In this document: positions 1 through 64,000 of the stretch, piece by piece | Layout: each line of letters opens with the position of its first letter | Numbering within the stretch: position 1 is the first letter of the stretch | DNA from: Clostridia bacterium | GTDB lineage: Bacteria > Bacillota > Clostridia > Christensenellales > CAG-138 | Direction of reading: 5' to 3' | NCBI GenBank assembly: GCA_003246365.1 | Contig: QKAN01000053.1 | Coordinates: forward strand, 15,842-79,841 | DNA length: 64,000 bases | Position numbers and translations under genes: made by a program | The notes under the pieces: model-generated | Seen by the model: the letters and a program-made list of their open reading frames with translations, nothing else | Told to the model about the DNA's origin: nothing | Databases searched by the model: none

Positions 1-56
1 TATTCACTCAGATTGATGATGGCTGGTATCTTATTGAAGAAATGAGCAGCCGATAA
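1..56 (+). CDS. 3' end of hypothetical protein (partial; paralog of 207..758)
   Basis: Frame 3 reads ..FTQIDDGWYLIEEMSSR* and ends at TAA 54-56. This matches the C-terminus ..YTQIDGNWYIVEETFPW of the next gene. It runs off the window, so it is not in the ORF track. Confidence 0.5.
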   Translation, partial: FTQIDDGWYLIEEMSSR

Positions 57-206
57 AGAGCCTTCCATCAGCAAATAAACTATAGGCTGTACGGAAGAGT
101 ATTAGTTTCCCCATCCGCACGGCATTCCCGATTGATTGCGTTTAGCGAAGCGGTTTGTGAAGGCGAAGTTCGCTCCATATAATAATTTAACAGAACAGGG
201 TGAAAA

Positions 207-758
207 ATGAAAAAATGGAAAGTTGCAATTGTCTCAGCTCTGGTTTTAGGAATCGCTGTTATTGCGACATTTGTTGCCATTGACCTTTCATTTGGCTCAA
301 AATTTATTCTTTCATCAAAGGATGTAGAGTACCATACAAAAGAAGAGTTAGTAGAGCTTTATTGGCAAAATCAAGATTTATTGAACTCAGTCAAAGACAG
401 CATTCTCTCCAATAAAGCTTTTTTACAAGTACTGATCAATCAAAAAGATGGTGATGCAGGAATACTAACTGATTCCCATAAAGACCTCTTTTCCGAAAGA
501 GAATGGTCCGACATCATATCTGTCTTTGAAAAATTACATCCATATATGCTCATGATGGAACGAAAAGGGCGACCTTTAAAGTTTTATATCAATTTTGCAC
601 ATCAAAAACTGGACAGTAGTTCGAAAGCAACAACGCTCTATTGGTTCCCATCTGAAACGGAACTCGAATATCATAGAGAACATACTCTGGCGGATCGTGT
701 TGAATATACGCAAATTGACGGTAACTGGTATATAGTGGAAGAAACGTTTCCTTGGTAA
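207..758 (+). CDS. hypothetical membrane-anchored protein (tandem paralog)
   Basis: 183-aa ORF with AGGGTG upstream of ATG 207. One N-terminal TM helix (VAIVSALVLGIAVIATFVAI) precedes a soluble domain. AT-rich compared with neighbours. No family recognised. Confidence 0.7.
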   Translation: MKKWKVAIVSALVLGIAVIATFVAIDLSFGSKFILSSKDVEYHTKEELVELYWQNQDLLNSVKDSILSNKAFLQVLINQKDGDAGILTDSHKDLFSEREWSDIISVFEKLHPYMLMMERKGRPLKFYINFAHQKLDSSSKATTLYWFPSETELEYHREHTLADRVEYTQIDGNWYIVEETFPW

Positions 759-808
759 TATTTACATAACGTTGGGTATCAAATCAGTTTACTTGGTCGT
801 ATATCCAT

Positions 809-838
809 AAAAAAGAGTGCCGTGCGGCACTCTTTTTC
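809..838. terminator. bidirectional intrinsic terminator
   Basis: A-run, hairpin GAGTGCCG/CGGCACTC, then T-run, between convergent genes 207..758(+) and 848..1498(-). Confidence 0.6.
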
Positions 839-847
839 TAATACGTT

Positions 848-1498
848 TTACAGCAGCTCCGGCACTTCGCACAAGCTCTCAATCAGCGTTGCCCCAAGCG
901 TCTCCAGATGCGCGCGGGACTGATGCCCGGGGATGAGCAAGGCGCAACCGCAGCCAATTGACGAGGCAATCTCAAAGTCGTGATCCGTGTCCCCAACAAA
1001 CAAGGCGCGCGCGGGAGAAACCCCGCTTTCGCACAAAAACTGCGTCGCATAGTCCGCCTTACCGTGCGCAAGATTGTTGCTGTTTCCAATCACGCGCTCG
1101 AAATAGCGGTTCAGTTGAAAATGCTTCACCTGCTCGTCCAGCTTTTCCTGTCCCGTGGCGCTCAGCAGCACCTGCCGCGCACCCGTGGCAAGCACAGCAG
1201 ATAACGCGTCCTTTGCGCAGGGTTGCAGCGGCGCGGTCGGAAACCGCTCGGCATACATGGAAACAAACTCGACCGAGATATTCTCAAACGGTTCGGTTTC
1301 AAACGTATATCCCATGCGGCGGTAATACTCGATCACCGGAAACGTGAAATATTGCCGGTATTCCTCGACGCCGCGCATCAGCGGCATGCCGCGCTCCTCT
1401 CGCATTTCGTTTGCGATTTGGTAGCACATCTGCGTGTCGTCAAGCAGCGTTCCGTTCCAGTCCCAGATGACGAGGTCATAATTGCGGGGAGAAGCCAT
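848..1498 (-). CDS. HAD-superfamily hydrolase (phosphatase-like)
   Basis: 216 aa. HAD motif I 'VIWDWNGTLLDD' is a D-x-N variant; motif IV is 'FVGDTDHD'. AGGTGA lies 6 nt upstream of ATG 1498. Directly downstream of 1546..2574 on the same strand. Confidence 0.8.
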   Translation of the reverse strand: MASPRNYDLVIWDWNGTLLDDTQMCYQIANEMREERGMPLMRGVEEYRQYFTFPVIEYYRRMGYTFETEPFENISVEFVSMYAERFPTAPLQPCAKDALSAVLATGARQVLLSATGQEKLDEQVKHFQLNRYFERVIGNSNNLAHGKADYATQFLCESGVSPARALFVGDTDHDFEIASSIGCGCALLIPGHQSRAHLETLGATLIESLCEVPELL

Positions 1499-1545
1499 AA
1501 AAAATCACCTGTTTCCGCCCGCAGTAAAAATTCACGGGCTTGGAT

Positions 1546-2574
1546 TTACCATTTGTTGCGCACCTTCTCCGCAAAGCAGAGGAAGTGCTTGAGTTCAATT
1601 TTTGTTCCGTCGTCCAGCGTGAGCGTGCCGTCCATATATCCGAACACCTGATGCTGATCGGAAAGCAGCGGGCCAACCGACGTATACGCCACGCGGTCGA
1701 GAACCGGCGTAAACGCGGTTTCAAACCGTCCGTCGTTGGAGGTAAACGTCCAGGGCGAAAGAAAATCGTCCTTGCCGTCCTTTGACGGTATGTGAAACGT
1801 TACCCGGTCTAGCTTATGGCAAACGCCGTCTACAAAGATCATGTTTTCCGAAGCGGCGCTGACGTTGCCAAACCCGTAACCAAGGTTGAAGCCGACCACA
1901 TGCCCGTCGGCAATTCCCTGACCGCCGCCCCAGTACCACGTGTTGGAATAGGTCCAAACGCCGCGTCCCCAGTCCAGCAGGCCGAACGAATCGGCCGGAT
2001 CAAATGAGCGCGTCTCGTTCCCAATGGTAAAGCTGCCCGCGGCGCGCATGCCTACGATTTTCTGATTATAGTAGAATGCCGTCTTCTTTTCGTCAAACGG
2101 GGTGGCAATCACCATCGTATCCCGCGGCGGATCGCTCAGCAGCAAATCGCAGTCAAACGCCTTGTCTCCGTCGAACTTGTCGATGTGGAACTTGAGCCGC
2201 CGTCCGCCCGCCTCATGCGTAAACGAACCGGACGCGCCTTTGACGCTCTTTACGATATCGCCGACATCCGAGCGCGGCGGAAAATTCGTTTTGCCAAACG
2301 GCAGCCAGAACATCGGGGAAACGGTCTTCTCCGCTTTCGCCTCAAAGTCGAGAAACGAAGCGGACAAAAGACCCATATAGGAATTATCCGCAATCGTCAG
2401 CGCTACTCCATAGCTGCCGTTATAGATCAGATAATAGTCCCATTCTTTGATGCGCGCCGCGCCGCCTTTGATTGCCTTCCGGTCATATGTTCTGACCTGG
2501 CTGGTGGCGTATCCCGCTTCGGCAAGCGCGCCGGTTTTGTCGAGTAACGGGCCGCTGGAGAGAAGATGCTGCAT
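1546..2574 (-). CDS. DUF2804-like protein
   Basis: 342 aa with AGGAGG upstream of ATG 2574. The patterns KEWDYYLIYN, NTWYWGGGQG and C-terminal FAEKVRNKW match my memory of DUF2804; not searched. Confidence 0.6.
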   Translation of the reverse strand: MQHLLSSGPLLDKTGALAEAGYATSQVRTYDRKAIKGGAARIKEWDYYLIYNGSYGVALTIADNSYMGLLSASFLDFEAKAEKTVSPMFWLPFGKTNFPPRSDVGDIVKSVKGASGSFTHEAGGRRLKFHIDKFDGDKAFDCDLLLSDPPRDTMVIATPFDEKKTAFYYNQKIVGMRAAGSFTIGNETRSFDPADSFGLLDWGRGVWTYSNTWYWGGGQGIADGHVVGFNLGYGFGNVSAASENMIFVDGVCHKLDRVTFHIPSKDGKDDFLSPWTFTSNDGRFETAFTPVLDRVAYTSVGPLLSDQHQVFGYMDGTLTLDDGTKIELKHFLCFAEKVRNKW

Positions 2575-2646
2575 GGCAAAACGTCCTCCTATGTTCTGTT
2601 TGATGTGTTGTTTAGACAGGCAAACGGCAGATCAGCCGTTTTTTTC

Positions 2647-2675
2647 ATTATACGCGCATCGTTTCACCCGCGCAA
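2647..2675 (-). promoter_or_regulatory. sigma-70-type promoter for 1546..2574 operon
   Basis: Minus strand: TTGCGC (2675-2670), 17-nt spacer, TATAAT (2652-2647). The hairpin at 2623-2640 would then be a 5' mRNA stem-loop. Confidence 0.45.
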
Positions 2676-2810
2676 GAAAGGCTCTTTTGCTTGCTCATAT
2701 GAAAATAACCAGTAATGTCACAGGTTTTTCTCATATGCAGGGATAGAGTATGCTATAATACCCGCGTGGAAAAACGCGAAAAACGACTTAAAATAACAGG
2801 GATTTTTCTC

Positions 2811-3518
2811 TTGACCGTGACGGTACTCGTGATGGTCTGGCAGCTTTATATGATCTACACCTCCGGCATGCGGCATGTAACGCACGGATTGTTGCTGATT
2901 GCCGGTGTTTGCGTTCCGCTTATTTTGGGCACCTATTTGCTGACCCGCTCGTTTCCGGCGCGTGCCGACCGCCGCCGCGCCGTGCGCACCGCGCTGTTTA
3001 TTTTGTTCGGTTTTTTCTGTGCTTCTCTCGTCGGCGCGCTGATCGTCTCGCGTGTGGATTACGCAAACTTTGCGCAGGCAAAAGCGAATTATTGGGAGCA
3101 TTTTGATCTGATGACGAATTTTCGTCCGTTTGAAACCATTCGGCTGTACATCAACGCGATTAAATACGACTATATCGGCATGGAAATTCCGCTGAGCAAT
3201 CTCGTCGGCAACGCGATGCTGTTTATGCCGATGGCGGTGTTCCTGCCCTGTCTGTTTGCCTCGATGCGAAAGCTCTGGCTCTTCGCGCTTACGATGGCGC
3301 TCGTTCTCGTCGCAGTGGAGGCCGTGCAGCTTCTGCTTGCCTGCGGCAGCTGCGATATCGACGACGTGCTCCTAAACCTCGCGGGTACGCTGATTGTATT
3401 CGGCATCCTGAAAATACCGGCGCTGCAACGGTTGCTGCGCAAGCTTTATCTTCTTCCGCCGGATGCTGAAACCGATCAAACGGTTGAAGAAGCCGCGCCA
3501 CCCGCCGCTACAGAATAA
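2811..3518 (+). CDS. VanZ family membrane protein
   Basis: The ORF track gives 2715..3518. VanZ-like motifs 'NLVGNAMLFMPMAVFLP' and 'CDIDDVLLNLAGT' plus multiple TM helices. A TGCTATAAT extended -10 at 2751-2759 lies inside the long ORF, so I moved the start to TTG 2811 (AGGGA 9 nt upstream). Start uncertain: GTG 2766 and ATG 2832 are alternatives. Confidence 0.65.
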   Translation: MTVTVLVMVWQLYMIYTSGMRHVTHGLLLIAGVCVPLILGTYLLTRSFPARADRRRAVRTALFILFGFFCASLVGALIVSRVDYANFAQAKANYWEHFDLMTNFRPFETIRLYINAIKYDYIGMEIPLSNLVGNAMLFMPMAVFLPCLFASMRKLWLFALTMALVLVAVEAVQLLLACGSCDIDDVLLNLAGTLIVFGILKIPALQRLLRKLYLLPPDAETDQTVEEAAPPAATE

Positions 3519-4971
3519 TCCGCCGCGTTGCGATTTCGTCCACAAACGCGCGATCATGTTCCACAAACAGCATCGTCGGATTCGCCGCAAGAATCAGATC
3601 GCGAATCTGCATTCTGGAAAGCACGTCCACGAAGTTGAGCGGTTCGTCCCAAACATATAAATGCGCCCGTTCCGAAAGCGTCTTTGCAAGAAGCGCTTTC
3701 TTCTTTTGTCCGCCGGAAAACTGGCGCATGTCTTTTTCGAACTGCACACGCGGAAAATCCAGCTTGCGCAAAATCGTGAGAAACAGCGTCTCGTCCAGTC
3801 CATATGCGCGAGCAAAGTCGAGCACGTTTCCCTGTAAAAACGATGTATCTTGCGGCATATAGGATACGATCAACCCGCTGGCTATCCGGAGCGTTCCGGT
3901 GTGCGGAACATCCTCGCCCGTCAACAGTTTCACAATGCTGCTTTTTCCGCTGCCGTTTCTGCCGAAGAGGGCGACGCGCTCCCCCTGCCGGAGCGTAAAG
4001 TCGAGCGGCCCGCAGACAGTTCTATCGCCATATACAATAGAGAGATCGATTGCTTCTACCAGGATATCCGCATGGTGTCTGAATGGCGTCACCTTGAGCG
4101 TGTCGTTCCGTTCCAGATCTTTCAGCAGTTTTTCTTTTTCTTTAGCCGCGTTTTCCTGTCTGCGTTCGGCAGACTTCGCGCGCTTCATCACACGCGCACT
4201 TTGCGCACCGATGAATCCCCGGTCGAGCGCGTGTTCACCGATTTTGCTGCGCTCCACGCGGTTGCTCCATTCGGCGGTTCTGCGGGCTGCCGCGCGAAGA
4301 TCGGTAATCTCCTGTGTAAGACGTTCGTTTTCCGTCTGTTCAAAGGCGTCCTGCCGGCGGCGGTTCTCCTCCCAACTGGAAAAGTTCCCTTTCTGCACCT
4401 CGATGCTCGCGCGGTTGATCGAGAGAATATGATCCACGCATCCGTCCAGAAACGCGCGGTCATGGCTGACGAGAATAAACCCCTGCTTGCCGCCGAGGTA
4501 CCGGCTGACCACTGCGCGCGCTTCCATGTCGAGATGGTTCGTCGGTTCGTCGATCAAGAGAAAATGTCCGGCGCGCGAAAACAACGCCGCAAGCAATACT
4601 TTCGTCTGTTCGCCGGGGCTTAATGTGGAAAACGCGCGGTCAAGCACATCGGGCGAAACATCCAGCAGGTTCAGCTCTTTTTCCAGCCGCCAGCGCGGCG
4701 CGTCCGAGACGGATTCAAAAACCGCTTCAGTCGTCTGGTTCACATCCGGTACCGCAAACGGAAAATAGTCGAACACGACGGGCGCGGAAATCGCACCGCC
4801 GGAGTCAAGCTCCCCCGTTAGCAGCCGAAGGAACGTGGTTTTACCGCGTCCGTTTCGGCCGATAAACCCGAGTTTCCAACCCGTATCGATGGAAAAGGAC
4901 GTGTGTTCGAATATATTGTCGTAACTGCCTTCGTAATGAAACGTCAAATCGTTGACCCTGATTTGCGACAT
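3508..4971 (-). CDS. ABC-F family ATPase, Lsa/ARE-like ribosomal protection candidate
   Basis: Two NBDs (GRNGRGKTT and GRNGSGKSS Walker A; LSPGE and FSGGQ signatures) joined by a charged linker of about 90 aa; no TM segments. The N-terminus 'MSQIRVNDLTFHYEGS..WKLGFIGRNGRGKTTFLRLL' resembles Lsa-type proteins. True start is ATG 4971 (GGGAGG 8 nt upstream), not 5106. Confidence 0.85.
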   Translation of the reverse strand: MSQIRVNDLTFHYEGSYDNIFEHTSFSIDTGWKLGFIGRNGRGKTTFLRLLTGELDSGGAISAPVVFDYFPFAVPDVNQTTEAVFESVSDAPRWRLEKELNLLDVSPDVLDRAFSTLSPGEQTKVLLAALFSRAGHFLLIDEPTNHLDMEARAVVSRYLGGKQGFILVSHDRAFLDGCVDHILSINRASIEVQKGNFSSWEENRRRQDAFEQTENERLTQEITDLRAAARRTAEWSNRVERSKIGEHALDRGFIGAQSARVMKRAKSAERRQENAAKEKEKLLKDLERNDTLKVTPFRHHADILVEAIDLSIVYGDRTVCGPLDFTLRQGERVALFGRNGSGKSSIVKLLTGEDVPHTGTLRIASGLIVSYMPQDTSFLQGNVLDFARAYGLDETLFLTILRKLDFPRVQFEKDMRQFSGGQKKKALLAKTLSERAHLYVWDEPLNFVDVLSRMQIRDLILAANPTMLFVEHDRAFVDEIATRRIIL

Positions 4972-5213
4972 AATAAAAACCTCCCTGAAGAAAACAAAAA
5001 GCGACGTCAAACATCGGCATGCAGAGAGGGGTTCGTCCGAAAATGAAACCTGTGTTTTTCTCAAACAAAAAAGAACCCGTATCCGAATCGCACACGCGTT
5101 TGGCATCGCAAGTAACCTGCGGACGCATTATCTGCCCCCGCGCAACTTATCAATACCAATAGCGTTAACGATACATTCGAGTCCTCCGAAAAAAAGTCAA
5201 AATCAAATGATTT
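4972..5213 (-). promoter_or_regulatory. 5' leader with 3-codon uORF (candidate ribosome-mediated attenuator)
   Basis: Minus strand: GGAGG (5187-5183), 6 nt, then ATG TAT CGT TAA (5176-5165). U-rich tracts are at the complement of 5063-5076 and 4988-5002, before the ABC-F RBS. Confidence 0.5.
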
Positions 5214-5220
5214 CGCGATT

Positions 5221-5250
5221 ATTATAGACAGATTGCAGTTGTTTTGTCAA
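5221..5250 (-). promoter_or_regulatory. sigma-70 promoter of ABC-F leader
   Basis: Minus strand: TTGACA (5250-5245), 18-nt spacer, TATAAT (5226-5221). Confidence 0.6.
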
Positions 5251-5416
5251 TGTGGGTAGTCGCAGAGCGGATTTATAACGAGTATGCTATAATAAATTGC
5301 AATTTCAATTGCGGAAACCATCAGGATACACTGATAAAAAATATTCCCTGCTCCACTGCAACCTCCTGCGATGATGCGGAGTGTTATGGGTGGAAGAGAG
5401 AGGTACAAAAACGGTT

Positions 5417-5920
5417 ATGGAACAGCTGGCCAAACCCAATGTGCCGATACCGGCCGACGACGTGGACGCGCTCTTTGCGGAATATGCCGATACGGTATAC
5501 CGCCTGGCGTTTCTGCGCACGAAAAGCGGAACGGATGCGGACGACATCGTGCAGGATGTGTTTCTCAGGGCACTGCGCGCAAAGCCCGAATGGAACAGCC
5601 CGGAACACCAGAAAGCCTGGTTTTTAAAGGTTACCATCAACTGCACCAAGTCGCTGTTGACCTCCGCCTGGCGGCGAAACACCGTACCGGAAAACGAAAA
5701 TCTCCTCACCGAGATGCAGACCACCACAGAGGTTTATCCCTATGTGCTGGCGCTTCCCGTAAAGTACCGCACGGCGGTGCATCTGCATTACTACGAGGGA
5801 TATCGGGTCGCCGAGATCGCAAAGATCATGGGCACGACAGAAAACACGGTGAAATCCCATCTCTTCCGCGCACGCGATATGCTGCGGGAACAGTTGAAAG
5901 GGGAGTTTCAGGATGTTTAA
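5417..5920 (+). CDS. ECF-type RNA polymerase sigma factor
   Basis: Region 2 ('YRLAFLRTKSGTDADDIVQDVFLRAL') and region 4 HTH ('YYEGYRVAEIAKIMGTTENTVKSHLFRAR'). Start set at ATG 5417 (the track starts at GTG 5381). The stop overlaps the next gene (ATGTTTAA). Confidence 0.85.
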   Translation: MEQLAKPNVPIPADDVDALFAEYADTVYRLAFLRTKSGTDADDIVQDVFLRALRAKPEWNSPEHQKAWFLKVTINCTKSLLTSAWRRNTVPENENLLTEMQTTTEVYPYVLALPVKYRTAVHLHYYEGYRVAEIAKIMGTTENTVKSHLFRARDMLREQLKGEFQDV

Positions 5921-8000
5921 AGAGCAGTATATCCGTGACAACGAAAAGCTCAAAGCAAAGGAGACGTTGCTCATGGAAATTAAAGAAAAACACGCGCGTG
6001 AGAAAATTGCCCTCACGCCGAGACAGAAATTCGTCCGCGTCGGCGCGGTGTTCGCGGCGTTTGCGCTGGTTGCGGTTGGCGCACTCGGAACCCTTCTCGT
6101 CACCGGAACTTCCAAATCGACGACGCAGGATAGCGCGAATTATTCCGTTATGGCGGAAAGCACGATCACCTCATCTGCAGACAGTGAAGAATCGTTTGCC
6201 GCCGAGGATTCGCTTGCCGCCACTGAGGCCGCTATTCCCGCAGACGTGGAAAGCTACGACGACATCTATGCGCTCATCGAACGCATGCAAAGCGTCAACG
6301 GCATTTACGCGGGCGGCGTAATGCTGGAGAGCGCGGTTACAACCGACGGCGCAACCGCCTCCGTGTCCCCCTCAATGAGCGAAGCGAAGGTCGCAACCGT
6401 TGACGAAAGCACCACCAGCATAAGCGGAACGGATTATTCCGAAACCAACGTGCAGGTGAAAGGCGTTGACGAAGCGGACATCGTTAAAACAGACGGAAAC
6501 TACATTTATTATGTAGCAGGAAGCCAACTCAACATTCTCAAGGCGGACGGCGCGAACACAACGCTTGTCTCCAGCACGGCGCTTTCGAGCGACGACAGTT
6601 GGTGGGGTTATAATTCCGAACTGTTCATCCTCGGCACGCGGCTCATGGTCATCACCCAGAGCTACAATACCGTTTGGATCAACGACGCAAACGGCGGATA
6701 CGACAGCTATACCGACCAGACCACCGCGGATATCTATGATATTTCAAATCCCGCAAAGCCCGCAAAGGTGATTTCTCTCGGACAGAGCGGCAACTATGTC
6801 AGCTCCCGCATGATCGGGGACTATGTGTATCTGGTCACTTCGCAGTATATCTACTCTCCGGTGAAGGGAACGCCGATTACGTATATTCCGACGACGACGA
6901 CGGGCGCGGAGACGAAACTTCTCATGCCGACCGATTTGTATATCGGCGGCAACCCGCAGAGCGCGGCCTATACGGTTATCGGTTCCATCAACCTCAGAAG
7001 CGGGGCAACCTTCACTTCCGCAAAAGCAATTTTCGGCGGAACAAGCCAAATGTATGCCAATGCGGAACATATGCTGCTCGCCATCTCGCAGTACAGCGAG
7101 GAAACCCTGCCCATCGCGCCGGACGAAGACGGCAAGAATGTGCAGATTACGAACGGCAGCTCGACGACCGATCTCGTTTTACTCGGTCTGTCCGAAGGAC
7201 AGATTACGAAGCTGGCCACCGGCAGCGTACCCGGCAACCTGCTTAACCAGTTTTCGATGGATGAATACAAAAACGTATTCCGCATTGTAACCACGGTAAA
7301 CACCTGGCAGCAGCGCATTTATACGGACGGCATCGATAGCTACGAATACGACAGCACGAACACCAACGCGCTGTATACGCTCGACCAAGACCTGAGCATC
7401 CTCGGAAAAATTGAAAACCTTGCCGAGGACGAGAGCGTGCAGAGCGTGCGGTTCGACGGAGATATCGGCTATTTCGTAACGTTCCGGCAGGTTGATCCGC
7501 TCTTTGCGGTAGACCTGAGTAACCCCGCTTACCCGCGGGTGCTGGACGCGCTGAAGATTCCGGGATTCTCCGAATATCTGCATGTATTCTCGGACAATCT
7601 GCTGCTCGGCATCGGCTACAATGCGGACGAAGATACCGGCAGATTGCAAGGCGTTAAGCTCTCCATGTTTGACACAAGCGACAAAACAAACGTGAAAGAA
7701 ATCGCAAAAACAAACGTGGACGCAAGCTGGACCATCGTCGGCAGCAACCACAAGGCGATCCTCGTAGACGCGGAAAAGAACCTGATCGCCTTCCCAGCGG
7801 ACAGCAGTTACTATATCTACCGCTACACGGCGGCGGACGGATTCACGCTTGCGGCAGACATTAGCATGACGGCGGATCTTTCGAGCTGGAATTTGAGAGG
7901 ATTGTTCATCGGAAACTACTTCTATGTTTTAGGCGATTCCGGCGTAACGATCATCTCGCTTAACGATTTTTCAATCGTCAGCACGGTAAAACTCGGTTAA
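5913..8000 (+). CDS. membrane-anchored anti-sigma-like protein with C-terminal beta-propeller domain
   Basis: 695 aa. Short cytoplasmic N-terminus, one TM (VGAVFAAFALVAVGALGTLLV), then an extracellular region with 'SETNVQVKGVDEADIVKTDGNYIYYV', typical of the secreted beta-propeller family (PF09826-like). Translationally coupled to the sigma gene. Confidence 0.8.
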   Translation: MFKEQYIRDNEKLKAKETLLMEIKEKHAREKIALTPRQKFVRVGAVFAAFALVAVGALGTLLVTGTSKSTTQDSANYSVMAESTITSSADSEESFAAEDSLAATEAAIPADVESYDDIYALIERMQSVNGIYAGGVMLESAVTTDGATASVSPSMSEAKVATVDESTTSISGTDYSETNVQVKGVDEADIVKTDGNYIYYVAGSQLNILKADGANTTLVSSTALSSDDSWWGYNSELFILGTRLMVITQSYNTVWINDANGGYDSYTDQTTADIYDISNPAKPAKVISLGQSGNYVSSRMIGDYVYLVTSQYIYSPVKGTPITYIPTTTTGAETKLLMPTDLYIGGNPQSAAYTVIGSINLRSGATFTSAKAIFGGTSQMYANAEHMLLAISQYSEETLPIAPDEDGKNVQITNGSSTTDLVLLGLSEGQITKLATGSVPGNLLNQFSMDEYKNVFRIVTTVNTWQQRIYTDGIDSYEYDSTNTNALYTLDQDLSILGKIENLAEDESVQSVRFDGDIGYFVTFRQVDPLFAVDLSNPAYPRVLDALKIPGFSEYLHVFSDNLLLGIGYNADEDTGRLQGVKLSMFDTSDKTNVKEIAKTNVDASWTIVGSNHKAILVDAEKNLIAFPADSSYYIYRYTAADGFTLAADISMTADLSSWNLRGLFIGNYFYVLGDSGVTIISLNDFSIVSTVKLG

Positions 8001-8020
8001 CAACCAGCGACGAACATCAC

Positions 8021-8049
8021 AAAAGCGGGCGAATGCCCGCTTTTGTTTT
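8021..8049 (+). terminator. intrinsic terminator
   Basis: AAAAGCGGGC-GAAT-GCCCGCTTTTGTTTT. Confidence 0.75.
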
Positions 8050-8306
8050 ATCGTAAAAATCTTTCTATCCTCTCGCAGTCGCATGTCAAAATAAATTTCG
8101 AGCAAAAAAATAAATCAACTTGCTTGTGAAGAACGAATGAATCCTGTAATATTACATTAGGAACAGGTAATCTTTTCTCAAATCAATTCTTCATTTCGTG
8201 AAGCGATCAACACAAATACACTTGTCCTTTTTTAAGGATCGCTTCAGAATCGCGCCCACAATCAACATCGATTCAAGTACTTTGCGAATATCCGGAGGTG
8301 AATTAC

Positions 8307-9395
8307 ATGTGGAAATGCCAATACTGTGAGAAGATGAATTTCGACGATCAGAAGATTTGCCCTTACTGCAACGCCCCAAATCCGGCTTCTGTCGTTCAAA
8401 AACAATCTTCAGAAAACACGTTCCAGCAGAACGCAAATTCCCAAAACCGTTCCCCAAACGACAGGAATACAACACAACGGGATCAGACCGCCATGTTCTA
8501 TTCTGATCAAAACTCCGGCGGGTACAAAAATAACAAAAAGCATAATTTCCGCACTTTCATGTGGATTGGCGTCGCACTGTTTATCACCGTTTTGCTGATC
8601 ATTGTACTGATTCAGCCAAGAGAAAAAGACGATCAGGCCGCCTCGACAGGCCAGCAGGGCGCAACCGTTAAAGAATCTATCCCCGAAATCGAAAAGACGC
8701 AGGCGCCGCAGCTTGCAACCGCCGCCCCAACCGCAACGCCGGAGCCGGAGCCGACAAACGAGCCCTTCGACGTTCAAGCCGTCATTCCGATCTATCTCGA
8801 TTTCGGACAGATTTACCAATGCAATACCGGCGATTTCGTTCTCCCCTATGACGTTGACGAGGACGATATTACATGGAGCTGCGTGTTGGACGATAGCGGC
8901 ACACAGTGTACCCCAGACGGTCGAATCATTGCGGGAAACATTCAGATTTCTCTCGATCAAAAATACAACGATGCCGTTGTTGTCACGGGAACAATGCCGG
9001 ACGGATCAACCTTGACATATCAAGTGTTGACCGGCAGCGGAACTTCATATGAAAGCACCTGGTCCAGCGGCGGGCGGAACATGAAGCGTTTTTACGGATC
9101 CGTCTTCGTGATATCCCCGATGATCGTTCAATGTTCCGGGTTTTCCATGTACTATGAGTATGAATTAACAAACGGCAAGATCGACACAAATCGTTGGTCC
9201 GTTTGGGTGCGGGAAAACGGAACGGATTGGGTATATATCAAAGATATAACGATGGAAAATCAGGTTGGCGATGTCTATGACATCGAGTTTGATCATCCGA
9301 TCTCGTTTTCCGAAATCGCCGTACAGCCGGAAACGTACAGTAATTATTATGAATACTATCCTGCCTGCGCAGTGGGTTATCTGATCTTTGACTGA
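8307..9395 (+). CDS. zinc-ribbon / TM / Pro-Thr linker protein, function unknown
   Basis: GGAGG 8 nt upstream of ATG 8307. N-terminal CxxC..CxxC ('CQYCEKMNFDDQKICPYC'), one TM (MWIGVALFITVLLIIVLI), a P/T/E-rich linker, and a beta-rich C-terminal domain of about 200 aa. Confidence 0.7.
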   Translation: MWKCQYCEKMNFDDQKICPYCNAPNPASVVQKQSSENTFQQNANSQNRSPNDRNTTQRDQTAMFYSDQNSGGYKNNKKHNFRTFMWIGVALFITVLLIIVLIQPREKDDQAASTGQQGATVKESIPEIEKTQAPQLATAAPTATPEPEPTNEPFDVQAVIPIYLDFGQIYQCNTGDFVLPYDVDEDDITWSCVLDDSGTQCTPDGRIIAGNIQISLDQKYNDAVVVTGTMPDGSTLTYQVLTGSGTSYESTWSSGGRNMKRFYGSVFVISPMIVQCSGFSMYYEYELTNGKIDTNRWSVWVRENGTDWVYIKDITMENQVGDVYDIEFDHPISFSEIAVQPETYSNYYEYYPACAVGYLIFD

Positions 9396-9453
9396 CAAGA
9401 TTTCCGGCATCTAATGGTCTAACATCAAATCAAGCAAAGCACATACAGCAACA

Positions 9454-9485
9454 AAAAAACGGGCAAATGCCCGTTTTTTGTTTTG
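9454..9485. terminator. bidirectional intrinsic terminator
   Basis: AAAAAAACGGGCA-AA-TGCCCGTTTTTTG between convergent genes. Confidence 0.75.
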
Positions 9486-9498
9486 ACTGTTGTGTTTT

Positions 9499-10215
9499 TT
9501 ATCCGAGAATAAATTTGTTGATCTTCTTTTCCTCCGCCTGTGGATTCAGTTTCAATACATGCTGCGTAATCGCTTCGACCGCATCATTTTTCGAAATTGC
9601 CCCCGCTTGCGAAAACAGAGTATCGCCCCAAAACTGCTCCGTGGTGCAGAACACGGTGGAATACCAGCCGTATTCCTCGCCCTTTTGCGAAAGTTTCTGC
9701 TGCCGGCCGCACATGGTTAGATACATGCGCATCTGTAATTCGGTCAACGCGCCGTCAAAGCGGCTTTTATCCGCGGATGAGAATCCCGCAATCTGCTTGA
9801 TGGCGTGCAACGGCAGCGTGCCATATTTCAGCACCGCACCGTAGATTCGCTTTGCCGCGTGGCTCAGCGTGCCGTCGATATATGCGCCGTCAAAATCCGC
9901 CTTTCCCCGGCGCGCTGCCAGAAAATACGGAGCCCATTCTTTCGTGATAAAACCGCTCTTCTTAAAAAACACCTTCCCGTAGGCAATGTCGGTTCGCTCG
10001 TCCAAAACGCGCATGCGCCATTCCCAGGGATCGGTCTCCGGCTCTCCCGTATGCCAGCGCACGGAGGTTTCGTATGGCGGCGCTTCGTTCCAACTCCAGG
10101 GAATTAGCGAAAATATGCCTTCGCTGTTTCCGCCGCCCATGGAAAACCCCGCTTTCAGCAGAGCCGCCGCAAAATCCGCGTAATTTTGAATCGGTTGAAA
10201 GTCCACTCCGTTCAC
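9499..10215 (-). CDS. conserved hypothetical protein (possibly AlkZ-related winged-helix protein)
   Basis: 238-aa ORF with a GTG start and weak RBS, so the start is uncertain. 'TDPWEWRMRVLDE' and the overall length recall proteins annotated as AlkZ-related; this is a low-certainty memory match. Confidence 0.55.
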   Translation of the reverse strand: MNGVDFQPIQNYADFAAALLKAGFSMGGGNSEGIFSLIPWSWNEAPPYETSVRWHTGEPETDPWEWRMRVLDERTDIAYGKVFFKKSGFITKEWAPYFLAARRGKADFDGAYIDGTLSHAAKRIYGAVLKYGTLPLHAIKQIAGFSSADKSRFDGALTELQMRMYLTMCGRQQKLSQKGEEYGWYSTVFCTTEQFWGDTLFSQAGAISKNDAVEAITQHVLKLNPQAEEKKINKFILG

Positions 10216-10270
10216 CCCGTTTTTTATGTTCAGTATAGCAGACGAATCGAGAAGCGAACAGATGTTTTTA

Positions 10271-10708
10271 TTAAATCTTCTTTGTATTCGGCGAAACGCG
10301 CAAACAAATCAGGTTTTTTACATCCTCTAATATCTCCGAATCAGTCACGCGAATCATGAGCCATCTTGCTCCGTTGAAAACACCGGTTTTTGCATATAAT
10401 GTGCGCAGATATTCCGAACACGCCGGCAGCAACAATTCCGCTCTGGTCGCCTCCTTTGCGCCGATGGTGACAAGCGCGGTAAACGCACCTTCGTCCGGAT
10501 ATAGTGTGCAGAGCGCACGCCCGCTCTTTTTGTATTTTACATTCCAACCCGGCGCGGCGCTGCAGGTGCTGTGTTCCACCTTCGGTCCTATTCCGTATGC
10601 ATGTTCCACCCAATCACAGAGTTCCTTCCAAAGCGGACTGTCGATGAATTCCTCGATTTCTCCGATCGTTGGCTGCTTCGTCTTCGGATAGCATTCAAAC
10701 CAGTTCAT
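10271..10708 (-). CDS. DUF3788-like protein
   Basis: Start at ATG 10708 (MNWFECYP..), overlapping the upstream stop as ATGA. 'GWNVKYKKSGRALCTLYPDEGAFTALV' is typical of DUF3788. The track's N-terminal extension is rejected. Confidence 0.65.
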   Translation of the reverse strand: MNWFECYPKTKQPTIGEIEEFIDSPLWKELCDWVEHAYGIGPKVEHSTCSAAPGWNVKYKKSGRALCTLYPDEGAFTALVTIGAKEATRAELLLPACSEYLRTLYAKTGVFNGARWLMIRVTDSEILEDVKNLICLRVSPNTKKI

Positions 10709-11136
10709 TCGCGCGTCCTCCCTTTCCCGATTGGATATTGCCGCCCGCAACCGCTGCAGCAGCCAAAGTGCAAATCGATCAGATGCCCGCAATCCGGACA
10801 GGTATACGCCTCAATCTGAGCGCGCAGAAAACGTTCTGTTCCGTCGCGGCGAATTGCTTCCGCATCCGTGTCCAGATCCACGCCATATCCTTCGCGATAT
10901 CTTTTAGCAAACGCTTTCATCCGTTTGCAAGGGCGCTGCGCGCAGTCCGCACATGTATGATAACCGTGTTCGAATACGCAATCGCTCATCACACACTTTC
11001 GCCGGTACTCGTCCGGTTCGCTCAAACGAGCGCGACAACCGGGGCATGGATTTTTGCGAAGGTGTCGCGAACAAAGCAGGCAATTTAGCCCGCACGGCGC
11101 GAACAGACTTTGATCGATGGTTTCCGGCGCTTTCAT
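10705..11136 (-). CDS. DUF3795-like Cys-rich protein
   Basis: 143 aa with AAGGAG 7 nt upstream. Multiple CxxC pairs (CGLNCLLC, CPGC, CADC, CPDC, CCSGC). Confidence 0.65.
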   Translation of the reverse strand: MKAPETIDQSLFAPCGLNCLLCSRHLRKNPCPGCRARLSEPDEYRRKCVMSDCVFEHGYHTCADCAQRPCKRMKAFAKRYREGYGVDLDTDAEAIRRDGTERFLRAQIEAYTCPDCGHLIDLHFGCCSGCGRQYPIGKGRTRE

Positions 11137-11195
11137 CCGGCGCTCCTTTCAGCGTTTCATGCAACGATAATTCAAAAATCTCCCGTACGAACAAT

Positions 11196-12101
11196 CTATT
11201 TCTTATGATGCTCCCAAATCGCCTTTGCATAGTCGGCGATGGATTCCCGCAGCGTTTCCGGTTCCAAAATCTCAACATCCGTACCAAATGAAAGTAGGTA
11301 GCTGACACCCCAGCCATCCTTTGGCAACTGTGCACGAACGATCAGGCTGCCGTCGCTTTCTTTCGCAATCGTCGTTCGGTCAAACTCGTCATACACACGA
11401 AACGCAGCCGAAGGCGAGAAGCGCAGCACAAGCGGAGCAAATTGCACCGGATTCGGATATTCGATTTCAATTGGCGGCGGCTCGTCCGGCAAACGATCAA
11501 ATTGCTCGTCCAGCAACGTTAATTCGACGATGCGATTCACCTTAAAGAGGCGAAAATCCTCCGCCATTCGGCAAAATGCGTGCAGATACCAGCCTTTGTC
11601 CTTAAAGATAAGTTTGATCGGAAGAATCATGCGGCGGTTTGTCTCTCCGCTGCTGGAACAATAGACAATCTCCAACGCGCGCCGCCCGATGAGCGCGGTC
11701 TTGAGTTGCTCAAACCGCTCGCTGTCCGTTCTCGCAAGTCCCCAACGGGAAAAGTCGACTTCGATCCAGTTTGCATTCTGTTTTTGAAAGAGCCCGCCGA
11801 GTTTATTGAGCAGCGCATCAACCGGTTGGTCGACCGCGCGCAGACTCTGAATGGCATAGAGAATCTGGTTTTGCTCCTCATCCGAAAACAAGGCCTTATC
11901 GAATGCGTAATTCGGCATCAACGCGACACCGCCGTTTTTTCCCTGTGTGGCGTAAACGGGGATACCCGCCATGGAGAGCGCCTCGATATCGCGATAGATC
12001 GTTCGCGTGGATACTTCCAGCGCGCGCGCAAGTTGCGGCGCGGTCATCGCGCCTTTTTCAAGAAGCAGATAAACGATTTGGAACAGTCGGTTGTTTTTCA
12101 T
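11196..12101 (-). CDS. YafY-family transcriptional regulator (HTH + WYL domain)
   Basis: N-terminal HTH 'MTAPQLARALEVSTRTIYRDIEALSMAGIPV'; WYL core 'KGWYLHAFCRMAEDFRLFKVNRI'. Confidence 0.85.
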   Translation of the reverse strand: MKNNRLFQIVYLLLEKGAMTAPQLARALEVSTRTIYRDIEALSMAGIPVYATQGKNGGVALMPNYAFDKALFSDEEQNQILYAIQSLRAVDQPVDALLNKLGGLFQKQNANWIEVDFSRWGLARTDSERFEQLKTALIGRRALEIVYCSSSGETNRRMILPIKLIFKDKGWYLHAFCRMAEDFRLFKVNRIVELTLLDEQFDRLPDEPPPIEIEYPNPVQFAPLVLRFSPSAAFRVYDEFDRTTIAKESDGSLIVRAQLPKDGWGVSYLLSFGTDVEILEPETLRESIADYAKAIWEHHKK

Positions 12102-12159
12102 CTTTGCTAGTCTTTGTTTCTCTTTATCCGAAATATCTGTTTGGGATAGTTTCAGTATA

Positions 12160-12192
12160 AAACAAAAAACCTGACAAGTGAATGTCAGGTTT
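12160..12192 (-). terminator. intrinsic terminator
   Basis: Minus strand: AACCTGACA-TTCACT-TGTCAGGTT followed by TTTTTGTTTT. Confidence 0.7.
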
Positions 12193-12208
12193 AATCGATC
12201 TACTTGAT

Positions 12209-12733
12209 TTATTTTGCTACCTTTACCCGATCGGCAGGAAGATACTTTTTGAATATTGCGCGCAGCGCGTTGATTTCGCCGTCGTTCTTAATCTGTGCTT
12301 TCGGAATGACCGCCGTGTGATTTTCCTCCGCCGTGAGATAAAACGCATGGCGCGTTTCTTTCGCGAGTAAAATCTGCTGCCACTGAAAAAAGGTGTCTCC
12401 GCGTTCGCTCTTCGCGTGAATGCCGGTTTGATCGACGATATACTGCACCGTAAAGTCCGACATGCGGCCTTGCCGGTAGAGTCCGTTGACGCGCATCACA
12501 ACCGAAATCATATTGATCGCTACAATCAGCACAACGCCCGCGGCAGCGATTAAAAGTGCGCTTGAAAGCGCACTGGCGACCGTAACGCGGAGCGAATAGC
12601 GCACCAGCGTTATGAGCACGGCAAGCGCGACAAACGTTACAACCGCAACGCCGACAAGCGCCCTTTGAATGCGAAAATAATTATATTGGATATTGTCTTT
12701 TTTCGTGATGGTAAACGTTCCGGAAAACGACAT
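12209..12733 (-). CDS. YcxB-like membrane protein
   Basis: 174 aa. 'FTITKKDNIQYNYF', two TM helices, and a C-terminal 'GIHAKSERGD..FYLTAEENHTAVIPK' domain. Paralog of the next gene. Confidence 0.7.
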   Translation of the reverse strand: MSFSGTFTITKKDNIQYNYFRIQRALVGVAVVTFVALAVLITLVRYSLRVTVASALSSALLIAAAGVVLIVAINMISVVMRVNGLYRQGRMSDFTVQYIVDQTGIHAKSERGDTFFQWQQILLAKETRHAFYLTAEENHTAVIPKAQIKNDGEINALRAIFKKYLPADRVKVAK

Positions 12734-12755
12734 TCGCTGTCCTCCCGTCGTAAAT

Positions 12756-13286
12756 TTATGTGCGTTTGATTTTTAAGCGTGTCTTTTCCATGTTTTTTTC
12801 CAGCAATGCGCGGAACGCTTCAATTTCTTTTAGACTTGAAAATTGATCCTTGGGCATGACGTTGGCATGCGAATCCGTTATAAAAATATAAAACGCGTTT
12901 CTGGTTTCGCGTATCTCGACAATGCGGTTCCAGGGCAAATCGGAATCTCCGCGTTCCGAGGTAGCGTGAATCCCGTCTTTATTTGCCGCAAACGTAACGG
13001 CAAAGTCCATGATTTTCTTTTGTTTATAAAAGCTGTTGATGCGCACAATTGTGGTTACGACATTGATACCGATAAGAACCGCCGTTCCCAGCAACGCCAT
13101 CAGAAAACCGTTTAAAATTGCCGTTGAAAGCGCGGCGCTCTGCGCATATTTCAGGAAGGCGACCATCGCAAAGATGATGACAAACACGAGTATGCCGGTT
13201 GCAACGAGTTTTTTCTTCATCAAAAAGAAATTGAACCGCAGGTTGTCTTTTTTCGTAATCGTAAAAGATTCGGAGAATTGCGTCAT
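12756..13286 (-). CDS. YcxB-like membrane protein (tandem paralog)
   Basis: Start moved to ATG 13286 (AAGGAG 9 nt upstream; MTQFSESFTITKKDN..). Same architecture as 12209..12733. Confidence 0.7.
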   Translation of the reverse strand: MTQFSESFTITKKDNLRFNFFLMKKKLVATGILVFVIIFAMVAFLKYAQSAALSTAILNGFLMALLGTAVLIGINVVTTIVRINSFYKQKKIMDFAVTFAANKDGIHATSERGDSDLPWNRIVEIRETRNAFYIFITDSHANVMPKDQFSSLKEIEAFRALLEKNMEKTRLKIKRT

Positions 13287-13360
13287 ATCAGAAATGCTCC
13301 TTATTACGGATGCACCCATTATACCCTGCGCATAGGATACCTGTCAAAATCTTGTCTTTG

Positions 13361-13400
13361 GAAAAAGTACTCCCCGCGAGCAGTTGTAACCCGCGGGGAG
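13361..13400 (-). terminator. intrinsic terminator of exporter operon
   Basis: Minus strand: CTCCCCGCGGG..CGCGGGGAG followed by TACTTTTTCC. Confidence 0.65.
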
Positions 13401-13447
13401 CGATGGGGGGGGACATCCGCTGCCGAAGCTGCGGAAGCTATAAATCG

Positions 13448-14602
13448 TCAGTTTCTCTGCAATGCTTCGATTGGCGTAAGCTTGCTGGCTTTTGCCGCCG
13501 GATAGCTGCCAAACGCAATACCGATGATCATGCAGAATACCAGTGCGCTGATTGCCGCGCGCCATTCCATGGTGATTGTCATATCCGCTACGATCGCGAA
13601 GATGCGCAATCCCAGCGCGGAGAGACCAAGTCCGATCAGACCGCCGAGGATGGAAAGCACGCAAGCCTCGATGAGAAACTGCATCATGATGTGGCTTCTG
13701 CGCGCGCCGATGGCTTTGCGGATGCCGATTTCACGCGTGCGCTCCGCAACGGAGACGAGCATGATGTTCATGATGCCGATACCGCCGACGAGCAGGGAGA
13801 TTGCCGCGATACCGCCAAGCATCAGCGACAGGGTGCTCATAACGTCGTCCATGGTTTCCAGCAACTCGCTCATGTTATAAACGGTATACGAATCTTCGTC
13901 TCCTGTGAGCGAGAGCATCTGATACTCCGTGAGCGCCTGCGCCATGTCGACATCGTTCGTAGACGCGGCTTTGACATACGCGGTGGTAATCGCCGTGCTG
14001 TCCGAAATTCTCTGCGCGGTTGTCAGCGGAATCAGAATTTCGGTATCCGTACTGGAGTCCGTTTCCGTCAGCAGGCCGACAATCGTAAACGTATGCCCGC
14101 TCATCGTGAAGGTTTCGCCCAGAACGTCGTAGCTTTCGAACAAATCTCCCGCAACGCTTGTGCCGATTACGGCGGTATAGGTACGCCATTCCAAATCGGA
14201 TGCAACAATCGAGCGGCCGGATTCCAGTTCAACCCCCGCGATGTCCATATATTCGCCGGTCACGCCGATTGCGGAGACGCTTGTGTAAGTATCGCCGCTG
14301 CGCGCGGTGGAGCTAACGGTTAGATAAGGCGCGACACCGGAGATCGAATCATATTGCTCCAAATCGAGGTAATCGTCTACGTCGAGATCAATGTCCTCAT
14401 CCGTCACGGTGACGGTCAGCAAATCCGAACCCATCGAGGCGATTGCCGAGGAGATGGAGCTCGTCGTACTCTGCGCAATGGACACAAGCACGATAACGCT
14501 CATCACGCCGATGATAATGCCCAGCATCGTTAAGAACGACCGCATTTTATTCGCGAGCGTCGAGCGAACCGCGAGGCGGAGGGAGTTAAAGAACATGGTC
14601 AT
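13448..14602 (-). CDS. ABC transporter permease, MacB/FtsX family
   Basis: 384 aa. N-terminal TM, a large extracytoplasmic domain, and three C-terminal TMs with 'RTREIGIRKAIGARRSHI'. Start overlaps the ATPase stop. Confidence 0.85.
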   Translation of the reverse strand: MTMFFNSLRLAVRSTLANKMRSFLTMLGIIIGVMSVIVLVSIAQSTTSSISSAIASMGSDLLTVTVTDEDIDLDVDDYLDLEQYDSISGVAPYLTVSSTARSGDTYTSVSAIGVTGEYMDIAGVELESGRSIVASDLEWRTYTAVIGTSVAGDLFESYDVLGETFTMSGHTFTIVGLLTETDSSTDTEILIPLTTAQRISDSTAITTAYVKAASTNDVDMAQALTEYQMLSLTGDEDSYTVYNMSELLETMDDVMSTLSLMLGGIAAISLLVGGIGIMNIMLVSVAERTREIGIRKAIGARRSHIMMQFLIEACVLSILGGLIGLGLSALGLRIFAIVADMTITMEWRAAISALVFCMIIGIAFGSYPAAKASKLTPIEALQRN

Positions 14603-15285
14603 GCTATTCCCGCCTCCTCTGCCGTGTTAAACAATCTGCCATCGCGCACATATACGGTGCGCTGAGATTGCCTTGCGATGTCATCATTGTGCGTAATCAG
14701 CACAATGGTATACTCCTGCTCGGACAGTCTGTGCAGAAGGTTCATAATGTCGTTTCCGCTCTTACTGTCAAGGTTTCCTGTCGGTTCGTCCGCGAGGATG
14801 ACCCGCGAGTCGCTGGCCAGAGCGCGCGCAATTGCAACGCGCTGTTGCTGGCCGCCGGAAAGCTGCGACGGGCGGTGCTGCATACGGTTGCCGAGGCCGA
14901 CGCGATCCAGCGCGGCTTTGGCGCGCTCGATGCGCTCCTTCTGCGAGCATTTCTGATAGATCAACGGAAGTTCGACGTTTTCCAGCGCGCTCATCGAGGT
15001 CAGCAGGTTGAACTGCTGGAAAACGAAACCGATCTTCTCGCTGCGAATCAGCGAGAGTTCCTTGTCCGTGCATTCCGCAATGTTAACGCCGTCCAATATA
15101 TAACGCCCGGAATCCGGTGTGTCCAGACAGCCCATAACGTTCATCAGCGTCGTTTTTCCCGAACCGGAAGGGCCGCAGATTGCGACAAATTCCTTGGGAC
15201 GAACGTGCAGCGTGGCATCGTCCAGAGCGTGTACTATTTCGTCTCCTACATAGTAGGTTCTAAATATGTGTTCGAGTAGCAGCAT
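14599..15285 (-). CDS. ABC transporter ATP-binding protein (MacB/LolD-like)
   Basis: Walker [10 protein letters not shown], signature [15 protein letters not shown], Walker B ILADEPT. Start is ATG 15285 (AAGGAG 6 nt upstream). Confidence 0.9.
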
Positions 15286-15349
15286 GACGCGCTCCTTTCC
15301 CACGAACGTGTGATTTCATTCGTTTCAGTTGCAGCATGATGCGTGCTCC

Positions 15350-17017
15350 TTAATTTCCGCCCTGCGGTCCGCCATAATTGCCACCGCCGCCCATATCACT
15401 CGGAGGCGAGAAGCTGCCGCTGGAATCGCCGCCCATCATGCCGCTTTGTCCGCCCATGGTGAAGGTTGTGGTCGTATCTTCGCTTTCGCTATATGTCGCC
15501 GTGCTTGTCACCTGCGGCACCCAGATTACGTCGCCCGCGGCAAGACCATCTGCTGTAATTACGATATAGGATCCGTCCGACATGCCCGTTGTTACCGTGA
15601 CCTTTGTCAGGCTGTCAAGATCCAGTTCATTTTCGCCGAGAACTGTACCTGCCGTTACGTCGTCGCCAGCCAGGTAGACATATGCGGTATCTCCGTCATA
15701 CTGCACCGCAGAAACGGACACGATCATAGAATCGCCTGTGGTTTCCGTGATGATCTCCGCCGAAACGCTCATGCCGGGATATGCCCCTTCAATGGGTTCG
15801 GTGGTGATGGTGGCGGTAAAGCTCGTTACATAGCTGCCGCTGCCGGAGTAAGAAATATTGGTTACCGTTCCGGTGAATTCGCCGTCGATTGCGTCGAGCG
15901 TGATCGTTGCGTTCTGTCCGATTGCAACGCTGGCAATATCCAGTTCGTCGATGGACAGGTCAAGCGAGAACCCTTCCGTACCGGTTAAGGTGCAGACCGT
16001 CGTTCCGGAAGTTACCGTTTCACCAACTTCAACCGCGAGCGAGGTAAGCGTGCAGTCCACATCCGCTTTCACCGTAAGCTGATCTTCCAAATCCGCGATT
16101 TCGGTCAGAAGTTCCGCTTCGGTTTCTTTCAACGCGGTATAGGTAGACGTCGGTGCGCCTTTTGCAAGCGTAAACACCGTGGAGTACTTGCTGATCTTCT
16201 GGTTATCCTTTACCGCGATGGTCGCGATTTTACCGGAAGCTGCGGTGACTTCTACATATTCGTTCACGGTCATGTCGCCGGTGCCGAGTGTTGTGCCGCT
16301 TTCGTTGAGTACGGTTGCGCTCGTGCCAACGGGATAGTAGTTATCGTCAAATACGATGGTGGCTGTGCCGTCGCTGATTTTGGTAATATAGCCGTCCTGC
16401 TCATCTTCGCCGACAACAACGGTAACCGCATCATACTGTGTCATTCCGTCGACCGCGGGGATGCTAACCTGCATCTTGCCGTCCGTTGCGATGAGGCAGA
16501 GATATTCCATATCGTCAACAATCGATCCGACCGACGCCTGAATGTCTTTGATGATGCCGCTCTTGCTTGCCGTAACTTTCAGGTTTGACAGCAGCTGCGT
16601 TGCGGTCGCCAGGGATGCGCGTGTGTCGGTGAGCTCGTCTTGCAGATCGCTCAGATCGCTTTCCACATCCGCGGAGGTCATCGTCATAACGACATCGCCT
16701 GCCTGAATGGTATCGCCAGGCGCAAAATTAATCGCGGTCACTGTGGACTCAGCCGTTGTAGTTACGCTCTGGCTTTCCAGCGCGGCAAGCGTACCGCTTC
16801 CACTGATCGTGGTGCTGATAACGCCGCTTGAAACCGAGGTAGCCGAGTAGCTCGTCGTGCTGGTCGTGCTGCCTTCTTGATTCAGAGCGTTAAATCCAAT
16901 GATCCCGCCAACGACGAGAGCAATAACCACGACGCCGATAATAATAAGATTGCGTACGCGTTTCTGTTTTTTCTTCTTCTTCTTGGAAGAGTTAAACGAA
17001 GTATCGATAGATTCCAT
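15350..17017 (-). CDS. HlyD-family periplasmic-adaptor (membrane fusion) protein
   Basis: Lys-rich N-terminus, one TM (LIIIGVVVIALVVGGIIGF), coiled-coil and beta-barrel-like segments, and a Gly-rich tail (..GGGGNYGGPQGGN). Start set at ATG 17017; uncertain, as ATG 17041 is an alternative. Confidence 0.75.
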   Translation of the reverse strand: MESIDTSFNSSKKKKKKQKRVRNLIIIGVVVIALVVGGIIGFNALNQEGSTTSTTSYSATSVSSGVISTTISGSGTLAALESQSVTTTAESTVTAINFAPGDTIQAGDVVMTMTSADVESDLSDLQDELTDTRASLATATQLLSNLKVTASKSGIIKDIQASVGSIVDDMEYLCLIATDGKMQVSIPAVDGMTQYDAVTVVVGEDEQDGYITKISDGTATIVFDDNYYPVGTSATVLNESGTTLGTGDMTVNEYVEVTAASGKIATIAVKDNQKISKYSTVFTLAKGAPTSTYTALKETEAELLTEIADLEDQLTVKADVDCTLTSLAVEVGETVTSGTTVCTLTGTEGFSLDLSIDELDIASVAIGQNATITLDAIDGEFTGTVTNISYSGSGSYVTSFTATITTEPIEGAYPGMSVSAEIITETTGDSMIVSVSAVQYDGDTAYVYLAGDDVTAGTVLGENELDLDSLTKVTVTTGMSDGSYIVITADGLAAGDVIWVPQVTSTATYSESEDTTTTFTMGGQSGMMGGDSSGSFSPPSDMGGGGNYGGPQGGN

Positions 17018-17263
17018 AAGGTTAATCGCCTCCAAATTCATTCGCCTTTGATCATATTTGGAGCTTGTGGCACAAGCATGGCATAGTTCGATTGAAATTA
17101 TGTAGATTTTCGACACAAGTCGACGAATTTGCGGAACATAAAAATCACGATAAAGCGTTGCCTTTGCGCCAATATTCTGTCAATATCGCTTTCTATGATA
17201 AAGGAAACGGATTATATAACCGCGCGAATGTTCTGCGCGGACGAAAACAGGGAGAATGGACGA

Positions 17264-18454
17264 ATGAAACAAGTCTTACTGAAAAGAATAGGACGCACAT
17301 TGCTGTCATTGATGGCGGCGACTATATTATTAGGAACGTCTCTGGCGGCGACCGGCAGCCCCGTATCTGTAGGCACTGCAGCCGATTTAGTTACGGCACT
17401 TACAGACGCGGGAGCGAGCGGAGATGCTACGACCATTTATCTTTCGGCCAACATCGATATTGGAAGTTCAACAATCGCGATTCCTTCCAATGTTACGCTC
17501 GATCTTTCCGGTTATATGCTCAGTACGACCAACGGGTTGATCACCGTATACGGCACTGTAGTGAACGGAAGTTTGTATATTTCCGGTGGAACGTTGCTGC
17601 GGATGTCAGGCTCCAGCATCACCGCGTCTATTTCTCTCAGCAGCGGCGGTGTTGTGCGCGTTCCGGTAGTATTGAGTCTTGAAAATCTTGACATTTCCAG
17701 CGGAGAGACGATCGACTACATCACCTATGACGGCGGCGGCTCGGATAGTACAGCATATGTACAGCTTCCGGCAACCGGAACGATCTACGTGAAAACGCAG
17801 TCCAACTTTACGTCTCCGATGGGCGTTACAGCCGTAATGACTTCCGCAGGCAACTATTTCCGCCTCGGCACAAAGAACACGGATACGCTTTCTCTGTCCT
17901 ATTATCTGAGTTACGGCGGACTTTCCGGCGCAACACTGACATCTGCCAATCCCGCAAGCTATACGGCGAGCGACTCTGCGATTCTTTTAACCAATCCCAC
18001 TAAGGACGGCTATGTATTCTCCGGCTGGATTTGCGAAGCGCTTGGCATAACGGTGCCAACTGACTCCATGGTCATCCCCTCCGGTACGACCGGAGACCTA
18101 ACCTTCATCGCGGTCTGGTCGGAAGACATGTCCGGCGGTATGTCCGGCGGCGGTGGCAGCTCCGGTTCGTCCAGCAGTTCAAGCAGTTCTACGGACACGA
18201 CTGACGCAGAAGACACGCAAGACGCAGCTGCCGCAACAGACGCAGCGACAACAGCAACCAGTTCCCGCCGCACCAAGGTTGCTTCATCCTCCACAAAGGT
18301 TACCTTCTCGAGCGACATGAACACCGTTCTCCCAACGCTCGAAACGCTGCAAACGAAATCCTCGTTCCCCTGGGGAATCGTAATCGGCTCTCTGGCGGGT
18401 CTCGGTGTGATCATCTATGTCGCGGTCAAATTCGCGGAACGCAAAAAACAGTAA
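17264..18454 (+). CDS. cell-surface protein with Listeria-Bacteroides-type repeat and C-terminal TM anchor
   Basis: Start at ATG 17264 (GGGAGA upstream). Signal peptide MKQVLLKRIGRTLLSLMAATILLGTSLAA; 'NPTKDGYVFSGWICE..GDLTFIAVW' (Flg_new-like); a Ser/Thr/Asp-rich spacer; terminal TM plus KFAERKKQ. Confidence 0.75.
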   Translation: MKQVLLKRIGRTLLSLMAATILLGTSLAATGSPVSVGTAADLVTALTDAGASGDATTIYLSANIDIGSSTIAIPSNVTLDLSGYMLSTTNGLITVYGTVVNGSLYISGGTLLRMSGSSITASISLSSGGVVRVPVVLSLENLDISSGETIDYITYDGGGSDSTAYVQLPATGTIYVKTQSNFTSPMGVTAVMTSAGNYFRLGTKNTDTLSLSYYLSYGGLSGATLTSANPASYTASDSAILLTNPTKDGYVFSGWICEALGITVPTDSMVIPSGTTGDLTFIAVWSEDMSGGMSGGGGSSGSSSSSSSSTDTTDAEDTQDAAAATDAATTATSSRRTKVASSSTKVTFSSDMNTVLPTLETLQTKSSFPWGIVIGSLAGLGVIIYVAVKFAERKKQ

Positions 18455-18471
18455 TCTTATTCCCGGCAATC

Positions 18472-18503
18472 AAAAAGCGGATGCAACTGCATCCGCTTTT
18501 TTT
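18472..18503. terminator. bidirectional intrinsic terminator
   Basis: AAAAAGCGGATGCA-ACTG-CATCCGCTTTTTTT. Confidence 0.75.
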
Positions 18504-18512
18504 GACGGGTAA

Positions 18513-18950
18513 TTATTTCGTTTCCGCTCCGGCAGATTCTTCCGTATCCGGCTCTTTTTTCATATGCTCGGCATATTCGTGAAAAGCCGCTTTTCCGTCC
18601 TCTTCCCACCAGTCATCGTAATATTCCCAGTCTTTCCAGTCTTTCTTTTCCGCTTTTTCTCCATTGCGGTGTTTTTTACCGCAGTGTTTTTTGTCTCCGC
18701 TTTCAGAGTGGCTCGATCCGCCGAATCCGAACAGGATCTTTGCCAGCAGGAAGAGGCCCAGGCCTTCCCAGAAGCCGATGGTGCGCAGGCCGAAGAGACC
18801 CGGCATCAGCCAGTTCCAGAGCCACATGATGACATTGCCAAAGAGCAGGCAGAAGAGAAACGCCGCCGCAATGCCAAGAATAGTGTAAAGTGTGTATTTT
18901 GCCCAATTAGGCATTTTGTCCATGTTTTTTTTGAATTCGCTCATGATCAT
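18513..18950 (-). CDS. small membrane protein downstream of ECF sigma (candidate anti-sigma/partner)
   Basis: 145 aa. Two or three TM helices, then a His/Lys/Trp/Glu-rich tail (HSESGDKKHCGKKHRNGEKAEKKDWKDWEYYDDWWEEDGK). The start may be the third codon, ATG 18944. Confidence 0.65.
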   Translation of the reverse strand: MIMSEFKKNMDKMPNWAKYTLYTILGIAAAFLFCLLFGNVIMWLWNWLMPGLFGLRTIGFWEGLGLFLLAKILFGFGGSSHSESGDKKHCGKKHRNGEKAEKKDWKDWEYYDDWWEEDGKAAFHEYAEHMKKEPDTEESAGAETK

Positions 18951-18995
18951 CGTCTCCTTTTATGGTTGCGAATCTGTATTTTCCTGTTTTCCGGT

Positions 18996-19541
18996 TTATT
19001 CGTGGTCTGTGCGCTCCAGAATGGTTCGCAGCGCTTTGATCGCGCGGCTCTTTCTGGAAAGCAGGGTGCCGATCGGTTCTCCCCAGGCTTCGGACAGCTC
19101 CCGAAAGGATTTTCCTTTCAGTTCCGTTGCAACCAGAACCGCTCTTTGTCTGGGTTCGAGTTTGCCGATTGCGTCCGTCAGGCGGTGAATTCGGCGGGAT
19201 TGTTCCTCCGCGTCAAACGGTTCTTCATTTTCTGCTGTCAGCATGGAGAGCAGCGGCAGTTCCCCGTTCTCGTCCGCCATTTCGTCGAGGCTGGTAACTT
19301 TTGCGCTTTTGCGCTCGTAGTCGACAATACGGTTTCGGATGGCGCGGTAGGCATAGGCGGCCAGGTTTTCCACGGGTCCGTTGGTTTCCAGTTTGCTCAC
19401 TAGGGAAAGCATCACGTCCGCGACGATATCCTCCGCGTCCATTTCGCTGATGCGCCGCGCGTTGTTCCGGACAAAGCGGATGAGCCTTTCCCCGTCCCGG
19501 GCAAAGAAGGCATACCATCTGTTGATCTTGTCCTGTTCCAT
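18996..19541 (-). CDS. ECF-type RNA polymerase sigma factor
   Basis: Region 2 ('AEDIVADVMLSLV..AYAYRAIRNRIVDYER') and region 4 HTH ('GKSFRELSEAWGEPIGTLLSRKSRAIKALR'). Confidence 0.8.
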   Translation of the reverse strand: MEQDKINRWYAFFARDGERLIRFVRNNARRISEMDAEDIVADVMLSLVSKLETNGPVENLAAYAYRAIRNRIVDYERKSAKVTSLDEMADENGELPLLSMLTAENEEPFDAEEQSRRIHRLTDAIGKLEPRQRAVLVATELKGKSFRELSEAWGEPIGTLLSRKSRAIKALRTILERTDHE

Positions 19542-19566
19542 CGTCGTCGCACATCCCTTACACTAT

Positions 19567-19595
19567 TAAGACGAACAAGCCGGTCATTTATTGCA
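19567..19595 (-). promoter_or_regulatory. ECF-type promoter candidate (autoregulation)
   Basis: Minus strand: TGCAAT (19595-19590), 16 nt, CGTC (19573-19570), about 30 nt upstream of ATG 19541. Resembles the TGCAAC-N16/17-CGTC class. Confidence 0.4.
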
Positions 19596-19688
19596 TGTTT
19601 TTTAAAATTTTGTTGGAAATCTATTTCATTGAGTCAAAAAGAATGTTTCTGTTGATTTCTAAGATATATCACATTTTTGCAATCTGGC

Positions 19689-19722
19689 AAAGAAAAAGCG
19701 CGCGTTTTTCACGCGCGCTTTT
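19689..19722 (-). terminator. intrinsic terminator
   Basis: Minus strand: AAAAGCGCGCG-TGAAAAA-CGCGCGCTTTT followed by TCTTT. Confidence 0.7.
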
Positions 19723-19756
19723 ATCAAAGCCTGTTCAGACTATATAGTAGAAGCTG

Positions 19757-20779
19757 TTAGATAATCGGAGAGAGGAATCCGCCGCCGGGAAGCAGATACG
19801 ACTGCGCCCCCAGATATTCGTTTTCCGGCGCGTTGGAGTCGTAATAGATCGAATATCCGTTGGACTGAATATTCTGATGCGTCGTGTCCGCGTTTACCAA
19901 TGCGGTAAGATACGTGTCCGCCGCAAGTGAAAGTGTGCTCGTTGCATCCAGCGTTACGCTGACCTTCGCGGGAAGCTCGTTTCCGAGTTCACCGGTGAAT
20001 ACGGCGCCGTTGAGCAGATTCAACAATAGCGTTGCATTCGCGTCTATAATGGGGTTCATCGTCATGCTTGTTCCATCCAGCGTTAGTGTGTTTGCGCCGG
20101 CAAGCACGCGCAGGAATTCACCGTTTGCTGCGCTCAGGGTAGCGCCGGTCAGCGTCACGCTGCCGCCGCCGAGCAGAACGCACGGGGAATCTTCCCCTTC
20201 GGTTGACAGTGTTCCGCCGGAGAAAACAACCGTTCCACCGTCGATTGCCACGAGCGCGGGCGAGGATTCGCCGGAGGTATACACAAAAGTGCCGCTTGCG
20301 CTCAGCAGGGAGCCTTTGCCGGACACGATCAGACCGAATCCACCGAGGGCGTTTGTGGTTACGTTGCTTTCAAGAAGCTGCATCTGTCCCTGCAAGACAA
20401 CGGCAACCGCCGCGTTTGTCCCCTCGGAAAACCCGTTTTCGGCGTCTCCGGTTTTGTTGATGTCCGCGCTGGTCATCGTCAGCACACCGGCATTCTGCAC
20501 AAGAATCGTGTTTTCATCCGCCGTGCTGGAGGCATAGGACCCGCTTTCGGATTCGTCTGTCGTTTCATCCACATTATAGATGCCAATGTAGTCGGTTGGT
20601 TCGGAGTCGGCGTCGATTTCGTCCGTTGTCTCTTCCGTATCCCCGCCGATTGTGACGACCTCAGTCGTTTCTTCCTCAGGTGTATTGGCAGACGCCGCGG
20701 CTTTTCCGCAACCGAACGCAATGATGAGGACGACGGCGGCAAGAATCGAAAAAATCCGTTTCCATTTTGTTTGATCCAT
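19757..20779 (-). CDS. predicted lipoprotein with beta-helix-like repeats
   Basis: Signal sequence plus Cys ('LIIAFGCGK'), acidic linker, then Gly/Ser/Thr-rich imperfect repeats of about 20-25 aa. Paralog of 52631..54016 (shared 'ADEN..L.I/VQNA', 'SNVTTNALGG/SQVTSNALGA', 'GE.SP'). Confidence 0.7.
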   Translation of the reverse strand: MDQTKWKRIFSILAAVVLIIAFGCGKAAASANTPEEETTEVVTIGGDTEETTDEIDADSEPTDYIGIYNVDETTDESESGSYASSTADENTILVQNAGVLTMTSADINKTGDAENGFSEGTNAAVAVVLQGQMQLLESNVTTNALGGFGLIVSGKGSLLSASGTFVYTSGESSPALVAIDGGTVVFSGGTLSTEGEDSPCVLLGGGSVTLTGATLSAANGEFLRVLAGANTLTLDGTSMTMNPIIDANATLLLNLLNGAVFTGELGNELPAKVSVTLDATSTLSLAADTYLTALVNADTTHQNIQSNGYSIYYDSNAPENEYLGAQSYLLPGGGFLSPII

Positions 20780-20936
20780 AGGAAATTCACGCTCCTTATG
20801 GTGATTGTTTGCGTTTGAGTTTAACGTTGAGATTCCAGTGCGATCTTATAAAACAGTTGTGTCCGGCGCATGACGAAGGAATGAATCTTCTGTCAAATAA
20901 AGACCCGCGCGAATACTCTTCACACGGGCCAAATAT

Positions 20937-22148
20937 TTATGCAAATTTTGCCGCAAGGCGTTTGCGAATCTCGCGGATGAACACGATACTCGTCACCGCC
21001 GTCGGGGTGATTCCCTCGCAAAGTCCGATGAGGTCTTTTGTCATGATGCCCGCGTCGAGTGTTTCGATGGATGCATCTTCCAGCATTTTGCCGAACGCCG
21101 CAAGTTCAGGCAGGCCGTCCAGCTCTCCGCGCTTCGTCAGCGCGCCGCTCCAGGCAAAGATCGTTGCCATGGGGTTTGTGCTGGTTTCTTCGCCCTGCAA
21201 ATATTTATAGTAGTGCCGCGTCACGGTGCCGTGCGCCGCTTCGTATTCATAGTTGCCTTCGGGCGAGACCAGCACGCTGGTCATCATCGCAAGGCTGCCG
21301 AACGCCGTACTCACCATGTCGCTCATCACGTCGCCGTCATAGTTTTTGCAGGCCCAGATATAGCCGCCCTCGGAGCGGATCACGCGCGCAACCGCGTCGT
21401 CGATCAGCGTGTAAAAATAGGTCAGGCCCAATTCCTCGAATTGCGCTTTGTAATCCGCATCGAAGATTTCCTGAAAGATATCCTTAAACGTGTGATCATA
21501 CTGCTTGCTGATCGTGTCCTTGGTAGAAAACCAAAGGTCCTGCTTTGTGCCGACAGCGTATTGGAAACAGCTGTGCGCAAAAGAGCGAATCGAGCTGTCT
21601 TTGTTATACATTCCCTGCAAAACACCAGGGCACTCGAAATCATAGATCGTCTTGCGGAAGCTCGCGCCGTTTTCCCCCGTAAACACCAGCTCCGCCTTGC
21701 CTTTTTCAGGCACGCGGTATTCCGTTGCGCGATATACGTCGCCATAGGCGTGACGCGCGATGGTGATCGGCTTCTTCCAGGTTTTGACGACCGGTTTCAC
21801 GCTGTCAATCAAGATCGGCGCGCGGAACACCGTTCCGTCGAGAATCGCACGGATGGTGCCGTTGGGGCTTTTCCACATTTCCGTGAGGTTATATTCCGTT
21901 ACGCGCTGCGCATTGGGCGTGATGGTTGCGCATTTAACGCCGACGCCATACTTTTTAATCGCGTTTGCCGCGTCGGTGGTGATTTGATCTTTCGTTTTTT
22001 CGCGCTCCGGCAGGCCGAGGTCATAGTATTCCGCCTTCAAATCGACAAACGGCAAAATCAGCTCGTCCTTGATCTGCTGCCAGAGAATGCGGGTCATTTC
22101 GTCCCCGTCCATTTCGACGAGGGGGGTTTTCATTTGAATCAGGCTCAT
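20937..22148 (-). CDS. icd: NADP-dependent isocitrate dehydrogenase (eukaryote-like subfamily II)
   Basis: 403 aa. 'PLVEMDGDEMTRILWQQIKDELILPF', 'KCATITPN', and a 'DGTVTRHYY'-type C-terminal region. GGAAGGA 6 nt upstream. Confidence 0.9.
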   Translation of the reverse strand: MSLIQMKTPLVEMDGDEMTRILWQQIKDELILPFVDLKAEYYDLGLPEREKTKDQITTDAANAIKKYGVGVKCATITPNAQRVTEYNLTEMWKSPNGTIRAILDGTVFRAPILIDSVKPVVKTWKKPITIARHAYGDVYRATEYRVPEKGKAELVFTGENGASFRKTIYDFECPGVLQGMYNKDSSIRSFAHSCFQYAVGTKQDLWFSTKDTISKQYDHTFKDIFQEIFDADYKAQFEELGLTYFYTLIDDAVARVIRSEGGYIWACKNYDGDVMSDMVSTAFGSLAMMTSVLVSPEGNYEYEAAHGTVTRHYYKYLQGEETSTNPMATIFAWSGALTKRGELDGLPELAAFGKMLEDASIETLDAGIMTKDLIGLCEGITPTAVTSIVFIREIRKRLAAKFA

Positions 22149-22178
22149 GTCTTATCCTTCCGGTGGTTGTTTTGCTGG

Positions 22179-24419
22179 TTATTTGCCTGCGTTTGCGGCG
22201 TAAAAGTTCATCAGGCATCCCTGAAGCAGAATTTCTCGTTCGTCGTCCGTCAGCGGCGGCAAGTTCAGCGTGATCGCGTCCGTGCTTCCATCCGCGCGGA
22301 TCGCGACGGCGGAGAGCGTGTCGCGTTTTTCCTCAATCGCTTTCTTTACATCCGGAACAAACACGTGATCGCCGACCGCATAGTCAAAGCTTGCGCCCGC
22401 GGGCAGGGTAAAGGGCAGGATACCCCAGTTGATGCAGTTGCTGCGGTAACGCTTAGTTGCGTATTCATAGCAGATGTTCGCGGAGCCGCCGAGCACGCGC
22501 TGGCTGGACGCTGCCTGTTCGCGCGCGCTGCCGTCGCCGGGTTTATTAGCGAACACGCAGGAGCCATAGGCAGTCGTCTTAAGGAGCGCATCCGCATCGC
22601 CGATTTTACCGAGCAGCGATTTGATCGCGTCCGGCGCTTCTCCGGCTCTGCGCGCGGTTTCGAGCTTTGCAACCGCTTTGCTGCGGCCAACATAGTCCGG
22701 CGCGCGGCGGGACAGCGCAAACTCCGCAAGGCGCAGCGGATTGCTGCGATAGGAGCTTGTTTCGCCAGAGGGAATCAGTTCGTCCGTCGTGGTAACAGGA
22801 TCGCGAATGACGGCGGACAGCTCAACGAGTACGTTATCCGTCAGCGGGTAAATCTTCGGCCAATCCGCAATGTTCGGCCCGAACACGAGATCTACAGAAG
22901 GATCGGCTTTGCCGAATCCGTTGTAAACGCGCTTTTCATAGGTGCTGCGGTCATAGCGATAACGGATGCGGCGTTTGCGGTATACCACGTCCGTCGCGGG
23001 CGTGAGCCGTCCGCCATTGGCCGCGGTCGCCGCGATGCTGCGCGCGTCCATGAGCGCGATATAGGCCAGCTGACCTTCGCCGGGTTTCGAGCCTTCGCGG
23101 TTGGGGAAGTTTCGCGTGGTGTGGCGAATGGAAAACCCGTTGTTGGCGGGAACATCCCCCGCGCCAAAGCACGGGCCGCAGAAGGAGGGTTTCATGACCG
23201 CGCCGGCGCGAACCAGCGTTTCCGTCGCGTCCGCGCGCGTGAGCGCAAGGCTCACCGGCACGCTGGTCGGATATACGGAAAGCGAAAATTCGCCGTTACC
23301 GGTGGATTTGTCCGCAAGGATTTCGCTGGCTTCGATAATGTTGTCAAACAGTCCGCCCGCGCAACCCGCGATGATGCCCTGATCGGCATATACGCCGTCC
23401 GGACGGATCTTGCTCTTCAGGTCCACGTTCACTTTCGGGAAGTTGGCCTTCGCTTCTTCCTCGACCTTGCCCAATAGCTCGTCCGCGCGCTCGATAAACT
23501 CGCGGATGGAATATACGTTGCTCGGATGGAACGGCAGCGCGATCATGCACTCGACTTTGTCGAGCTCGATGGTCATGATTGCGTCGTAATACGCGCCGTT
23601 TTCCGGCGCAAGTTTCTGGTATGCCTGCGGGCGACCGTGCGCGCGGAGAAACTCAGCGGTTTCGCCATCCGTCTCCCAGATGGTGCTCAAACACGTCGAC
23701 TCCGTGGTCATGACGTCAACGCCGTTTCGATAATCCGCCGAGAGGTGCTTGATCCCGGGGCCAACAAACTCCAGAATCTTGTTTTTCACGTTTCCGTTGG
23801 CAAACCCTTCCTTCACGAGGGCCAGCGCAACATCGTGCGGGCCGACGCCGCGGCGGGGTTTTCCGGTTACATAGCAGAGCACGACCTCGGGCGCCGCAAT
23901 GTCGTATGTGTTTTTCAAGAGTTGTTTCACCAGCTCCGGGCCGCCTTCGCCAATTGCGAGCGTGCCCAGCGCGCCGTAGCGCGTGTGGCTGTCCGAACCC
24001 AAAATCATCTTTCCGCAACCGGCGAGTTCTTCGCGCGCGTAGCTGTGGATCACGCTAAGATTCGGCGGCACAAAGATTCCGCCGTATTTTTTCGCGGCGG
24101 AGAGCCCGAACATGTGATCGTCCGCATTGATTGTTCCGCCAACCGCGCAGAGGCTGTTGTGGCAGTTCGTCATTGCATACTGCACGGGAAACTCGGTCAG
24201 TCCGCTCGCACGTGCGGTTTGAATGATGCCGACATAGGTAATATCATGCGAAATCAGCGCGTCGAACCGCAGGCGCAGGTTTTCCATGTTATCGCTCACG
24301 TTGTGCGCTTTGAGAATGGAATACGCCATGGTTTTTTCACGCGCGGCGGATTCCGCCTTTGTCGCAGCATGCGGTTTTCCGTTTTTCAATACAACCGGTT
24401 GATCTTTATAATGAATCAT
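22179..24419 (-). CDS. acnA: aconitate hydratase (mitochondrial-type length, about 746 aa)
   Basis: Start at ATG 24419 (GGAGGAG upstream). 'MILGSDSHTRYGALG', 'CGPCFGAGD', 'IRHTTRNFPNREG'. 30 nt upstream of icd. Confidence 0.85.
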   Translation of the reverse strand: MIHYKDQPVVLKNGKPHAATKAESAAREKTMAYSILKAHNVSDNMENLRLRFDALISHDITYVGIIQTARASGLTEFPVQYAMTNCHNSLCAVGGTINADDHMFGLSAAKKYGGIFVPPNLSVIHSYAREELAGCGKMILGSDSHTRYGALGTLAIGEGGPELVKQLLKNTYDIAAPEVVLCYVTGKPRRGVGPHDVALALVKEGFANGNVKNKILEFVGPGIKHLSADYRNGVDVMTTESTCLSTIWETDGETAEFLRAHGRPQAYQKLAPENGAYYDAIMTIELDKVECMIALPFHPSNVYSIREFIERADELLGKVEEEAKANFPKVNVDLKSKIRPDGVYADQGIIAGCAGGLFDNIIEASEILADKSTGNGEFSLSVYPTSVPVSLALTRADATETLVRAGAVMKPSFCGPCFGAGDVPANNGFSIRHTTRNFPNREGSKPGEGQLAYIALMDARSIAATAANGGRLTPATDVVYRKRRIRYRYDRSTYEKRVYNGFGKADPSVDLVFGPNIADWPKIYPLTDNVLVELSAVIRDPVTTTDELIPSGETSSYRSNPLRLAEFALSRRAPDYVGRSKAVAKLETARRAGEAPDAIKSLLGKIGDADALLKTTAYGSCVFANKPGDGSAREQAASSQRVLGGSANICYEYATKRYRSNCINWGILPFTLPAGASFDYAVGDHVFVPDVKKAIEEKRDTLSAVAIRADGSTDAITLNLPPLTDDEREILLQGCLMNFYAANAGK

Positions 24420-24586
24420 AGGCTCCTCCTTGGTACAATCAAAACCGCCGGATTCCCTGCGGGAAACGAGCGGGCAAATTTCCATCAATAGATTGTATCA
24501 CGCCTCCGCCGTCAAGAAAAGCCGAAAGATTGGGATTGTATATTTTTTTGTGAAAATTATCGCCTACTAAATAGGATATCTTTGTC

Positions 24587-24615
24587 TTGACAGCGCGATT
24601 TCGGGCGGTTATAAT
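24587..24615 (+). promoter_or_regulatory. consensus sigma-70 promoter of tRNA-Met
   Basis: TTGACA (24587-24592), 17 nt, TATAAT (24610-24615). Confidence 0.7.
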
Positions 24616-24655
24616 ACACCATGTGCCGTTAAAAGTCGGCATGAAAATATCATAT

Positions 24656-24732
24656 GGCGGCGTAGCTCAGCTGGCTAGAGCATTCGGTTCATACCCGGAG
24701 TGTCATCTGTTCGAATCAGATCGCCGCTACCA
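24656..24732 (+). tRNA. tRNA-Met (CAT), elongator-like, CCA encoded
   Basis: Cloverleaf read by eye: acceptor GGCGGCG/CGCCGCT; D arm GCTC-AGCTGGCTA-GAGC; anticodon arm TTCGG-TTCATAC-CCGGA; T arm ATCTG-TTCGAAT-CAGAT; then ACCA. Confidence 0.9.
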
Positions 24733-24738
24733 AAAAAG

Positions 24739-24775
24739 AACGGTAACTTTGATAAAAAGTTACCGTTTTTTTTAT
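24739..24775 (+). terminator. intrinsic terminator
   Basis: AACGGTAACTTT-GATAA-AAAGTTACCGTT followed by TTTTTTT. Confidence 0.8.
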
Positions 24776-25094
24776 TTGTCCTCAAAGCCCATTATTAGAG
24801 CTATTTCCGCGCATCTACGAAGTAAAGCAAATTGGTGCGGAGCATTCTCGCAGCAATTTTTTGTGGATGTTTCCGTTTAACAGCAAATAGCCCAGCTGGC
24901 GGCCGAGCTATCGTTGACGGACTTTGATACGATATTATGGAAGCCACCATATGCACGTTCATGGTGTATTTGGAAGGACGGATAGATGTTTCGCTTTCTA
25001 GTAGGAGCTGAGATTGAAATCCAACAAATAAGGAGGATGTTACAATAAACAACGCAATTTGAGTCAAAGCATCACAGAAATGGGATGCATATTT

Positions 25095-25721
25095 TCATTT
25101 GGCGTTGTCTTCATTCATCATTTCTTCAAAAAACTCTTCTGGAGGATCAACAAAATCCGGGTCATAATCTTCAATATCACTCTGCAGATGATAGATTTCT
25201 GGGTATGTGTCACTTCCGCAAGCGTCCTTCTCAAAATACCCCAAAAGAACTTGACAGATTGCGCTTTCCAACTCAACCTGCATGCTTTTTTGTTTGTCTA
25301 ATGGGAGTTCATTGAACTGGTTCAAGGATATCTTATGGATAACCAGAATGTTTTCCAGATAGCGATCATATAGAAATTTACCGTCCGACCTATCACGTTG
25401 TTGTACTAATAGGTAAGGGTATTTCTTTGCTTTCAGATTGTGTAGCCAAATATTCTTAACCGTGGTGTCAGAGCATCTCTCTACTTCTTCATGATATCTA
25501 CCGGATAAGTAATCGGGATCAACGTCCAACCTTTTAGCAATCTCATCAAGTAAGATAGGCGAAATCTTGTTTTCTTCAAGCCCTCTTCGGATTGTCTTTT
25601 CAGACCAGCCGATACCATTTGTCACATTGCCGAGTTTACGGATACTCGTATTTCGTAGTTCTAGAGCCTCCTCAAAACAAGACCTTCTAAAAGGCACCTT
25701 TTTCTCTATCCTCTTAGCCAT
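25095..25721 (-). CDS. HTH (XRE-like) domain protein
   Basis: 208 aa with AAGGAG 6 nt upstream. N-terminal 'FEEALELRNTSIRKLGNVTNGIGWSEKTIRRGLEEN..LDEIAKRLDVDPDYL'. The acidic C-terminal part is unrecognised. Confidence 0.65.
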   Translation of the reverse strand: MAKRIEKKVPFRRSCFEEALELRNTSIRKLGNVTNGIGWSEKTIRRGLEENKISPILLDEIAKRLDVDPDYLSGRYHEEVERCSDTTVKNIWLHNLKAKKYPYLLVQQRDRSDGKFLYDRYLENILVIHKISLNQFNELPLDKQKSMQVELESAICQVLLGYFEKDACGSDTYPEIYHLQSDIEDYDPDFVDPPEEFFEEMMNEDNAK

Positions 25722-25733
25722 ATATACTCCTTT

Positions 25734-25843
25734 GCGGACATTTTACTTTGAAGTGTCCGCAGTTGTTTTTCATCACTTATATTGAATTTTCATGCGCTCT
25801 GAGTATAATTAATATTGAAGCGAGGACATTTTGTCCGCAGTTG
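25734..25843 (+). promoter_or_regulatory. divergent promoter region with repeated operator-like palindromes
   Basis: TTGAAT (25782-87), 16 nt, TATAAT (25804-09). IR GCGGACA(25734-40)/TGTCCGC(25754-60). IR GGACATTTTGTCC (25824-36). Direct repeat TGTCCGCAGTTG at 25754-65 and 25832-43. Confidence 0.5.
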
Positions 25844-25900
25844 GATTGTAGCACAGAACTTTCAGATTTACAATCCATAAGAAAAAACGGAGGAGTAAAC

Positions 25901-26350
25901 ATGAGCGAATCATACGAGTCCCAAGAAGAACAGAAACAATATGGATTTTACGATTGGGTTAAGCAGTACAAGAAACCTATTATTTTCGGATGCTGCATAG
26001 TCGTCGCAACAGTCGCCGGCGTGCTAATCTATAAAAAAATGTCCCTTCATAATAGCGGCATCGAACGGTTTGTGCCACACCACAAACTGGAGAGAGAGGC
26101 TTTGTCACAACCATTGAATATCGAATGCTCAAAGCTGTCATCGGCTGATCCTATTACCAAAACTTCTATTGTTGAAGTGACAACCTGCCTTAATGGTGGT
26201 GAACCCTTCGAGATAAGCAAACATATCCGAAATCTTCCCAGCAACCATCAACCTTCAACAGACAAGATTTTACAGGCTCATGTAAACGGTATTGAGCTGA
26301 GCGAACATCAAACTTGGGTTGATAACTACACCAAGAATCAAGTTGCGTAA
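25901..26350 (+). CDS. small single-pass membrane protein, unknown function
   Basis: Start at ATG 25901 (GGAGGAG upstream), not 25748. 150 aa with TM 'IIFGCCIVVATVAGVLIY'. Confidence 0.6.
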   Translation: MSESYESQEEQKQYGFYDWVKQYKKPIIFGCCIVVATVAGVLIYKKMSLHNSGIERFVPHHKLEREALSQPLNIECSKLSSADPITKTSIVEVTTCLNGGEPFEISKHIRNLPSNHQPSTDKILQAHVNGIELSEHQTWVDNYTKNQVA

Positions 26351-26364
26351 GGGAGAAACGAGAA

Positions 26365-26592
26365 ATGAAATATCCAGGTTGTGGCGCGACGTTGAATACC
26401 TATGAGTCCTTTTTTGATTGTCCGGGATGCGGGTATTTTAAAATGAAGACAAGGTACGCAAATTTGGAGGAACAGAACGAGCGGTTTCTTAAGAAGTTTC
26501 TGGGAGAAGACAAAGTGCCAGAGGGGTGCGCGGCTTGCGGAAATCCTGCGTATCCTGATTGTAAAAGTAGCTGTCCGCTCTTCGATGGCTAA
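26365..26592 (+). CDS. small Cys-rich (zinc-ribbon-like) protein
   Basis: 75 aa with GGGAGA 8 nt upstream. 'CGATL..CPGCG' and 'CAACGNPAYPDCKSSC'. Confidence 0.55.
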   Translation: MKYPGCGATLNTYESFFDCPGCGYFKMKTRYANLEEQNERFLKKFLGEDKVPEGCAACGNPAYPDCKSSCPLFDG

Positions 26593-26685
26593 CAATTCAT
26601 ACTTATTTGAAGATAGGGGCAGCGTCGCACATATCAGATCACGGATAACCACTCGGTCGAGCATCCAACGTGGGATTGTTGATTT

Positions 26686-26716
26686 TGCACCCCCCCAACG
26701 CTAGGGGGTGCATTTC
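26686..26716 (+). terminator. hairpin / weak terminator
   Basis: TGCACCCCCC-AACGCTA-GGGGGTGCA followed by TTTC. Confidence 0.4.
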
Positions 26717-26746
26717 TATCAAAATTAGCGTTCTTTGCCAAAGAAA

Positions 26747-26777
26747 ATAGTTTCCTGTAAAGGAGACTATTTTTTTA
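26747..26777 (+). terminator. intrinsic terminator
   Basis: ATAGTTTCCT-GTAA-AGGAGACTAT followed by TTTTTTA. Confidence 0.6.
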
Positions 26778-26940
26778 TTATGATTCTAAGTATACGAATC
26801 CATCCCGTATATCCTCTTAATTAACCTGCTTCTTCGCCTCTTCCTTGTTTTTACCCCACCCCCATGATAGTATTAGCAGGAATCTAAAGATCAATTTCCC
26901 CATTTAAATATATCCACCCGTTCCGCAGGAGGCGCAAAGA

Positions 26941-28557
26941 ATGAATCTCCAGTTTTCCGAACGCAAACAGAAGGTTTTCATAGCCGTCTTTTTTTTGATT
27001 CTCACCATCGTCGGCCTATGGATGGGAACCGACTACGGCATGCCCTGGGACGAATCTTCCGAACAGCGCATCCTTGCGCAGAATTTGCACGAGTATGCCT
27101 ATCAGATACTCGGGTCCGACAGCTCGTTTATTCAAAACGCGCTGGCAAAGGGCGCAACGCTGATTTCGAACAGTGTGGAGCGCGACCACGGCGTCGCCCC
27201 GTATTATCCGCTTGCTCCGATTTTCTTTCTGGACGACACGCATCTAGTCATGCAAATCTGGCACGCATACACCTGGCTGTTGTTCATGCTCGGCGTTATC
27301 GCGCTGTATTTTCTGGCGCGCGAACTCGGCGCAAACCGACGCATCGCATCCACCGCATCGATGTTGCTATATCTCGCGCCCAGATTCTTTGCCGAAGGAC
27401 ACTACAACAACAAGGACGTAGTGCTGCTGGCGCTCGTACTTTGCTGTTTTGCGTTTGCCGCGCGGCTCATGCGTAAGCGCGGATATATCGCGGCAATTTT
27501 ATTCTCGGTTGCCGGCGCGTTTGCGGCCAATGTGAAAATCATCGGCATTTTCGCTTGGGGGCTGGCGGGGCTTGCAATTCTCTGGAAATGGCTCAGCGAG
27601 CGAAAACTCAGCGGCAGAGACATTCGCATCATGCTAACCGCAATCGCCTCATTCTTAGCGTGCTATTTTCTCATCACGCCCGCAATGTGGAACAATCCGA
27701 TTGCGTTTTTCCAGTATCTAATTAGCAACATGAGTCATTTCTCCCGCTGGGACGGCGCAATCCTGTTTGAAGGCAGGCTCTATCGTCCGGCACTTGGCGA
27801 ATCTCTCCCTTGGTATTATCTACCGAAGATGATGCTGCTCACGCTGCCGGTTCCGTATCTGATCTTCATCGTCTTGGGTCAGGTTTACGCAGTAAAACAG
27901 ATCATAAAAGACAAGCAAACCCGTCCGCTGCTGGTTGCGCTTAGTTTGTTCTGGATTCTGCCGCTGGGTTATGCGATGTTTTCTAATCCACTGGTTTATA
28001 ACGGCTGGCGGCATTTTTACTTTGTCTACGCCGGACTTTCGGCATTGGGCGCTTTGGGGCTTATCTGGCTCTGGCGACTCGTGCGCGACAAGCAACTAAT
28101 AAGAATCGTGTCTGTTGCGGCGGTCACAGCGGTATTTCTCACGCAGGCAGTCGTCATTCTGTCGGGACATCCTTATCAATATGTGTATTACAACGTGCTC
28201 GCCGGGCAGGTGGAAGGCAACTATGAGCTCGACTATTGGGTGCTGAGCACATATGACGCGCTGGACGAACTGGTCAACAGCACAGCGCGCAACCAAGATC
28301 TGCCGCTGATGATTGCGAAACCGGAAACGCCGCCGTTTTTATACCCCGTTACGGACAATCTAGATGCGCTGCCGCAGGACGAAAGAAACGCGCTGGAATA
28401 TACCGAGGAGGTTGACGGCGCACCGTATCTAATCTATAACTCGACCTATGCAACAATCGCGGGTCTGGACGAGCCGGAAGGGTATCATAAACTGATCTCC
28501 ATTCAAGGATACGGCCACGAGCTGGTGTCCATTTATGAAATCGACACAGCAAGCTGA
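26941..28557 (+). CDS. polytopic membrane glycosyltransferase (GT39/ArnT-PMT-like)
   Basis: 538 aa, more than 10 TM helices, an early 'WDES' loop and a soluble C-terminal domain. AGGAGG upstream. Family call is tentative. Confidence 0.6.
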   Translation: MNLQFSERKQKVFIAVFFLILTIVGLWMGTDYGMPWDESSEQRILAQNLHEYAYQILGSDSSFIQNALAKGATLISNSVERDHGVAPYYPLAPIFFLDDTHLVMQIWHAYTWLLFMLGVIALYFLARELGANRRIASTASMLLYLAPRFFAEGHYNNKDVVLLALVLCCFAFAARLMRKRGYIAAILFSVAGAFAANVKIIGIFAWGLAGLAILWKWLSERKLSGRDIRIMLTAIASFLACYFLITPAMWNNPIAFFQYLISNMSHFSRWDGAILFEGRLYRPALGESLPWYYLPKMMLLTLPVPYLIFIVLGQVYAVKQIIKDKQTRPLLVALSLFWILPLGYAMFSNPLVYNGWRHFYFVYAGLSALGALGLIWLWRLVRDKQLIRIVSVAAVTAVFLTQAVVILSGHPYQYVYYNVLAGQVEGNYELDYWVLSTYDALDELVNSTARNQDLPLMIAKPETPPFLYPVTDNLDALPQDERNALEYTEEVDGAPYLIYNSTYATIAGLDEPEGYHKLISIQGYGHELVSIYEIDTAS

Positions 28558-28583
28558 GGCTAAAACATAAATCACATTCAAAG

Positions 28584-28628
28584 AAAAACCCCTGTCGCAG
28601 ATTCATGCTGCAACAGGGGTTTTGTTTG
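28584..28628. terminator. bidirectional intrinsic terminator
   Basis: AAAAACCCCTGT..ACAGGGGTTTTGTTT between convergent genes. Confidence 0.7.
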
Positions 28629-28668
28629 TATTATGGTTTCAATGATTTTTTCTTCAGCGAATCATCTG

Positions 28669-31584
28669 TTAATATTCGTCACGGTTCTTGGTGTAGAGCC
28701 AGATGCCGCCGACGATCAGCGCAATCGCAATCAGGATGATCGCCGCAATGAACCAGCCGTCCGATGCAATTCCGTTCAGGAACCCTTCGCCAGACGCCGC
28801 GTCGGAAGGCGACGGGGTGGCGGAAAGATCAGCCGAGGGCGAAGGCGTCGGCGAAGTGCTGACGTCATTGATGTCCTGATTCAGAAATACATAATCCGAG
28901 CAGTGCGACTGTGTTACGGTAGCCCAGCCGCTGGAATCCACCGTAGTCGTCTGCATGAATGTGAGCGTATTGTCGTCATTCAACAGATAATAATACAGCG
29001 TTTTGCCCGCCTGCGCGGCACCGAGCCAGAAACGAATCGTTGCTTCGCCCGGCAGATCGCCGCTGTAGTTGAAATGGATCGTCGCTACATACGCGTCACC
29101 GGCAATTTCCTTGGCGGTCTGCTCAGCAATGGAACTGTTGATCGTCGTACCAAAGTCGTACCAAAGCTGCGTATAGGTGTCCGTCATCGTTCCCTTCGCA
29201 AAGGTGAACTCGACGTTATCCTGTTTAATCGTAACATCCTGCGTCTTGTTGCCCGCGGCAAGGCTCTTCATTGTGGAGTAAAGAATGCGGGTGTTGTCTT
29301 CCGTCAGCGTATAGGTATACAGCGTTGTGCCGCTGGAATCATCCGTCGTCGTGCTTGTGCTGCTTGCGGTGGGCGTCGGCGTTGCGGTGTCTTCGTCATC
29401 GTCGTCGCTGGTAGACGCGGTTACCGTATAAGTTGAATACGCGGCGCTCTTATCCGAAGCTTCGGTCGTCGCGGTCGCCTTATATCGCTGATAGAACGTA
29501 TAGCTCGTGCCGGACGAAAGCCCGCTGAACGTTGTACTGTCCTGCCAGGTTGTCCCGCCGCGCGAATATTCGCAGCCGTCCACAGTGTTGAGCACAATCT
29601 TGGTGGTCGTGCGGCTATATCGCGTCGGCGCGGATGGCGCGTCTCCAACATAATACGCCTTGGCAACCGTGCCGAACGAGCGCGTTACGCTGCCGCCCTG
29701 CACAGAGCTGGTGACCTCAACGGAAAGCGTGTTGGAGATATCCGCCGCCTGAACAACATAGCTCGTTCCCGTGCCGACGGTAACAGTTCCGCGTTTCCAG
29801 GTATAGGTCAACGTCCCCGTATTATTCGTGTCGGAAAGAGATACGGTAATCGTTATCCCGTATCGCGCCTCACCGCTGGACATCACGGTTCCCGTCAGCG
29901 CAGGCAACGTGGAGAAGTTTGCGCTTGCACTCGCTGCGGAAGCATATGTGGTGGTGGTTTCCGCAACGCGTTGATAGAAGGTATACGTTGCGCCGGCAAC
30001 TAGGTTATGGAACGTCGTCGTATCCTGCCAGTAGGTTCCGCCGAGGGAATATTGGTATCCGCTGACTTCAGTGAGCGTAATGCTCGTTGCGGTTGCGCTC
30101 GCCTGTGTCGGTGCGGCGGGTACGGTTGCGTTAACCGCCTTGAGTACGGCAGTCGTCGTGCCGGAGATTGTGCCGCTTTGTTCGGTGGTCGAAACGGTGA
30201 GCGTCAACGTTGAACCGACGTCATCGCCGGTTGGCGTATAGGTTGCCGTCGTGCCGACGGTTGTATCGCCGCGTTTCCAGAGGTAGGCGATCGTTCCGGA
30301 CGCATTGGACTCGGAAAGAGAACCCGTCAGCGCAACGCCGGACTGCGCCGTGCCGCTGAAGCTTACGCTTCCGGAAAGAATTGCCATCGTGGAAATCTTT
30401 GTCTCGTCGCTTGTTTCCGAAGCAAGCGTTGTGGTGGTGGCCTTTACACGCTGATAAAAGCCGTATTGCGTTCCTGTTGTCAACCCGGTGAAAATGGGGC
30501 TGTCCTGCCAATCTCCGCCGGAAATCATATATTCATAACCGCTCACCGTCGTCAGCGTTACGCTGGTATCGGTGGTGCTCAATGCAACGGGGGCAACAAC
30601 TGTTCCGGAATAGGGCGCTTTTGCAATCGCTGTTGTGGAGTCGGTCAAAACGCCGCTGGTCAGCGTAGCATCGGTTACATCCAGCCGGATGATCTTGCCG
30701 ATGTCCGCTTCTACCAATGTGTACGTCGTTCCATATGCACCGCTTGTCAGCGTGGTGTCCGTGTCACCCTGCCGCACCCATGTAAACGTGATGCCGCTCG
30801 TATCCGGTTGATTCGAGCCGGTCAGCGTTCCGCTGAGCGTGCCGCCGAAATACTCATTGCCGGATATCGTCACCGTGCCGGTAAGCGTGCCGTCCGTGCG
30901 GGAATAATACGCTTCCAAATCTCCGGTTAACGAATAGCTCGAAAGATCGACGCCCATCTGAGTTACGCCGTTTACTTTAACGGATTTAACGAGCACATAA
31001 CTGCCGTCGTCCATGTTGGTAAATGCAATCGTACTGCCGCTGGCAACTGCCTGTCCGCTGACGATTGCTGAACTGTTCGCCTGAAAACTCTGCGTATCGT
31101 TGGTTTTCGTGAAAATGACGGCAAGACCGCCCGAAACCGTTGTAAACGAAGCGTCCAGCTGCGCGCTCGGAGTCGAATCCGTGCTGATAAACGCGCCCGC
31201 GTTGGCGGTTACATCATAGGTAACGCCGGCAGAGAGTGAAAGCGCTGTTGACGTGTCGTCGACAAAATCGCCCAGATCATATCGCACATACCAGGGGCCG
31301 ACCGACTGGTTGCCCAATAGCGTTCCCGAAGAAGCGACGGCTGTATAAGTCGCGCCGCCGGATGGCGTTACCGTAATATTGATATCGCTTGCAAGCGTTA
31401 CGCGCTGGTCAAGTCGAAAAATAATCTTTTGATTTGCGGAAGCGGCTGCATCCGTGGTTGGCGAATATAATGAGACGCTTGGCACGGAACCAGCCGCAGT
31501 CGATATTGCGGTAGGCATAAAAAACGCCAGCGCAAGCGTCAGCAATACTGCCATTGCTTTCCAGTGTTTGATCATACGGGTCAT
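28669..31584 (-). CDS. large repeat-containing cell-surface protein with C-terminal TM anchor
   Basis: Start at ATG 31584 (AAGGAGA upstream), 971 aa. Signal peptide MTRMIKHWKAMAVLLTLALAFFMPTAISTAA; three 160-aa units; Asp/Thr/Ser spacers; terminal TM WFIAAIILIAIALIVGGIWLY. Confidence 0.8.
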   Translation of the reverse strand: MTRMIKHWKAMAVLLTLALAFFMPTAISTAAGSVPSVSLYSPTTDAAASANQKIIFRLDQRVTLASDINITVTPSGGATYTAVASSGTLLGNQSVGPWYVRYDLGDFVDDTSTALSLSAGVTYDVTANAGAFISTDSTPSAQLDASFTTVSGGLAVIFTKTNDTQSFQANSSAIVSGQAVASGSTIAFTNMDDGSYVLVKSVKVNGVTQMGVDLSSYSLTGDLEAYYSRTDGTLTGTVTISGNEYFGGTLSGTLTGSNQPDTSGITFTWVRQGDTDTTLTSGAYGTTYTLVEADIGKIIRLDVTDATLTSGVLTDSTTAIAKAPYSGTVVAPVALSTTDTSVTLTTVSGYEYMISGGDWQDSPIFTGLTTGTQYGFYQRVKATTTTLASETSDETKISTMAILSGSVSFSGTAQSGVALTGSLSESNASGTIAYLWKRGDTTVGTTATYTPTGDDVGSTLTLTVSTTEQSGTISGTTTAVLKAVNATVPAAPTQASATATSITLTEVSGYQYSLGGTYWQDTTTFHNLVAGATYTFYQRVAETTTTYASAASASANFSTLPALTGTVMSSGEARYGITITVSLSDTNNTGTLTYTWKRGTVTVGTGTSYVVQAADISNTLSVEVTSSVQGGSVTRSFGTVAKAYYVGDAPSAPTRYSRTTTKIVLNTVDGCEYSRGGTTWQDSTTFSGLSSGTSYTFYQRYKATATTEASDKSAAYSTYTVTASTSDDDDEDTATPTPTASSTSTTTDDSSGTTLYTYTLTEDNTRILYSTMKSLAAGNKTQDVTIKQDNVEFTFAKGTMTDTYTQLWYDFGTTINSSIAEQTAKEIAGDAYVATIHFNYSGDLPGEATIRFWLGAAQAGKTLYYYLLNDDNTLTFMQTTTVDSSGWATVTQSHCSDYVFLNQDINDVSTSPTPSPSADLSATPSPSDAASGEGFLNGIASDGWFIAAIILIAIALIVGGIWLYTKNRDEY
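29440..30879 (-). repeat. 3 tandem coding repeats of about 480 nt (Ig-like + FN3-like module pairs)
   Basis: The FN3-like core recurs at a 160-161 aa period: 'VSGYEYMISGGDWQDSPIFTGLTTGTQYGFYQRV', 'VSGYQYSLGGTYWQDTTTFHNLVAGATYTFYQRV', 'VDGCEYSRGGTTWQDSTTFSGLSSGTSYTFYQRY'. Each is preceded by a 'T(F/Y)TW(V/K)RG..' Ig-like module. Confidence 0.75.
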
Positions 31585-31890
31585 AAGCTCTCCTTTCCGT
31601 ATACGCGAAGGGCATATTGCCACGCGCTGCGGGTTACGTTGTATGCTTGTTTCGCGGGAGGCCGTTTTTTTAATCAAAATCGGGAGTTTCATGGATAAAA
31701 CTATATTCAGCAAACTCAGTATGCCACATCCGATTTTGGATTGCAAACGGACAAACCCGCTTCTAACCATAACACTCGGCAAATCCGCAAATCGTTGCAG
31801 ATCGTTTTCATTTTCTTCCAATTTTCTAAAATCTCAGTTCTGAATTTTGAAATCACGCCCGAATGTGGTTGTCTAATTTTATACTGTTCT

Positions 31891-31918
31891 AAAAAATCCG
31901 CCGGCATATCCGGCGGAT
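31891..31918 (-). terminator. intrinsic terminator
   Basis: Minus strand: ATCCGCCGG-ATATG-CCGGCGGAT followed by TTTTTT. Confidence 0.75.
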
Positions 31919-31941
31919 CAAATCCGTTTGTGTTTTTCGCG

Positions 31942-32154
31942 TTACAGCATATCCTTCAGTTCCAAAAACCGCTGATACAGCGCGTCGTATTCGCAGCCGC
32001 AGTCGCCGCACTCCTCGTTTGCCTGTTCAATTGCCGCAACAAGCGTGTCCCGGCAGTCTTCTCCCGCCAGATATGCCTGCGACGGAAGGGAGATGAGTTC
32101 CCACTCGGATTCCGCAAACCGCCTTAGGATCGCGGTCAGTTCATGTTCTTCCAT
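31942..32154 (-). CDS. small acidic Cys-containing protein, unknown
   Basis: 70-aa ORF, last gene of the nadD-rsfS operon ('EECGDCGCEYD'). Confidence 0.45.
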   Translation of the reverse strand: MEEHELTAILRRFAESEWELISLPSQAYLAGEDCRDTLVAAIEQANEECGDCGCEYDALYQRFLELKDML

Positions 32155-32219
32155 GTTCCGTTCGCCCTCCTTCGATCATGTCGGTTTCGTGTTGGAATTG
32201 CCGGAGTTTAAATCGCTTC

Positions 32220-32618
32220 TCAGCCTTTTCGGGCGGCTGCTTTTTCGCGCTCTTCTTCGTCTTTCTGCTCCGAATAGCGAATTGCACTGTCCGATTCATC
32301 CCAAAGGCGTTCCATATTGTAATATTTGCGCTCTTCTGGATAGAAGATATGCACGAGGATATCCGCAAAGTCCAATACGATCCATTTTCCGTCGCCGTAT
32401 CCTTCGCTCCTGCGCAGCGTCAGCCCAAGCGCCGTCGCTTTGTCGTCCACCTCGTCCGCAAGCGCTTTTACCTGCTGCACCGCGCGCCCGCTGCAAATGA
32501 TAAACCAGTCCGCTACAATGGTTTTGTCCGCAACGTGGATTGCGACGATATCGCTTGCCTTTTTGTTATACAGTATTTCGCAAATGCCGAGTGCCTTTTG
32601 CTTAATTGTCTCGTTCAA
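32220..32618 (-). CDS. rsfS: ribosome silencing factor RsfS
   Basis: 132 aa. 'KASDIVAIHV..ADWFIICSGRAVQQVKALADEV..WIVLDFADILVHIF..ERKYYNMERLW'. Confidence 0.9.
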   Translation of the reverse strand: MNETIKQKALGICEILYNKKASDIVAIHVADKTIVADWFIICSGRAVQQVKALADEVDDKATALGLTLRRSEGYGDGKWIVLDFADILVHIFYPEERKYYNMERLWDESDSAIRYSEQKDEEEREKAAARKG

Positions 32619-32654
32619 TTCTTTTCCTCCGTTTTTTGATCTGTTTTTATATTT

Positions 32655-33806
32655 TTACGCGCGTCTTGCGCGGATTTTCTCGTCATACCATGCAATCGCC
32701 CTTGTCGAAGCGGGGTGTTGATTCCAGCTTTTTTTCTCGATCATCCGCGATACGCGCGAAAGCGAATAGTGCATAAACGTGTCGATATCGTCCGAAACGC
32801 GAGAGCGGTAATCCTCCACGCAGGGAAACGAGCGCATGGGCTCGATCAGATCCGCCGCGTAGATGAGCGCGTCAAACGTCGTCATGCCCCGGTCTCCCGT
32901 GGTGTGCAGGCGAATCGCGCGAAGAATCTCTTCATCCGTCACGCCATACTGCATTTTTGCGACGACCGCGCCGGCAAACGCATGATGCACAGGCGCAATG
33001 CCGGATTCGTCTCCGGAGAGCAGCTCCTGTATCTTCGGATCGAGGCATTTTGCGCAGTCGTGCAGCAGAGCCGCGATACGCGCTTTTTCCGCATCCTGCC
33101 CCCAGAGCACGGCCAGCTTTGCCGCCGCGCGCATGGTGCCGCAAACATGGCGATATCGCTTTGGGGAAAGTTCCGCGCGGGATTTTTCCTGCATTGCGCG
33201 CAGCTCCGCCGGAAAATAGATGCCACTTTCGTAAACAGCCTGTTCAACGGCTTCCGGCATCAGCCCGTCAACGGGTTGACCCGCAAGCAGTTTCTTTCGA
33301 ATCTCCGTGGAAGAGATCATGTCCGCTTTTGCGGAAAGAATGCGAATCTTCGCGCCGAACCGTTCGGATATCTGCCGCGCGGTCTCCTCATCGTTTTCGT
33401 TTCTGCCGATGCGGGGCACGCAGAGCACGTCGGCAAGTTGCAACACTTCATCCGGCCGATACCAGTTTGGCAAGTCCGCCAGGGTATCACTGCCGAGAAT
33501 GATGGAAATCTGCGCACCGGGATATTTTTTGCGCAGTTCCTGCAGCGTCAGCACCGTATAGCTCTTTCCGCCGCGCTGAATTTCCTGATCGTCCGGAACG
33601 ATGCGGTCTTCTCCGGCGGCGGCAATTTGAACAAAGCGAAACCGGTCGGCAGCCGAAACGTCCTCATCCACCGGTTTGTGCGGCGGATCGCCCGCAACCA
33701 TGAGCAGTACGCGGTTTAGCGCGGCTTCGTCCCGCGCGATGCGCGCCATTTGCATATGCGCGTTGTGAACGGGATTAAATGTTCCGCCAAGTAATCCAAT
33801 GTGCAT
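32655..33806 (-). CDS. nadD: fused nicotinate-nucleotide adenylyltransferase (NadD) / HD-domain YqeK phosphohydrolase
   Basis: 383 aa. The N-terminal half has 'GLLGGTFNPVHNAHM' and 'ISSTEIR'. The C-terminal half is an HD domain ('RYRHVCGTM..LLHDCAK..HTTGD'). Confidence 0.85.
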   Translation of the reverse strand: MHIGLLGGTFNPVHNAHMQMARIARDEAALNRVLLMVAGDPPHKPVDEDVSAADRFRFVQIAAAGEDRIVPDDQEIQRGGKSYTVLTLQELRKKYPGAQISIILGSDTLADLPNWYRPDEVLQLADVLCVPRIGRNENDEETARQISERFGAKIRILSAKADMISSTEIRKKLLAGQPVDGLMPEAVEQAVYESGIYFPAELRAMQEKSRAELSPKRYRHVCGTMRAAAKLAVLWGQDAEKARIAALLHDCAKCLDPKIQELLSGDESGIAPVHHAFAGAVVAKMQYGVTDEEILRAIRLHTTGDRGMTTFDALIYAADLIEPMRSFPCVEDYRSRVSDDIDTFMHYSLSRVSRMIEKKSWNQHPASTRAIAWYDEKIRARRA

Positions 33807-34025
33807 GATAGGGATTTTCTTCCCCCTCTCGTTTCTGTCTTAAGAATACCATGTTTTTCAACTTGATTAAAGTGCGGGTTTTGCGGAAGACGGGGCGCCG
33901 TGTAATTGACAAACGCCGGACGGAATGCGAAAATAAACCCGTATAAATATTAAGTAAAAACCCGTTTGCATGCGGTTATTATCGAACAGCAACCGGGCAA
34001 AACAGAATTGGAAAGCGGGGATTGT

Positions 34026-35537
34026 ATGGGCATTGAGTATCGCAAGCTGCAAAACGGCAGCGACATCCGCGGCGTCGCGATGGATGGCATCGAAGGACAG
34101 CCGGTTACGCTGACCGCCGAAGCGGTGACCAATATCGCCAAAGCGTTTGTGCTGTTTCTACAGGAAAAGTTCAACAAGAGCGACCTTCGCATCTCTATCG
34201 GGCGGGATTCCCGACTCTCCGGAGAAATGCTGCTCGGCGCCGCGGCGGAAGGCATATTGGAAATGGGCGCAGACTTGGCGGACTTCGGCCTCGCCAGTAC
34301 ACCGAGCATGTTTATGAGCACCGTGACAAAGGGATATGAATACGACGGCGCGATCATGCTGACCGCGAGCCACCTGCCCTGGAACCGCAACGGCATCAAG
34401 TTTTTTACCAAGCTCGGCGGGTTTGAAAAAAGCGACATCGCGAGCATCCTCGCCAGCGCGGAGGCGGACGCGTTTATCCCCGCCGTCGATCGCGGCACGC
34501 TGACACAGGTCGATTTCCTCTCCGTCTATGCGCAAGGACTTGTCGACCGCATCCGCAGCGGAGTCAACGCGGAAGATTACGATCACCCGCTCAAGGGATT
34601 CCGCATCGTGGTGGACGCGGGCAACGGCGCGGGCGGATTTTATGTGGATCGCGTGTTGCAACCGCTCGGCGCGGACACGACGGGCAGTCAGTTTCTAGAG
34701 CCCGACGGACACTTTCCCAACCATCAGCCGAACCCCGAGGACAAGGCCGCTATGGATTCCGTCGCACAGTGCGTGCTTGCCAACAAGGCCGACATGGGCA
34801 TTATCTTCGACACGGACGTTGACCGCGCAGGCGCGGTTGCAAACGACGGCAAGGAGATTAACCGCAACCGGCTCATCGCGCTGATTTCCGCCGTACTGCT
34901 GGAAGAGCACCCGGGCACGACCATCGTGACGGACTCGATCACCTCCAGCGGGCTTGCGGAATTCATCGCGGCGAAAGGCGGCGTGCATCACCGCTTTAAA
35001 CGCGGATATAAGAACGTAATCGACGAATCCATCCGCATCAATAAGGGCGGAAAGGACAGCCAGCTCGCCATCGAAACCTCCGGTCACGGCGCGCTGAAGG
35101 AAAACTATTTCCTCGACGACGGCGCGTTTCTGATCACCAAGCTGCTCATCAAGATGGCGCAGCTCAAGAAGGAAAACCGCACGCTGTTTTCGCTGATCGA
35201 CTCCCTTGCGGAACCCGCAGAGAGCACCGAGGTGCGCATGAACATCACCGTGCCGGAATTTGCGCCCTACGGCAGCGGAATTTTAAAAGACCTGGCGGAC
35301 TACGCGGCAAAACAAAACTGGGATGTGGCAAAGGAAAACTACGAAGGCCTCCGCGTTTCCTTCGGCGCGGGTGCGGGCGACGGATGGTTCCTGCTGCGCA
35401 TGTCGCTGCACGATCCGCTGATGCCGCTGAACATCGAGAGCAACTCCGCCGGCGGCGTACACCAGATCGCGGAAAAGCTGTATGCGTTTTTGAGCGGGTA
35501 TGACAAGCTGGATACGAGTAAGTTGAAGGGCGTGTAA
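34026..35537 (+). CDS. alpha-D-phosphohexomutase (phosphomannomutase/phosphoglucomutase family)
   Basis: Start at ATG 34026. Catalytic loop 'TASHLPWNRNGIKF', metal loop 'FDTDVDR', sugar loop 'GHGALKEN'. Confidence 0.85.
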   Translation: MGIEYRKLQNGSDIRGVAMDGIEGQPVTLTAEAVTNIAKAFVLFLQEKFNKSDLRISIGRDSRLSGEMLLGAAAEGILEMGADLADFGLASTPSMFMSTVTKGYEYDGAIMLTASHLPWNRNGIKFFTKLGGFEKSDIASILASAEADAFIPAVDRGTLTQVDFLSVYAQGLVDRIRSGVNAEDYDHPLKGFRIVVDAGNGAGGFYVDRVLQPLGADTTGSQFLEPDGHFPNHQPNPEDKAAMDSVAQCVLANKADMGIIFDTDVDRAGAVANDGKEINRNRLIALISAVLLEEHPGTTIVTDSITSSGLAEFIAAKGGVHHRFKRGYKNVIDESIRINKGGKDSQLAIETSGHGALKENYFLDDGAFLITKLLIKMAQLKKENRTLFSLIDSLAEPAESTEVRMNITVPEFAPYGSGILKDLADYAAKQNWDVAKENYEGLRVSFGAGAGDGWFLLRMSLHDPLMPLNIESNSAGGVHQIAEKLYAFLSGYDKLDTSKLKGV

Positions 35538-35557
35538 AAAATCATAGTATAGATTAG

Positions 35558-35596
35558 TAAAAAGGCGAGCAGTGTATAAACGCTGCTCGCCTAAAA
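35558..35596. terminator. bidirectional intrinsic terminator
   Basis: AGGCGAGCAG-TGTATAAACG-CTGCTCGCCT, with TTTTT on the minus strand and an A/T-rich tail on the plus strand. Confidence 0.7.
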
Positions 35597-35605
35597 TAAT
35601 GTTTT

Positions 35606-35776
35606 CTATCTCATCTTGCTTGCATGAACAGAAGTAGCTAGGTTATTATACGCGTCTTTTTTCCAATCAGGCCACCTCATGATTTCACCTTTTATCTCTT
35701 GGTACTTAACCGTATGTCCCGTTTGATTTTTTTGTTTCGAATACTGTGTGCTCTTTGATTTTGATACGGTTCCCAT
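35606..35776 (-). CDS. 56-codon basic small ORF coupled to the deaminase gene (not in ORF track)
   Basis: My translation: MGTVSKSKSTQYSKQKNQTGHTVKYQEIKGEIMRWPDWKKDAYNNLATSVHASKMR*. ATG 35776 lies 3 nt after the TAA of 35780..37240. GGAGGAG (the last codons of the upstream gene) lies 6 nt before it. The only terminator follows this ORF. Confidence 0.5.
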   Translation of the reverse strand: MGTVSKSKSTQYSKQKNQTGHTVKYQEIKGEIMRWPDWKKDAYNNLATSVHASKMR

Positions 35777-35779
35777 ATC

Positions 35780-37240
35780 TTACTCCTCCGTTATATTTGA
35801 TGTTTCGTCCTCAAAAATTATTCTTGTAGCATATTCACTTTCCAAGTACGTTAGTAAAGACATTGGGCTACGTAATGAGGCTGTTTCGGAATCCCAGTCT
35901 GCTTTTGTTCCATCATCTTTTTTTCTAGTTCTAGAATAACATTTTCTTGATTTCATAGCAAACAAATCTATATACTTACTTGGCCCAACGCCTACGAATG
36001 GTTCAAATAAAACTTTTTCTTTTTCAAACCGATTTGAAATTTCAGTTTTATAGAAGTCAAATGTCTTACTCTTTGGATAAGGCTCAATATATACAACTCG
36101 CTTTATACCAGCAGCAATAATATGTTTTGCACAATTGTGGCACGGAAAAGTAGTAACAAATAATTCAGCACCTTCGCATGAAATATTGTTCCTTGAGCAC
36201 ATAAGTAATGCTTCCATTTCTGCATGAACAACACGACCATATTCAGTCAGATCACCAATTCCTGCCTTCTTCACAGCTTCAATGTTCGCATTTGTACTAC
36301 TCTTTTTTAATGATTTCAGTATTGCTTCAATTATCTTTTTTTGTTCAATTTTATTACGATCATATCCATTAGTATAATCTCGTCCCCCATCTATGTCAGA
36401 AAAAGCCCCATCGATTTGTTGAATAGGCCAATATAACCCACCAAATGCTTTAGGACAATCATTTACACCCGATGCAAGGATTTCGTTGTTTTTCGCTATT
36501 ACAGCTCCAACTTGGCGAGATAAATCCGCAGAACGTAGTGATGTTGCATATGCCATAAACATAGCATATTCGTCAAAACTCGGTGTATAAAATGGTTCTC
36601 CAAATAACAAGTCCATTAGGCGAGATACACAATTCTTGATATAATCATTGCTGTCTTTGATATCAAAAAAATAGTCAGATAATTGAAAAGCTTCTTGAGT
36701 GTGTTGACCGTGTCCTATATTCTCATTTTCATCTCGATCAAGTAGTTCTTGTGCTTTGTTTTCAGGGATACCCTTCCGTTTCAAGAAACTTATTCTTCTT
36801 TCATAACTACTTGTTATACCAAGAAAATGCGCTCCATCTCCATATATTGCTCGAAGTCTTTGAACCTCTGATGGATGCTTTATGGATTTTACAATATAAG
36901 CGACTCTTTTTCTTGGAGCTTGTTGCAAACCGAGTACTTCTCTTTTTTGATTCACATAAGCCGCAACACCGCTCATTAATACTGAATTGTCATGCGCCTC
37001 TTTCCTAATTCTATTGCCTAAACCCATGTAGTGACTGATTCTATCGTATTCGTTCATACCTTCAGGACGAAAATTCGGTTCAAACTGAGATAGGATATCT
37101 TTGGAAACCGAAATTACTTCTGTTGAATAATGGAACTTGTTCAAGCAATCTTTCATAATCGAAATTAAATCTTCAACATCAGTTCCAACAGTAGTAATTA
37201 AGCCTAATACAAGTTCACTATCATTTGTAAAAATTGTCAT
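35780..37240 (-). CDS. AvcD/DcdV-like kinase-like + cytidine/dCMP deaminase fusion (anti-phage dCTP deaminase family)
   Basis: 486 aa, AT-rich. Deaminase zinc motifs HAE ('GRVVHAEMEALL') and PCxxC ('TFPCHNCAKHIIAAGIKRVVYIEPYP'). The N-terminal 230 aa begins 'LVLGLITTVGTD' in the P-loop position. AAAGGTG upstream. Confidence 0.8.
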   Translation of the reverse strand: MTIFTNDSELVLGLITTVGTDVEDLISIMKDCLNKFHYSTEVISVSKDILSQFEPNFRPEGMNEYDRISHYMGLGNRIRKEAHDNSVLMSGVAAYVNQKREVLGLQQAPRKRVAYIVKSIKHPSEVQRLRAIYGDGAHFLGITSSYERRISFLKRKGIPENKAQELLDRDENENIGHGQHTQEAFQLSDYFFDIKDSNDYIKNCVSRLMDLLFGEPFYTPSFDEYAMFMAYATSLRSADLSRQVGAVIAKNNEILASGVNDCPKAFGGLYWPIQQIDGAFSDIDGGRDYTNGYDRNKIEQKKIIEAILKSLKKSSTNANIEAVKKAGIGDLTEYGRVVHAEMEALLMCSRNNISCEGAELFVTTFPCHNCAKHIIAAGIKRVVYIEPYPKSKTFDFYKTEISNRFEKEKVLFEPFVGVGPSKYIDLFAMKSRKCYSRTRKKDDGTKADWDSETASLRSPMSLLTYLESEYATRIIFEDETSNITEE

Positions 37241-37391
37241 ATTACACCTTTGAAATGAAATGTATGATTATATATTAGTTTATACTGGAGAATAAGAATC
37301 TGCAAGAACTAATTATAACAGTATTCATCTCATAGTTTATATTTGTAATAAAACAACATCTCGAGCTATAATTCATAGAAAATATTAGAGA

Positions 37392-37420
37392 CCCCGCAGC
37401 TCACACCGCGGGGTTTTATT
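37392..37420. terminator. GC-rich hairpin (hutI terminator; also terminator-like on the plus strand)
   Basis: CCCCGC-AGCTCACAC-CGCGGGG with TTTTATT on the plus side. Confidence 0.6.
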
Positions 37421-37450
37421 CATCCAACTCTAATTAAATAACCAAAAAAA

Positions 37451-38680
37451 TCAAACTACAACCTTCCCCTTTTTCACAACCGCCTTCACCTGATTGCTCC
37501 CCATGCGGTAGCAAAGCATCTCCATGCCGTCCGCGTTCCAGAGGGTCAAGTCGGCTTGTTTGCCGACTTCAACGGTGCCGAGCCGGTCGCCAAGACCGAT
37601 TGCGCAGGCAGCGTTGAGCGTCAGCGCGGTCAACGTTTCCTCCGGCGTCATGCGATATCTTAAGTACGCAAGATTCGCCGAAAGCTGGAGGTTCAGCGAC
37701 GGGCACGACCCGGGGTTAAAGTCCGACGCGACCGCAACGGGCACGCCGAATTCAATCATCTTTCTTGCATGCGCAAACGGTTTGTTGAGATAGAGCGACG
37801 TCTGCGGCAGCAGGCACGCGGTCACGCCGCCTTTGGCGAGGGACTCAATCCCGCAATCGTCGGTGGCGATCAAATGCTCCGCCGACACCGCACCGAGCTC
37901 GCCTGCGAGCACCGCGCCGCCGAGCGCGTCTATTTCGTCCGCATGGATTTTCAGGCACATGCCGAGCGAACGCGCGGTTTCCAGCACGCGCCTGCTCTGT
38001 TCCACGGAAAACACGCCCGTTTCGCAGAACACATCGCAATACCGCGCCAAATCCTCCGCGGCAACGCCCGGCAGGATGGAACGGCAGATCAACTCCACAT
38101 AGTCGTCCGTCCGTCCGGCATATTCCGGCGGAACGGCGTGCGCCGACATGCAGGTCGGCACAACGTCCATCGCGTGTTCATGGCCGAGCCGCCGCACCAC
38201 GCGCAGCTGCTTGAGCTCGTTTTCCAAATCGAGTCCGTACCCGCTCTTGATCTCCGTTGTGGTCACGCCGAGATGCAGCTGCTCGTCCAGAAAACCCTTT
38301 GCGCGCTGAAACAGCTCTTCCTCGCATAGCTCCCGCGTTTTCCGCACGGTGTCGAGAATGCCGCCGCCCGATTGCAAAATTTCCAGATAGTCCGCGCCGT
38401 TGAGTTTCAGAGGGATTTCATGCTGTCGCCAGCCGCCGAACACGAGATGCGTATGCGAATCCACCCAACCGGGGGTTGCAAACGCGCCGCCCGCGTCCAG
38501 CGTCTGCGTGTCCGCCGGACAATCGGGCAAACAGCCGCGCTCGGTTATCTCGACGATGGTTTCCCCTTCGATGAGAACCGACGCATCCCTATATTTGCGG
38601 TTTTCGCCCTGCGCCTGCCCTTTTCGGCTGGTGTTGCCCAGCGGCGTTTGCAGCAGCGATATGTTTTTTATCAGCAGCAT
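37451..38680 (-). CDS. hutI: imidazolonepropionase
   Basis: Start at ATG 38680. 'ATPGWVDSHTHLVFGG', 'HADE', and a C-terminal 'DFNPGS' amidohydrolase pattern. Confidence 0.9.
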   Translation of the reverse strand: MLLIKNISLLQTPLGNTSRKGQAQGENRKYRDASVLIEGETIVEITERGCLPDCPADTQTLDAGGAFATPGWVDSHTHLVFGGWRQHEIPLKLNGADYLEILQSGGGILDTVRKTRELCEEELFQRAKGFLDEQLHLGVTTTEIKSGYGLDLENELKQLRVVRRLGHEHAMDVVPTCMSAHAVPPEYAGRTDDYVELICRSILPGVAAEDLARYCDVFCETGVFSVEQSRRVLETARSLGMCLKIHADEIDALGGAVLAGELGAVSAEHLIATDDCGIESLAKGGVTACLLPQTSLYLNKPFAHARKMIEFGVPVAVASDFNPGSCPSLNLQLSANLAYLRYRMTPEETLTALTLNAACAIGLGDRLGTVEVGKQADLTLWNADGMEMLCYRMGSNQVKAVVKKGKVVV

Positions 38681-38699
38681 GGCGTTCCCCCGTACGGCG

Positions 38700-39593
38700 T
38701 CAGTTGAGGCGGTATTCCAGAACCTGCGTTTCCGGATCGAAATTTTCGATGCCAAGATAATATTCCGCGCTGTCGATCAGCGCGCGCATCGGCACAAGGC
38801 CGACAATCTCCGTGCCAACGACGCTGACACCATAACGCGCCGCTTCGAACCGCACGAACTCCACCACGCGATACAACGGTGTCTGGCAATAATTCGTCAT
38901 GTTGATGGACACCTGTGCGGTGTCGCGCTCTTTGAGGTATACGCCCATCGCCTTGACGCAGGACAGCCCGCCGCCGGACTGGCGGATGACGCGCGCGATC
39001 TTGTCCGCAATGGCAACGTCATTGGTAGAGAGGTTGATGTTAAACGCGATGAGCGGCGCGCGCGCGCCGACGGCGACCACGCCCGCGGTGGGATGCACCC
39101 TGCGTCCGCCGAAATCCGGTTCCCACTGCGCCTCTTTCACCTTTTCAAACATGCCCTCGAACTGCCCCTTGCGGATGCTCGCGAGGTTTTCGCGATGCGG
39201 CGCGGTGGCCGATGCTTCATATAAAAACACGGGGATGCCCGCTTCCTGCCAGATGCGTTCGCCGACGCGCTTGGAAATGGCGACACATTCATCCATCGTC
39301 GCCTCACGAATCGGAATAAAAGGAATCACGTCCACCGCGCCCATGCGGGGATGTTCCCCCTTGTGCTGGGTGAGGTCGATGCAGCGCGATGCGATTTTCG
39401 CGAGCTCCACCGCCGCCTCTTCCACGCCCGCGGGATCGCCGACAAAGGTGATGACCGTGCGGTTGTGGCTCGCGTCGCTGGAAGTGCCCAAAAGCGTAAC
39501 CCCCGGAACCGCGCGCACAACGCCCGCAACTTCCGCAACGATTGACGCATCCGCGCTGGATATATTTGGAACGCATTCGATGACTTTCGACAT
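38700..39593 (-). CDS. ftcD: glutamate formimidoyltransferase
   Basis: Start at ATG 39593 (MSKVIECVPNIS..). 'HNRTVITFVGDP', 'HPRMGAVDVIPFIP'. Transferase domain only. Confidence 0.85.
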   Translation of the reverse strand: MSKVIECVPNISSADASIVAEVAGVVRAVPGVTLLGTSSDASHNRTVITFVGDPAGVEEAAVELAKIASRCIDLTQHKGEHPRMGAVDVIPFIPIREATMDECVAISKRVGERIWQEAGIPVFLYEASATAPHRENLASIRKGQFEGMFEKVKEAQWEPDFGGRRVHPTAGVVAVGARAPLIAFNINLSTNDVAIADKIARVIRQSGGGLSCVKAMGVYLKERDTAQVSINMTNYCQTPLYRVVEFVRFEAARYGVSVVGTEIVGLVPMRALIDSAEYYLGIENFDPETQVLEYRLN

Positions 39594-39597
39594 ATCT

Positions 39598-41625
39598 TTA
39601 TTTCTCCTGTTCGTTTTCACAAAGTATTCGATCGAGCAGCGCGTCGCTTGCCAGATAGGGAAGAGTGATATGCGCGTTTGCCCCCTCGCGCTGATTATAC
39701 CGCGCGGCGGTGGTTAGCGCACCCTCGTTTCCGGCCCAGCTTCGTCTGGCGACGCCGCCGATTACATCCCATTGTATCGCGCTTTCGATGATTTCGTCCG
39801 TGCGTTCGCTACCATCCAGCAGAAGACCGAATCCGCCGTTGATCGCCTTGCCGATGCCGACGCCGCCGCCGTTGTGCAGGGCGCAGAGCGTCATGCCGCG
39901 CGCGGCGTTGCCCGCAAAGCACTGCACCGCCATGTCCGCCATGACGTTGCTGCCATCCTTGATGTTCGCCGTTTCGCGAAAAGGGGAGTCCGCGCCGGAA
40001 ACGTCGTGATGATCGCGCCCGAGCATGACGGGGCCGATTTCGCCGCACCGCACCATGTCGTTAAACTTCAGCGCGATCCTGCGCCTGCCTTCCTCATCCT
40101 GATATAGGATGCGCGCTTCGGTTCCGACGACCAGTTTGTTCGCCTCCGCGTCGCGAATCCAAACGAAATTATCTCGATCCTGCCAGTTTCTGTCCGGGTC
40201 GATGCATTCCATCGCCGCGCGGTCGGTCTTAACCAGATCCTCGTGTTTGCCGGAGAGACAGACCCAGCGGAACGGACCATAGCCGTAATCGAACAGAAGA
40301 GGACCCATGATGTCCTCCACATAGGACGGAAACACAAATCCGTCTTTTGTATCGACGCCGTTTTTTGCGATTTCGGTGACGCCCGCGTCAAACACCGCCT
40401 TGAGAAACGAATTGCCGTAGTCGAAAAACCGCGTGCCGCGCTCCGCCAGCGATTGAATTGCCCGACAATGCCGCCGGAGCGACAAATCCACCTGATGGCG
40501 AAACGCATCCCGGTCGCTGTGCAGCAGATCTGTCCGCTCCTCAAACGTTAACCCGACCGGGCAGTATCCGCCGTTGTAAGCGTTGTGACACGAGGTTTGG
40601 TCGCTGAGAATGTCGATTGCAAACCCGCTCGCAACCGCCGCCTCCAGCAAATCTACGATATTGCCGTGGTAGGCAATTGAGACGCTTTGCTTCTTTTGAC
40701 GGTAATCGTTTGCCAGGGCGAACACTTCATCCAAATCGGACGAAACGGCGTTCACCCAGCCCTGCGCGTGGCGGGTTTGGATGCGGGAAGCGTCCACCTC
40801 CGCGAAAATGCCCACCGCGTTTGCTATGTTGGCGGCCTTCGGCTGCGCGCCGCTCATGCCGCCGAGACCGGAGGAAACGAACACGCGCCCCGCAAGATCG
40901 CCTTCCGGCGATACGCCGAGATATTTACGCCCGACGCCGAGAATCGTGTTGAATGTGCCGTGCACAATGCCCTGCGGGCCGATATACATCCAGCCGCCCG
41001 CGGTCATCTGCCCATAGTTGGCAACGCCCATCTGCTCCGCAATTTCCCAGTCGTTGAGATTATCAAACATGCCGATCATCATCGCGTTGGTTAAAATCAC
41101 GCGCGGGGCTGTCGGCCTGCTCGGAAACAATCCAACCGGATGGCCGGACTCGAGAACCAGCGTCTGTTCGTCCGTCAACTCTTCCAGATATCGCTTGATC
41201 AACCGGTATTGCAGCCAGTTCTGGCAGGGTTGTCCCGTTTCGCCGTAAGTCACGAGTTCGTAGGGGTAAAGCGCGATGTCAAAATCGAGATTGTTGTCGA
41301 TCATCACCTGAAACGCCTTGCCGGCAAGACAGTTTCCTTTATATTCGTCAATCGGCTTGCCGTAAATGCGTCCTTCCGGACGATAGCGGTAGGCATAGAT
41401 GCGGCCCCGCGTTTTCAGCTCATGCAAAAATTCCGGCGCAAGAGTTTCATGCAGAGATTCCGGCACATAGCGCAGCGCGTTTTTCAGCGCCTGCCGCGTC
41501 TGCGCGGGACTCAAACAAAAACCGCGGTCCGGCGCGCGCCGTTTGGTCGGATCAAATTGCGGCATGGGCGGCAGCTCCGCCCCGAGGGTAATCGTCCTAG
41601 CCTGCCGTATTTCTTCGTTCATCAT
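39598..41625 (-). CDS. hutU: urocanate hydratase (long form)
   Basis: 675 aa with AGGAGG 7 nt upstream. 'GGMSGAQPKA', 'GPFRWVC', 'HNGGGVGIG'. Confidence 0.9.
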   Translation of the reverse strand: MMNEEIRQARTITLGAELPPMPQFDPTKRRAPDRGFCLSPAQTRQALKNALRYVPESLHETLAPEFLHELKTRGRIYAYRYRPEGRIYGKPIDEYKGNCLAGKAFQVMIDNNLDFDIALYPYELVTYGETGQPCQNWLQYRLIKRYLEELTDEQTLVLESGHPVGLFPSRPTAPRVILTNAMMIGMFDNLNDWEIAEQMGVANYGQMTAGGWMYIGPQGIVHGTFNTILGVGRKYLGVSPEGDLAGRVFVSSGLGGMSGAQPKAANIANAVGIFAEVDASRIQTRHAQGWVNAVSSDLDEVFALANDYRQKKQSVSIAYHGNIVDLLEAAVASGFAIDILSDQTSCHNAYNGGYCPVGLTFEERTDLLHSDRDAFRHQVDLSLRRHCRAIQSLAERGTRFFDYGNSFLKAVFDAGVTEIAKNGVDTKDGFVFPSYVEDIMGPLLFDYGYGPFRWVCLSGKHEDLVKTDRAAMECIDPDRNWQDRDNFVWIRDAEANKLVVGTEARILYQDEEGRRRIALKFNDMVRCGEIGPVMLGRDHHDVSGADSPFRETANIKDGSNVMADMAVQCFAGNAARGMTLCALHNGGGVGIGKAINGGFGLLLDGSERTDEIIESAIQWDVIGGVARRSWAGNEGALTTAARYNQREGANAHITLPYLASDALLDRILCENEQEK

Positions 41626-41641
41626 ACCCGTGCCTCCTTAC

Positions 41642-43165
41642 TTAATTCAACGCGCCCGAAACAGCCTCTACGGCGGGAATCAACGTTCCCTCCCGCACAA
41701 TACGCTCGCACGATTCCATGCGCTCATACATGACTACGTCCCGCTCAATCGGCGGCACCGCCCGGCGCAGCACATCAAACGCTGCGCGGGTTGCGGGCGC
41801 GAGTTTCTCCGCGCCCATCATGCCCGCCGCCTGACCGGCGGCAAACAGTTCGATGGCGAGAACGCGTTGTGCGTTTTTCAATATCTCCGCCGCCTTGCGC
41901 GCCGCAATCGTGCCCATGCTCACGTGATCCTCCTGATTGGCGGAGGATGGAATGGAATCTACGCTTGCCGGATGCGCAAGAATTTTGTTTTCCGAAACCA
42001 GCGCCGCGGCGGCGTATTGCGCAATCATAAACCCGCTGTTCAGGCCGCCGTTCGGCGTCAGAAACGCAGGCAGGTTATTGTTGAGATACGGGTTCACCAG
42101 ACGTTCGGTGCGCCGCTCGGAAACGTTCGCAAGCTCCGCAATCGCGATAGCGAGAAAATCGAACGCAAGCGCCATCGGCTGTCCGTGAAAGTTGCCGCCG
42201 GAGATCACGTCTCCCTCGTCTGGAAAGATCAGCGGGTTGTCGGTAACCGCGTTGATTTCGCGGCTCACCGCATCATATACATATTGTATCGCATCACGGC
42301 TTGCGCCGTGAATCTGCGGAATACAGCGAATGGAATACGCGTCCTGCACCTTTCCGGGCAGGCACTCGTTAGAAAGTTTGCTGCCCGACAGCAGCGCACG
42401 CAGGTTTTCGGCGCAGGCAACCTGTCCTGCATGACCGCGCAGCAGATGCACCCGCTCGTCAAACGCGCTTGTGATGCAGCTCTGCGCTTCGCAGGTGAGC
42501 GAAGCGACGATGTCCGCCGTCTTTTCAAGCGTTTTTGCGTCGTGCACGCAGAGCGCGCCGATGGCGGTCATTACCTGGGTTCCGTTGATGAGCGCAAGAC
42601 CTTCCTTCGCGGCAAGCGTTACAAGCGGAATTTCCGCGCGGCGCATCGCCTCCGCACCGGGTAGAATTTCGCCCCGATATTCCGCAATGCCTTCTCCGAT
42701 CATCGGCAATACCATATGTGCGAGGGGGACAAGGTCTCCGCTTGCGCCGAGGCTTCCCTTTTCCGGAATCACGGGGTGTACGCCGCAGTTCAGCATAGAA
42801 AGTAGCGTCTCCATCGTGGAAAGCCGAATTCCCGAATATCCGCGTGAAAGCGCGTTGAGCCGGAGCAGCATGACCGCGCGCACCGCTTCCGTCGACAGCG
42901 GGTCGCCCGTGCCGCAGGCGTGGCTCACGATCAGATTTTTTTGCAGCGCTTCGGTGTCCGCATCCGCAATGCGCTTTTCCGCGAATTTGCCGAATCCTGT
43001 CGTCAGTCCGTAGACCGCTTCTCCGCTTTTTAACAGCGCATCCACCGCCGCGCGGGAACGGCAGATTGCCGCCTGCGCGACCGCAGAGATCACAACATTT
43101 TCTTTTTCGCGCGCTACGCGGGCCGTTTCTTCTATGGTTAATGTCGATCCGTTGAGTGTAATCAT
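41642..43165 (-). CDS. hutH: histidine ammonia-lyase
   Basis: Start at ATG 43165. MIO-forming 'GSLGASGDLVPLAHM'; 'VYGLTTGFG'. Confidence 0.9.
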   Translation of the reverse strand: MITLNGSTLTIEETARVAREKENVVISAVAQAAICRSRAAVDALLKSGEAVYGLTTGFGKFAEKRIADADTEALQKNLIVSHACGTGDPLSTEAVRAVMLLRLNALSRGYSGIRLSTMETLLSMLNCGVHPVIPEKGSLGASGDLVPLAHMVLPMIGEGIAEYRGEILPGAEAMRRAEIPLVTLAAKEGLALINGTQVMTAIGALCVHDAKTLEKTADIVASLTCEAQSCITSAFDERVHLLRGHAGQVACAENLRALLSGSKLSNECLPGKVQDAYSIRCIPQIHGASRDAIQYVYDAVSREINAVTDNPLIFPDEGDVISGGNFHGQPMALAFDFLAIAIAELANVSERRTERLVNPYLNNNLPAFLTPNGGLNSGFMIAQYAAAALVSENKILAHPASVDSIPSSANQEDHVSMGTIAARKAAEILKNAQRVLAIELFAAGQAAGMMGAEKLAPATRAAFDVLRRAVPPIERDVVMYERMESCERIVREGTLIPAVEAVSGALN

Positions 43166-43509
43166 ATTCCTGCTCCGTATCCGTTTGATAATCATTGGAT
43201 ACAGCAAGTCTATCTTGCATAATCATCCGCGTCAATACACAAACCAAAATTTTAAGAGTGCCGAATTTTGCCCGATTTATGGCTTTTTCCGTGCGCTGTT
43301 TTAACGCGCTAAAGTGCATAAAGTCGTATAATTCAGTTTTTTGTATTTGTCATGATATATGCGATATGTCGACTCTTCGCGAAAAAGAAAACCGGAATTT
43401 CGCTTAAATACTGCCGTTTTATCGATCGATTTCTCACTGTAACATAATCACGGTATCCAAAATGGTAATTTCGTACAATAATACCATCAACAGCAAAGGA
43501 GTAACTGCA

Positions 43510-43818
43510 ATGTCCGTCAATGTCATCACAAAAGATAACTTCGATCAAGAAGTATTAAAAGAAAGCAAAACTGTCCTCCTCGATTTCTGGGCGAGCTGGT
43601 GTGGCCCCTGCCGCATGGTATCCCCCATCATCGACGAGATTGCGAACGAACGCGCAGACCTGAAAGTCGGCAAGGTAAATGTCGACGAACAGCCTGAACT
43701 CGCGGCAAAGTTTGGCGTAATGAGCATCCCGACGCTCATCGTCATGAAGGACGGCAAGATCGTCAACCAGACGGCCGGTGCCCGTCCCAAACCCCAAATT
43801 CTCTCCTTGATCCCGTAA
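43510..43818 (+). CDS. trxA: thioredoxin
   Basis: Start at ATG 43510 (AAGGAG upstream). Active site 'WASWCGPCR'. 102 aa. Confidence 0.9.
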   Translation: MSVNVITKDNFDQEVLKESKTVLLDFWASWCGPCRMVSPIIDEIANERADLKVGKVNVDEQPELAAKFGVMSIPTLIVMKDGKIVNQTAGARPKPQILSLIP

Positions 43819-43831
43819 GTGCAAGCAACGC

Positions 43832-43868
43832 AAAAACGCCGTCCGGCTCCACCCGGACGGCGCTTTTG
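43832..43868. terminator. bidirectional intrinsic terminator
   Basis: AAAAACGCCGTCCGG-CTCCAC-CCGGACGGCGCTTTTG. Confidence 0.75.
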
Positions 43869-43907
43869 TCTTATACTTTCATCTGAGGCTGCAACAGAAA
43901 AAATCTG

Positions 43908-44564
43908 TTAGCCCGCCATCGCGTCTAGTTTGTTGCGGTCTACAATCGTTACACCGCCGCGCGCAAGGGAAACCATGTTTTCCTCCTGAAAATACTTGAG
44001 CATTCTCGTTACGACTTCGCGCGCGGTACCCATATGATTCGCAATTTTCTCATGCGTAATTTCCAGCGTGTCGCAGTCCTCAATGGTGCTTTCTTCCAGA
44101 AGGAATGTCGCAAGCCGCGCATCAAAGCGTTTGAAGAGAATCTGATCCATCAGCCACATGACCTCGGAAAAGCGAGAGGCCAGTACCTGGCAGGTGTAAT
44201 TCGCCAGCGGTGCGCTGCGTTCCATAACCGCGTGATACGTCTCCGTCGGAATCAGCCAGACTTCCGAATCCTTTTCCGCCTCAATCGTTACCTCAAAGCG
44301 GATGCTGGACATCATGCAAGCTGCGGAAAACAGGCAGATATCCCGATCCAGCAAACGATAAAGCGTAACTTCTTTTCCTTCGTCGGAAACGATATAAGCG
44401 CGAAGCTGTCCGCTCTTGATGACGAGTACGCCGACACAGTCGGCAGAGCCATTATGTAAAGTTGTCCCCTTAGGCGCGTTGCGAAGCGCCGTTGCCTCTT
44501 CCAGTGCGCGCTGGTCTTCCGGGGAAAGCTGCTTCCAAATTGGCAGATATGTTCCGAGTTCCAT
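43908..44564 (-). CDS. Crp/Fnr-family transcriptional regulator
   Basis: 218 aa. cNMP-binding-like beta-roll and a C-terminal HTH 'THEKIANHMGTAREVVTRMLKYFQEE'. Confidence 0.8.
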   Translation of the reverse strand: MELGTYLPIWKQLSPEDQRALEEATALRNAPKGTTLHNGSADCVGVLVIKSGQLRAYIVSDEGKEVTLYRLLDRDICLFSAACMMSSIRFEVTIEAEKDSEVWLIPTETYHAVMERSAPLANYTCQVLASRFSEVMWLMDQILFKRFDARLATFLLEESTIEDCDTLEITHEKIANHMGTAREVVTRMLKYFQEENMVSLARGGVTIVDRNKLDAMAG

Positions 44565-44867
44565 TTTTCCGCCTCCATTATTTTCTCTATGTTCGATTAT
44601 AACGTGTTTTGCAATATTGTGCTTACTTTTGTAGCATTTTTCAAAAAAAACATTATAATAAAACTAGGATGTCTATATGTTGCTAACAGGAATTATTATT
44701 ATATAGTGACATTTTTCATCCGAAGGTGTATTATACTTCTTGTAACCTGTATCTTCCCGCTCGGCGATACCTGAAAGAATTGATATGCATGAAATTCAAT
44801 CATGTGCGCTCGGCGGCAAACAGAACCAACTCAGTACAATTTTAAAAAAACAAGGAGGATCTACATT

Positions 44868-45251
44868 ATGATGTGTGAAACCAAATTCTTCCGCTGCGAT
44901 ATCTGCGGCAACCTCGTCGGCATGATTCATTCTTCCGGTGCACCCATGAGCTGCTGCGGTCAGCATATGACCGAACTCGTACCCGGCAGCGTGGACGCAA
45001 GCCAGGAAAAGCACGTTCCCGTCATCAAAGTGGACGGCGACACCTGCACCGTTCATGTTGGCAGCGTTGATCATCCGATGCTGGAAGAGCACCATATTGC
45101 CTGGATTTATCTGCAGACCACGGACGGCGGACAACGCAAGTGCCTGGAAGTCGGCGGAAAACCCGAAGCGACCTTCGCTCTCGGCGGCGCGAAAGTTGTT
45201 GCAGCCTTTGAATACTGCAACCTGCACGGCCTCTGGAAGGCAGACGCGTAA
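44868..45251 (+). CDS. dfx: desulfoferrodoxin (superoxide reductase, 2Fe type)
   Basis: Start at ATG 44868 (AGGAGG upstream). Desulforedoxin-like 'CDICGNLV..SCCG'. SOR centre 'KHVPV', 'HPMLEEHHIAWI', 'CNLHGLW'. Confidence 0.9.
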   Translation: MMCETKFFRCDICGNLVGMIHSSGAPMSCCGQHMTELVPGSVDASQEKHVPVIKVDGDTCTVHVGSVDHPMLEEHHIAWIYLQTTDGGQRKCLEVGGKPEATFALGGAKVVAAFEYCNLHGLWKADA

Positions 45252-45274
45252 CGCGCGAGTAGAAGCAATTTAGA

Positions 45275-45308
45275 AAAAGCCCCGCACCATTTGTGCGGGG
45301 CTTTTTTG
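45275..45308 (+). terminator. intrinsic terminator
   Basis: AAAAAGCCCCGCAC-CATT-TGTGCGGGGCTTTTTTG. Confidence 0.8.
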
Positions 45309-45628
45309 CTTTCATCGGTCATCCGAATGTGAAGATGTCTGCTATGCCTAGTAAACTTATGCATTGCGCACTGTTCAATTGTTCATAAAACAGTTTTGTT
45401 ACGTTAGATAACGCGTGCCCCGTAATCAATTGTAACGGAATTTCTGATAATTCATTTCTTTTGTTTGATGTAGATCGTTTAAAAACCGAATCAAATCCGA
45501 AAATAAAGTTAAAAAGTCGCTTTTCTATTGTATCGACAAGCTTGCACTGTTATAATCTGTTATAAGGGAGTTTGTCAATATATGCTTATTTTGGCAGAAC
45601 CAAACTTCCTCATCGGGGGACTTATAGC

Positions 45629-46315
45629 ATGCTGCCGCTGGTTGTGGCGATACTTTTAGTCGGCTGTATAGTCGAAGCAATCTTTATCATACTGGAACAA
45701 AAGAAGAAGCTGCTCGCCGCGCTCCTTTGTAAGAGTGCAGCGTCTTTTTTGTTTATTCTCGCCGGCGTTCTCGCCTTTCAGCAGGTCAAGCATTCATCCT
45801 ATGCGATTTTTGTTCTGTTGGGACTGGTGCTGGGCGCCGTTGGCGATATTTGTCTGAACCTTCGTTTCCTCGTTTCCAAACAAGCAAAACTGATTTTTAT
45901 GCTCGGAATTGCGGCGTTTCTTTTCGGTCATGTCGCTTATCTGTTTGCTTTAGCGGTGCGCTCGCCTCTGGCATTGCTCTATGCTCTGCCGGCGGCGGCT
46001 CTCCTTTCGTATTTTGTCATTCGTTTCGTGTTAAAGCGAGTTGAGGTGCAGGGCACAATTCGAACATTCGGAATTGTGTACCTTTGCATCGTCGTTCTGA
46101 TGGCATCGTGTGCCGTCATTCTGTTTACGCTGGACCTGCGGGATGGCTCCCGCGCGCTCTTTGCCGCAGGCGGAATACTTTTTGCTGTGAGCGATGTGTT
46201 GCTCGTGCTGAACCAGTTCGGAAAGCGTCCGTACCCTGCGTTCCGCCCGTTGAATCTTTCGCTCTATTATCTGGGTCAGGCGTGCATCGCCCTGACCATA
46301 GCGCTCGCGCGCTGA
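45629..46315 (+). CDS. YhhN-family (lysoplasmalogenase-like) membrane protein
   Basis: Start probably ATG 45629. 7-8 TM helices. 'LGAVGDICLN', 'FLFGHVAYLF', 'LFAVSDVLLVL'. Confidence 0.7.
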   Translation: MLPLVVAILLVGCIVEAIFIILEQKKKLLAALLCKSAASFLFILAGVLAFQQVKHSSYAIFVLLGLVLGAVGDICLNLRFLVSKQAKLIFMLGIAAFLFGHVAYLFALAVRSPLALLYALPAAALLSYFVIRFVLKRVEVQGTIRTFGIVYLCIVVLMASCAVILFTLDLRDGSRALFAAGGILFAVSDVLLVLNQFGKRPYPAFRPLNLSLYYLGQACIALTIALAR

Positions 46316-46457
46316 TTTTTACTTCACTTCCCCACAAGCGTATGCAACGCTTGCCTGTATATGCCCCGGCGACGCATAGCGAAGAAACGATCTCTTTGCA
46401 TGTTGTGCCACGCCGCACCAATGAATTCAGGAAGGAAGCCAAACGGTTACTGGTATT

Positions 46458-47156
46458 ATGAAACAAGAGGGATTGAAAAAGTCGTTCGTACACACGATGC
46501 AGCAAAAAATCTTTTCCGGCGAATATCAAGTCGGTCAGCAGCTGCCGCCGGAGCGGGAGCTCGCCGCCGAACTTGGCGTCAGCCGCTCGCTGGTGAACAC
46601 CGGCATATCGGAACTTGCAAATCAAGGGTTTATTCGCATTATTCCGCGGCAGGGAAGCATTGTTGCGGATTACAAAAAGAACGGCACCTTGCAGGTGCTC
46701 AGCGCGTTGATGAGCTGCGACAGTTTTCGTCTGGATTATCCGCTGTTCTGCAATCTGGTCGATTTGCGAGTACTGATCGAATGCGAATGCGCGCGTTTAG
46801 CCTGCCTCAACGCAACGGCCGAGGAAATTGACACGCTAGGCGTTCTTTCGCATTGCATCAGGAACGCCGCCGACCCGCTCGACGCGGTCGAGCCCATTGT
46901 GCGTTTCCATTTTCTGATCACGCAATATTCCGGAAACGCCGTATACGCAATGACGTATAAGAGTTTCGAGTCCACCATTATACGGCTGACCCGACAGCAC
47001 CTCACCCTCGCGCCGGACATGCCGAAAACCATCAAGTTGCACGAATCGTTGGTTCGCTCTTTGCAAGCTCACGATACGGAAGCCAGCGTACAAAACGCGA
47101 AGCTTTGCATTTTGCACGGCGCAAACGCGCTCAAAAAGCTTTATCGAACCACTTGA
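46458..47156 (+). CDS. GntR-family (FadR/FCD subfamily) transcriptional regulator
   Basis: wHTH 'LPPERELAAELGVSRSLVNTGISELANQGFIRIIPRQGSIV' plus an all-helical FCD-like C-terminus. Confidence 0.85.
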   Translation: MKQEGLKKSFVHTMQQKIFSGEYQVGQQLPPERELAAELGVSRSLVNTGISELANQGFIRIIPRQGSIVADYKKNGTLQVLSALMSCDSFRLDYPLFCNLVDLRVLIECECARLACLNATAEEIDTLGVLSHCIRNAADPLDAVEPIVRFHFLITQYSGNAVYAMTYKSFESTIIRLTRQHLTLAPDMPKTIKLHESLVRSLQAHDTEASVQNAKLCILHGANALKKLYRTT

Positions 47157-47201
47157 AATCGTTTGAATGCCACCGAATACATCATATTCGGTATCAATAT
47201 T

Positions 47202-47233
47202 CCCCGTCTGCGGTCAACCGCGGACGGGGTTTT
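47202..47233 (+). terminator. intrinsic terminator
   Basis: CCCCGTC-TGCGGTCAACCGC-GGACGGGG followed by TTTT. Confidence 0.65.
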
Positions 47234-47409
47234 GCACACCGCCGAGCGGTCGGCGCGCTTTACAATCCGGCCCGAAGCGTGTATCGTTAGATTGAACATA
47301 GGCCGAACAAACCAGAGCATTTCCACCGGTTTGCGAACTGCATTTTTGTAGACAGCTTTATCGAGAGCTTAATAGAGAGTTTATCGAACGAACGGATTTA
47401 TTTACACAT

Positions 47410-48027
47410 ATGAAATTAAAAGTACTGGTCGTTTCCGACCACGAAAGCGAATTTATCTGGGATTATTTCGACGCAAAGGCCTTTGCTGGCGTAGACGTCA
47501 TGATCTCATGCGGCGATTTAAAACCGGAGTATCTTTCGTTTCTCGTCACCATGATCCCCGCCCCGCTCTTGTTTGTGCGCGGAAATCACGACGCACGATA
47601 CGTGCAGAACCCGCCCGATGGATGCATCGACCTCGAAGAAAAACCCGTCGTCATCAAAGGCGTTCGATTTGTCGGCTTTGGCGGCTGCAAGAGCGAACAT
47701 TCCGCGCCAAATCAATATTCCGAACGGGAGATGAACCTGCGTGTACTGCGCGCAACACTCGCGCTCTCGTTAAAAAAGGGCATCGACGTTTTGGTTACGC
47801 ATGCGCCCGCGGCCGGACTAGGAGACGGAGACGACCGCTTTCACGAAGGCTTTGAAACCTTCGTCAAACTCATCGACAAATACAACCCGCGCTATCATTT
47901 GCACGGACACCAGCACCTGACCTATTCCATCGGTTCCAAACGTGTTATTCAATATAACAACACGACGATCGTCAACGGATACAACTATTACATCATGGAT
48001 ATGGACTTTCCGGAGGAAACAACATGA
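47410..48027 (+). CDS. metallophosphoesterase (calcineurin-like)
   Basis: 'VVSDHE', 'CGDL', 'RGNHD', 'VTHAP', 'HGHQH' motif series. Stop overlaps the next start (ATGA). Confidence 0.85.
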   Translation: MKLKVLVVSDHESEFIWDYFDAKAFAGVDVMISCGDLKPEYLSFLVTMIPAPLLFVRGNHDARYVQNPPDGCIDLEEKPVVIKGVRFVGFGGCKSEHSAPNQYSEREMNLRVLRATLALSLKKGIDVLVTHAPAAGLGDGDDRFHEGFETFVKLIDKYNPRYHLHGHQHLTYSIGSKRVIQYNNTTIVNGYNYYIMDMDFPEETT

Positions 48028-49910
48028 GTCCGAGCGGTAAAGGAAACGAAGAATACGACCGCGCGAGAAAGCGCGGACAAAAAGAATTTGCCCTGCGCCG
48101 CGCACGCGGAGAGAGCGGTTTCATTCCCGTGCTCAACGCCAAACGCGAAGAAAACGGCGTTCTGGCTTTTATCGCGCAGCCGATGCGTGCCATTTCGCTC
48201 AACCGTATTGCAGGCACGTATCAGGCCAGCCGGGCAAACTCGTTTGCGGCAAATTTCATGCCGCTGCTCAGCGCCGACACGGAATTTGCCTACAAATGGA
48301 TTAACCTGTGCGACGCGCATCTGGAAAGCGGCATCCGCGACCCGATTCGCGTTTATGAATATCTCTGGAAATATTACGTTGCGGAAGGCAACAAGCGCGT
48401 CAGTGTGTTGAAATATTTCGAAGCGAGTTCGTTTGAAGCGGAAATTATTCGCCTTGTCCCGCAATGGGATGAAACCGATCCTGAAATCGAGCGATATTAT
48501 ACGTTTCTTGCCTACAGCAAGAAAGGCGTATTTTCCGACATCGAGCTTTCCGAGTCCAGAAAATATGAGCGGCTCTATCGCATTGAACAGCGGCTGATTG
48601 CGGAGCTTGATCCCGTTTTGGACCCGCCGGATTACAATGCGCTGTATACGCGGTTCGAAATTGCTTATCTGCCGAGCAATTGCACGCTCTCGCTTGGCGA
48701 TGCTTTTTTGGAGTATCTGCATATCTACGGATTCCCCGTCAACATTCTTCCGGAAGAACTGACCGCGCGGATCATCACGCTAAAACCGCAGTTGGATATT
48801 TTGGAGCACCCGCCCTCCCCGCACGTTGTTTCGGAAGAGGAAGCGGAGGCGGCAGAACCAACGCTGTTTGCGCGGCTGTTGCCCGTGCGCCGAAATCCGA
48901 AAGTGGTATTTGCCTATTCCGGCGAACGCGCACAAAACAACTGGCTTGGCGCGCATGAGCAAGGACGCCTCGCCATGCAGGCGGAGTTAGGTGAAAAAGT
49001 GGATTCCCGCGTACTGGATTTGCCGGAGCGGGAAGAAGCCTATGATTTGCTCGTGCAAGAAGCGGGCGATGCCGGACTTCTGTTTGTGACAACCCCCTCG
49101 CTCATGAATCCCGTGCTGCGCTTTGCGCTGGAACACCCGAACTGTCTTACGCTCGTATATTCCCGCATGCAGCACCATTACCGCCTGCATACCTATTTCG
49201 GGCGTTATTATGAGGCGGTGTTCCTCTGCGGCGTCGCCGCGGGCCAATATACAAAAACCGGTATTACGGCATATGTGACACCAAAGCTGAGCTATGCGCG
49301 ATTCACTTCGGATATCAACGCGTTTGCGCTCGGCGTACACTCCGTGCGTCCGGATGCGCGCGTGCTGATGGTGACGCGCGATGTAGACCCCAAGGATACC
49401 GGCTCCAGTGCGCTCGGGGTAAAAGCCGCCGCGGAACTTGGGGCGGACACGGTGTTTACGCCGCATTATCCCGCGCTCTCACTGCCGGAGCTGCCATATA
49501 GCGTGTTTACCGCGCTGATTGCCGTTTCGCCCGACGGAACCCCTACGCGATATCTCGCCGCGCCGGACTGGAACTGGGAGCGTTTTTATACCGCAATCGT
49601 CAAGAGCTATCTCAACGGGAGTCTCAACGCACTGCTCAGCAACGACCAGGATGAATCACCGATTACAAGTTTCTGGTGGGGGCTTGGCGGCGGTGTCGTG
49701 GATGTCCGCCTTGGCAGTTGGTCCAACAGAACGCCGAATAACCTGATTCGATATTTGCGGGGCAGCATCTCCCGAAACCTCTACAACCCGTTTCACGGGC
49801 CGGTAATGGACACGGAAGGCGTTGTCCGCATTCCTGCGCATAGCGATGCGCCGCCCGCGGATATCATCAAAATGCGATATTTGGTGGAAGGGATCGAAGT
49901 GATCGAATAA
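48024..49910 (+). CDS. cytoplasmic two-domain protein: ParB/Srx-like N-terminal region + BMP (PnrA/Med-like) binding-protein fold
   Basis: 628 aa with GGAGGA 6 nt upstream and no signal peptide or TM. N-terminal 'DPIRVYEYLWKYYVAEGNKRVSVLKYFEASSFEAEIIRL'. The C-terminal half ('VVFAYSGE..GVAAGQYTKTGITAYV..SDINAFALGV') resembles BMP-family proteins. Domain calls are tentative. Confidence 0.6.
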   Translation: MSPSGKGNEEYDRARKRGQKEFALRRARGESGFIPVLNAKREENGVLAFIAQPMRAISLNRIAGTYQASRANSFAANFMPLLSADTEFAYKWINLCDAHLESGIRDPIRVYEYLWKYYVAEGNKRVSVLKYFEASSFEAEIIRLVPQWDETDPEIERYYTFLAYSKKGVFSDIELSESRKYERLYRIEQRLIAELDPVLDPPDYNALYTRFEIAYLPSNCTLSLGDAFLEYLHIYGFPVNILPEELTARIITLKPQLDILEHPPSPHVVSEEEAEAAEPTLFARLLPVRRNPKVVFAYSGERAQNNWLGAHEQGRLAMQAELGEKVDSRVLDLPEREEAYDLLVQEAGDAGLLFVTTPSLMNPVLRFALEHPNCLTLVYSRMQHHYRLHTYFGRYYEAVFLCGVAAGQYTKTGITAYVTPKLSYARFTSDINAFALGVHSVRPDARVLMVTRDVDPKDTGSSALGVKAAAELGADTVFTPHYPALSLPELPYSVFTALIAVSPDGTPTRYLAAPDWNWERFYTAIVKSYLNGSLNALLSNDQDESPITSFWWGLGGGVVDVRLGSWSNRTPNNLIRYLRGSISRNLYNPFHGPVMDTEGVVRIPAHSDAPPADIIKMRYLVEGIEVIE

Positions 49911-50047
49911 CCGAATGAAGATTTATATGGAGACGCGTATTTATTATATGTAATCCGGTTTGCGTTTCTCTCAAAATTTGATTAAAATGGTCTTTACTGT
50001 TTATATTCGCCACATATGCTGCGAAGCCAAAAAGGAGAACTTTCCTT

Positions 50048-51169
50048 ATGCAGAAAAAAGATCCGCCGATTCTCATCACGCGTCCGACGCTGCCGCCGGT
50101 GGAAGAATATGAATCACTCGTACGGGATATCTTTGCCTCCGGCTATCTGACGAACGGCGGTGCGCAGCATGCGCGCCTGGAAGCGGCGCTTGCGGAAAAA
50201 CTATCCGCACCATATCTGCGCCTGTTCACCAACGGACATCTGGCGCTGGAGTGCGCAATTTCCGCGTTCGGGTTTGACGGCGGCGAGATCATTACAACGC
50301 CGTTTACGTTTATCTCCACCACGCATGCCATTTCGCGCTGCGGGTTGACCCCTGTGTTCTGCGATGTGGAGCCGAATTATTTTACGATTGATCCCGCAAA
50401 AATTGAAGAAAAGATCACGCCGCGCACACGCGCCATTCTGCCGGTGCATGTATATGGCAATCCCTGCGACATGGATGCCATCGGCGCTATCGCAAAAAAG
50501 CACAACCTGCCCGTGCTCTACGATGCGGCGCACGCGTTCGGCGTAACCGTTCGCGGACGGGCCGTCGCGGAATTCGGCGATGCGTCCATGTTTAGCTTTC
50601 ATGCGACAAAATGCTACAACACCATAGAAGGCGGCGCTGTCATCTGCAAAGACACGGCGTTTGCGGAGCGGCTCAACGGCTATAAAAACTTTGGGTATCA
50701 CCCCGACGAAGAAATACGAGAGGTCGGCGGCAATGCCAAGATGAACGAATTTCAGGCGGCGATGGGATTGCTGAATCTAAAATACTTCGAGCAAAATATC
50801 GAAAAGCGCGCGGCAGTATCCGCGCGATACCACAAAAATCTTTCCGGCATAGACGGCCTCAGCTTCCGTCCCGTTCCGGAGGGCGTTCAGCAGAACTATG
50901 CATATCTGCCGGTCTCGTTCGATCCGGCAGTATTCGGCGCTTCCCGCGATGTGGTGTTTGAAACGCTAAAATCCTTCGGGATCATTGCACGAAAATATTT
51001 TTATCCGCTTTCCAGCGAAGCCGCGTGTTACAAAGGCGCGTACTCTCCCGAAGATACACCCGTTGCGTTCACCGCAAGCCGGCGCGTTCTCACGCTTCCG
51101 ATGTATCCGGATCTTGCGCTCAGCGATGTGGACGACATCTGCGAAATCGTCGCTTCGTGTCAGCGATAA
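50048..51169 (+). CDS. DegT/DnrJ/EryC1/StrS-family PLP-dependent aminotransferase
   Basis: 373 aa. 'PVHVYGNPCDMD', 'DAAHAFG', and the lysine motif 'FSFHATKCYNTIEGG'. Confidence 0.85.
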   Translation: MQKKDPPILITRPTLPPVEEYESLVRDIFASGYLTNGGAQHARLEAALAEKLSAPYLRLFTNGHLALECAISAFGFDGGEIITTPFTFISTTHAISRCGLTPVFCDVEPNYFTIDPAKIEEKITPRTRAILPVHVYGNPCDMDAIGAIAKKHNLPVLYDAAHAFGVTVRGRAVAEFGDASMFSFHATKCYNTIEGGAVICKDTAFAERLNGYKNFGYHPDEEIREVGGNAKMNEFQAAMGLLNLKYFEQNIEKRAAVSARYHKNLSGIDGLSFRPVPEGVQQNYAYLPVSFDPAVFGASRDVVFETLKSFGIIARKYFYPLSSEAACYKGAYSPEDTPVAFTASRRVLTLPMYPDLALSDVDDICEIVASCQR

Positions 51170-51187
51170 TCTTTCAAGCAAAAAGCT

Positions 51188-51221
51188 AAAAAAAAAGGGC
51201 AAGTGATCTTGCCCTTTTTGT
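51188..51221. terminator. bidirectional intrinsic terminator
   Basis: AAAAAAAAAGGGCAAG-TGAT-CTTGCCCTTTTTG. Confidence 0.8.
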
Positions 51222-51264
51222 TTGCTTAAATCTAGATATCATTGAATCTTAAATTCGTGATTTT

Positions 51265-52401
51265 TTATTCAACCAGTGTCACGGTCCCGCCGGGCAGGCA
51301 GTTTAAATCGCCCGAACCCGAAACGATTTGAATGTTGCTGCCGTTGATCTGCACCTGATTGGCGATGACACGTCCGTTGATAACGATATTTGCGCCGTTG
51401 ATTTGAATATATCCATTGGGCGCATATAGCACGCCGTCAACCTGAATGCTGGAACCGTTGATCTGAATGTTTCCGTTTTCGGAATACACGCATACGGACG
51501 AGGAAGAGGATGTTTCGATACAGCTTCCGTTAAACTGGATGTTACCCGACGCCAGCATAATACCGGTTCCGGTAAACGAGCTTCCGGCTACCGTAATCGT
51601 GCCGTCGACATAGATTGAATTATCAACGTTGATATTTGTCCCGTTAAACAACTGATTTCCGGTATATGCGGTTCCGTTCGCCGTCGCTTCCGCTTCCGCA
51701 ATAGCGGAAAAATCCGGCATATCGATTACCGAAGCCGCGACTGCCAGCGTATTGGCAATGCTGATCGTGCTCCCGTGCGTCGTTATCGAGGACCCCTGCA
51801 CCGTTCCGGTTATGGTAATGCTGGATCCGGCGGCAGTATAGCTGGATGCCGCTTCGACGTTTCCATTTACCGTCTGGCTGGAACCGTTCATTTGTATGCT
51901 GTTGTTTCCGTGGATATCTCCCGTGACATTCAAACTGCTCGTATACAGGCCAAGCAAGGATGAACTGCTTCCTGAAAAGATGGCATACCCGAACGCGCCG
52001 CCGCTGACGCCCGATTTTTCCGCTACAGCACGCGCCGAAACGGTTGTTGACGTTAAACCAAAGATACGGGCGAACGTGTATTCCACCGTTTTTGTGCAAA
52101 CGACCTCGACCTGTTTTGAATTTCCGTTATAGGGCGATGTCGCGGTTACTTCGGAGGCTTCCATTCCGTTCATCTGCGCATAAGAAACCGCTGTGCTGAC
52201 GGCGCTGGATGCACTCGGCAGTTCGTGCGCGCCGGCCAGAGCCGCCGCATCGGCTGCGTTCTGTAGCTGCCCTTTGTCGACAGCAACCGTGCCGATATCA
52301 ACGGCAAGCGCCGCAAACCCGCACAGCATGACGAGCGACAAGGCAACCAAAACAGCCGATTGTCCCGTTTCGCTTATCAGCCGCCTGATGATCGCTCTCA
52401 T
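51265..52401 (-). CDS. TadE/TadG-like (Flp-pilus pseudopilin-like) protein with repetitive C-terminal region
   Basis: N-terminal 'GQSAVLVALSLVMLCGFAALAVDIG..LQNAADAAALAGA' (Tad N-terminal motif). The C-terminus is built of 'I(Q/N)(I/M/F)NG(S/A)' repeats. Confidence 0.7.
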   Translation of the reverse strand: MRAIIRRLISETGQSAVLVALSLVMLCGFAALAVDIGTVAVDKGQLQNAADAAALAGAHELPSASSAVSTAVSYAQMNGMEASEVTATSPYNGNSKQVEVVCTKTVEYTFARIFGLTSTTVSARAVAEKSGVSGGAFGYAIFSGSSSSLLGLYTSSLNVTGDIHGNNSIQMNGSSQTVNGNVEAASSYTAAGSSITITGTVQGSSITTHGSTISIANTLAVAASVIDMPDFSAIAEAEATANGTAYTGNQLFNGTNINVDNSIYVDGTITVAGSSFTGTGIMLASGNIQFNGSCIETSSSSSVCVYSENGNIQINGSSIQVDGVLYAPNGYIQINGANIVINGRVIANQVQINGSNIQIVSGSGDLNCLPGGTVTLVE

Positions 52402-52521
52402 ACAAATTCCTCCATGATCAATTGAAGATGATTATACTATTATAAAAATAACGATTATTTTTCATCTGTCAAGAGGATTGAAAAAATTAACATTTGTTAA
52501 GTAAAAAACACAAACTCAATT

Positions 52522-52561
52522 AAACATAAATAACGCTCTGTGTTGTAAAAATCACAGAGCG
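52522..52561 (-). terminator. intrinsic terminator
   Basis: Minus strand: CGCTCTGTG-ATTTTTACAA-CACAGAGCG followed by TTATTTATGTTT. Confidence 0.6.
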
Positions 52562-52630
52562 CAAGTAGCTCATTCAGAATATTCCGCTCATTATCGAATT
52601 TTTACGACCACCCGGAATTGTTATGATTTT

Positions 52631-54016
52631 TTATCCGGCAAGCAGAACGCCGTTAACATAAACCGAAAACCCGTTTGTCACAATTCCGCTGATGCGTCCT
52701 GTAAACGCGGTCAGATATGCATTGCCGGTCAGCGTCCAGGTTGCATCATCGTCCAGCGTCACTTCCGCCGCAAGAGCTGTGTTCGCGGTATTGATTGTGC
52801 CGGTATAGCTCGACTCACCATTGAGCACCACAGAAACAGATGACAGATCATCCACTACGATATCGCCTGTCAACACTTGATTCTGCGCGGTCAGAGTGCA
52901 ATCCGCACCGTTGCTTCCATCTTTCCCCCAACCAAAGGAACCGTCGTTTCCGGTCACCCGGAGCAGCAGACAATCCTCATCCAGCGTGAGAGAAACTTCC
53001 TCCAGGTAAATGCTTGCATTCGTATTGGTTGCGTAGAAAAGATCCCCCGTCAGCGCGGTGAGCGCACCGCGCGTCATGTTGAATGTGCTCGTATTCCCAC
53101 CGGTCGGCACGTCCGAATAAAGCACAACGCAGTACGGCTCTACGAGCGTATCCACACTGACAACGTCGCCCATGCGGCCGGACACGGCGCAGTCGGTCAA
53201 CGAAACAGTGCCGCCATTGACGCAAATTGCCTCAGATTGATTCGCTCGCAGTGTTGCGCTCGTGATATCTACTCTGCCCGCGGCGGACACGACAGGCGAA
53301 CCTTCGCCTCCGGTTATCGCTGTGCCTCCTTCCAACGAGATGCTGCCGTCCTGCGCGGTAAAGAGCGCGGCCGAATCTGCACCTTGTGTCGAAATAGACG
53401 TTTCATGCGCGATAACGCCGCCGGATGTCGCGGCAACGCCAAACGAAGCTTCTCCGCTGGTTCGTACGCTGCCGCTTTGCAGCCGCAGCATGCCATCCTG
53501 AACAAAAACACCGCCCGCACCCAACGCATTGCTGGTAACTTGCGACTCGATCAAATCCAGCTGCGATTCCGCGCGCACGAGAACGGCCGCATTTAACCCG
53601 TATGCCATCGTATTCTCCAAGCTGGAGGCATCTCCGCTTCGTTTTTCTACGGAAGCGCCGTCAATGCTTGCTACGGCTGCGTTTTCTATGCGAAGTGCGT
53701 TTTCATCCGCTTCTTCGGAATAATAGGTTTTCTGGCTTTCACTTGTATCCGCGGCAATGGTATACGCTCCCGCGCCGTTGGGTTCTTTGGTTTGTTCCGC
53801 GCTCGGCGTTTCGCTTGCAATCGGCGTTTGTGTAATCGACGGCGTTTCAGTTTGAACAGCCGGCGTTTCGGCGGGCGTCGCGCTTTGCGTTGAAACAGGC
53901 GAGGGAGAACCAACGCTGACAACAGGATCGGTCAGGTCGCATCCGGTGCCTACTAATAAAATCACCATGGTCAGCATCAGCAGTCCACGTCTTGCCAAAT
54001 ACCCCGTTTGTTTCAT
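52631..54016 (-). CDS. predicted lipoprotein with beta-helix-like repeats (paralog of 19757..20779)
   Basis: Start at ATG 54016 (GGAAGGAGG upstream). Lipobox 'LLVGTGC', P/T/S-rich linker, then a repetitive Gly/Ser/Thr-rich body. Confidence 0.7.
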   Translation of the reverse strand: MKQTGYLARRGLLMLTMVILLVGTGCDLTDPVVSVGSPSPVSTQSATPAETPAVQTETPSITQTPIASETPSAEQTKEPNGAGAYTIAADTSESQKTYYSEEADENALRIENAAVASIDGASVEKRSGDASSLENTMAYGLNAAVLVRAESQLDLIESQVTSNALGAGGVFVQDGMLRLQSGSVRTSGEASFGVAATSGGVIAHETSISTQGADSAALFTAQDGSISLEGGTAITGGEGSPVVSAAGRVDITSATLRANQSEAICVNGGTVSLTDCAVSGRMGDVVSVDTLVEPYCVVLYSDVPTGGNTSTFNMTRGALTALTGDLFYATNTNASIYLEEVSLTLDEDCLLLRVTGNDGSFGWGKDGSNGADCTLTAQNQVLTGDIVVDDLSSVSVVLNGESSYTGTINTANTALAAEVTLDDDATWTLTGNAYLTAFTGRISGIVTNGFSVYVNGVLLAG

Positions 54017-54305
54017 GCGTTCGCCTCCTTCCGGGTTATGAAAACCGAATCTCATAAAAAGGATTTTCATCCGATTTTAAACTTTCCCAGAGAGTATATC
54101 TTACAGGTTTGAACGAACTATAGAACAAATGTGAACTCCTTTGCCTCTTTCACGAATAAAAACGTCAACCGACGCGTTTTTTCGCCCCGGTTACCCAAAT
54201 CCAGCAGCGATGATGGAAAGCGCCGCTCTTGTGTTGATTTTGCAAACATGGTATGCTCATACTAATAAAAATAAGAGAAGAAGAAGAAAATCAGAAAGGA
54301 AATTC

Positions 54306-55079
54306 ATGGATACCTTAAGAAGCAAAAAAGGGTATATTTGCGATATGGACGGCGTAATCTACCATGGCGAACGGCTTTTGCCGGGCGTCAAGGAGTTTGT
54401 CGACTGGCTATATAAAGAGAACAAACAATTTCTATTTTTAACCAACGCAAGCGGAAAAACGCCGAAAGAATTGCAGAGCAAGCTCGCCCGCATGGGGCTG
54501 GACGTTGACGAAAGTCACTTTTATACAAGCGCGCTCGCTACGGCGAACTTCATCCGCACGCAGGCCCCCGGCAGCAGCGCTTATGTCATCGGCGCACCGG
54601 GACTGTTTAACGCCCTATACGAAGCGGGCATCATGACCAATGGCGTTGATCCGGATTATGTGGTCGTCGGCGAAACGAGCAACTACAACTACGAGAGCAT
54701 TCTAAAGGCCGTGCAGCTTGTCCGCAACGGCGCGAAGCTCATCGGCACCAACACCGACATGACCGGCCCTTCCGAAACCGGCATCATTCCCGCCTGTCGC
54801 GCGCTGATTGCCCCGATTGAACTCGCAACCGGACAATCCGCCTACTTTGTCGGCAAACCCAATCCGCTCATGATGCGTACGGGGTTAAGGATGCTGGGGG
54901 TTCACTCCAACGAAGCGGCAATGATCGGCGACCGCATGGACACGGACATCGTTGCCGGCGTAGAAACCGGACTCGACACCGTGCTTGTGCTCTCCGGCGT
55001 GACCACGGTCGAAGAAATGAAGAGATTCCCGTATCGCCCGCGCCTCGTGCTCAACGGCGTCGGCGACATTCCCAAATAA
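54306..55079 (+). CDS. HAD-IIA family hydrolase (NagD-like sugar phosphatase)
   Basis: Start at ATG 54306. Motif I 'ICDMDGVIY', 'LTNAS', 'GKP', 'IGDRMDTDI'. Confidence 0.85.
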   Translation: MDTLRSKKGYICDMDGVIYHGERLLPGVKEFVDWLYKENKQFLFLTNASGKTPKELQSKLARMGLDVDESHFYTSALATANFIRTQAPGSSAYVIGAPGLFNALYEAGIMTNGVDPDYVVVGETSNYNYESILKAVQLVRNGAKLIGTNTDMTGPSETGIIPACRALIAPIELATGQSAYFVGKPNPLMMRTGLRMLGVHSNEAAMIGDRMDTDIVAGVETGLDTVLVLSGVTTVEEMKRFPYRPRLVLNGVGDIPK

Positions 55080-55093
55080 TAAATCAAATTGCG

Positions 55094-55124
55094 AAAAAAA
55101 CTCCCCGCTTTCCAGCGGGGAGTT
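55094..55124. terminator. bidirectional intrinsic terminator
   Basis: AAAAAAACTCCCCGC-TTTCCAG-CGGGGAGTTT. Confidence 0.75.
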
Positions 55125-55140
55125 TGCTTGTTGCGTCTAA

Positions 55141-56322
55141 TTAGATCGCCCGTTCGTAAATTGCTTTCGCGTCCGCTTCGTAGATCTTTTTTAGTCCACC
55201 GACGGGCCGGTCGGTTCCATCCGGCAGATGCGTTACCTCGCGCGCCATATCCGCAAGCTGCGCCGGATCGACGCCAAGCTTGATCAGGCGGCTCGGCAGA
55301 CCCATGCGGGAGAAAAACGTCTCCAACGTGGAAATGCCGCTTTCGATGGTTGCCGCAACCGCTTCCGGCTGGTCTTCTTCGCCCATGATGCGAACGGCGA
55401 AGTTATAAAACCGCTTCGGGTTCACGCGCCAGACATGCCGCATCCAGGCAGGCGTCAAAATCGCGAGGCCCGCGCCGTGGGTAACGCCGAAGCGGGCGGT
55501 CAATTCGTGATCCAGCTTGTGGCAGGCCCAATCCTGTTCCCGTCCAACGCCGAGCATGTTGTTGTGCGCAATGTTTCCGCTCAACGCAACCTGACACCAA
55601 GCGTCGTAATCTTCCGGATTTTCAACGACTTTCGGCCCGAACTCAAGCAATGTGCGTATCGTAGCCTCCGCCAGTGAATCGATCAGTTCCGTGTGTTCCG
55701 TGTTCGAAAAATACCGTTCGAAGATATGGCTCATCATATCCGCTACACCGCTGGCGATCTGGAACTTCGGCAGCGTCGTAAAGAGCGTCGGGTCGATTAC
55801 AGCCAACTTCGGGCGAATATATTCGCGGTTGTAACCGCATTTTTTATGGAGCTGATAATTGCTCACCACGCTACTATTGCTGGATTCCGAACCAGCCGCG
55901 GGGAAGGTGAGCACACAGGCAATCGGGTAGGCCCCTGTTGTTTCGATGCCTTTTTCATACATATCCCAAAGATCGATCCCCGGATTTTCCAACCCGAGCG
56001 CAATGCCTTTGCCGGAGTCGATGACCGAACCGCCGCCAACACAAAGCACCAGCTCCACGCCTTCGCGTCTGCCCAGTTCAACCCCCTGTTTCACAAGCTC
56101 GATATCCGGATTCGGCCGCACGCCACCGAGCATAACCGAAGCTACACCCGCTGAAGATAGCGAATCCGTAATGCGCTTGATCAGCCCGCTCTTTTCAACA
56201 CGGTCGCTGCCGTAATGCACCAGTACTTTTTTTGCCAGCGGGGCAATCTGCGCTCCGATTTGATCCGCCGTGCCTTTGCCGAAAACAATGCGCGTCGGGC
56301 TATAAAATTCAAAATTCAGCAT
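55141..56322 (-). CDS. iron-containing alcohol dehydrogenase (butanol dehydrogenase/YqhD-like)
   Basis: Start at ATG 56322 (MLNFEFYSPTRIVFGKG..). 'GGGSVIDSGK', 'HKLDHELTARFGVTHGAGL'. Confidence 0.85.
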   Translation of the reverse strand: MLNFEFYSPTRIVFGKGTADQIGAQIAPLAKKVLVHYGSDRVEKSGLIKRITDSLSSAGVASVMLGGVRPNPDIELVKQGVELGRREGVELVLCVGGGSVIDSGKGIALGLENPGIDLWDMYEKGIETTGAYPIACVLTFPAAGSESSNSSVVSNYQLHKKCGYNREYIRPKLAVIDPTLFTTLPKFQIASGVADMMSHIFERYFSNTEHTELIDSLAEATIRTLLEFGPKVVENPEDYDAWCQVALSGNIAHNNMLGVGREQDWACHKLDHELTARFGVTHGAGLAILTPAWMRHVWRVNPKRFYNFAVRIMGEEDQPEAVAATIESGISTLETFFSRMGLPSRLIKLGVDPAQLADMAREVTHLPDGTDRPVGGLKKIYEADAKAIYERAI

Positions 56323-56539
56323 AGGATGATTTTCGTTCCTCCAAAGATGTAAAAAGATGTGAAACGGCGATTGCTTCCGGTTCGCTCCCGATTGTTTGCT
56401 TTTGTCCGCCGTTTCATTTATTATATCAGCTTCTGTACTTGTGCGCCAGAAAAACGCCATCGTATTGCGGAATTCTTGCAAATGATTTTTGTAATTGTTA
56501 TACTGTAATATATACAATTAGTGATCGTGGAGGTAGCGA

Positions 56540-57499
56540 ATGGAAAAGAAATCGACCGTGTCTGACGCGGCAAAAGCGGAAGCCGCCAAAAAGGCTGCAG
56601 CAGCGAAAAAGGCCGCAGCCGCAAAGAAAACAACGACAAAATCTGCACCCGCAAAACCGGCAACAAAGAGCGCGCCAAAGAAAGCGCCTGTAAAAGAAGT
56701 TGCAAAAGCGGAAGAAGTAGAAGAAGTTGTTGAACAGGAAACCGAAGCCCCCGCTTCCGGCGGAAAAGGTTCCGTCAAGGGTCTGCGTATTGGCGCGATC
56801 ATCCTCTGGGTATTAGCCATTGCGGCGGAAGTCGGTGCGTTCTTTGCGTTTAGTTATGCAATTCGCAACGGCGCGCAAAACTGGAATGATCCGGAATTCC
56901 TTCTCATGATCGGCGCTCTGGTGCTCGACGCAATTTTCTGCATCGTGGCCGCGCAACTCTGGAAGAAATCCAACCGCATCCGTCCGTGTCTGGCGGACAG
57001 CAAGCTTGTGCGTACGCTCTGGCATCAGCTCGGCGTTATCATGGTTCTCGTTTGCTTCCTGCCGATCGGCATTTTCCTACTCGCTAAATCCGATAAACTG
57101 AATAAAAAGACAAAGACCATCCTCATCGCAATCCTCGCTGCGTTGCTCCTCAGCGCTGGTACCGCCTCCGTGGATTTCCAGCAACCGACCGAAGCAGAGG
57201 TTCAGCAATTGCAGGAAGAAGCGGCAGCGGAAGCCGACTATACCGGCACCGTTTACTGGACACGCTACGGCAAGAGCTATCACTTTGATCCCGATTGTCA
57301 GGCGCTTTCGCGCACCAGCCCTGAAAACCTCTTCAGCGGCACGTTGGACGAAGCCTTTGCGGCAAACCGCTGGGATCCCTGCGATTTCTGCGCCGGCGGA
57401 GCAGAAGCCAAGCTGGACGAAGCCGCAGCTGACACAACCGACACAACCGACACGACCACTGATACAACGGATACGACAACAGAAACCACAACCGATTAA
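56540..57499 (+). CDS. membrane protein with Lys/Ala-rich N-terminus and C-terminal Cys/His motif
   Basis: GGAGG upstream. 'AAKAEAAKKAAAAKKAAAAKKTTTKSAPAKPATKSAPKKAP'; 4 TM helices; 'YWTRYGKSYHFDPDCQAL..WDPCDFC'; a (D/E)TT repeat tail. Confidence 0.7.
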   Translation: MEKKSTVSDAAKAEAAKKAAAAKKAAAAKKTTTKSAPAKPATKSAPKKAPVKEVAKAEEVEEVVEQETEAPASGGKGSVKGLRIGAIILWVLAIAAEVGAFFAFSYAIRNGAQNWNDPEFLLMIGALVLDAIFCIVAAQLWKKSNRIRPCLADSKLVRTLWHQLGVIMVLVCFLPIGIFLLAKSDKLNKKTKTILIAILAALLLSAGTASVDFQQPTEAEVQQLQEEAAAEADYTGTVYWTRYGKSYHFDPDCQALSRTSPENLFSGTLDEAFAANRWDPCDFCAGGAEAKLDEAAADTTDTTDTTTDTTDTTTETTTD

Positions 57500-57523
57500 T
57501 CGGCGGGTTCAGAAACGCAACAC

Positions 57524-57555
57524 AAAAGGAACCGTGAAAAACGGTTCCTTTTTTT
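57524..57555. terminator. bidirectional intrinsic terminator
   Basis: AAAAGGAACCGT-GAAAA-ACGGTTCCTTTTTTT. Confidence 0.8.
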
Positions 57556-57568
57556 GTGCAAAAGTCTT

Positions 57569-58054
57569 TTACAGAGTATCGATAGTCTTAATTTTGCTGC
57601 CTTTGCTTTCGTAGTAATGCAACATTTCGTCAATCTTTCTCTTGTCATAACTGGTGATGCAATCCTTTAAAACAGTTACATCATAGCCCGCGGTACACAT
57701 GTTATAGCAGGTTGACTTGACACAGGCAACCGCATCCGCGCCCGCAAGATAGAAAGCGTGAATTTCATTTCTTCGAATAAACTCCGCGAATTCTTCACTG
57801 GTCAGCGCATTGCCTTTATACTTCGTAAAAACGTTATTTGATACGATTTTCAAATCCGGCGCCAATTCAGCGCCAAGTGTATTTGGCTTAAACGTTCTCG
57901 TGCCGGACGACAAATTTTCATGTCTGATATAGACGACATACACATCGTTTTCCACCGCCCAGTCGATTGCTCGATTGATATTGCCAATCACGTCTTTATA
58001 GTTTTTTGTGATGTCGTTTTGAATATCGATGACCACCAAGGCTTTGTTCTGCAT
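57569..58054 (-). CDS. isochorismatase-family cysteine hydrolase
   Basis: Start at ATG 58054 (GGGAGAA upstream). Catalytic triad context 'ALVVIDIQND', 'FTKYKGNA', 'GADAVACVKST'. Confidence 0.85.
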   Translation of the reverse strand: MQNKALVVIDIQNDITKNYKDVIGNINRAIDWAVENDVYVVYIRHENLSSGTRTFKPNTLGAELAPDLKIVSNNVFTKYKGNALTSEEFAEFIRRNEIHAFYLAGADAVACVKSTCYNMCTAGYDVTVLKDCITSYDKRKIDEMLHYYESKGSKIKTIDTL

Positions 58055-58174
58055 TTTCGTTTCTCCCGCCGCTTGAATTGTTTGATGTGCTTTCATTCTA
58101 TCGTGCAATCGTTGACATAAGTATGGCAACAATCTATGATAAAATTCGATAAAAGATCGAGAGGAGGTTGCAGG

Positions 58175-59107
58175 ATGAAGGTTGACAGGTTGGTCAGTAT
58201 CATCATGATACTCCTCGATAAAGAGCGCATTGGCGCGCAAGAGCTGGCAGAGCTATTCGAAGTATCCCCGCGCACCATCTACCGCGATATCGACTCGATC
58301 AATCTGGCGGGTATTCCCGTTCGCTCTGTTTCGGGGGTCGGCGGCGGTTTTGAAATCATGCCGCAATACAAAATTGACAAAAAGGTTTTTTCGGCTGACG
58401 ACCTTTCCGTTATTTTGATGGGGTTGTCCGGTCTTTCCGATATGATGCGGGGCGACGAACTGATCCACGCGCTTGCAAAAGTGAAAAGTTTTATTCCCGC
58501 CGACAGAGCAAGAGAAATCGAGTTGAAAGCAAATCAGATACACATCGACTTAACGCCTTGGATGGGAAACAGGAACATTCGGCCATACTTGAATATCATT
58601 CAAACTGCGATGCAGGTAAGAAAGTTGCTTGCTTTTGACTATACCAACCGCTACGGAAACAAAATCGCGCGAATTGCCGAGCCATACCAATTGGTGCTCA
58701 AAGGCAGCCAATGGTATTGGCACGGATATTGCCAGACAAGAAAAGATTTTCGCCTGTTCAAGCTATCCCGCACATCCAGCCTGCAAATGCTTGACGAAGC
58801 GTTTGTGCCACGTGATCATCCTAGTCCGCAGTTAGACGCTTCCGAGATTGCAGCAAACTTACAAAGTAAAATCAAACTCCGTATTCATAAATCTATTTTG
58901 GAGCGGGTGCTGGATTATTGCAATGAAGAAGATATTTCGCCGGATGGCGACGAACACTATATCGTTCAATATCCTTTTATAGAAAATGACTATTACTATG
59001 ATATGTTGCTCAGTTTCGGGGACAAGTGCGAGTGTTTGATGCCGACACACGTTCGCGCGGAGATAAAACGGCGCGTCAACAGCATGGCTGCCTTGTACGA
59101 AAATTAA
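58175..59107 (+). CDS. YafY-family transcriptional regulator (HTH + WYL)
   Basis: Start at ATG 58175 (GGAGG upstream). 'GAQELAELFEVSPRTIYRDIDSINLAGIPV'; 'GSQWYWHGYCQTRKDFRLFKLSR'. Confidence 0.85.
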   Translation: MKVDRLVSIIMILLDKERIGAQELAELFEVSPRTIYRDIDSINLAGIPVRSVSGVGGGFEIMPQYKIDKKVFSADDLSVILMGLSGLSDMMRGDELIHALAKVKSFIPADRAREIELKANQIHIDLTPWMGNRNIRPYLNIIQTAMQVRKLLAFDYTNRYGNKIARIAEPYQLVLKGSQWYWHGYCQTRKDFRLFKLSRTSSLQMLDEAFVPRDHPSPQLDASEIAANLQSKIKLRIHKSILERVLDYCNEEDISPDGDEHYIVQYPFIENDYYYDMLLSFGDKCECLMPTHVRAEIKRRVNSMAALYEN

Positions 59108-59128
59108 AAGAAATAAGATGGCTTAATC

Positions 59129-59158
59129 AAAAAGGAACTGCAACTGCAGTTCCTTTTG
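59129..59158. terminator. bidirectional intrinsic terminator
   Basis: AAAAAGGAACTGC-AACT-GCAGTTCCTTTTG. Confidence 0.7.
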
Positions 59159-59209
59159 TGATAGCGCGTCAGTTTTCTTTGTCTTCTTTCTTTTTCAAAA
59201 GAAAGAAGG

Positions 59210-60490
59210 TTAACGGATTTCCGTCTTATTCCTGAAATACGGTCTCAATGCCTCGGGAATTGCGACGCTGCCGTCTGCACGGAGATTGTTTTCGAGGAAC
59301 GCGATGAGCATGCGCGGGGGCGCGACCACCGTGTTGTTGAGCGTGTGCGGAAAATAGTTGCCCGTTTCCTTGTTTTTCACGCGGATGCCGAGGCGGCGTG
59401 CCTGCGCGTCGCCAAGGTTACTGCAACTTCCTACCTCAAAATACTTCTGCTGACGCGGAGACCAGGCTTCCACGTCTATACTCTTGACCTTGAGGTCGGC
59501 AAGATCGCCGGAGCAGCACTCCAGCGAGCGGACGGGAACATCCAGCGTGCGGAAGAAATCGATGGTGTTTTTCAGCATCTTTTCAAACCAGTCCATGCTC
59601 TCTTCCGGCTTGCAAACCACGATCATTTCCTGCTTTTCAAACTGATGGATGCGGTAAACGCCGCGCTCCTCAATTCCATGCGCGCCGACTTCTTTTCTAA
59701 AGCACGGCGAATAGCTCGTCAGCGTCTGCGGCAGTTCGCTCTCTTCAAGGAATGTATCGATGAATTTGCCGATCATGGAGTGTTCGCTGGTGCCAATGAG
59801 GTAGAGGTCTTCTCCCTCGATCTTATACATCATGCCTTCCATCTCGGCAAAGCTCATGACGCCGGTTACCACGCCGCTGCGAATCATGAACGGCGGAATA
59901 TAATAGGTAAATCCGCGGTCGACCATGAAATCCCGCGCATACGCTAAGATCGCAGACTGCAAAAGCGCGATATCGCCGCAAAGATAGTAGAACCCGTTTC
60001 CGCTGGTTTTGCGCGCGGCGTCGAGGTCGATCCCCTTGAATTTTTCCATGATTTCAACATGATAGGGCACCTCGAACTCCGGTACAACCGCCTCGCCAAA
60101 ACGCTGCAGTTCAACATTTTCCGAATCGTCTTTGCCGATCGGTACGCTGGCATCGATGATGTTCGGAATCACGAGCATGCGCTTTCTGATTTCGGCGGTG
60201 AGTTCATCCTCCCGCACCGCAAGCTGCGCCATCTCGTCCGCCATGTCGTTGACCTGTTTCTTGGCGGCTTCCGCTTCTTCCTTTTGGCCTTTTCCCATCA
60301 GCGCGCCGATGGATTTACTGATGGAGTTACGCTGGGAGCGCAGATAGTCCGCGCGCGTATGCGCCTCGCGGAATTCTTTGTCCAGTTCCAGAACCTCGTC
60401 CACAAGCGCGAGCTTTTCAAACTGAAATTTCTTTTTGATGTTCTCTTTTACAAGCTCCGGTTGCGTCCGGATCAGTTTAATATCCAGCAT
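59210..60490 (-). CDS. serS: seryl-tRNA synthetase
   Basis: 426 aa. N-terminal coiled coil 'MLDIKLIRTQPELVKENIKKK'. Class II motifs ('FRKEVGAHG', 'GSCSNLGDAQARR', 'HTLNNT'). Confidence 0.9.
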   Translation of the reverse strand: MLDIKLIRTQPELVKENIKKKFQFEKLALVDEVLELDKEFREAHTRADYLRSQRNSISKSIGALMGKGQKEEAEAAKKQVNDMADEMAQLAVREDELTAEIRKRMLVIPNIIDASVPIGKDDSENVELQRFGEAVVPEFEVPYHVEIMEKFKGIDLDAARKTSGNGFYYLCGDIALLQSAILAYARDFMVDRGFTYYIPPFMIRSGVVTGVMSFAEMEGMMYKIEGEDLYLIGTSEHSMIGKFIDTFLEESELPQTLTSYSPCFRKEVGAHGIEERGVYRIHQFEKQEMIVVCKPEESMDWFEKMLKNTIDFFRTLDVPVRSLECCSGDLADLKVKSIDVEAWSPRQQKYFEVGSCSNLGDAQARRLGIRVKNKETGNYFPHTLNNTVVAPPRMLIAFLENNLRADGSVAIPEALRPYFRNKTEIR

Positions 60491-60525
60491 ACGATCCCCC
60501 TGTATGTCGTTTCGTTTCGAATAAA

Positions 60526-62217
60526 TTACATGCGCTCCGGCGCGGCAACGCCGATGAGTCCGAGGCCGATGGCGACGACCCTGCGCGTTGCATCGGTCAG
60601 TGCAAGGCGCGCCTGCCGCACGGCGGCGTCGTCCGCCATGATGCGCTGTTCATAATAAAACTTGTTGAACGCGGCGCAGATGCCGATGATGGAGCGGGTT
60701 ACGAGATATGGCTCGTTTTTCTCCATCGCCTCGACCACCGCATCCGGAAATGCGCCGAGCGCGGAGATGACCGCGGCGGATTCCGCATCGGTCAACACGC
60801 TGTAGTCCACTTCGGCGGGCGCATAGTTCGCCTTGCGCAAAACCGAGCAGGCGCGCGCATGCGTATACTGCGCATACGGTCCCGTTTCGCCGTCAAAATT
60901 GAGCACCGCGTCCCAGTCGAACACAACGTCCTTGATGCGTCCGTTATACAAACTGTTCCAAACCAGCGCGCCGACGCCGACTTGTTTTGCGATGGTCTCT
61001 TTGTCCTCCAGATCGGGGCTCTTTTCGCAGATGATGTCATAGGTCTTCTCGCAGGCGGCGGAGAGCACATCTTTGAGTTTGACCATGTTGCCCTTACGGG
61101 TGGAAAACGCGCCTTCGGTTCCGCTGACCATGCCGAACGAAACATGGATTAAATCCTTCGCCCAGTCGTATCCCATCAGCTCGACAACCTTGAACCACTG
61201 GCGGAAATGCAGATCCTGCTGATAGGCGACAACATAGAGGCACTTTGCAAAATCGTAGGTGTCTTTGCGATACAGCGCGGCGGCGATATCGCGGGTTGCA
61301 TACAGCGTTGCCCCGTCGGAACGAAGAATGATGCACGGCGGCATTTTATATTCGCTCAGGTCTACGATCTGCGCACCCTGATCGAGTTTCAATAGATTTT
61401 TTTCGCGCAGCTCGTCCACCACGCGACCCATCTTGTCGTTATAAAAACTCTCGCCCGCGTAGCTGTCGAATCGGATGCCGAGGATATCGTAAACCTGCTC
61501 GACCTCTTTGAGCGTCAGCGATTTAAACCATTCAAACAGCGAAAGCGCTTCTTCGTCTCCATCCTCAATGCGCTTAAACCACGCGCGCGCCTGATCGTCC
61601 AGCGACGAATCGGTTTCGGCTTCCTGATGGAATTTCACATAGATTTTGACCAGTTCGTCCACGCCGCCCTGCTCGATGGTTTCTTTTTCGCCCCAGAGCT
61701 TGTAGGCGACGATCATCTTGCCAAACTGCGTACCCCAGTCGCCCAGGTGGTTGATGCCGACGGAGGTAAATCCAAGGTGGTTATAGATGCGATACAGCGC
61801 GCTGCCGATCACCGTTGTTGGCAGATGGCCGATGTGAAACGGCTTGGCGATGTTGACGGAGGAATAATCGATGCAGACGTTGCGTCCCTGCCCCAGATCG
61901 GAGCCGCCGTAACGCGCGCCTTCGATAAACACTTTTTCGAGAACCGCCTTTGCCTGCGCGGATTTATCCAGATAAAAATTGACGTATCCGCCCGCCGCTT
62001 CCGCGCGGACCACACCCGCCGGCAGCGCCAGCGCGCCCGCGATCTCCTGCGCGATGACCGGCGGCGCTTTTCGAAGCGTCTTTGCGAGTTTGAAGCAGGG
62101 GAACGCATAGTCTCCCATCTCCGGCGAAGGGGGCGTTTCCAGCCATGTATTCAGTTCGTCCGCGCCAAGCCCCGCTGCGGCGGAAAGCGCGTTGGCGATC
62201 GATTGTTTAAAGTCCAT
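60526..62217 (-). CDS. argS: arginyl-tRNA synthetase
   Basis: 563 aa. 'SVNIAKPFHIGHL' (HIGH) and a C-terminal anticodon-binding domain ending '..GVAAPERM'. Stop is 35 nt upstream of serS. Confidence 0.9.
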   Translation of the reverse strand: MDFKQSIANALSAAAGLGADELNTWLETPPSPEMGDYAFPCFKLAKTLRKAPPVIAQEIAGALALPAGVVRAEAAGGYVNFYLDKSAQAKAVLEKVFIEGARYGGSDLGQGRNVCIDYSSVNIAKPFHIGHLPTTVIGSALYRIYNHLGFTSVGINHLGDWGTQFGKMIVAYKLWGEKETIEQGGVDELVKIYVKFHQEAETDSSLDDQARAWFKRIEDGDEEALSLFEWFKSLTLKEVEQVYDILGIRFDSYAGESFYNDKMGRVVDELREKNLLKLDQGAQIVDLSEYKMPPCIILRSDGATLYATRDIAAALYRKDTYDFAKCLYVVAYQQDLHFRQWFKVVELMGYDWAKDLIHVSFGMVSGTEGAFSTRKGNMVKLKDVLSAACEKTYDIICEKSPDLEDKETIAKQVGVGALVWNSLYNGRIKDVVFDWDAVLNFDGETGPYAQYTHARACSVLRKANYAPAEVDYSVLTDAESAAVISALGAFPDAVVEAMEKNEPYLVTRSIIGICAAFNKFYYEQRIMADDAAVRQARLALTDATRRVVAIGLGLIGVAAPERM

Positions 62218-62263
62218 GATTTCGAGTTTCCTTATGCTTTTTAATTCCTGTTCGTAATTTGGT

Positions 62264-62292
62264 ATTATATCAAAGAATCCCTTCTATGTTAA
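62264..62292 (-). promoter_or_regulatory. sigma-70 promoter of argS-serS
   Basis: Minus strand: TTAACA (62292-87), 17 nt, TG-n-TATAAT (62269-64). Confidence 0.5.
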
Positions 62293-62323
62293 GTGGAAAA
62301 GCGCGGATGCAGGCTGTTTCCTC

Positions 62324-62352
62324 TTTACAAATTGCGAAAAAACGGCTATACT
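62324..62352 (+). promoter_or_regulatory. sigma-70 promoter of ileS leader
   Basis: TTTACA (62324-29), 17 nt, TATACT (62347-52). Confidence 0.55.
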
Positions 62353-62358
62353 TCTCGT

Positions 62359-62632
62359 GTTACAGCGTTGAACGGGACAAACCGGTGTCCTTTAAATCCG
62401 CAAAAGCGAGCCGCGTATGGTGCAAGGCGGCGGCGGATCGGAAACCCGGCATCACCCGCGAGCGCGCGCGCCAAAGGCAAAACCTTGCCGAGTAACGCGC
62501 GACGTATCCCCCGCGTTAAGGGGGCTAAAGCGGACGGCGAACACGCCGTCAAGCAGGGTGGTACCGCGCAAAGCAGATTTGATTCGAGCTTTTCGTCCCT
62601 TATTATTCTTGGGGCGGAAGGCTATTTTTTTA
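62359..62632 (+). promoter_or_regulatory. T-box riboswitch leader (Ile specifier candidate AUC)
   Basis: Canonical T-box AGGGTGGTACCGCG at 62555-62568. Terminator stem AGCTTTTCGTCCC (62587-99) / GGGGCGGAAGGCT (62611-23) plus T7. Stem I features: AGCGA bulge, distal loop GTATGGTGCAAG, and 'C-AUC-A' (ATC 62451-53) in an internal loop. Confidence 0.8.
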
Positions 62633-62654
62633 CCGAAAACAAGGAGCAGCAAGT

Positions 62655-64000
62655 ATGTACAAAAAAGTATCGAGCGACCTGAACTTCGTGCCGCGCGAAA
62701 AAGAAATTCTCGCGTTCTGGAAAGATCGTCAGATTTTCCAGAAGAGCGTGCGCCTGCGCAAAGGCGCAAAACCCTATACCTTCTTCGACGGACCGCCGAC
62801 GGCAAACGGAAAGCCGCACATCGGCCATGTGCTCACGCGCTCGATCAAGGATATTATCCCGCGCTATAAAACCATGAAGGGTTACGACGTGCTCCGCAAA
62901 GCCGGTTGGGATACGCACGGCCTGCCGGTTGAAATCGAAGTGGAAAAACAGCTCGGTCTCGACGGCAAAGAGCAGATCGAGGCCTACGGCATCGAGCCGT
63001 TCATCAAAGAGTGCAAAAAATCGGTTTGGAAATACAAAGCCGAGTGGGAACACATGTCCGACCGCGTCGGGTTCTGGGCGGATATGGAAGACCCGTATAT
63101 CACCTACGACAACAACTATATCGAGAGCATTTGGTGGGCGCTCAAAACGATCCACGAAAAAGGTCTTCTCTACAAAGGCCACAAAATCGTGCCATACTGC
63201 CCGCGCTGCGGCACCGCGCTGTCGAGCCACGAAGTTGCGCAGGGCTATAAGGACGTAAAAGAAACCTCCGCAATCGCAAAATTCTTCCTCAAGGACGATC
63301 CTTCGGTTGCGATCCTTGCCTGGACGACCACGCCCTGGACGTTGCCGAGCAATGTCGCCCTCTGCGTCAACGCAAAGGAAACCTATGCCACCGCGAAAAA
63401 AGGCGACGATACCTATATCCTCGCGGAAGCGCTGGTCAAAAACGTGCTCGGCGAGGATGCCGAAATCATATCCACCTGCAAAGGCGAAGATCTGATCGAC
63501 ACGGAATATGTGCCGCTGTTTGATCTGCCGGTCAACTTTGGCAACCGCGTTGGATATCGCGTGGTTGCGGACGATTACGTCTCGCTCGAAGACGGCACCG
63601 GCGTTGTCCATATCGCGCCCGCTTTTGGTGAAGACGACTCCCGCGTGGGCAAAAACTGGGACCTGCCGTTTGTGCAGCTGGTCAACGCCAGCGGACACAT
63701 GGTCGGCGGCACGCCATGGGACGGTCTGTTCGTTAAAGACGCGGACAAGCCGATCTTAAAAGAGCTCAAGGACACAGGCAAGCTCTTTGCCGCACTGCCC
63801 TTTGAACACAGCTATCCATTCTGCTGGCGCTGCGACACGCCGCTGATCTATTACGCCAGAGAAAGCTGGTTTATCAAGATGACCGCGGTGAAGCAGAAGC
63901 TTATCGCCTTCAACCGCAGCGTCAACTGGATTCCCGAAACGATTAAGGAAGGCCGCATGGGCAACTTCCTTGAAAACGTTATCGACTGGAGCGTCTCCCG
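62655..64000 (+). CDS. ileS: isoleucyl-tRNA synthetase, type 2 (5' part; continues beyond the window)
   Basis: My translation from ATG 62655 (AAGGAG 8 nt upstream): MYKKVSSDLNFVPREKEILAFWKDRQIFQKS..FFDGPPTANGKPHIGHVLTRSIKD..GWDTHGLPVE..PYCPRCGTALSSHEV..WTTTPWTLPSN.. The frame is open to the window end. It is absent from the ORF track; the track's 62622..63698(-) is its antisense artefact. Confidence 0.9.
   Translation, partial: MYKKVSSDLNFVPREKEILAFWKDRQIFQKSVRLRKGAKPYTFFDGPPTANGKPHIGHVLTRSIKDIIPRYKTMKGYDVLRKAGWDTHGLPVEIEVEKQLGLDGKEQIEAYGIEPFIKECKKSVWKYKAEWEHMSDRVGFWADMEDPYITYDNNYIESIWWALKTIHEKGLLYKGHKIVPYCPRCGTALSSHEVAQGYKDVKETSAIAKFFLKDDPSVAILAWTTTPWTLPSNVALCVNAKETYATAKKGDDTYILAEALVKNVLGEDAEIISTCKGEDLIDTEYVPLFDLPVNFGNRVGYRVVADDYVSLEDGTGVVHIAPAFGEDDSRVGKNWDLPFVQLVNASGHMVGGTPWDGLFVKDADKPILKELKDTGKLFAALPFEHSYPFCWRCDTPLIYYARESWFIKMTAVKQKLIAFNRSVNWIPETIKEGRMGNFLENVIDWSVS

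Follow-up and report, generated by a model that had tools for sequence, protein, structure and literature searches.

The window analysed here is a 64,000-nt stretch of DNA from a Clostridia bacterium (GenBank assembly GCA_003246365.1, contig QKAN01000053.1, positions 15,842 to 79,841). Within it, an AT-rich islet holding two ORFs only lies between the phosphohexomutase gene pgm and the hut operon (Table 1). The larger ORF, which the preliminary description had reported and which is present as described, encodes a deaminase, and the smaller one encodes a protein with a WPxWK core. The conspicuous AT-richness noted earlier was borne out: GC content is 0.29–0.38 over positions 35550–37350 vs. 0.56–0.64 on either side, and amounts to 0.348 for positions 35538–37450. 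The GC3 of the deaminase gene is 0.24, compared with 0.65–0.76 in six flanking genes. As described before, neither ORF of the islet is a recombinase, and PADLOC returned zero matches on ten neighbouring large ORFs. Judged from its composition and from its absence in syntenic relatives (see below), the islet is foreign and horizontally acquired.

Table 1. Features of the islet and its boundaries (positions of the window; amino acid numbering of the respective protein).
Feature	Position	Strand	Basis or remark
AT-rich foreign islet (cargo)	35593..37391	.	Between two terminator hairpins; bounds inferred from comparison with L001 and L016
GC-rich hairpin	35563..35592	.	Occupies the pgm terminator position; UUUUU after it on the minus strand
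56-aa WPxWK small protein, translationally coupled to the deaminase	35606..35776	-	Linkage, dN/dS, relatives
W35-P36-D37-W38-K39 core of the small protein	35660..35674	-	W, P and W invariant, K nearly so (n = 63 sequences)
486-aa anti-phage dCTP deaminase (AvcD/DcdV family)	35780..37240	-	NF041025, PADLOC dCTPase, phrog_9198
Shine-Dalgarno sequence GGAGGAG of the small ORF	35783..35789	-	Within the last deaminase codons
C-terminal zinc-dependent dCMP/dCTP deaminase domain (~aa 221–430)	35951..36580	-	Pfam, PDB sequence matches, Foldseek
P366-C367-H-N-C370 zinc-binding motif	36131..36145	-	Invariant; aligns to PCxxC of 2hvv
H339-A-E341 catalytic motif	36218..36226	-	H339 and E341 invariant; aligns to HAE of S. 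mutans dCMP deaminase
N-terminal P-loop-kinase-like domain (~aa 1–215)	36596..37240	-	Foldseek on the AF2 model
Non-canonical P-loop G13-LITTV-G19-T20-D21	37178..37204	-	Between strand 10–16 and helix 23–35 (AF2)
Candidate extended -10 promoter element TGTTATAAT	37312..37320	-	Inferred by reading the sequence
Conserved bidirectional terminator hairpin	37392..37413	.	Delimits the hotspot at its far end; part of the core, not of the cargo

The two hairpins said to bracket the islet are both real and far more stable than shuffled sequences. The one on the pgm side (-21 to -25 kcal/mol, z about -7.8) has counterparts of different sequence in the equivalent position of relatives. A U-run (UUUUUAC) comes after it on the minus strand and AAAAUAA on the plus strand; in view of the U-run, it is a terminator at least for the cassette itself. 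A promoter/terminator scanner called no terminator at the locus, and direct folding was used for this hairpin because its minus strand contains an A·C mismatch and its plus strand has no T-run. The hairpin at the far end (-17 to -20 kcal/mol, z -3.8 to -5.2) is common to the loci L001-3 and L016 (positions 10485–10514 of the latter), where it stands beside different cargo and a different neighbouring gene. The block CAAGAACnAATTATAAC at the candidate promoter is likewise conserved with L001. A 13-nt inverted repeat at the islet ends is probably due to chance, as it is not conserved in L001.

Comparison of the pgm–hutI junction across related genomes provided insights into the history of this site. 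Four related species (L014, L018, L019, and L020) keep the gene order nadD–pgm–hutI–ftcD–hutU with no insert, and the spacer at the empty site measures 76–105 nt in L019 and L020. The empty site is known from related species; the Pgm of the nearest relative has 91% amino acid identity. With the locus missing in four syntenic relatives and foreign in composition, universal conservation with native composition is excluded. In another species (L001-3), an 87%-identical cassette occupies the same site 3' of pgm, and in another (L016) the site holds a retron-type reverse transcriptase. The proposal that the cassettes of the window and L001 simply co-diverged from one ancestral insertion was rejected, pS being 0.76 for the deaminase vs. 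0.32 for pgm. The preliminary description had called the deaminase gene solitary and outside any defence island; this holds for the present genome, but across the clade the pgm-3' spacer is a hotspot at which cargo recurs. In the genomes compared, the spacer repeatedly holds variable cargo, part of which consists of defence genes. The hotspot is small, recombinase-free, and bounded by conserved terminators, and may be useful for mining defence islands in uncultured Christensenellales/Oscillospirales-type genomes.

By HMM score, domain composition, and motifs, the larger ORF is a member of the anti-phage dCTP deaminase family. It reaches 436.6 bits with NF041025, the NCBIfam equivalog 'anti-phage dCTP deaminase' (cutoff 400), in an alignment of aa 9–432 to model positions 1–435 of 437. 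It also matches the PADLOC model dCTPase (PDLC02373; E = 4.9e-152) and phrog_9198 (E = 7.6e-115), and more than 6,378 homologues were found. In the C-terminal half, Pfam recognises dCMP_cyt_deam_1 (PF00383) over aa 221–385 (E = 7.4e-19), and PDB sequence matches include 2hvv, 1vq2, and 2w4l. Foldseek with the AF2 model (pLDDT 80.8) retrieved dCMP deaminases at E values of about 1e-8, including the bifunctional dCMP/dCTP deaminase of PBCV-1 (7fh4). The zinc signature that had been proposed for this half stands, its residues H339, E341, C367, and C370 being invariant across 18 homologues.

The domain order is that of the anti-phage dCTP deaminases, in which a kinase-like N-terminal domain precedes a zinc deaminase domain (Tal et al., bioRxiv 10.1101/2021.04.26.441389). 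Further likenesses are the retained nucleotide-binding loop and zinc ligands, a sparse and horizontally transferred distribution, and the location of many relatives in defence islands. The gene belongs to the accessory genome, shows horizontal transfer, and is associated with defence loci. For example, relatives lie beside HamA and a helicase together with a type I R-M system and an integrase (L005-7), or beside HsdR (L008-10). The family also has PHROG members and relatives on viral contigs. On the strength of homology, the 486-aa protein very probably serves as a defence deaminase, its predicted activity and its defence role both being read from characterised relatives. In contrast to the E. 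coli enzyme studied, which has 576 aa, the window protein is shorter; it spans only positions 151–542 of 630 in the PADLOC model and thus lacks the N-terminal extension carried by some relatives. A further difference is that the window gene stands alone between core genes and is followed by the WPxWK gene. Identity to the annotated E. coli plasmid relatives of AvcD type is only 31–35%, an observation that counts against the cassette reading developed below.

The N-terminal domain has no Pfam match. Its model resembles the adenylate-kinase-related structures 3h0k and 3lw7 in Foldseek searches (TM to target 0.77–0.78, E 1e-5). The segment 'LVLGLITTVGTD', residues 10–21 of the deaminase, had been placed where P-loop kinases carry Walker A; the predicted fold agrees with this placement, as does the invariance of V18, G19, and T20 in 18 homologues. 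The lysine of the GxxxxGK[ST] consensus is absent. At the equivalent motif, the E. coli enzyme was inactivated by G29A and C30A (bioRxiv 10.1101/2021.04.26.441389) and the V. cholerae enzyme by S52K (bioRxiv 10.1101/2021.03.31.437871; PMC10511110). The missing lysine parallels what these substitutions imply for V. cholerae (S52K) and E. coli (G29/C30), a correspondence taken from the descriptions of the mutants. The V. cholerae VSP-1 system AvcID (DcdV-DifV) likewise combines a P-loop kinase-like domain whose Walker A motif has no lysine with a dCMP deaminase domain. In longer relatives, an N-terminal extension of about 100–130 aa gives sub-threshold Pfam matches to the RnlA_toxin N-terminal domain and to DUF3378. 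The idea that a locus has either this extension or the small ORF, but not both, was rejected, since five loci combine the two. Fusion of the small protein to the deaminase in the longer relatives was likewise rejected, as none of the deaminase ORFs contained a WPxWK motif.

The companion of the deaminase had been described as a coupled small ORF rather than a recognisable AvcI-type locus, and this was confirmed, with the addition that the small ORF is a conserved partner at the level of the family. At the junction, the minus strand reads GGAGGAG-TAA-GAT-ATG, so that the Shine-Dalgarno sequence lies 6 nt and the deaminase stop codon 3 nt ahead of the small ORF's ATG. Ribosome-binding sites of GGAGG type also precede the small ORF in L001 and L004, and weaker GGAGA sites do so in L010 and L011. 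The codons of the WPxWK core vary synonymously, all four Pro and both Lys codons being in use, and dN/dS for the small ORF is 0.06–0.28; conservation of this 3' region is accounted for by protein-level selection. By these signs the small ORF is a genuine gene whose translation is coupled to that of the deaminase. The AF2 model of its product shows a disordered basic N-terminus and two short helices (25–33 and 37–54) with a predicted kink between them.

Linkage of the two genes extends across the family. An HMM of the small protein detected it at 81 of 119 deaminase loci, directly 3' of the deaminase gene and on the same strand, and nowhere else in about 11,000 ORFs. At these 81 loci, the start of the small ORF falls within -58 to +47 nt of the deaminase stop codon. 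Its presence follows deaminase identity: 31 of 31 loci at 55% or above, 44 of 52 at 45–55%, 5 of 15 at 40–45%, and 0 of 19 below 40%. The 31 close relatives that carry it span unrelated genomic contexts. The small-ORF-positive deaminases do not strictly form one clade, since at least seven changes are needed on an NJ tree. With good confidence, the small protein can be regarded as a functional partner of the deaminase.

The small protein also belongs to a wider family. A word-index search with the 56-aa query alone retrieved only itself and one relative; a profile was required, and the profile search yielded 1,198 representative relatives, some of them in phages. Searches of the window's protein against Pfam, NCBIfam, and PADLOC gave no match, nor did they recognise a DNA-binding or known antitoxin domain, and PHROGs gave a single non-significant match (phrog_37843, E = 0.18). 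In the databases, every relative bears the label 'hypothetical protein' and carries no Pfam domain. Some homologues occur apart from a defence deaminase, for example in L199 and in L202, where the gene lies 3' of a phage PolA/exonuclease/UDG module. Free-standing phage copies are represented by phrog_38465 and also follow phage Mtase-deaminase genes. In other proteins the WPxWK module is fused to an HD_4 hydrolase or to further unrelated partners, and tandem copies occur. On account of the deaminase-free copies and of these fusions, the module may act more generally than in deaminase inhibition.

Taken together, the islet is probably a horizontally acquired two-gene anti-phage cassette that pairs a deaminase with a WPxWK regulator protein. 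Nucleotide-depletion defence by dCTP deaminases is established; silencing of the enzyme and its release upon infection are known only for the AvcI RNA, in a few Proteobacteria. AvcI is a non-coding RNA of 152–174 nt encoded 5' of avcD in the same operon (bioRxiv 10.1101/2021.03.31.437871; PMC10511110). Without AvcI the enzyme is toxic, and transcription shut-off is the trigger (bioRxiv 10.1101/2021.04.26.441389; 10.1101/2021.03.31.437871; PMC10511110). By homology to the characterised enzymes, the window deaminase would be kept inactive in healthy cells; after a phage has shut down host gene expression, the enzyme would convert dCTP and dCMP to dU nucleotides, and the loss of dC nucleotides would starve phage DNA synthesis. 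Through coupling, the WPxWK protein would be made from the same mRNA as the deaminase. Because it is encoded downstream of the toxin, it is probably produced in at most equimolar amounts. We propose that it regulates the deaminase, most likely as a labile protein inhibitor that replaces AvcI and takes on the role of this 5' sRNA in the Vibrio and E. coli systems; taken by itself, the specific assignment as an inhibitor or antitoxin of the deaminase is a tentative one. The resulting system would be a protein-controlled variant of type III-like toxin-antitoxin defence, presumed to follow the same logic as AvcID, in which a small, labile, co-encoded factor restrains the toxic deaminase until the phage shuts off host expression and the factor disappears. 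Unlike in AvcID, the conserved partner is encoded 3' of the deaminase, and selection acts on it at the protein level. A contrasting case is an E. coli relative with 34% identity, which lacks the WPxWK gene and carries a small ORF at the position of AvcI.

Toxin-antitoxin systems with reversed gene order exist, such as the type II modules HigBA, HicAB, and MqsRA. The islet resembles these in having the toxin gene first and a small coupled protein gene directly downstream, and in forming a compact mobile cassette with its own promoter (a candidate here) and terminator. It differs in that HTH, RHH, and other DNA-binding antitoxin domains are missing from the small protein and in that the toxin is a nucleotide deaminase, not an RNase. 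Several observations speak against the inhibitor reading: a position downstream of the toxin is atypical for antitoxins, no DNA-binding or known antitoxin domain is recognisable, deaminase-free homologues exist, and the distribution of the small ORF departs from strict monophyly.

Another possibility, which we regard as rather unlikely, is that the WPxWK protein is a positive factor: as a sensor, adaptor, or structural subunit, it could recognise a phage cue or be required for the deaminase to assemble or become active. Co-translation of a coupled downstream ORF fits a stoichiometric subunit. The portability of the module, with its fusions to an HD_4 hydrolase and other proteins and its tandem copies, points the same way, as does its occurrence next to other dC/dU-related phage enzymes, a pattern like that of a generic interaction or sensing module. 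Against this, characterised family members require an inhibitor to prevent self-intoxication, and no other candidate for that function is visible at the locus. The predicted structure, with a disordered basic N-terminus and short helices, would also be compatible with a labile inhibitor.

Less probable by a wide step is an AvcI-type RNA encoded, for example, within the 5' leader or across the small ORF, which would make the islet an ordinary AvcID system of type III. Since AvcI homologues have no sequence similarity to one another (bioRxiv 10.1101/2021.03.31.437871; PMC10511110), homology searches could overlook such an RNA. Consistent with a hidden RNA, the leader at 37241–37322 is conserved with L001, and some deaminase relatives have upstream spacers of more than 600 nt. 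In the window, the distance from the boundary hairpin to the deaminase ATG is 151 nt, and because the candidate promoter sits within this space, the leader would be only about 65–70 nt long, leaving no room for an RNA of AvcI length. No AvcI-type 5' RNA was detectable in this space by Rfam, folding, or conservation, and no sequence model of AvcI exists. Rfam returned no AvcI-like match over the cassette; its sole match, Thr_leader (22.7 vs. 55 bits), was dismissed as a chance result driven by the terminator hairpin. The fold of the leader is unexceptional (z = -1.27), and its conservation stops at L001. Since AvcI homologues are not conserved in sequence, non-detection is weak evidence. As for an RNA overlapping the small ORF, the conservation of that region is explained by selection on the protein.

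It is also conceivable that the deaminase is a self-sufficient single-gene defence and that the small ORF is hitch-hiking or spurious. Defence by one deaminase gene has been described (Tal et al., bioRxiv 10.1101/2021.04.26.441389), the PADLOC model dCTPase comprises a single gene, and the small ORF has no family match. This reading is strongly disfavoured, and very improbable, in light of the low dN/dS, the invariant WPxWK despite varied codons, the strong ribosome-binding site, and the 1,198 representative relatives. In addition, all 81 small-ORF matches share position and strand, and all 31 close relatives carry the ORF. A housekeeping or phage-derived enzyme of nucleotide metabolism (ComEB/dCMP-like, or serving dU-DNA synthesis) is extremely unlikely: the C-terminal domain shares its catalytic fold, HAE, and PCxxC with ComEB and phage Cd dCMP deaminases and the family has PHROG and viral-contig members, but ComEB (TIGR02571) reaches only 73.6 bits (cutoff 219.45) over the catalytic core (aa 336–390), the full-length match being to the anti-phage equivalog and PADLOC dCTPase, so that the best HMM is not the housekeeping one; the extra 215-aa kinase-like domain sets the protein apart, no phage structural or integrase genes lie near the locus in the window, relatives adjoin R-M and HamA-type genes, and a gene that is missing from close relatives is not a housekeeping one.

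The deaminase is thus an added member of a known family, and it is the two-gene arrangement of deaminase and WPxWK protein that is new. The partner is mentioned neither in the anti-phage deaminase preprints (10.1101/2021.04.26.441389; 10.1101/2021.03.31.437871) nor in the PADLOC model library. The WPxWK protein is unnamed yet widely conserved, and it may control the deaminase; this micro-protein offers a testable candidate regulator in a large, phylogenetically broad branch of the deaminases. Current defence annotation appears to under-describe the system, as PADLOC models one gene and omits the partner. The occurrence of the module in phages raises the possibility of counter-defence. A more far-reaching proposal, which we consider doubtful, is that this toxin family exchanged an RNA safety catch for a protein one, with WPxWK replacing AvcI as the labile inhibitor in the branch of the window gene, and that the free-standing phage copies are antitoxin mimics. 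If true, phages would use WPxWK copies to disarm the defence or to tame their own deaminases. Relatives of the small protein come from fermentation, faecal, sediment, and marine (TARA) metagenomes, from a Vibrio plasmid, and from the gut-type Clostridia genome of the window. On the Vibrio plasmid, which belongs to a cultured isolate, the small ORF again lies 3' of the deaminase, there named as such by PGAP.

The minus-strand protein of 486 residues that the preliminary description had placed in an AT-rich islet between the phosphohexomutase gene pgm and hutI, and had assigned to the anti-phage dCTP deaminases, belongs to that family. The NCBIfam equivalog model NF041025 ('anti-phage dCTP deaminase') aligns with it from end to end, scoring 436.6 bits (curated cutoff 400), whereas the housekeeping ComEB model reaches 73.6 of the 219 bits required; the PADLOC dCTPase model matches with E=4.9e-152 over model positions 151-542 of 630. 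The family is defined by a kinase-like N-terminal and a deaminase C-terminal domain, both of which the characterised enzymes need. Function is abolished by G29A, C30A, C370A and C401A in the E. coli enzyme (Tal et al., bioRxiv 10.1101/2021.04.26.441389) and S52K, D162A/Q163A, E384A and C411A/C414A in the V. cholerae enzyme (bioRxiv 10.1101/2021.03.31.437871; PMC10511110). Pfam detects the deaminase domain only (residues 221-385). In a PDB structure search with an AlphaFold2 model (mean pLDDT 80.8), the C-terminal half resembles dCMP deaminases (E ~1e-8), including the bifunctional dCMP/dCTP enzyme of PBCV-1, and the N-terminal half an adenylate-kinase-related P-loop protein (3h0k and 3lw7, TM 0.77-0.78); PDB sequence and structure searches found no solved structure covering both domains. 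Across 18 aligned homologues, no variation occurs at the proposed zinc-site residues H339, E341, C367 and C370, nor at V18, G19 and T20 of the N-terminal LGLITTVGTD loop. Database relatives exceed 6,000; PGAP gives the name 'anti-phage dCTP deaminase' to one of them, 47% identical, on a plasmid of cultured Vibrio nigripulchritudo. Since the window protein shows every family feature that can be assessed in silico, it is by itself one more member of a known family.

The novelty lies in its neighbor. A small ORF, preceded by GGAGGAG, starts 3 nt past the deaminase stop codon; its 56-aa product has no Pfam, NCBIfam or PADLOC match. To survey it, 119 deaminase loci were assembled (the window, plus 13 found by exact-protein look-up, 80 by scanning metagenomes and 25 by scanning viral contigs), and an HMM of the small protein was iterated over all ~11,000 ORFs of at least 25 aa. 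All 81 matches lie on the deaminase strand directly 3' of the deaminase, and none was found anywhere else in these loci. Presence follows deaminase similarity to the window protein: counted per locus without dereplication, the small ORF occurs in 31/31 loci at 55% identity or more, 44/52 at 45-55%, 5/15 at 40-45% and 0/19 below 40%; on a quick NJ tree of the deaminases, the trait needs at least seven changes. The 71 distinct small proteins (49-77 aa) have little in common except an invariant W-P-x-W-K, for which every one of the four proline codons and either codon for lysine is used. In pairwise comparisons, dN/dS lies at 0.06-0.28 (0.06 between the window and L001, a metagenomic contig). The varied codons and low ratios therefore mark the small ORF, as judged from sequence, as a translated gene under purifying selection. 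The fold predicted, at modest confidence, has a basic, disordered N-terminus leading into two helices (25-33 and 37-54) with a kink at W-P between them. When 1.84 billion representative proteins were searched exhaustively with a profile, there were 1,198 relatives at E <=1e-3, which, where the source names them, are called 'hypothetical protein'. Downstream of the PGAP-annotated deaminase of the Vibrio plasmid, the next ORF is an unlisted WPxWK gene with its own terminator; a human-faecal contig deposited as phage likewise carries a deaminase followed by a WPxWK ORF.

Coordinates of the features discussed, by locus
Feature	Locus	Position	Strand	Remark
pgm stop to hutI stop	window	35538-37450		GC 0.348
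Left boundary hairpin	window	35563-35592		UUUUU next on minus strand, AAAAUAA next on plus strand
Inverted repeat, left arm	window	35597-35609		TAATGTTTTCTAT
Small ORF	window	35606-35776	minus	GC3 0.40
Small ORF/deaminase junction	window	35774-35782	minus	only TAA GAT between
Deaminase	window	35780-37240	minus	GC3 0.24
Conserved candidate extended -10 element	window	37312-37320	minus	TGTTATAAT
Inverted repeat, right arm	window	37375-37387		ATAGAAAATATTA
Right boundary hairpin	window	37392-37413		
Low-GC patch	window	1-1000		GC 0.41
Low-GC patch	window	25000-27000		GC 0.39-0.43
Low-GC patch	window	31650-31950		GC 0.40
ORF	window	25095-25721	minus	no Pfam or PADLOC match
ORF	window	25748-26350	plus	no Pfam or PADLOC match
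1050-aa ORF	window	28669-31821	minus	no Pfam or PADLOC match at E <=1e-5
GC-native gene	L014	7561-8011	minus	~150 aa
Two-gene cargo	L016 (OW818651.1)	7658-10477		
Methyltransferase-deaminase fusion locus	L200	2902-4198		
Gene string with WPxWK copy	L202	1-4192		
61-aa ORF	L207 (CP057019.1)	1697-1882		
phiE094 gp46 locus	L209	3074-3295		

In the window, the small ORF is in frame with the deaminase, so that stop-codon read-through would give a fusion protein; offsets at other loci are out of frame, and the shared frame is probably a coincidence. An additional N-terminal domain (~100-130 aa; motif GG(V/I)MNW(F/Y)xSTGT(I/L)QFQGK) was seen in some deaminases of 44-48% identity, at 16 of the 119 loci (L161, L164, L168, L145, L156, L172, L134 and others); five of the 16 also carry the small ORF. 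This domain, which gave only sub-threshold Pfam matches (the N-terminal domains of RnlA toxin and of RNase HIII, DUF3378), is probably what the PADLOC model covers with its positions 1-150.

In characterised AvcID and DcdV-DifV systems, AvcI/DifV is a co-oriented sRNA of 152-174 nt in the same operon, 5' of avcD, the place where a small 'hypothetical ORF' is found in Proteobacterial homologues (bioRxiv 10.1101/2021.03.31.437871). The window locus differs in this defining element. Between the boundary terminator and the deaminase ATG there are just 151 nt, in which a candidate extended -10 element would leave a leader of ~65-70 nt. This region is conserved with L001 only, its fold is unexceptional (z=-1.27), and Rfam gave no credible match on the locus. 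As AvcI has no sequence model, its absence here means simply no room and no signal. The opposite arrangement occurs on an E. coli IncI1 plasmid (L207), where a 34%-identical deaminase is preceded, at a distance of 35 nt, by a 61-aa ORF and is not followed by a WPxWK gene. In size and location that ORF, whose product is called 'hypothetical protein', agrees with what has been reported at AvcI/DifV loci; the annotation of the deaminase there reads only 'deoxycytidylate deaminase'. The WPxWK protein is mentioned neither in the two founding preprints nor in the later AvcID paper, and full-text searches, which covered papers other than subscription-only ones, returned no report of a protein partner. 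The conserved 3' micro-protein, which lies outside PADLOC's single-protein dCTPase match, beside a known-family deaminase lacking the 5' sRNA of AvcID, is thus a new arrangement, and the locus is accordingly rated a variant of a known system, of moderate interest.

Members of the deaminase family are triggered when phage shuts off host expression, and from this homology we infer the enzyme's mode of action and its defensive activity; the role of its partner is likewise a proposal. Most likely, the deaminase would stay silent until such shut-off and, once released, would deplete dCTP and dCMP, stopping phage replication. We favor the small protein as a regulator, specifically a labile protein inhibitor in AvcI's place, because the enzyme class is toxic unless inhibited, no alternative inhibitor is visible at the locus, and linkage between partner and deaminase is strict in this branch. 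Against this, an inhibitor encoded downstream should not outnumber the toxin, no known antitoxin domain is present in the protein, and the module also occurs without a defence deaminase. In phage contigs L200 and L201 (GpA terminase, portal, S49 protease), a 65-aa WPxWK protein overlaps the end of a 369-aa N6_N4_Mtase + dCMP_cyt_deam_1 fusion between the terminase and portal genes; the module thus also accompanies a phage-encoded deaminase fusion. In contigs L202 and L203, it directly follows a string of PolA, RNase_T-type exonuclease and uracil-DNA glycosylase genes, with no deaminase within 4 kb upstream, which could be a phage replication module with a free-standing copy. In L199, AAA_15/21, NOV_C and TerB genes share an island with it. 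A fourth independent pick (L204/205) again follows a defence-type deaminase. Furthermore, a ~30-residue form, F..HLE.AS..V..WPxWKQ..LGG, is embedded in longer proteins (P0324, P0229, P0301, P0244, P0323, P0293, P0314, P0315). P0324 carries it ahead of an HD_4 (RelA/SpoT-type) domain, P0229 has two tandem copies, and several proteins of 240-270 aa that lack any domain contain it internally; the module also matches the phage protein families phrog_38465 and phrog_29728. The contexts without a defence deaminase all involve dC/dU nucleotide or DNA-replication enzymes and would fit either a regulator or adaptor of generic function or antitoxin mimics carried by phages. Other deaminase branches may have small downstream partners of their own: in Burkholderia phage phiE094 (gp46), a distant temperate-phage relative (31% identity, 570 aa), with two genes for AAA ATPases beside it, has an unrelated hypothetical gene of 73 aa downstream.

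The islet itself was confirmed as described, with one correction. Sliding GC is 0.29-0.38 over ~35550-37350, compared with 0.56-0.64 before it, and recovers after; GC3 of nadD-HD, pgm, hutI, ftcD, hutU and hutH is 0.65-0.76. No recombinase lies within or adjoining the islet, and the deaminase is solitary, the 10 neighboring large ORFs lacking defence-model matches and the flanks being core metabolism. Both hairpins said to be the flanking genes' terminators exist and are far stabler than shuffled controls; the left one, given the adjoining minus-strand UUUUU, is at least the terminator of the deaminase transcript. A 13-nt inverted repeat (12/13 complementary), just inside both hairpins at the extreme islet ends, is not evident in L001 and may be chance. 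Further low-GC patches occur elsewhere in the window.

Species-representative genomes were scanned with the flanking pgm, and the insertion boundaries are estimated from cross-species comparison. The nearest pgm relatives (80-91% identity) are uncultured MAGs labelled Christensenella, Christensenellaceae, Oscillospiraceae or Bacillota/Clostridia. Four relatives (L014, L018, L019, L020) retain the order nadD-pgm-hutI-ftcD-hutU without the deaminase; the pgm-hutI spacer, 76 nt in L019 and 105 nt in L020, contains one bidirectional terminator hairpin. In metagenomic contigs L001-L003, the pgm-3' site holds a deaminase of 87% identity together with the small ORF, oriented as in the window, but the far flank is a YuaJ-type transporter. 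In L016, a complete chromosome of a related species, both flanks are as in L001-L003 and hairpins of the same type bracket a different AT-rich cargo: a 259-aa protein of no known type, without a PADLOC match, and a 670-aa retron-type reverse transcriptase (PADLOC RT_I-B/II-A, E ~1e-38), whose N-terminal ~330 aa lie outside the matched RT region. The right hairpin recurs as a near base-for-base copy in L001-L003 and L016 and is therefore a conserved hotspot boundary rather than cargo. Between the window and L001 cassettes, synonymous sites are saturated (pS 0.76, compared with 0.32 for the adjacent pgm), which argues against simple vertical co-divergence and favors independent acquisition or allelic replacement, presumably through recombination in the conserved flanks. 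Thus, although the deaminase is solitary in this genome, the pgm-3' site is a recurrent hotspot. The GC-native gene in L014 has a homologous stretch in L017, indicating that the spacer also takes cargo that is not AT-rich.

Follow-up and report, generated by a model that had tools for sequence, protein, structure and literature searches.

Known dCTP Deaminase Defence Systems

The dCTP deaminases are a textbook case of defence by nucleotide depletion, and the ways in which they are silenced and triggered remain unsettled. Reviews either describe the trigger as unknown or generalise from the Vibrio small RNA AvcI. Specifically, the trigger or sensing step is given as "Unknown" in a 2026 review, and a small RNA is the only means of control mentioned in a 2025 review. 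In the preprint of Tal et al. (2022), the dCTP deaminase system was handled as a single gene and cloned with its promoter region. AvcID (DcdV-DifV), found in Vibrio cholerae and its relatives, is a type III toxin-antitoxin (TA) system in which a small co-transcribed element beside the enzyme restrains it, and activation follows the shut-off of host transcription. According to the AvcID preprint, this element, AvcI (DifV), lies 5' of the deaminase gene in the same orientation and works as an RNA, with a minimal functional length of about 170 nt. AvcI was first taken for a small ORF and was only later shown to function as RNA. A further layout for comparison is that of the toxin-first type II TA pairs, such as higBA, hicAB and mqsRA, in which an enzyme toxin and then a small protein are encoded by translationally coupled genes. 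Some TA defences are known to be countered by antitoxin mimics that phages encode.

The locus described here lies in a 64,000-nt stretch of DNA from a Clostridia bacterium, the whole of which is called the window below. Its enzyme has the architecture and catalytic motifs of the dCTP deaminases of Tal et al. and likewise lies in a horizontally acquired islet. However, those systems are catalogued as one gene, whereas the window and the clade surrounding it possess a two-gene operon that includes a conserved small protein. The enzyme is also homologous to the AvcID toxin, with 31-34% identity to AvcI-type enzymes. In contrast to AvcI, which is an RNA encoded 5' of avcD, the small element of the window is 3' of the deaminase gene and is under selection at the protein level. 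The 5' leader of the window, about 150 nt from an upstream hairpin to the deaminase ATG, contains no ORF and no Rfam family, and the 5' sRNA expected of AvcID is therefore not met. Nor is the expectation that the antitoxin acts as RNA, given a dN/dS of 0.08, invariant W/P/W residues and the existence of a translated fusion. The layout of a type II TA pair, with adjacent and coupled genes for a toxin and a small protein, is met by the 3-nt gap, the Shine-Dalgarno sequence within the deaminase gene and the one shared terminator, with co-transcription being inferred. The pair differs from toxin-first type II systems in that no recognisable DNA-binding domain was found in the small protein by Pfam and NCBIfam searches and in that a covalent fusion exists. 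Moreover, binding and lability are inferred only by analogy.

A search of the literature, including the papers on AvcID, the preprint of Tal et al. and recent reviews, found no description of a protein partner, and none of the Pfam, NCBIfam and PADLOC models matched any of 40 members of the family to which the small protein belongs. The suggestion in the initial annotation that a protein partner would be a previously undescribed variant of this defence family is thus supported. What is new is a protein-partnered, two-gene form of dCTP-deaminase defence, in which the second gene is demonstrated and its partnership with the enzyme is inferred. The deaminase itself was already known. A protein partner conserved in the largest clade would be a concrete and easily testable candidate for the control step, and detection tools that look for one gene would miss half of the system.

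The Deaminase Gene and the Small ORF

The product of the upstream gene belongs to the AvcD/DCD kind of anti-phage dCTP deaminases, as shown by its matches to the PADLOC dCTPase model PDLC02373 (E = 4.9e-152, residues 6-471) and to Pfam dCMP_cyt_deam_1 (PF00383; E = 7e-19). Its zinc-binding catalytic motifs, VHAEME (HAE) and PCHNCAKH (PCHNC), are intact, and the columns of these motifs are invariant across 65 relatives. Depletion of dCTP and phage resistance are inferred from this family membership. One related deaminase, from a Clostridiales metagenome-assembled genome (MAG; L004:3001-4461), is interrupted in frame by one stop at about codon 54 of the match, with an intact WPxWK ORF downstream. 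This stop could reflect a pseudogene, a sequencing error or recoding.

The features of the locus are collected in Table 1. The initial annotation had claimed a 56-codon frame 3 nt after the deaminase stop, with a GGAGGAG Shine-Dalgarno sequence 6 nt before its ATG, an intrinsic terminator that is the only one on this strand and lies 3' of the small ORF, and the AT-rich composition of the surrounding islet. The coordinates, gap, length and peptide held in full, as did the other three claims. The TAA of the deaminase occupies 35782-35780, the ATG of the small ORF begins 3 nt further on at 35776, and the frame then continues to 35606. Both genes are in the same reading frame, separated by the deaminase stop. 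The encoded protein is basic. At about 36% G+C, the small ORF has the composition of the islet rather than that of the flanks (about 60%), and at islet composition the probability that a 56-codon frame is open by chance is about 0.01.

Table 1. Features of the two-gene cassette, in positions of the window.
Feature	Positions	Strand	Basis
AT-rich inserted cassette, about 1.9 kb, about 36% G+C in a genome of about 60% G+C	35538..37450		Composition, flanks
Intrinsic terminator of the two-gene operon: 9-bp G+C-rich stem, 10-nt loop, UUUUU	35559..35591	-	Fold
Small ORF, 56 aa, WPxWK family (W35-P36-D37-W38-K39), predicted alpha-hairpin	35606..35776	-	ORF translation, homologues, AlphaFold
GGAGGAG Shine-Dalgarno sequence for the small ORF, inside the last deaminase codons, 6 nt 5' of the ATG	35783..35789	-	Read from sequence
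Anti-phage dCTP deaminase, 486 aa: N-terminal P-loop-kinase-like domain and C-terminal zinc deaminase domain	35780..37240	-	PADLOC, Pfam, motifs, AlphaFold
TATAAT, -10-like element of the putative cassette promoter; conserved in L081/L082	37312..37317	-	Leader alignment; consensus match only, no transcription data
G+C-rich hairpin CCCCGCGGTGTGAGCTGCGGGG at the 5' edge of the cassette; conserved in L081/L082	37392..37413	-	Leader alignment

No hairpin occurs in the window sequence between the deaminase gene and the small ORF. The hairpin of the downstream terminator (35591-35564) has a dG of -22.8 kcal/mol and a z of -6.8, and none of 200 shuffled sequences was equally stable. A consensus terminator scan did not call it, the sole cause being a loop over the length limit of the scan. 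The two genes form a translationally coupled operon with a single promoter and a single terminator, although co-transcription is inferred in the absence of transcription data.

Conservation of the Small Protein

In a direct search of 5.8 billion proteins, the window peptide found a single close relative, which had 80% identity and an identical two-gene layout. When the peptide was compared by tblastn with 80 deaminase loci from species-representative genomes, matches on the same strand and just 3' of the deaminase were obtained in the nearest 25 or so. A motif-anchored pass extended this to 77 of 81 related loci, in which a homologous ORF of 49-76 codons lies at or overlaps the deaminase stop; at one additional locus it is fused to the enzyme. 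In almost all of the 77 loci the small ORF starts between -31 and +39 nt from that stop, and all three relative reading frames occur among them. These loci are found in Bacillota, Planctomycetota, Myxococcota, Desulfobacterota, Pseudomonas, Acinetobacter, Vibrio, Yersinia, Morganella, Photorhabdus and others. In E. coli O157:H7, a homologous gene of 57 aa lies 3' of an "anti-phage dCTP deaminase" and is labelled "hypothetical protein" by RefSeq/PGAP. Hence, the description of the small ORF as unannotated holds for the window but not everywhere.

The proteins share an amphipathic helix followed by W-P-x-W-[KR]. The 40-member alignment (A1) that defines this otherwise unnamed WPxWK family shows no variation at W35, P36 or W38, and conservation of K39 is 90% or more. 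The window peptide has both the helix with W-P-x-W-[KR] and the expected genomic location, directly after a dCTP deaminase gene of this clade. The W/P/W invariants are kept in genomes from 36% to more than 60% G+C and in all three relative frames. Between the small ORFs of the window and of L081, a related locus, dN/dS is 0.08, and 24 of the 35 nucleotide differences are at third codon positions. Other pairs range from 0.03 to 0.55, the lowest values equalling those of the deaminase itself. Conservation downstream of orthologous deaminases with a synonymous bias, which the initial annotation had proposed as a check, was therefore found. These comparative data show that the small ORF is a real protein gene under purifying selection at the protein level, although no expression data are available. 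Because both dN/dS and the third-position bias reflect selection on the protein, a purely RNA element or a chance ORF is essentially ruled out.

A profile search of 1.84 billion representative proteins returned 1,107 clusters at E <= 1e-3. Most members are 50-70 aa long, and some are tandem doubles or lie within longer proteins. The family is mostly basic, with a median pI of 9.6. In a census of the phylum, the module was found in only 2 of 401 genomes, which is too sparse for co-occurrence statistics.

Distribution on the Enzyme Tree

In a tree of 100 deaminases, the partner occurs throughout the large clade that contains the window. Its losses comprise one monophyletic sub-clade and two sporadic cases (L014 and L062), in addition to the one fusion (L064). 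The partner-less sub-clade includes a 589-aa "anti-phage dCTP deaminase" from E. coli and 11 metagenomic loci, and no hidden small ORF was found downstream of the E. coli enzyme. Since the enzymes of this sub-clade retain all of the catalytic residues, the deaminase can exist without the partner, which is clade-specific rather than universal among deaminases. The clade of the window excludes the AvcI-type enzymes, whose genes are on an IncI1 plasmid and on small plasmids of enterobacteria. Their loci, including L107 and L108, possess the 5' small ORF, and WPxWK is encoded in no frame. A Vibrio plasmid enzyme that belongs to the clade of the window has an unannotated WPAWK ORF downstream. Equivalence of the small ORF with AvcI was rejected on the grounds of position, coding selection and absence from AvcI-type loci.

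Only 3 of the 486 alignment columns discriminate between partner-bearing and partner-less enzymes, and of these only R169 is a non-conservative difference. This residue (codon 36734-36736 in the window) closes the second LID helix in the kinase-like domain. Of 84 partner-bearing enzymes, 83 have R here; all 12 members of the partner-less clade have I, T or V, and L014, an independent loss, has Q. L062 and L114 are exceptions to the rule. R169 may thus be a contact or switch residue, an inference that rests on sequence alone. The published AvcI-insensitive substitution K201R was described as lying between the two LID helices. Because this substitution also falls in the LID module, the LID could plausibly be a shared regulatory surface. 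This possibility depends on a mapping of K201R that was inferred from residue offsets, without alignment to the V. cholerae sequence.

Throughout the partner-less sub-clade (12 of 12 enzymes), the kinase-like domain is preceded by an N-terminal domain of about 110 aa (...GeWD.SQ.NKKV.R.NGG..NW..STG.i.FQG...). The domain was seen at L095:1565-1900 and at the N-termini of L116-L125, L052, L036, L040 and L062. As a simple replacement for the partner this domain was rejected, since it is also present on some partner-bearing enzymes.

Fusion and Structure Prediction

The deaminase of Methylocucumis oryzae Sn10-6 (L064, 527 aa) carries the module as its C-terminal tail, ...KQWPNWKKNVLGTF, in one clean frame. 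This fusion provides Rosetta-stone support for an interaction between partner and enzyme, but it is a single case and there are no binding data. No further fusions were found among 16 metagenomic relatives, and a region-restricted search found no natural fusion close to the window peptide; L064 itself came from inspection of the exceptions. The small ORF was also considered as a C-terminal extension of the deaminase or the product of a split gene. This was rejected, because its frame relative to the deaminase varies among loci, with all three represented, and an overlap with the stop is frequent.

For the small protein alone, AlphaFold with the family alignment predicts helices at residues 11-33 and 37-55 joined by a turn at W35-P36, with a core pLDDT of 80-89. 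No PDB chain was found by sequence and no BFVD structure by fold. In a read-through fusion of the window genes, with the TAA read as G and 65 alignment rows, the enzyme was predicted with a pTM of 0.85 and the linker was disordered. The peptide core reached a pLDDT of 60-74 and did not dock confidently on the monomer. Only four of the rows contained a peptide, and the enzyme is probably oligomeric. The run was based on a deep receptor alignment to which four fusion rows belonged, and not on a paired-MSA multimer. An unpaired pseudo-complex alignment was dropped, since MAFFT invariably drew the peptides onto the G-G-x-Y-W-P motif of the enzyme or left their N-termini scattered.

The Mobile Cassette

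The cassette is flanked by a phosphoglucomutase-family gene and an amidohydrolase gene, and it is absent from all 18 genomes of the same genus that were searched. The empty site is represented in several of these genomes, where the flanking genes are adjacent; in one of them (G001) the gap is about 110 nt. A second copy of the phosphoglucomutase-family gene, with 84% identity, is present on another contig of the assembly (G000:C28:2273-3819). The MAG is 87% complete with 6.5% contamination, and a mixture of strains or species is possible.

The boundaries of the mobile unit are indicated by two other loci, L081 and L082, in which different genes flank the cassette. Homology with the window begins at the 5' hairpin and stops at the end of the small ORF, and it includes the G+C-rich hairpin, the TATAAT element, the ribosome-binding site and both genes. 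After the small ORF, a terminator hairpin of different sequence occurs at the same place. Because these elements are shared despite the different flanks, the mobile unit consists of the hairpin, promoter, deaminase, small ORF and terminator. This comparison shows that the small ORF travels with the deaminase as one cassette with a single promoter and a single terminator. The upstream hairpin at 37392-37413, being conserved in another genomic context, belongs to the cassette and not to the neighbouring amidohydrolase gene. It may act as an insulating terminator.

In E. coli O157:H7 FRIK944, the pair is in a P4-like satellite (L083:383-5828), with psu and ogr-delta genes on one side and an integrase at tRNA-Sec on the other. 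The accessions of the two E. coli proteins are WP_000704989.1 and WP_000021256.1. P4-like satellite sites at tRNA-Sec are a known type of hotspot for defence cargo.

Occurrence of the Module in Phages

The module is also found away from deaminases. The genomic context was readable for 10 family members, 3 of which follow a deaminase while 7 are in phage-like arrays. Neighbouring genes in these arrays include PolA/ExoX/UDG, PolIII-alpha/ligase, RNA ligase/Ro60, HNH, radical SAM and a P22-like gene. When IMG/VR was scanned with the back-translated motif W-P-E-W-K-Q-x-x-L-G, 13 matches were obtained, all with the full module and 12 without a deaminase. Among cultured lytic phages, gp73 of the Xanthomonas jumbo phage XbC2 is 37 aa long and is essentially the bare module, and Vibrio phage P018-4 encodes the module at the N-terminus of a 178-aa protein. 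The helix and W-P-x-W-K-Q are contained in three PHROGs families of unknown function, phrog_38465, phrog_29728 and phrog_30995, from which the clostridial-type variant of the window is too diverged to be matched. In these families the module is like that of the window family, but it occurs by itself or joined to other phage domains and lacks a neighbouring deaminase gene. Such small phage proteins become candidate anti-defence factors.

A different association is seen at L110:1781-2471 (also L111:509-1199), where a 99-aa protein (P0003) consists of two tandem WPxWK modules and its gene has an 8-nt overlap with the end of the gene for a 132-aa NUDIX hydrolase. Pairing of the module is thus perhaps not limited to the deaminase and may extend to other nucleotide hydrolases.

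Proposed Function of the Small Protein

Based on the current evidence, the small protein is best regarded as a dedicated partner that binds and gates the dCTP deaminases of this clade. We assign this reading a probability of roughly 0.6; binding and gating are both inferred, and there are no expression data. The initial annotation had likewise proposed a small protein partner, either an inhibitor/antitoxin or a sensor adaptor. Conservation supports the partnership, and the choice between these roles is a matter of inference only. An antitoxin-like inhibition is the direction that we favour, but we do so tentatively, with the balance of evidence giving it no clear majority. According to this proposal, the small protein would bind the deaminase, with the LID region of its kinase-like domain as a possible site, and would serve as a brake produced in step with the enzyme, and in stoichiometric amounts, through translational coupling. 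When infection halts host gene expression, the brake would be lost or displaced and the deamination of dCTP released. The small protein would thus fill the role that the 5' sRNA AvcI has in AvcID systems, and the orphan modules of phages would be counter-defence mimics that hold the deaminase off. Inhibition is favoured because AvcI-type and WPxWK-type loci are alternative arrangements around homologous enzymes that are toxic if unchecked. In addition, coupling allows stoichiometric co-production, and the phage copies make sense as antitoxin mimics. Several observations count against this reading of the small protein. The read-through prediction did not dock the peptide confidently, a whole sub-clade of catalytically intact enzymes lacks the partner, the R169 association has exceptions, and only one fusion was found. 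A covalent fusion does not fit a simple model of a labile antitoxin that is degraded, and the coupling to a NUDIX gene together with the common orphans raises the possibility that the role of the module is more general.

Alternatively, the small protein may act positively, as a sensor or adaptor that turns the deaminase on when it recognises a sign of infection, for instance a phage protein or the state of the host machinery for transcription or replication. The tight synteny, the translational coupling and the C-terminal fusion would suit an activating domain equally well, and the reviews leave the sensing step unknown. Fused sensor tails are found in other defence toxins, for example CapRel. 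Very strong conservation of the module core in phages and across phyla also points to a ligand that is itself conserved. However, orphan copies of an activator would be self-harming for a phage unless they were dominant-negative decoys, and the partner-less sub-clade retains an intact enzyme. Nor did the AlphaFold read-through fusion give a docking signal in either direction. A less likely explanation is that the module has a function of its own that does not involve the deaminase, for example the binding of a host or phage factor or of nucleic acid, and is often merely carried along by mobile defence cassettes and by accessory regions of phages. Its predominance away from deaminases among the sampled members (7 of 10, and 12 of 13 viral matches), the tandem form after the NUDIX gene, the basic character of most of the family and the lack of docking in the read-through prediction, with its few peptide rows, are in its favour. 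A passenger, however, would not be expected to retain, in 77 of 81 loci from many phyla, a start codon that overlaps the deaminase stop, to be the sole other gene in a minimal 1.9-kb cassette, or to fuse to the enzyme; nor would its loss be structured by clade on the enzyme tree.

Two further explanations would deny the small ORF a protein function altogether. In one, the incidental open frame lies in a region that functions as an RNA, equivalent to the AvcI sRNA but located 3' of the enzyme gene. The precedent is AvcI itself, which at first sight was a small ORF. This explanation is very unlikely, given that AvcI is 5' of avcD and that AvcI-type loci have no WPxWK frame. The third-position bias and low dN/dS also oppose it, as do the amino-acid invariants kept across the range of G+C and across frames, the lack of an Rfam match and the existence of a fused, translated form in L064. 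In the other, the AT-rich DNA merely happens to contain an open frame here. It is indeed short, below the usual cut-offs for gene calling and without expression data, but all of the conservation evidence is contrary and openness alone has a probability of about 0.01, so that chance is all but excluded.

Beyond the preferred reading of a dedicated partner, a bolder one is conceivable. Defence systems and phages might share the WPxWK hairpin as a portable gate that, in the cell, holds off nucleotide-destroying enzymes such as the deaminase and perhaps the L110 NUDIX hydrolase. The phage modules might then act as a surrogate brake by antitoxin mimicry, or they might associate with the host copy and draw it away from the enzyme, in which case the module itself would serve as the infection sensor. 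If this were true, the largest clade of a "single-gene" defence would be a protein-regulated two-component system in a direct arms race with phage homologues.

Larger proteins that contain the module were also encountered. In three IMG/VR contigs (L133, L135 and L139), it is inside proteins of 250-300 aa with CxxC pairs and coiled-coil segments, which correspond to phrog_30653 and phrog_29728, both of unknown function. DUF551 is another fusion partner of the module (P0086).
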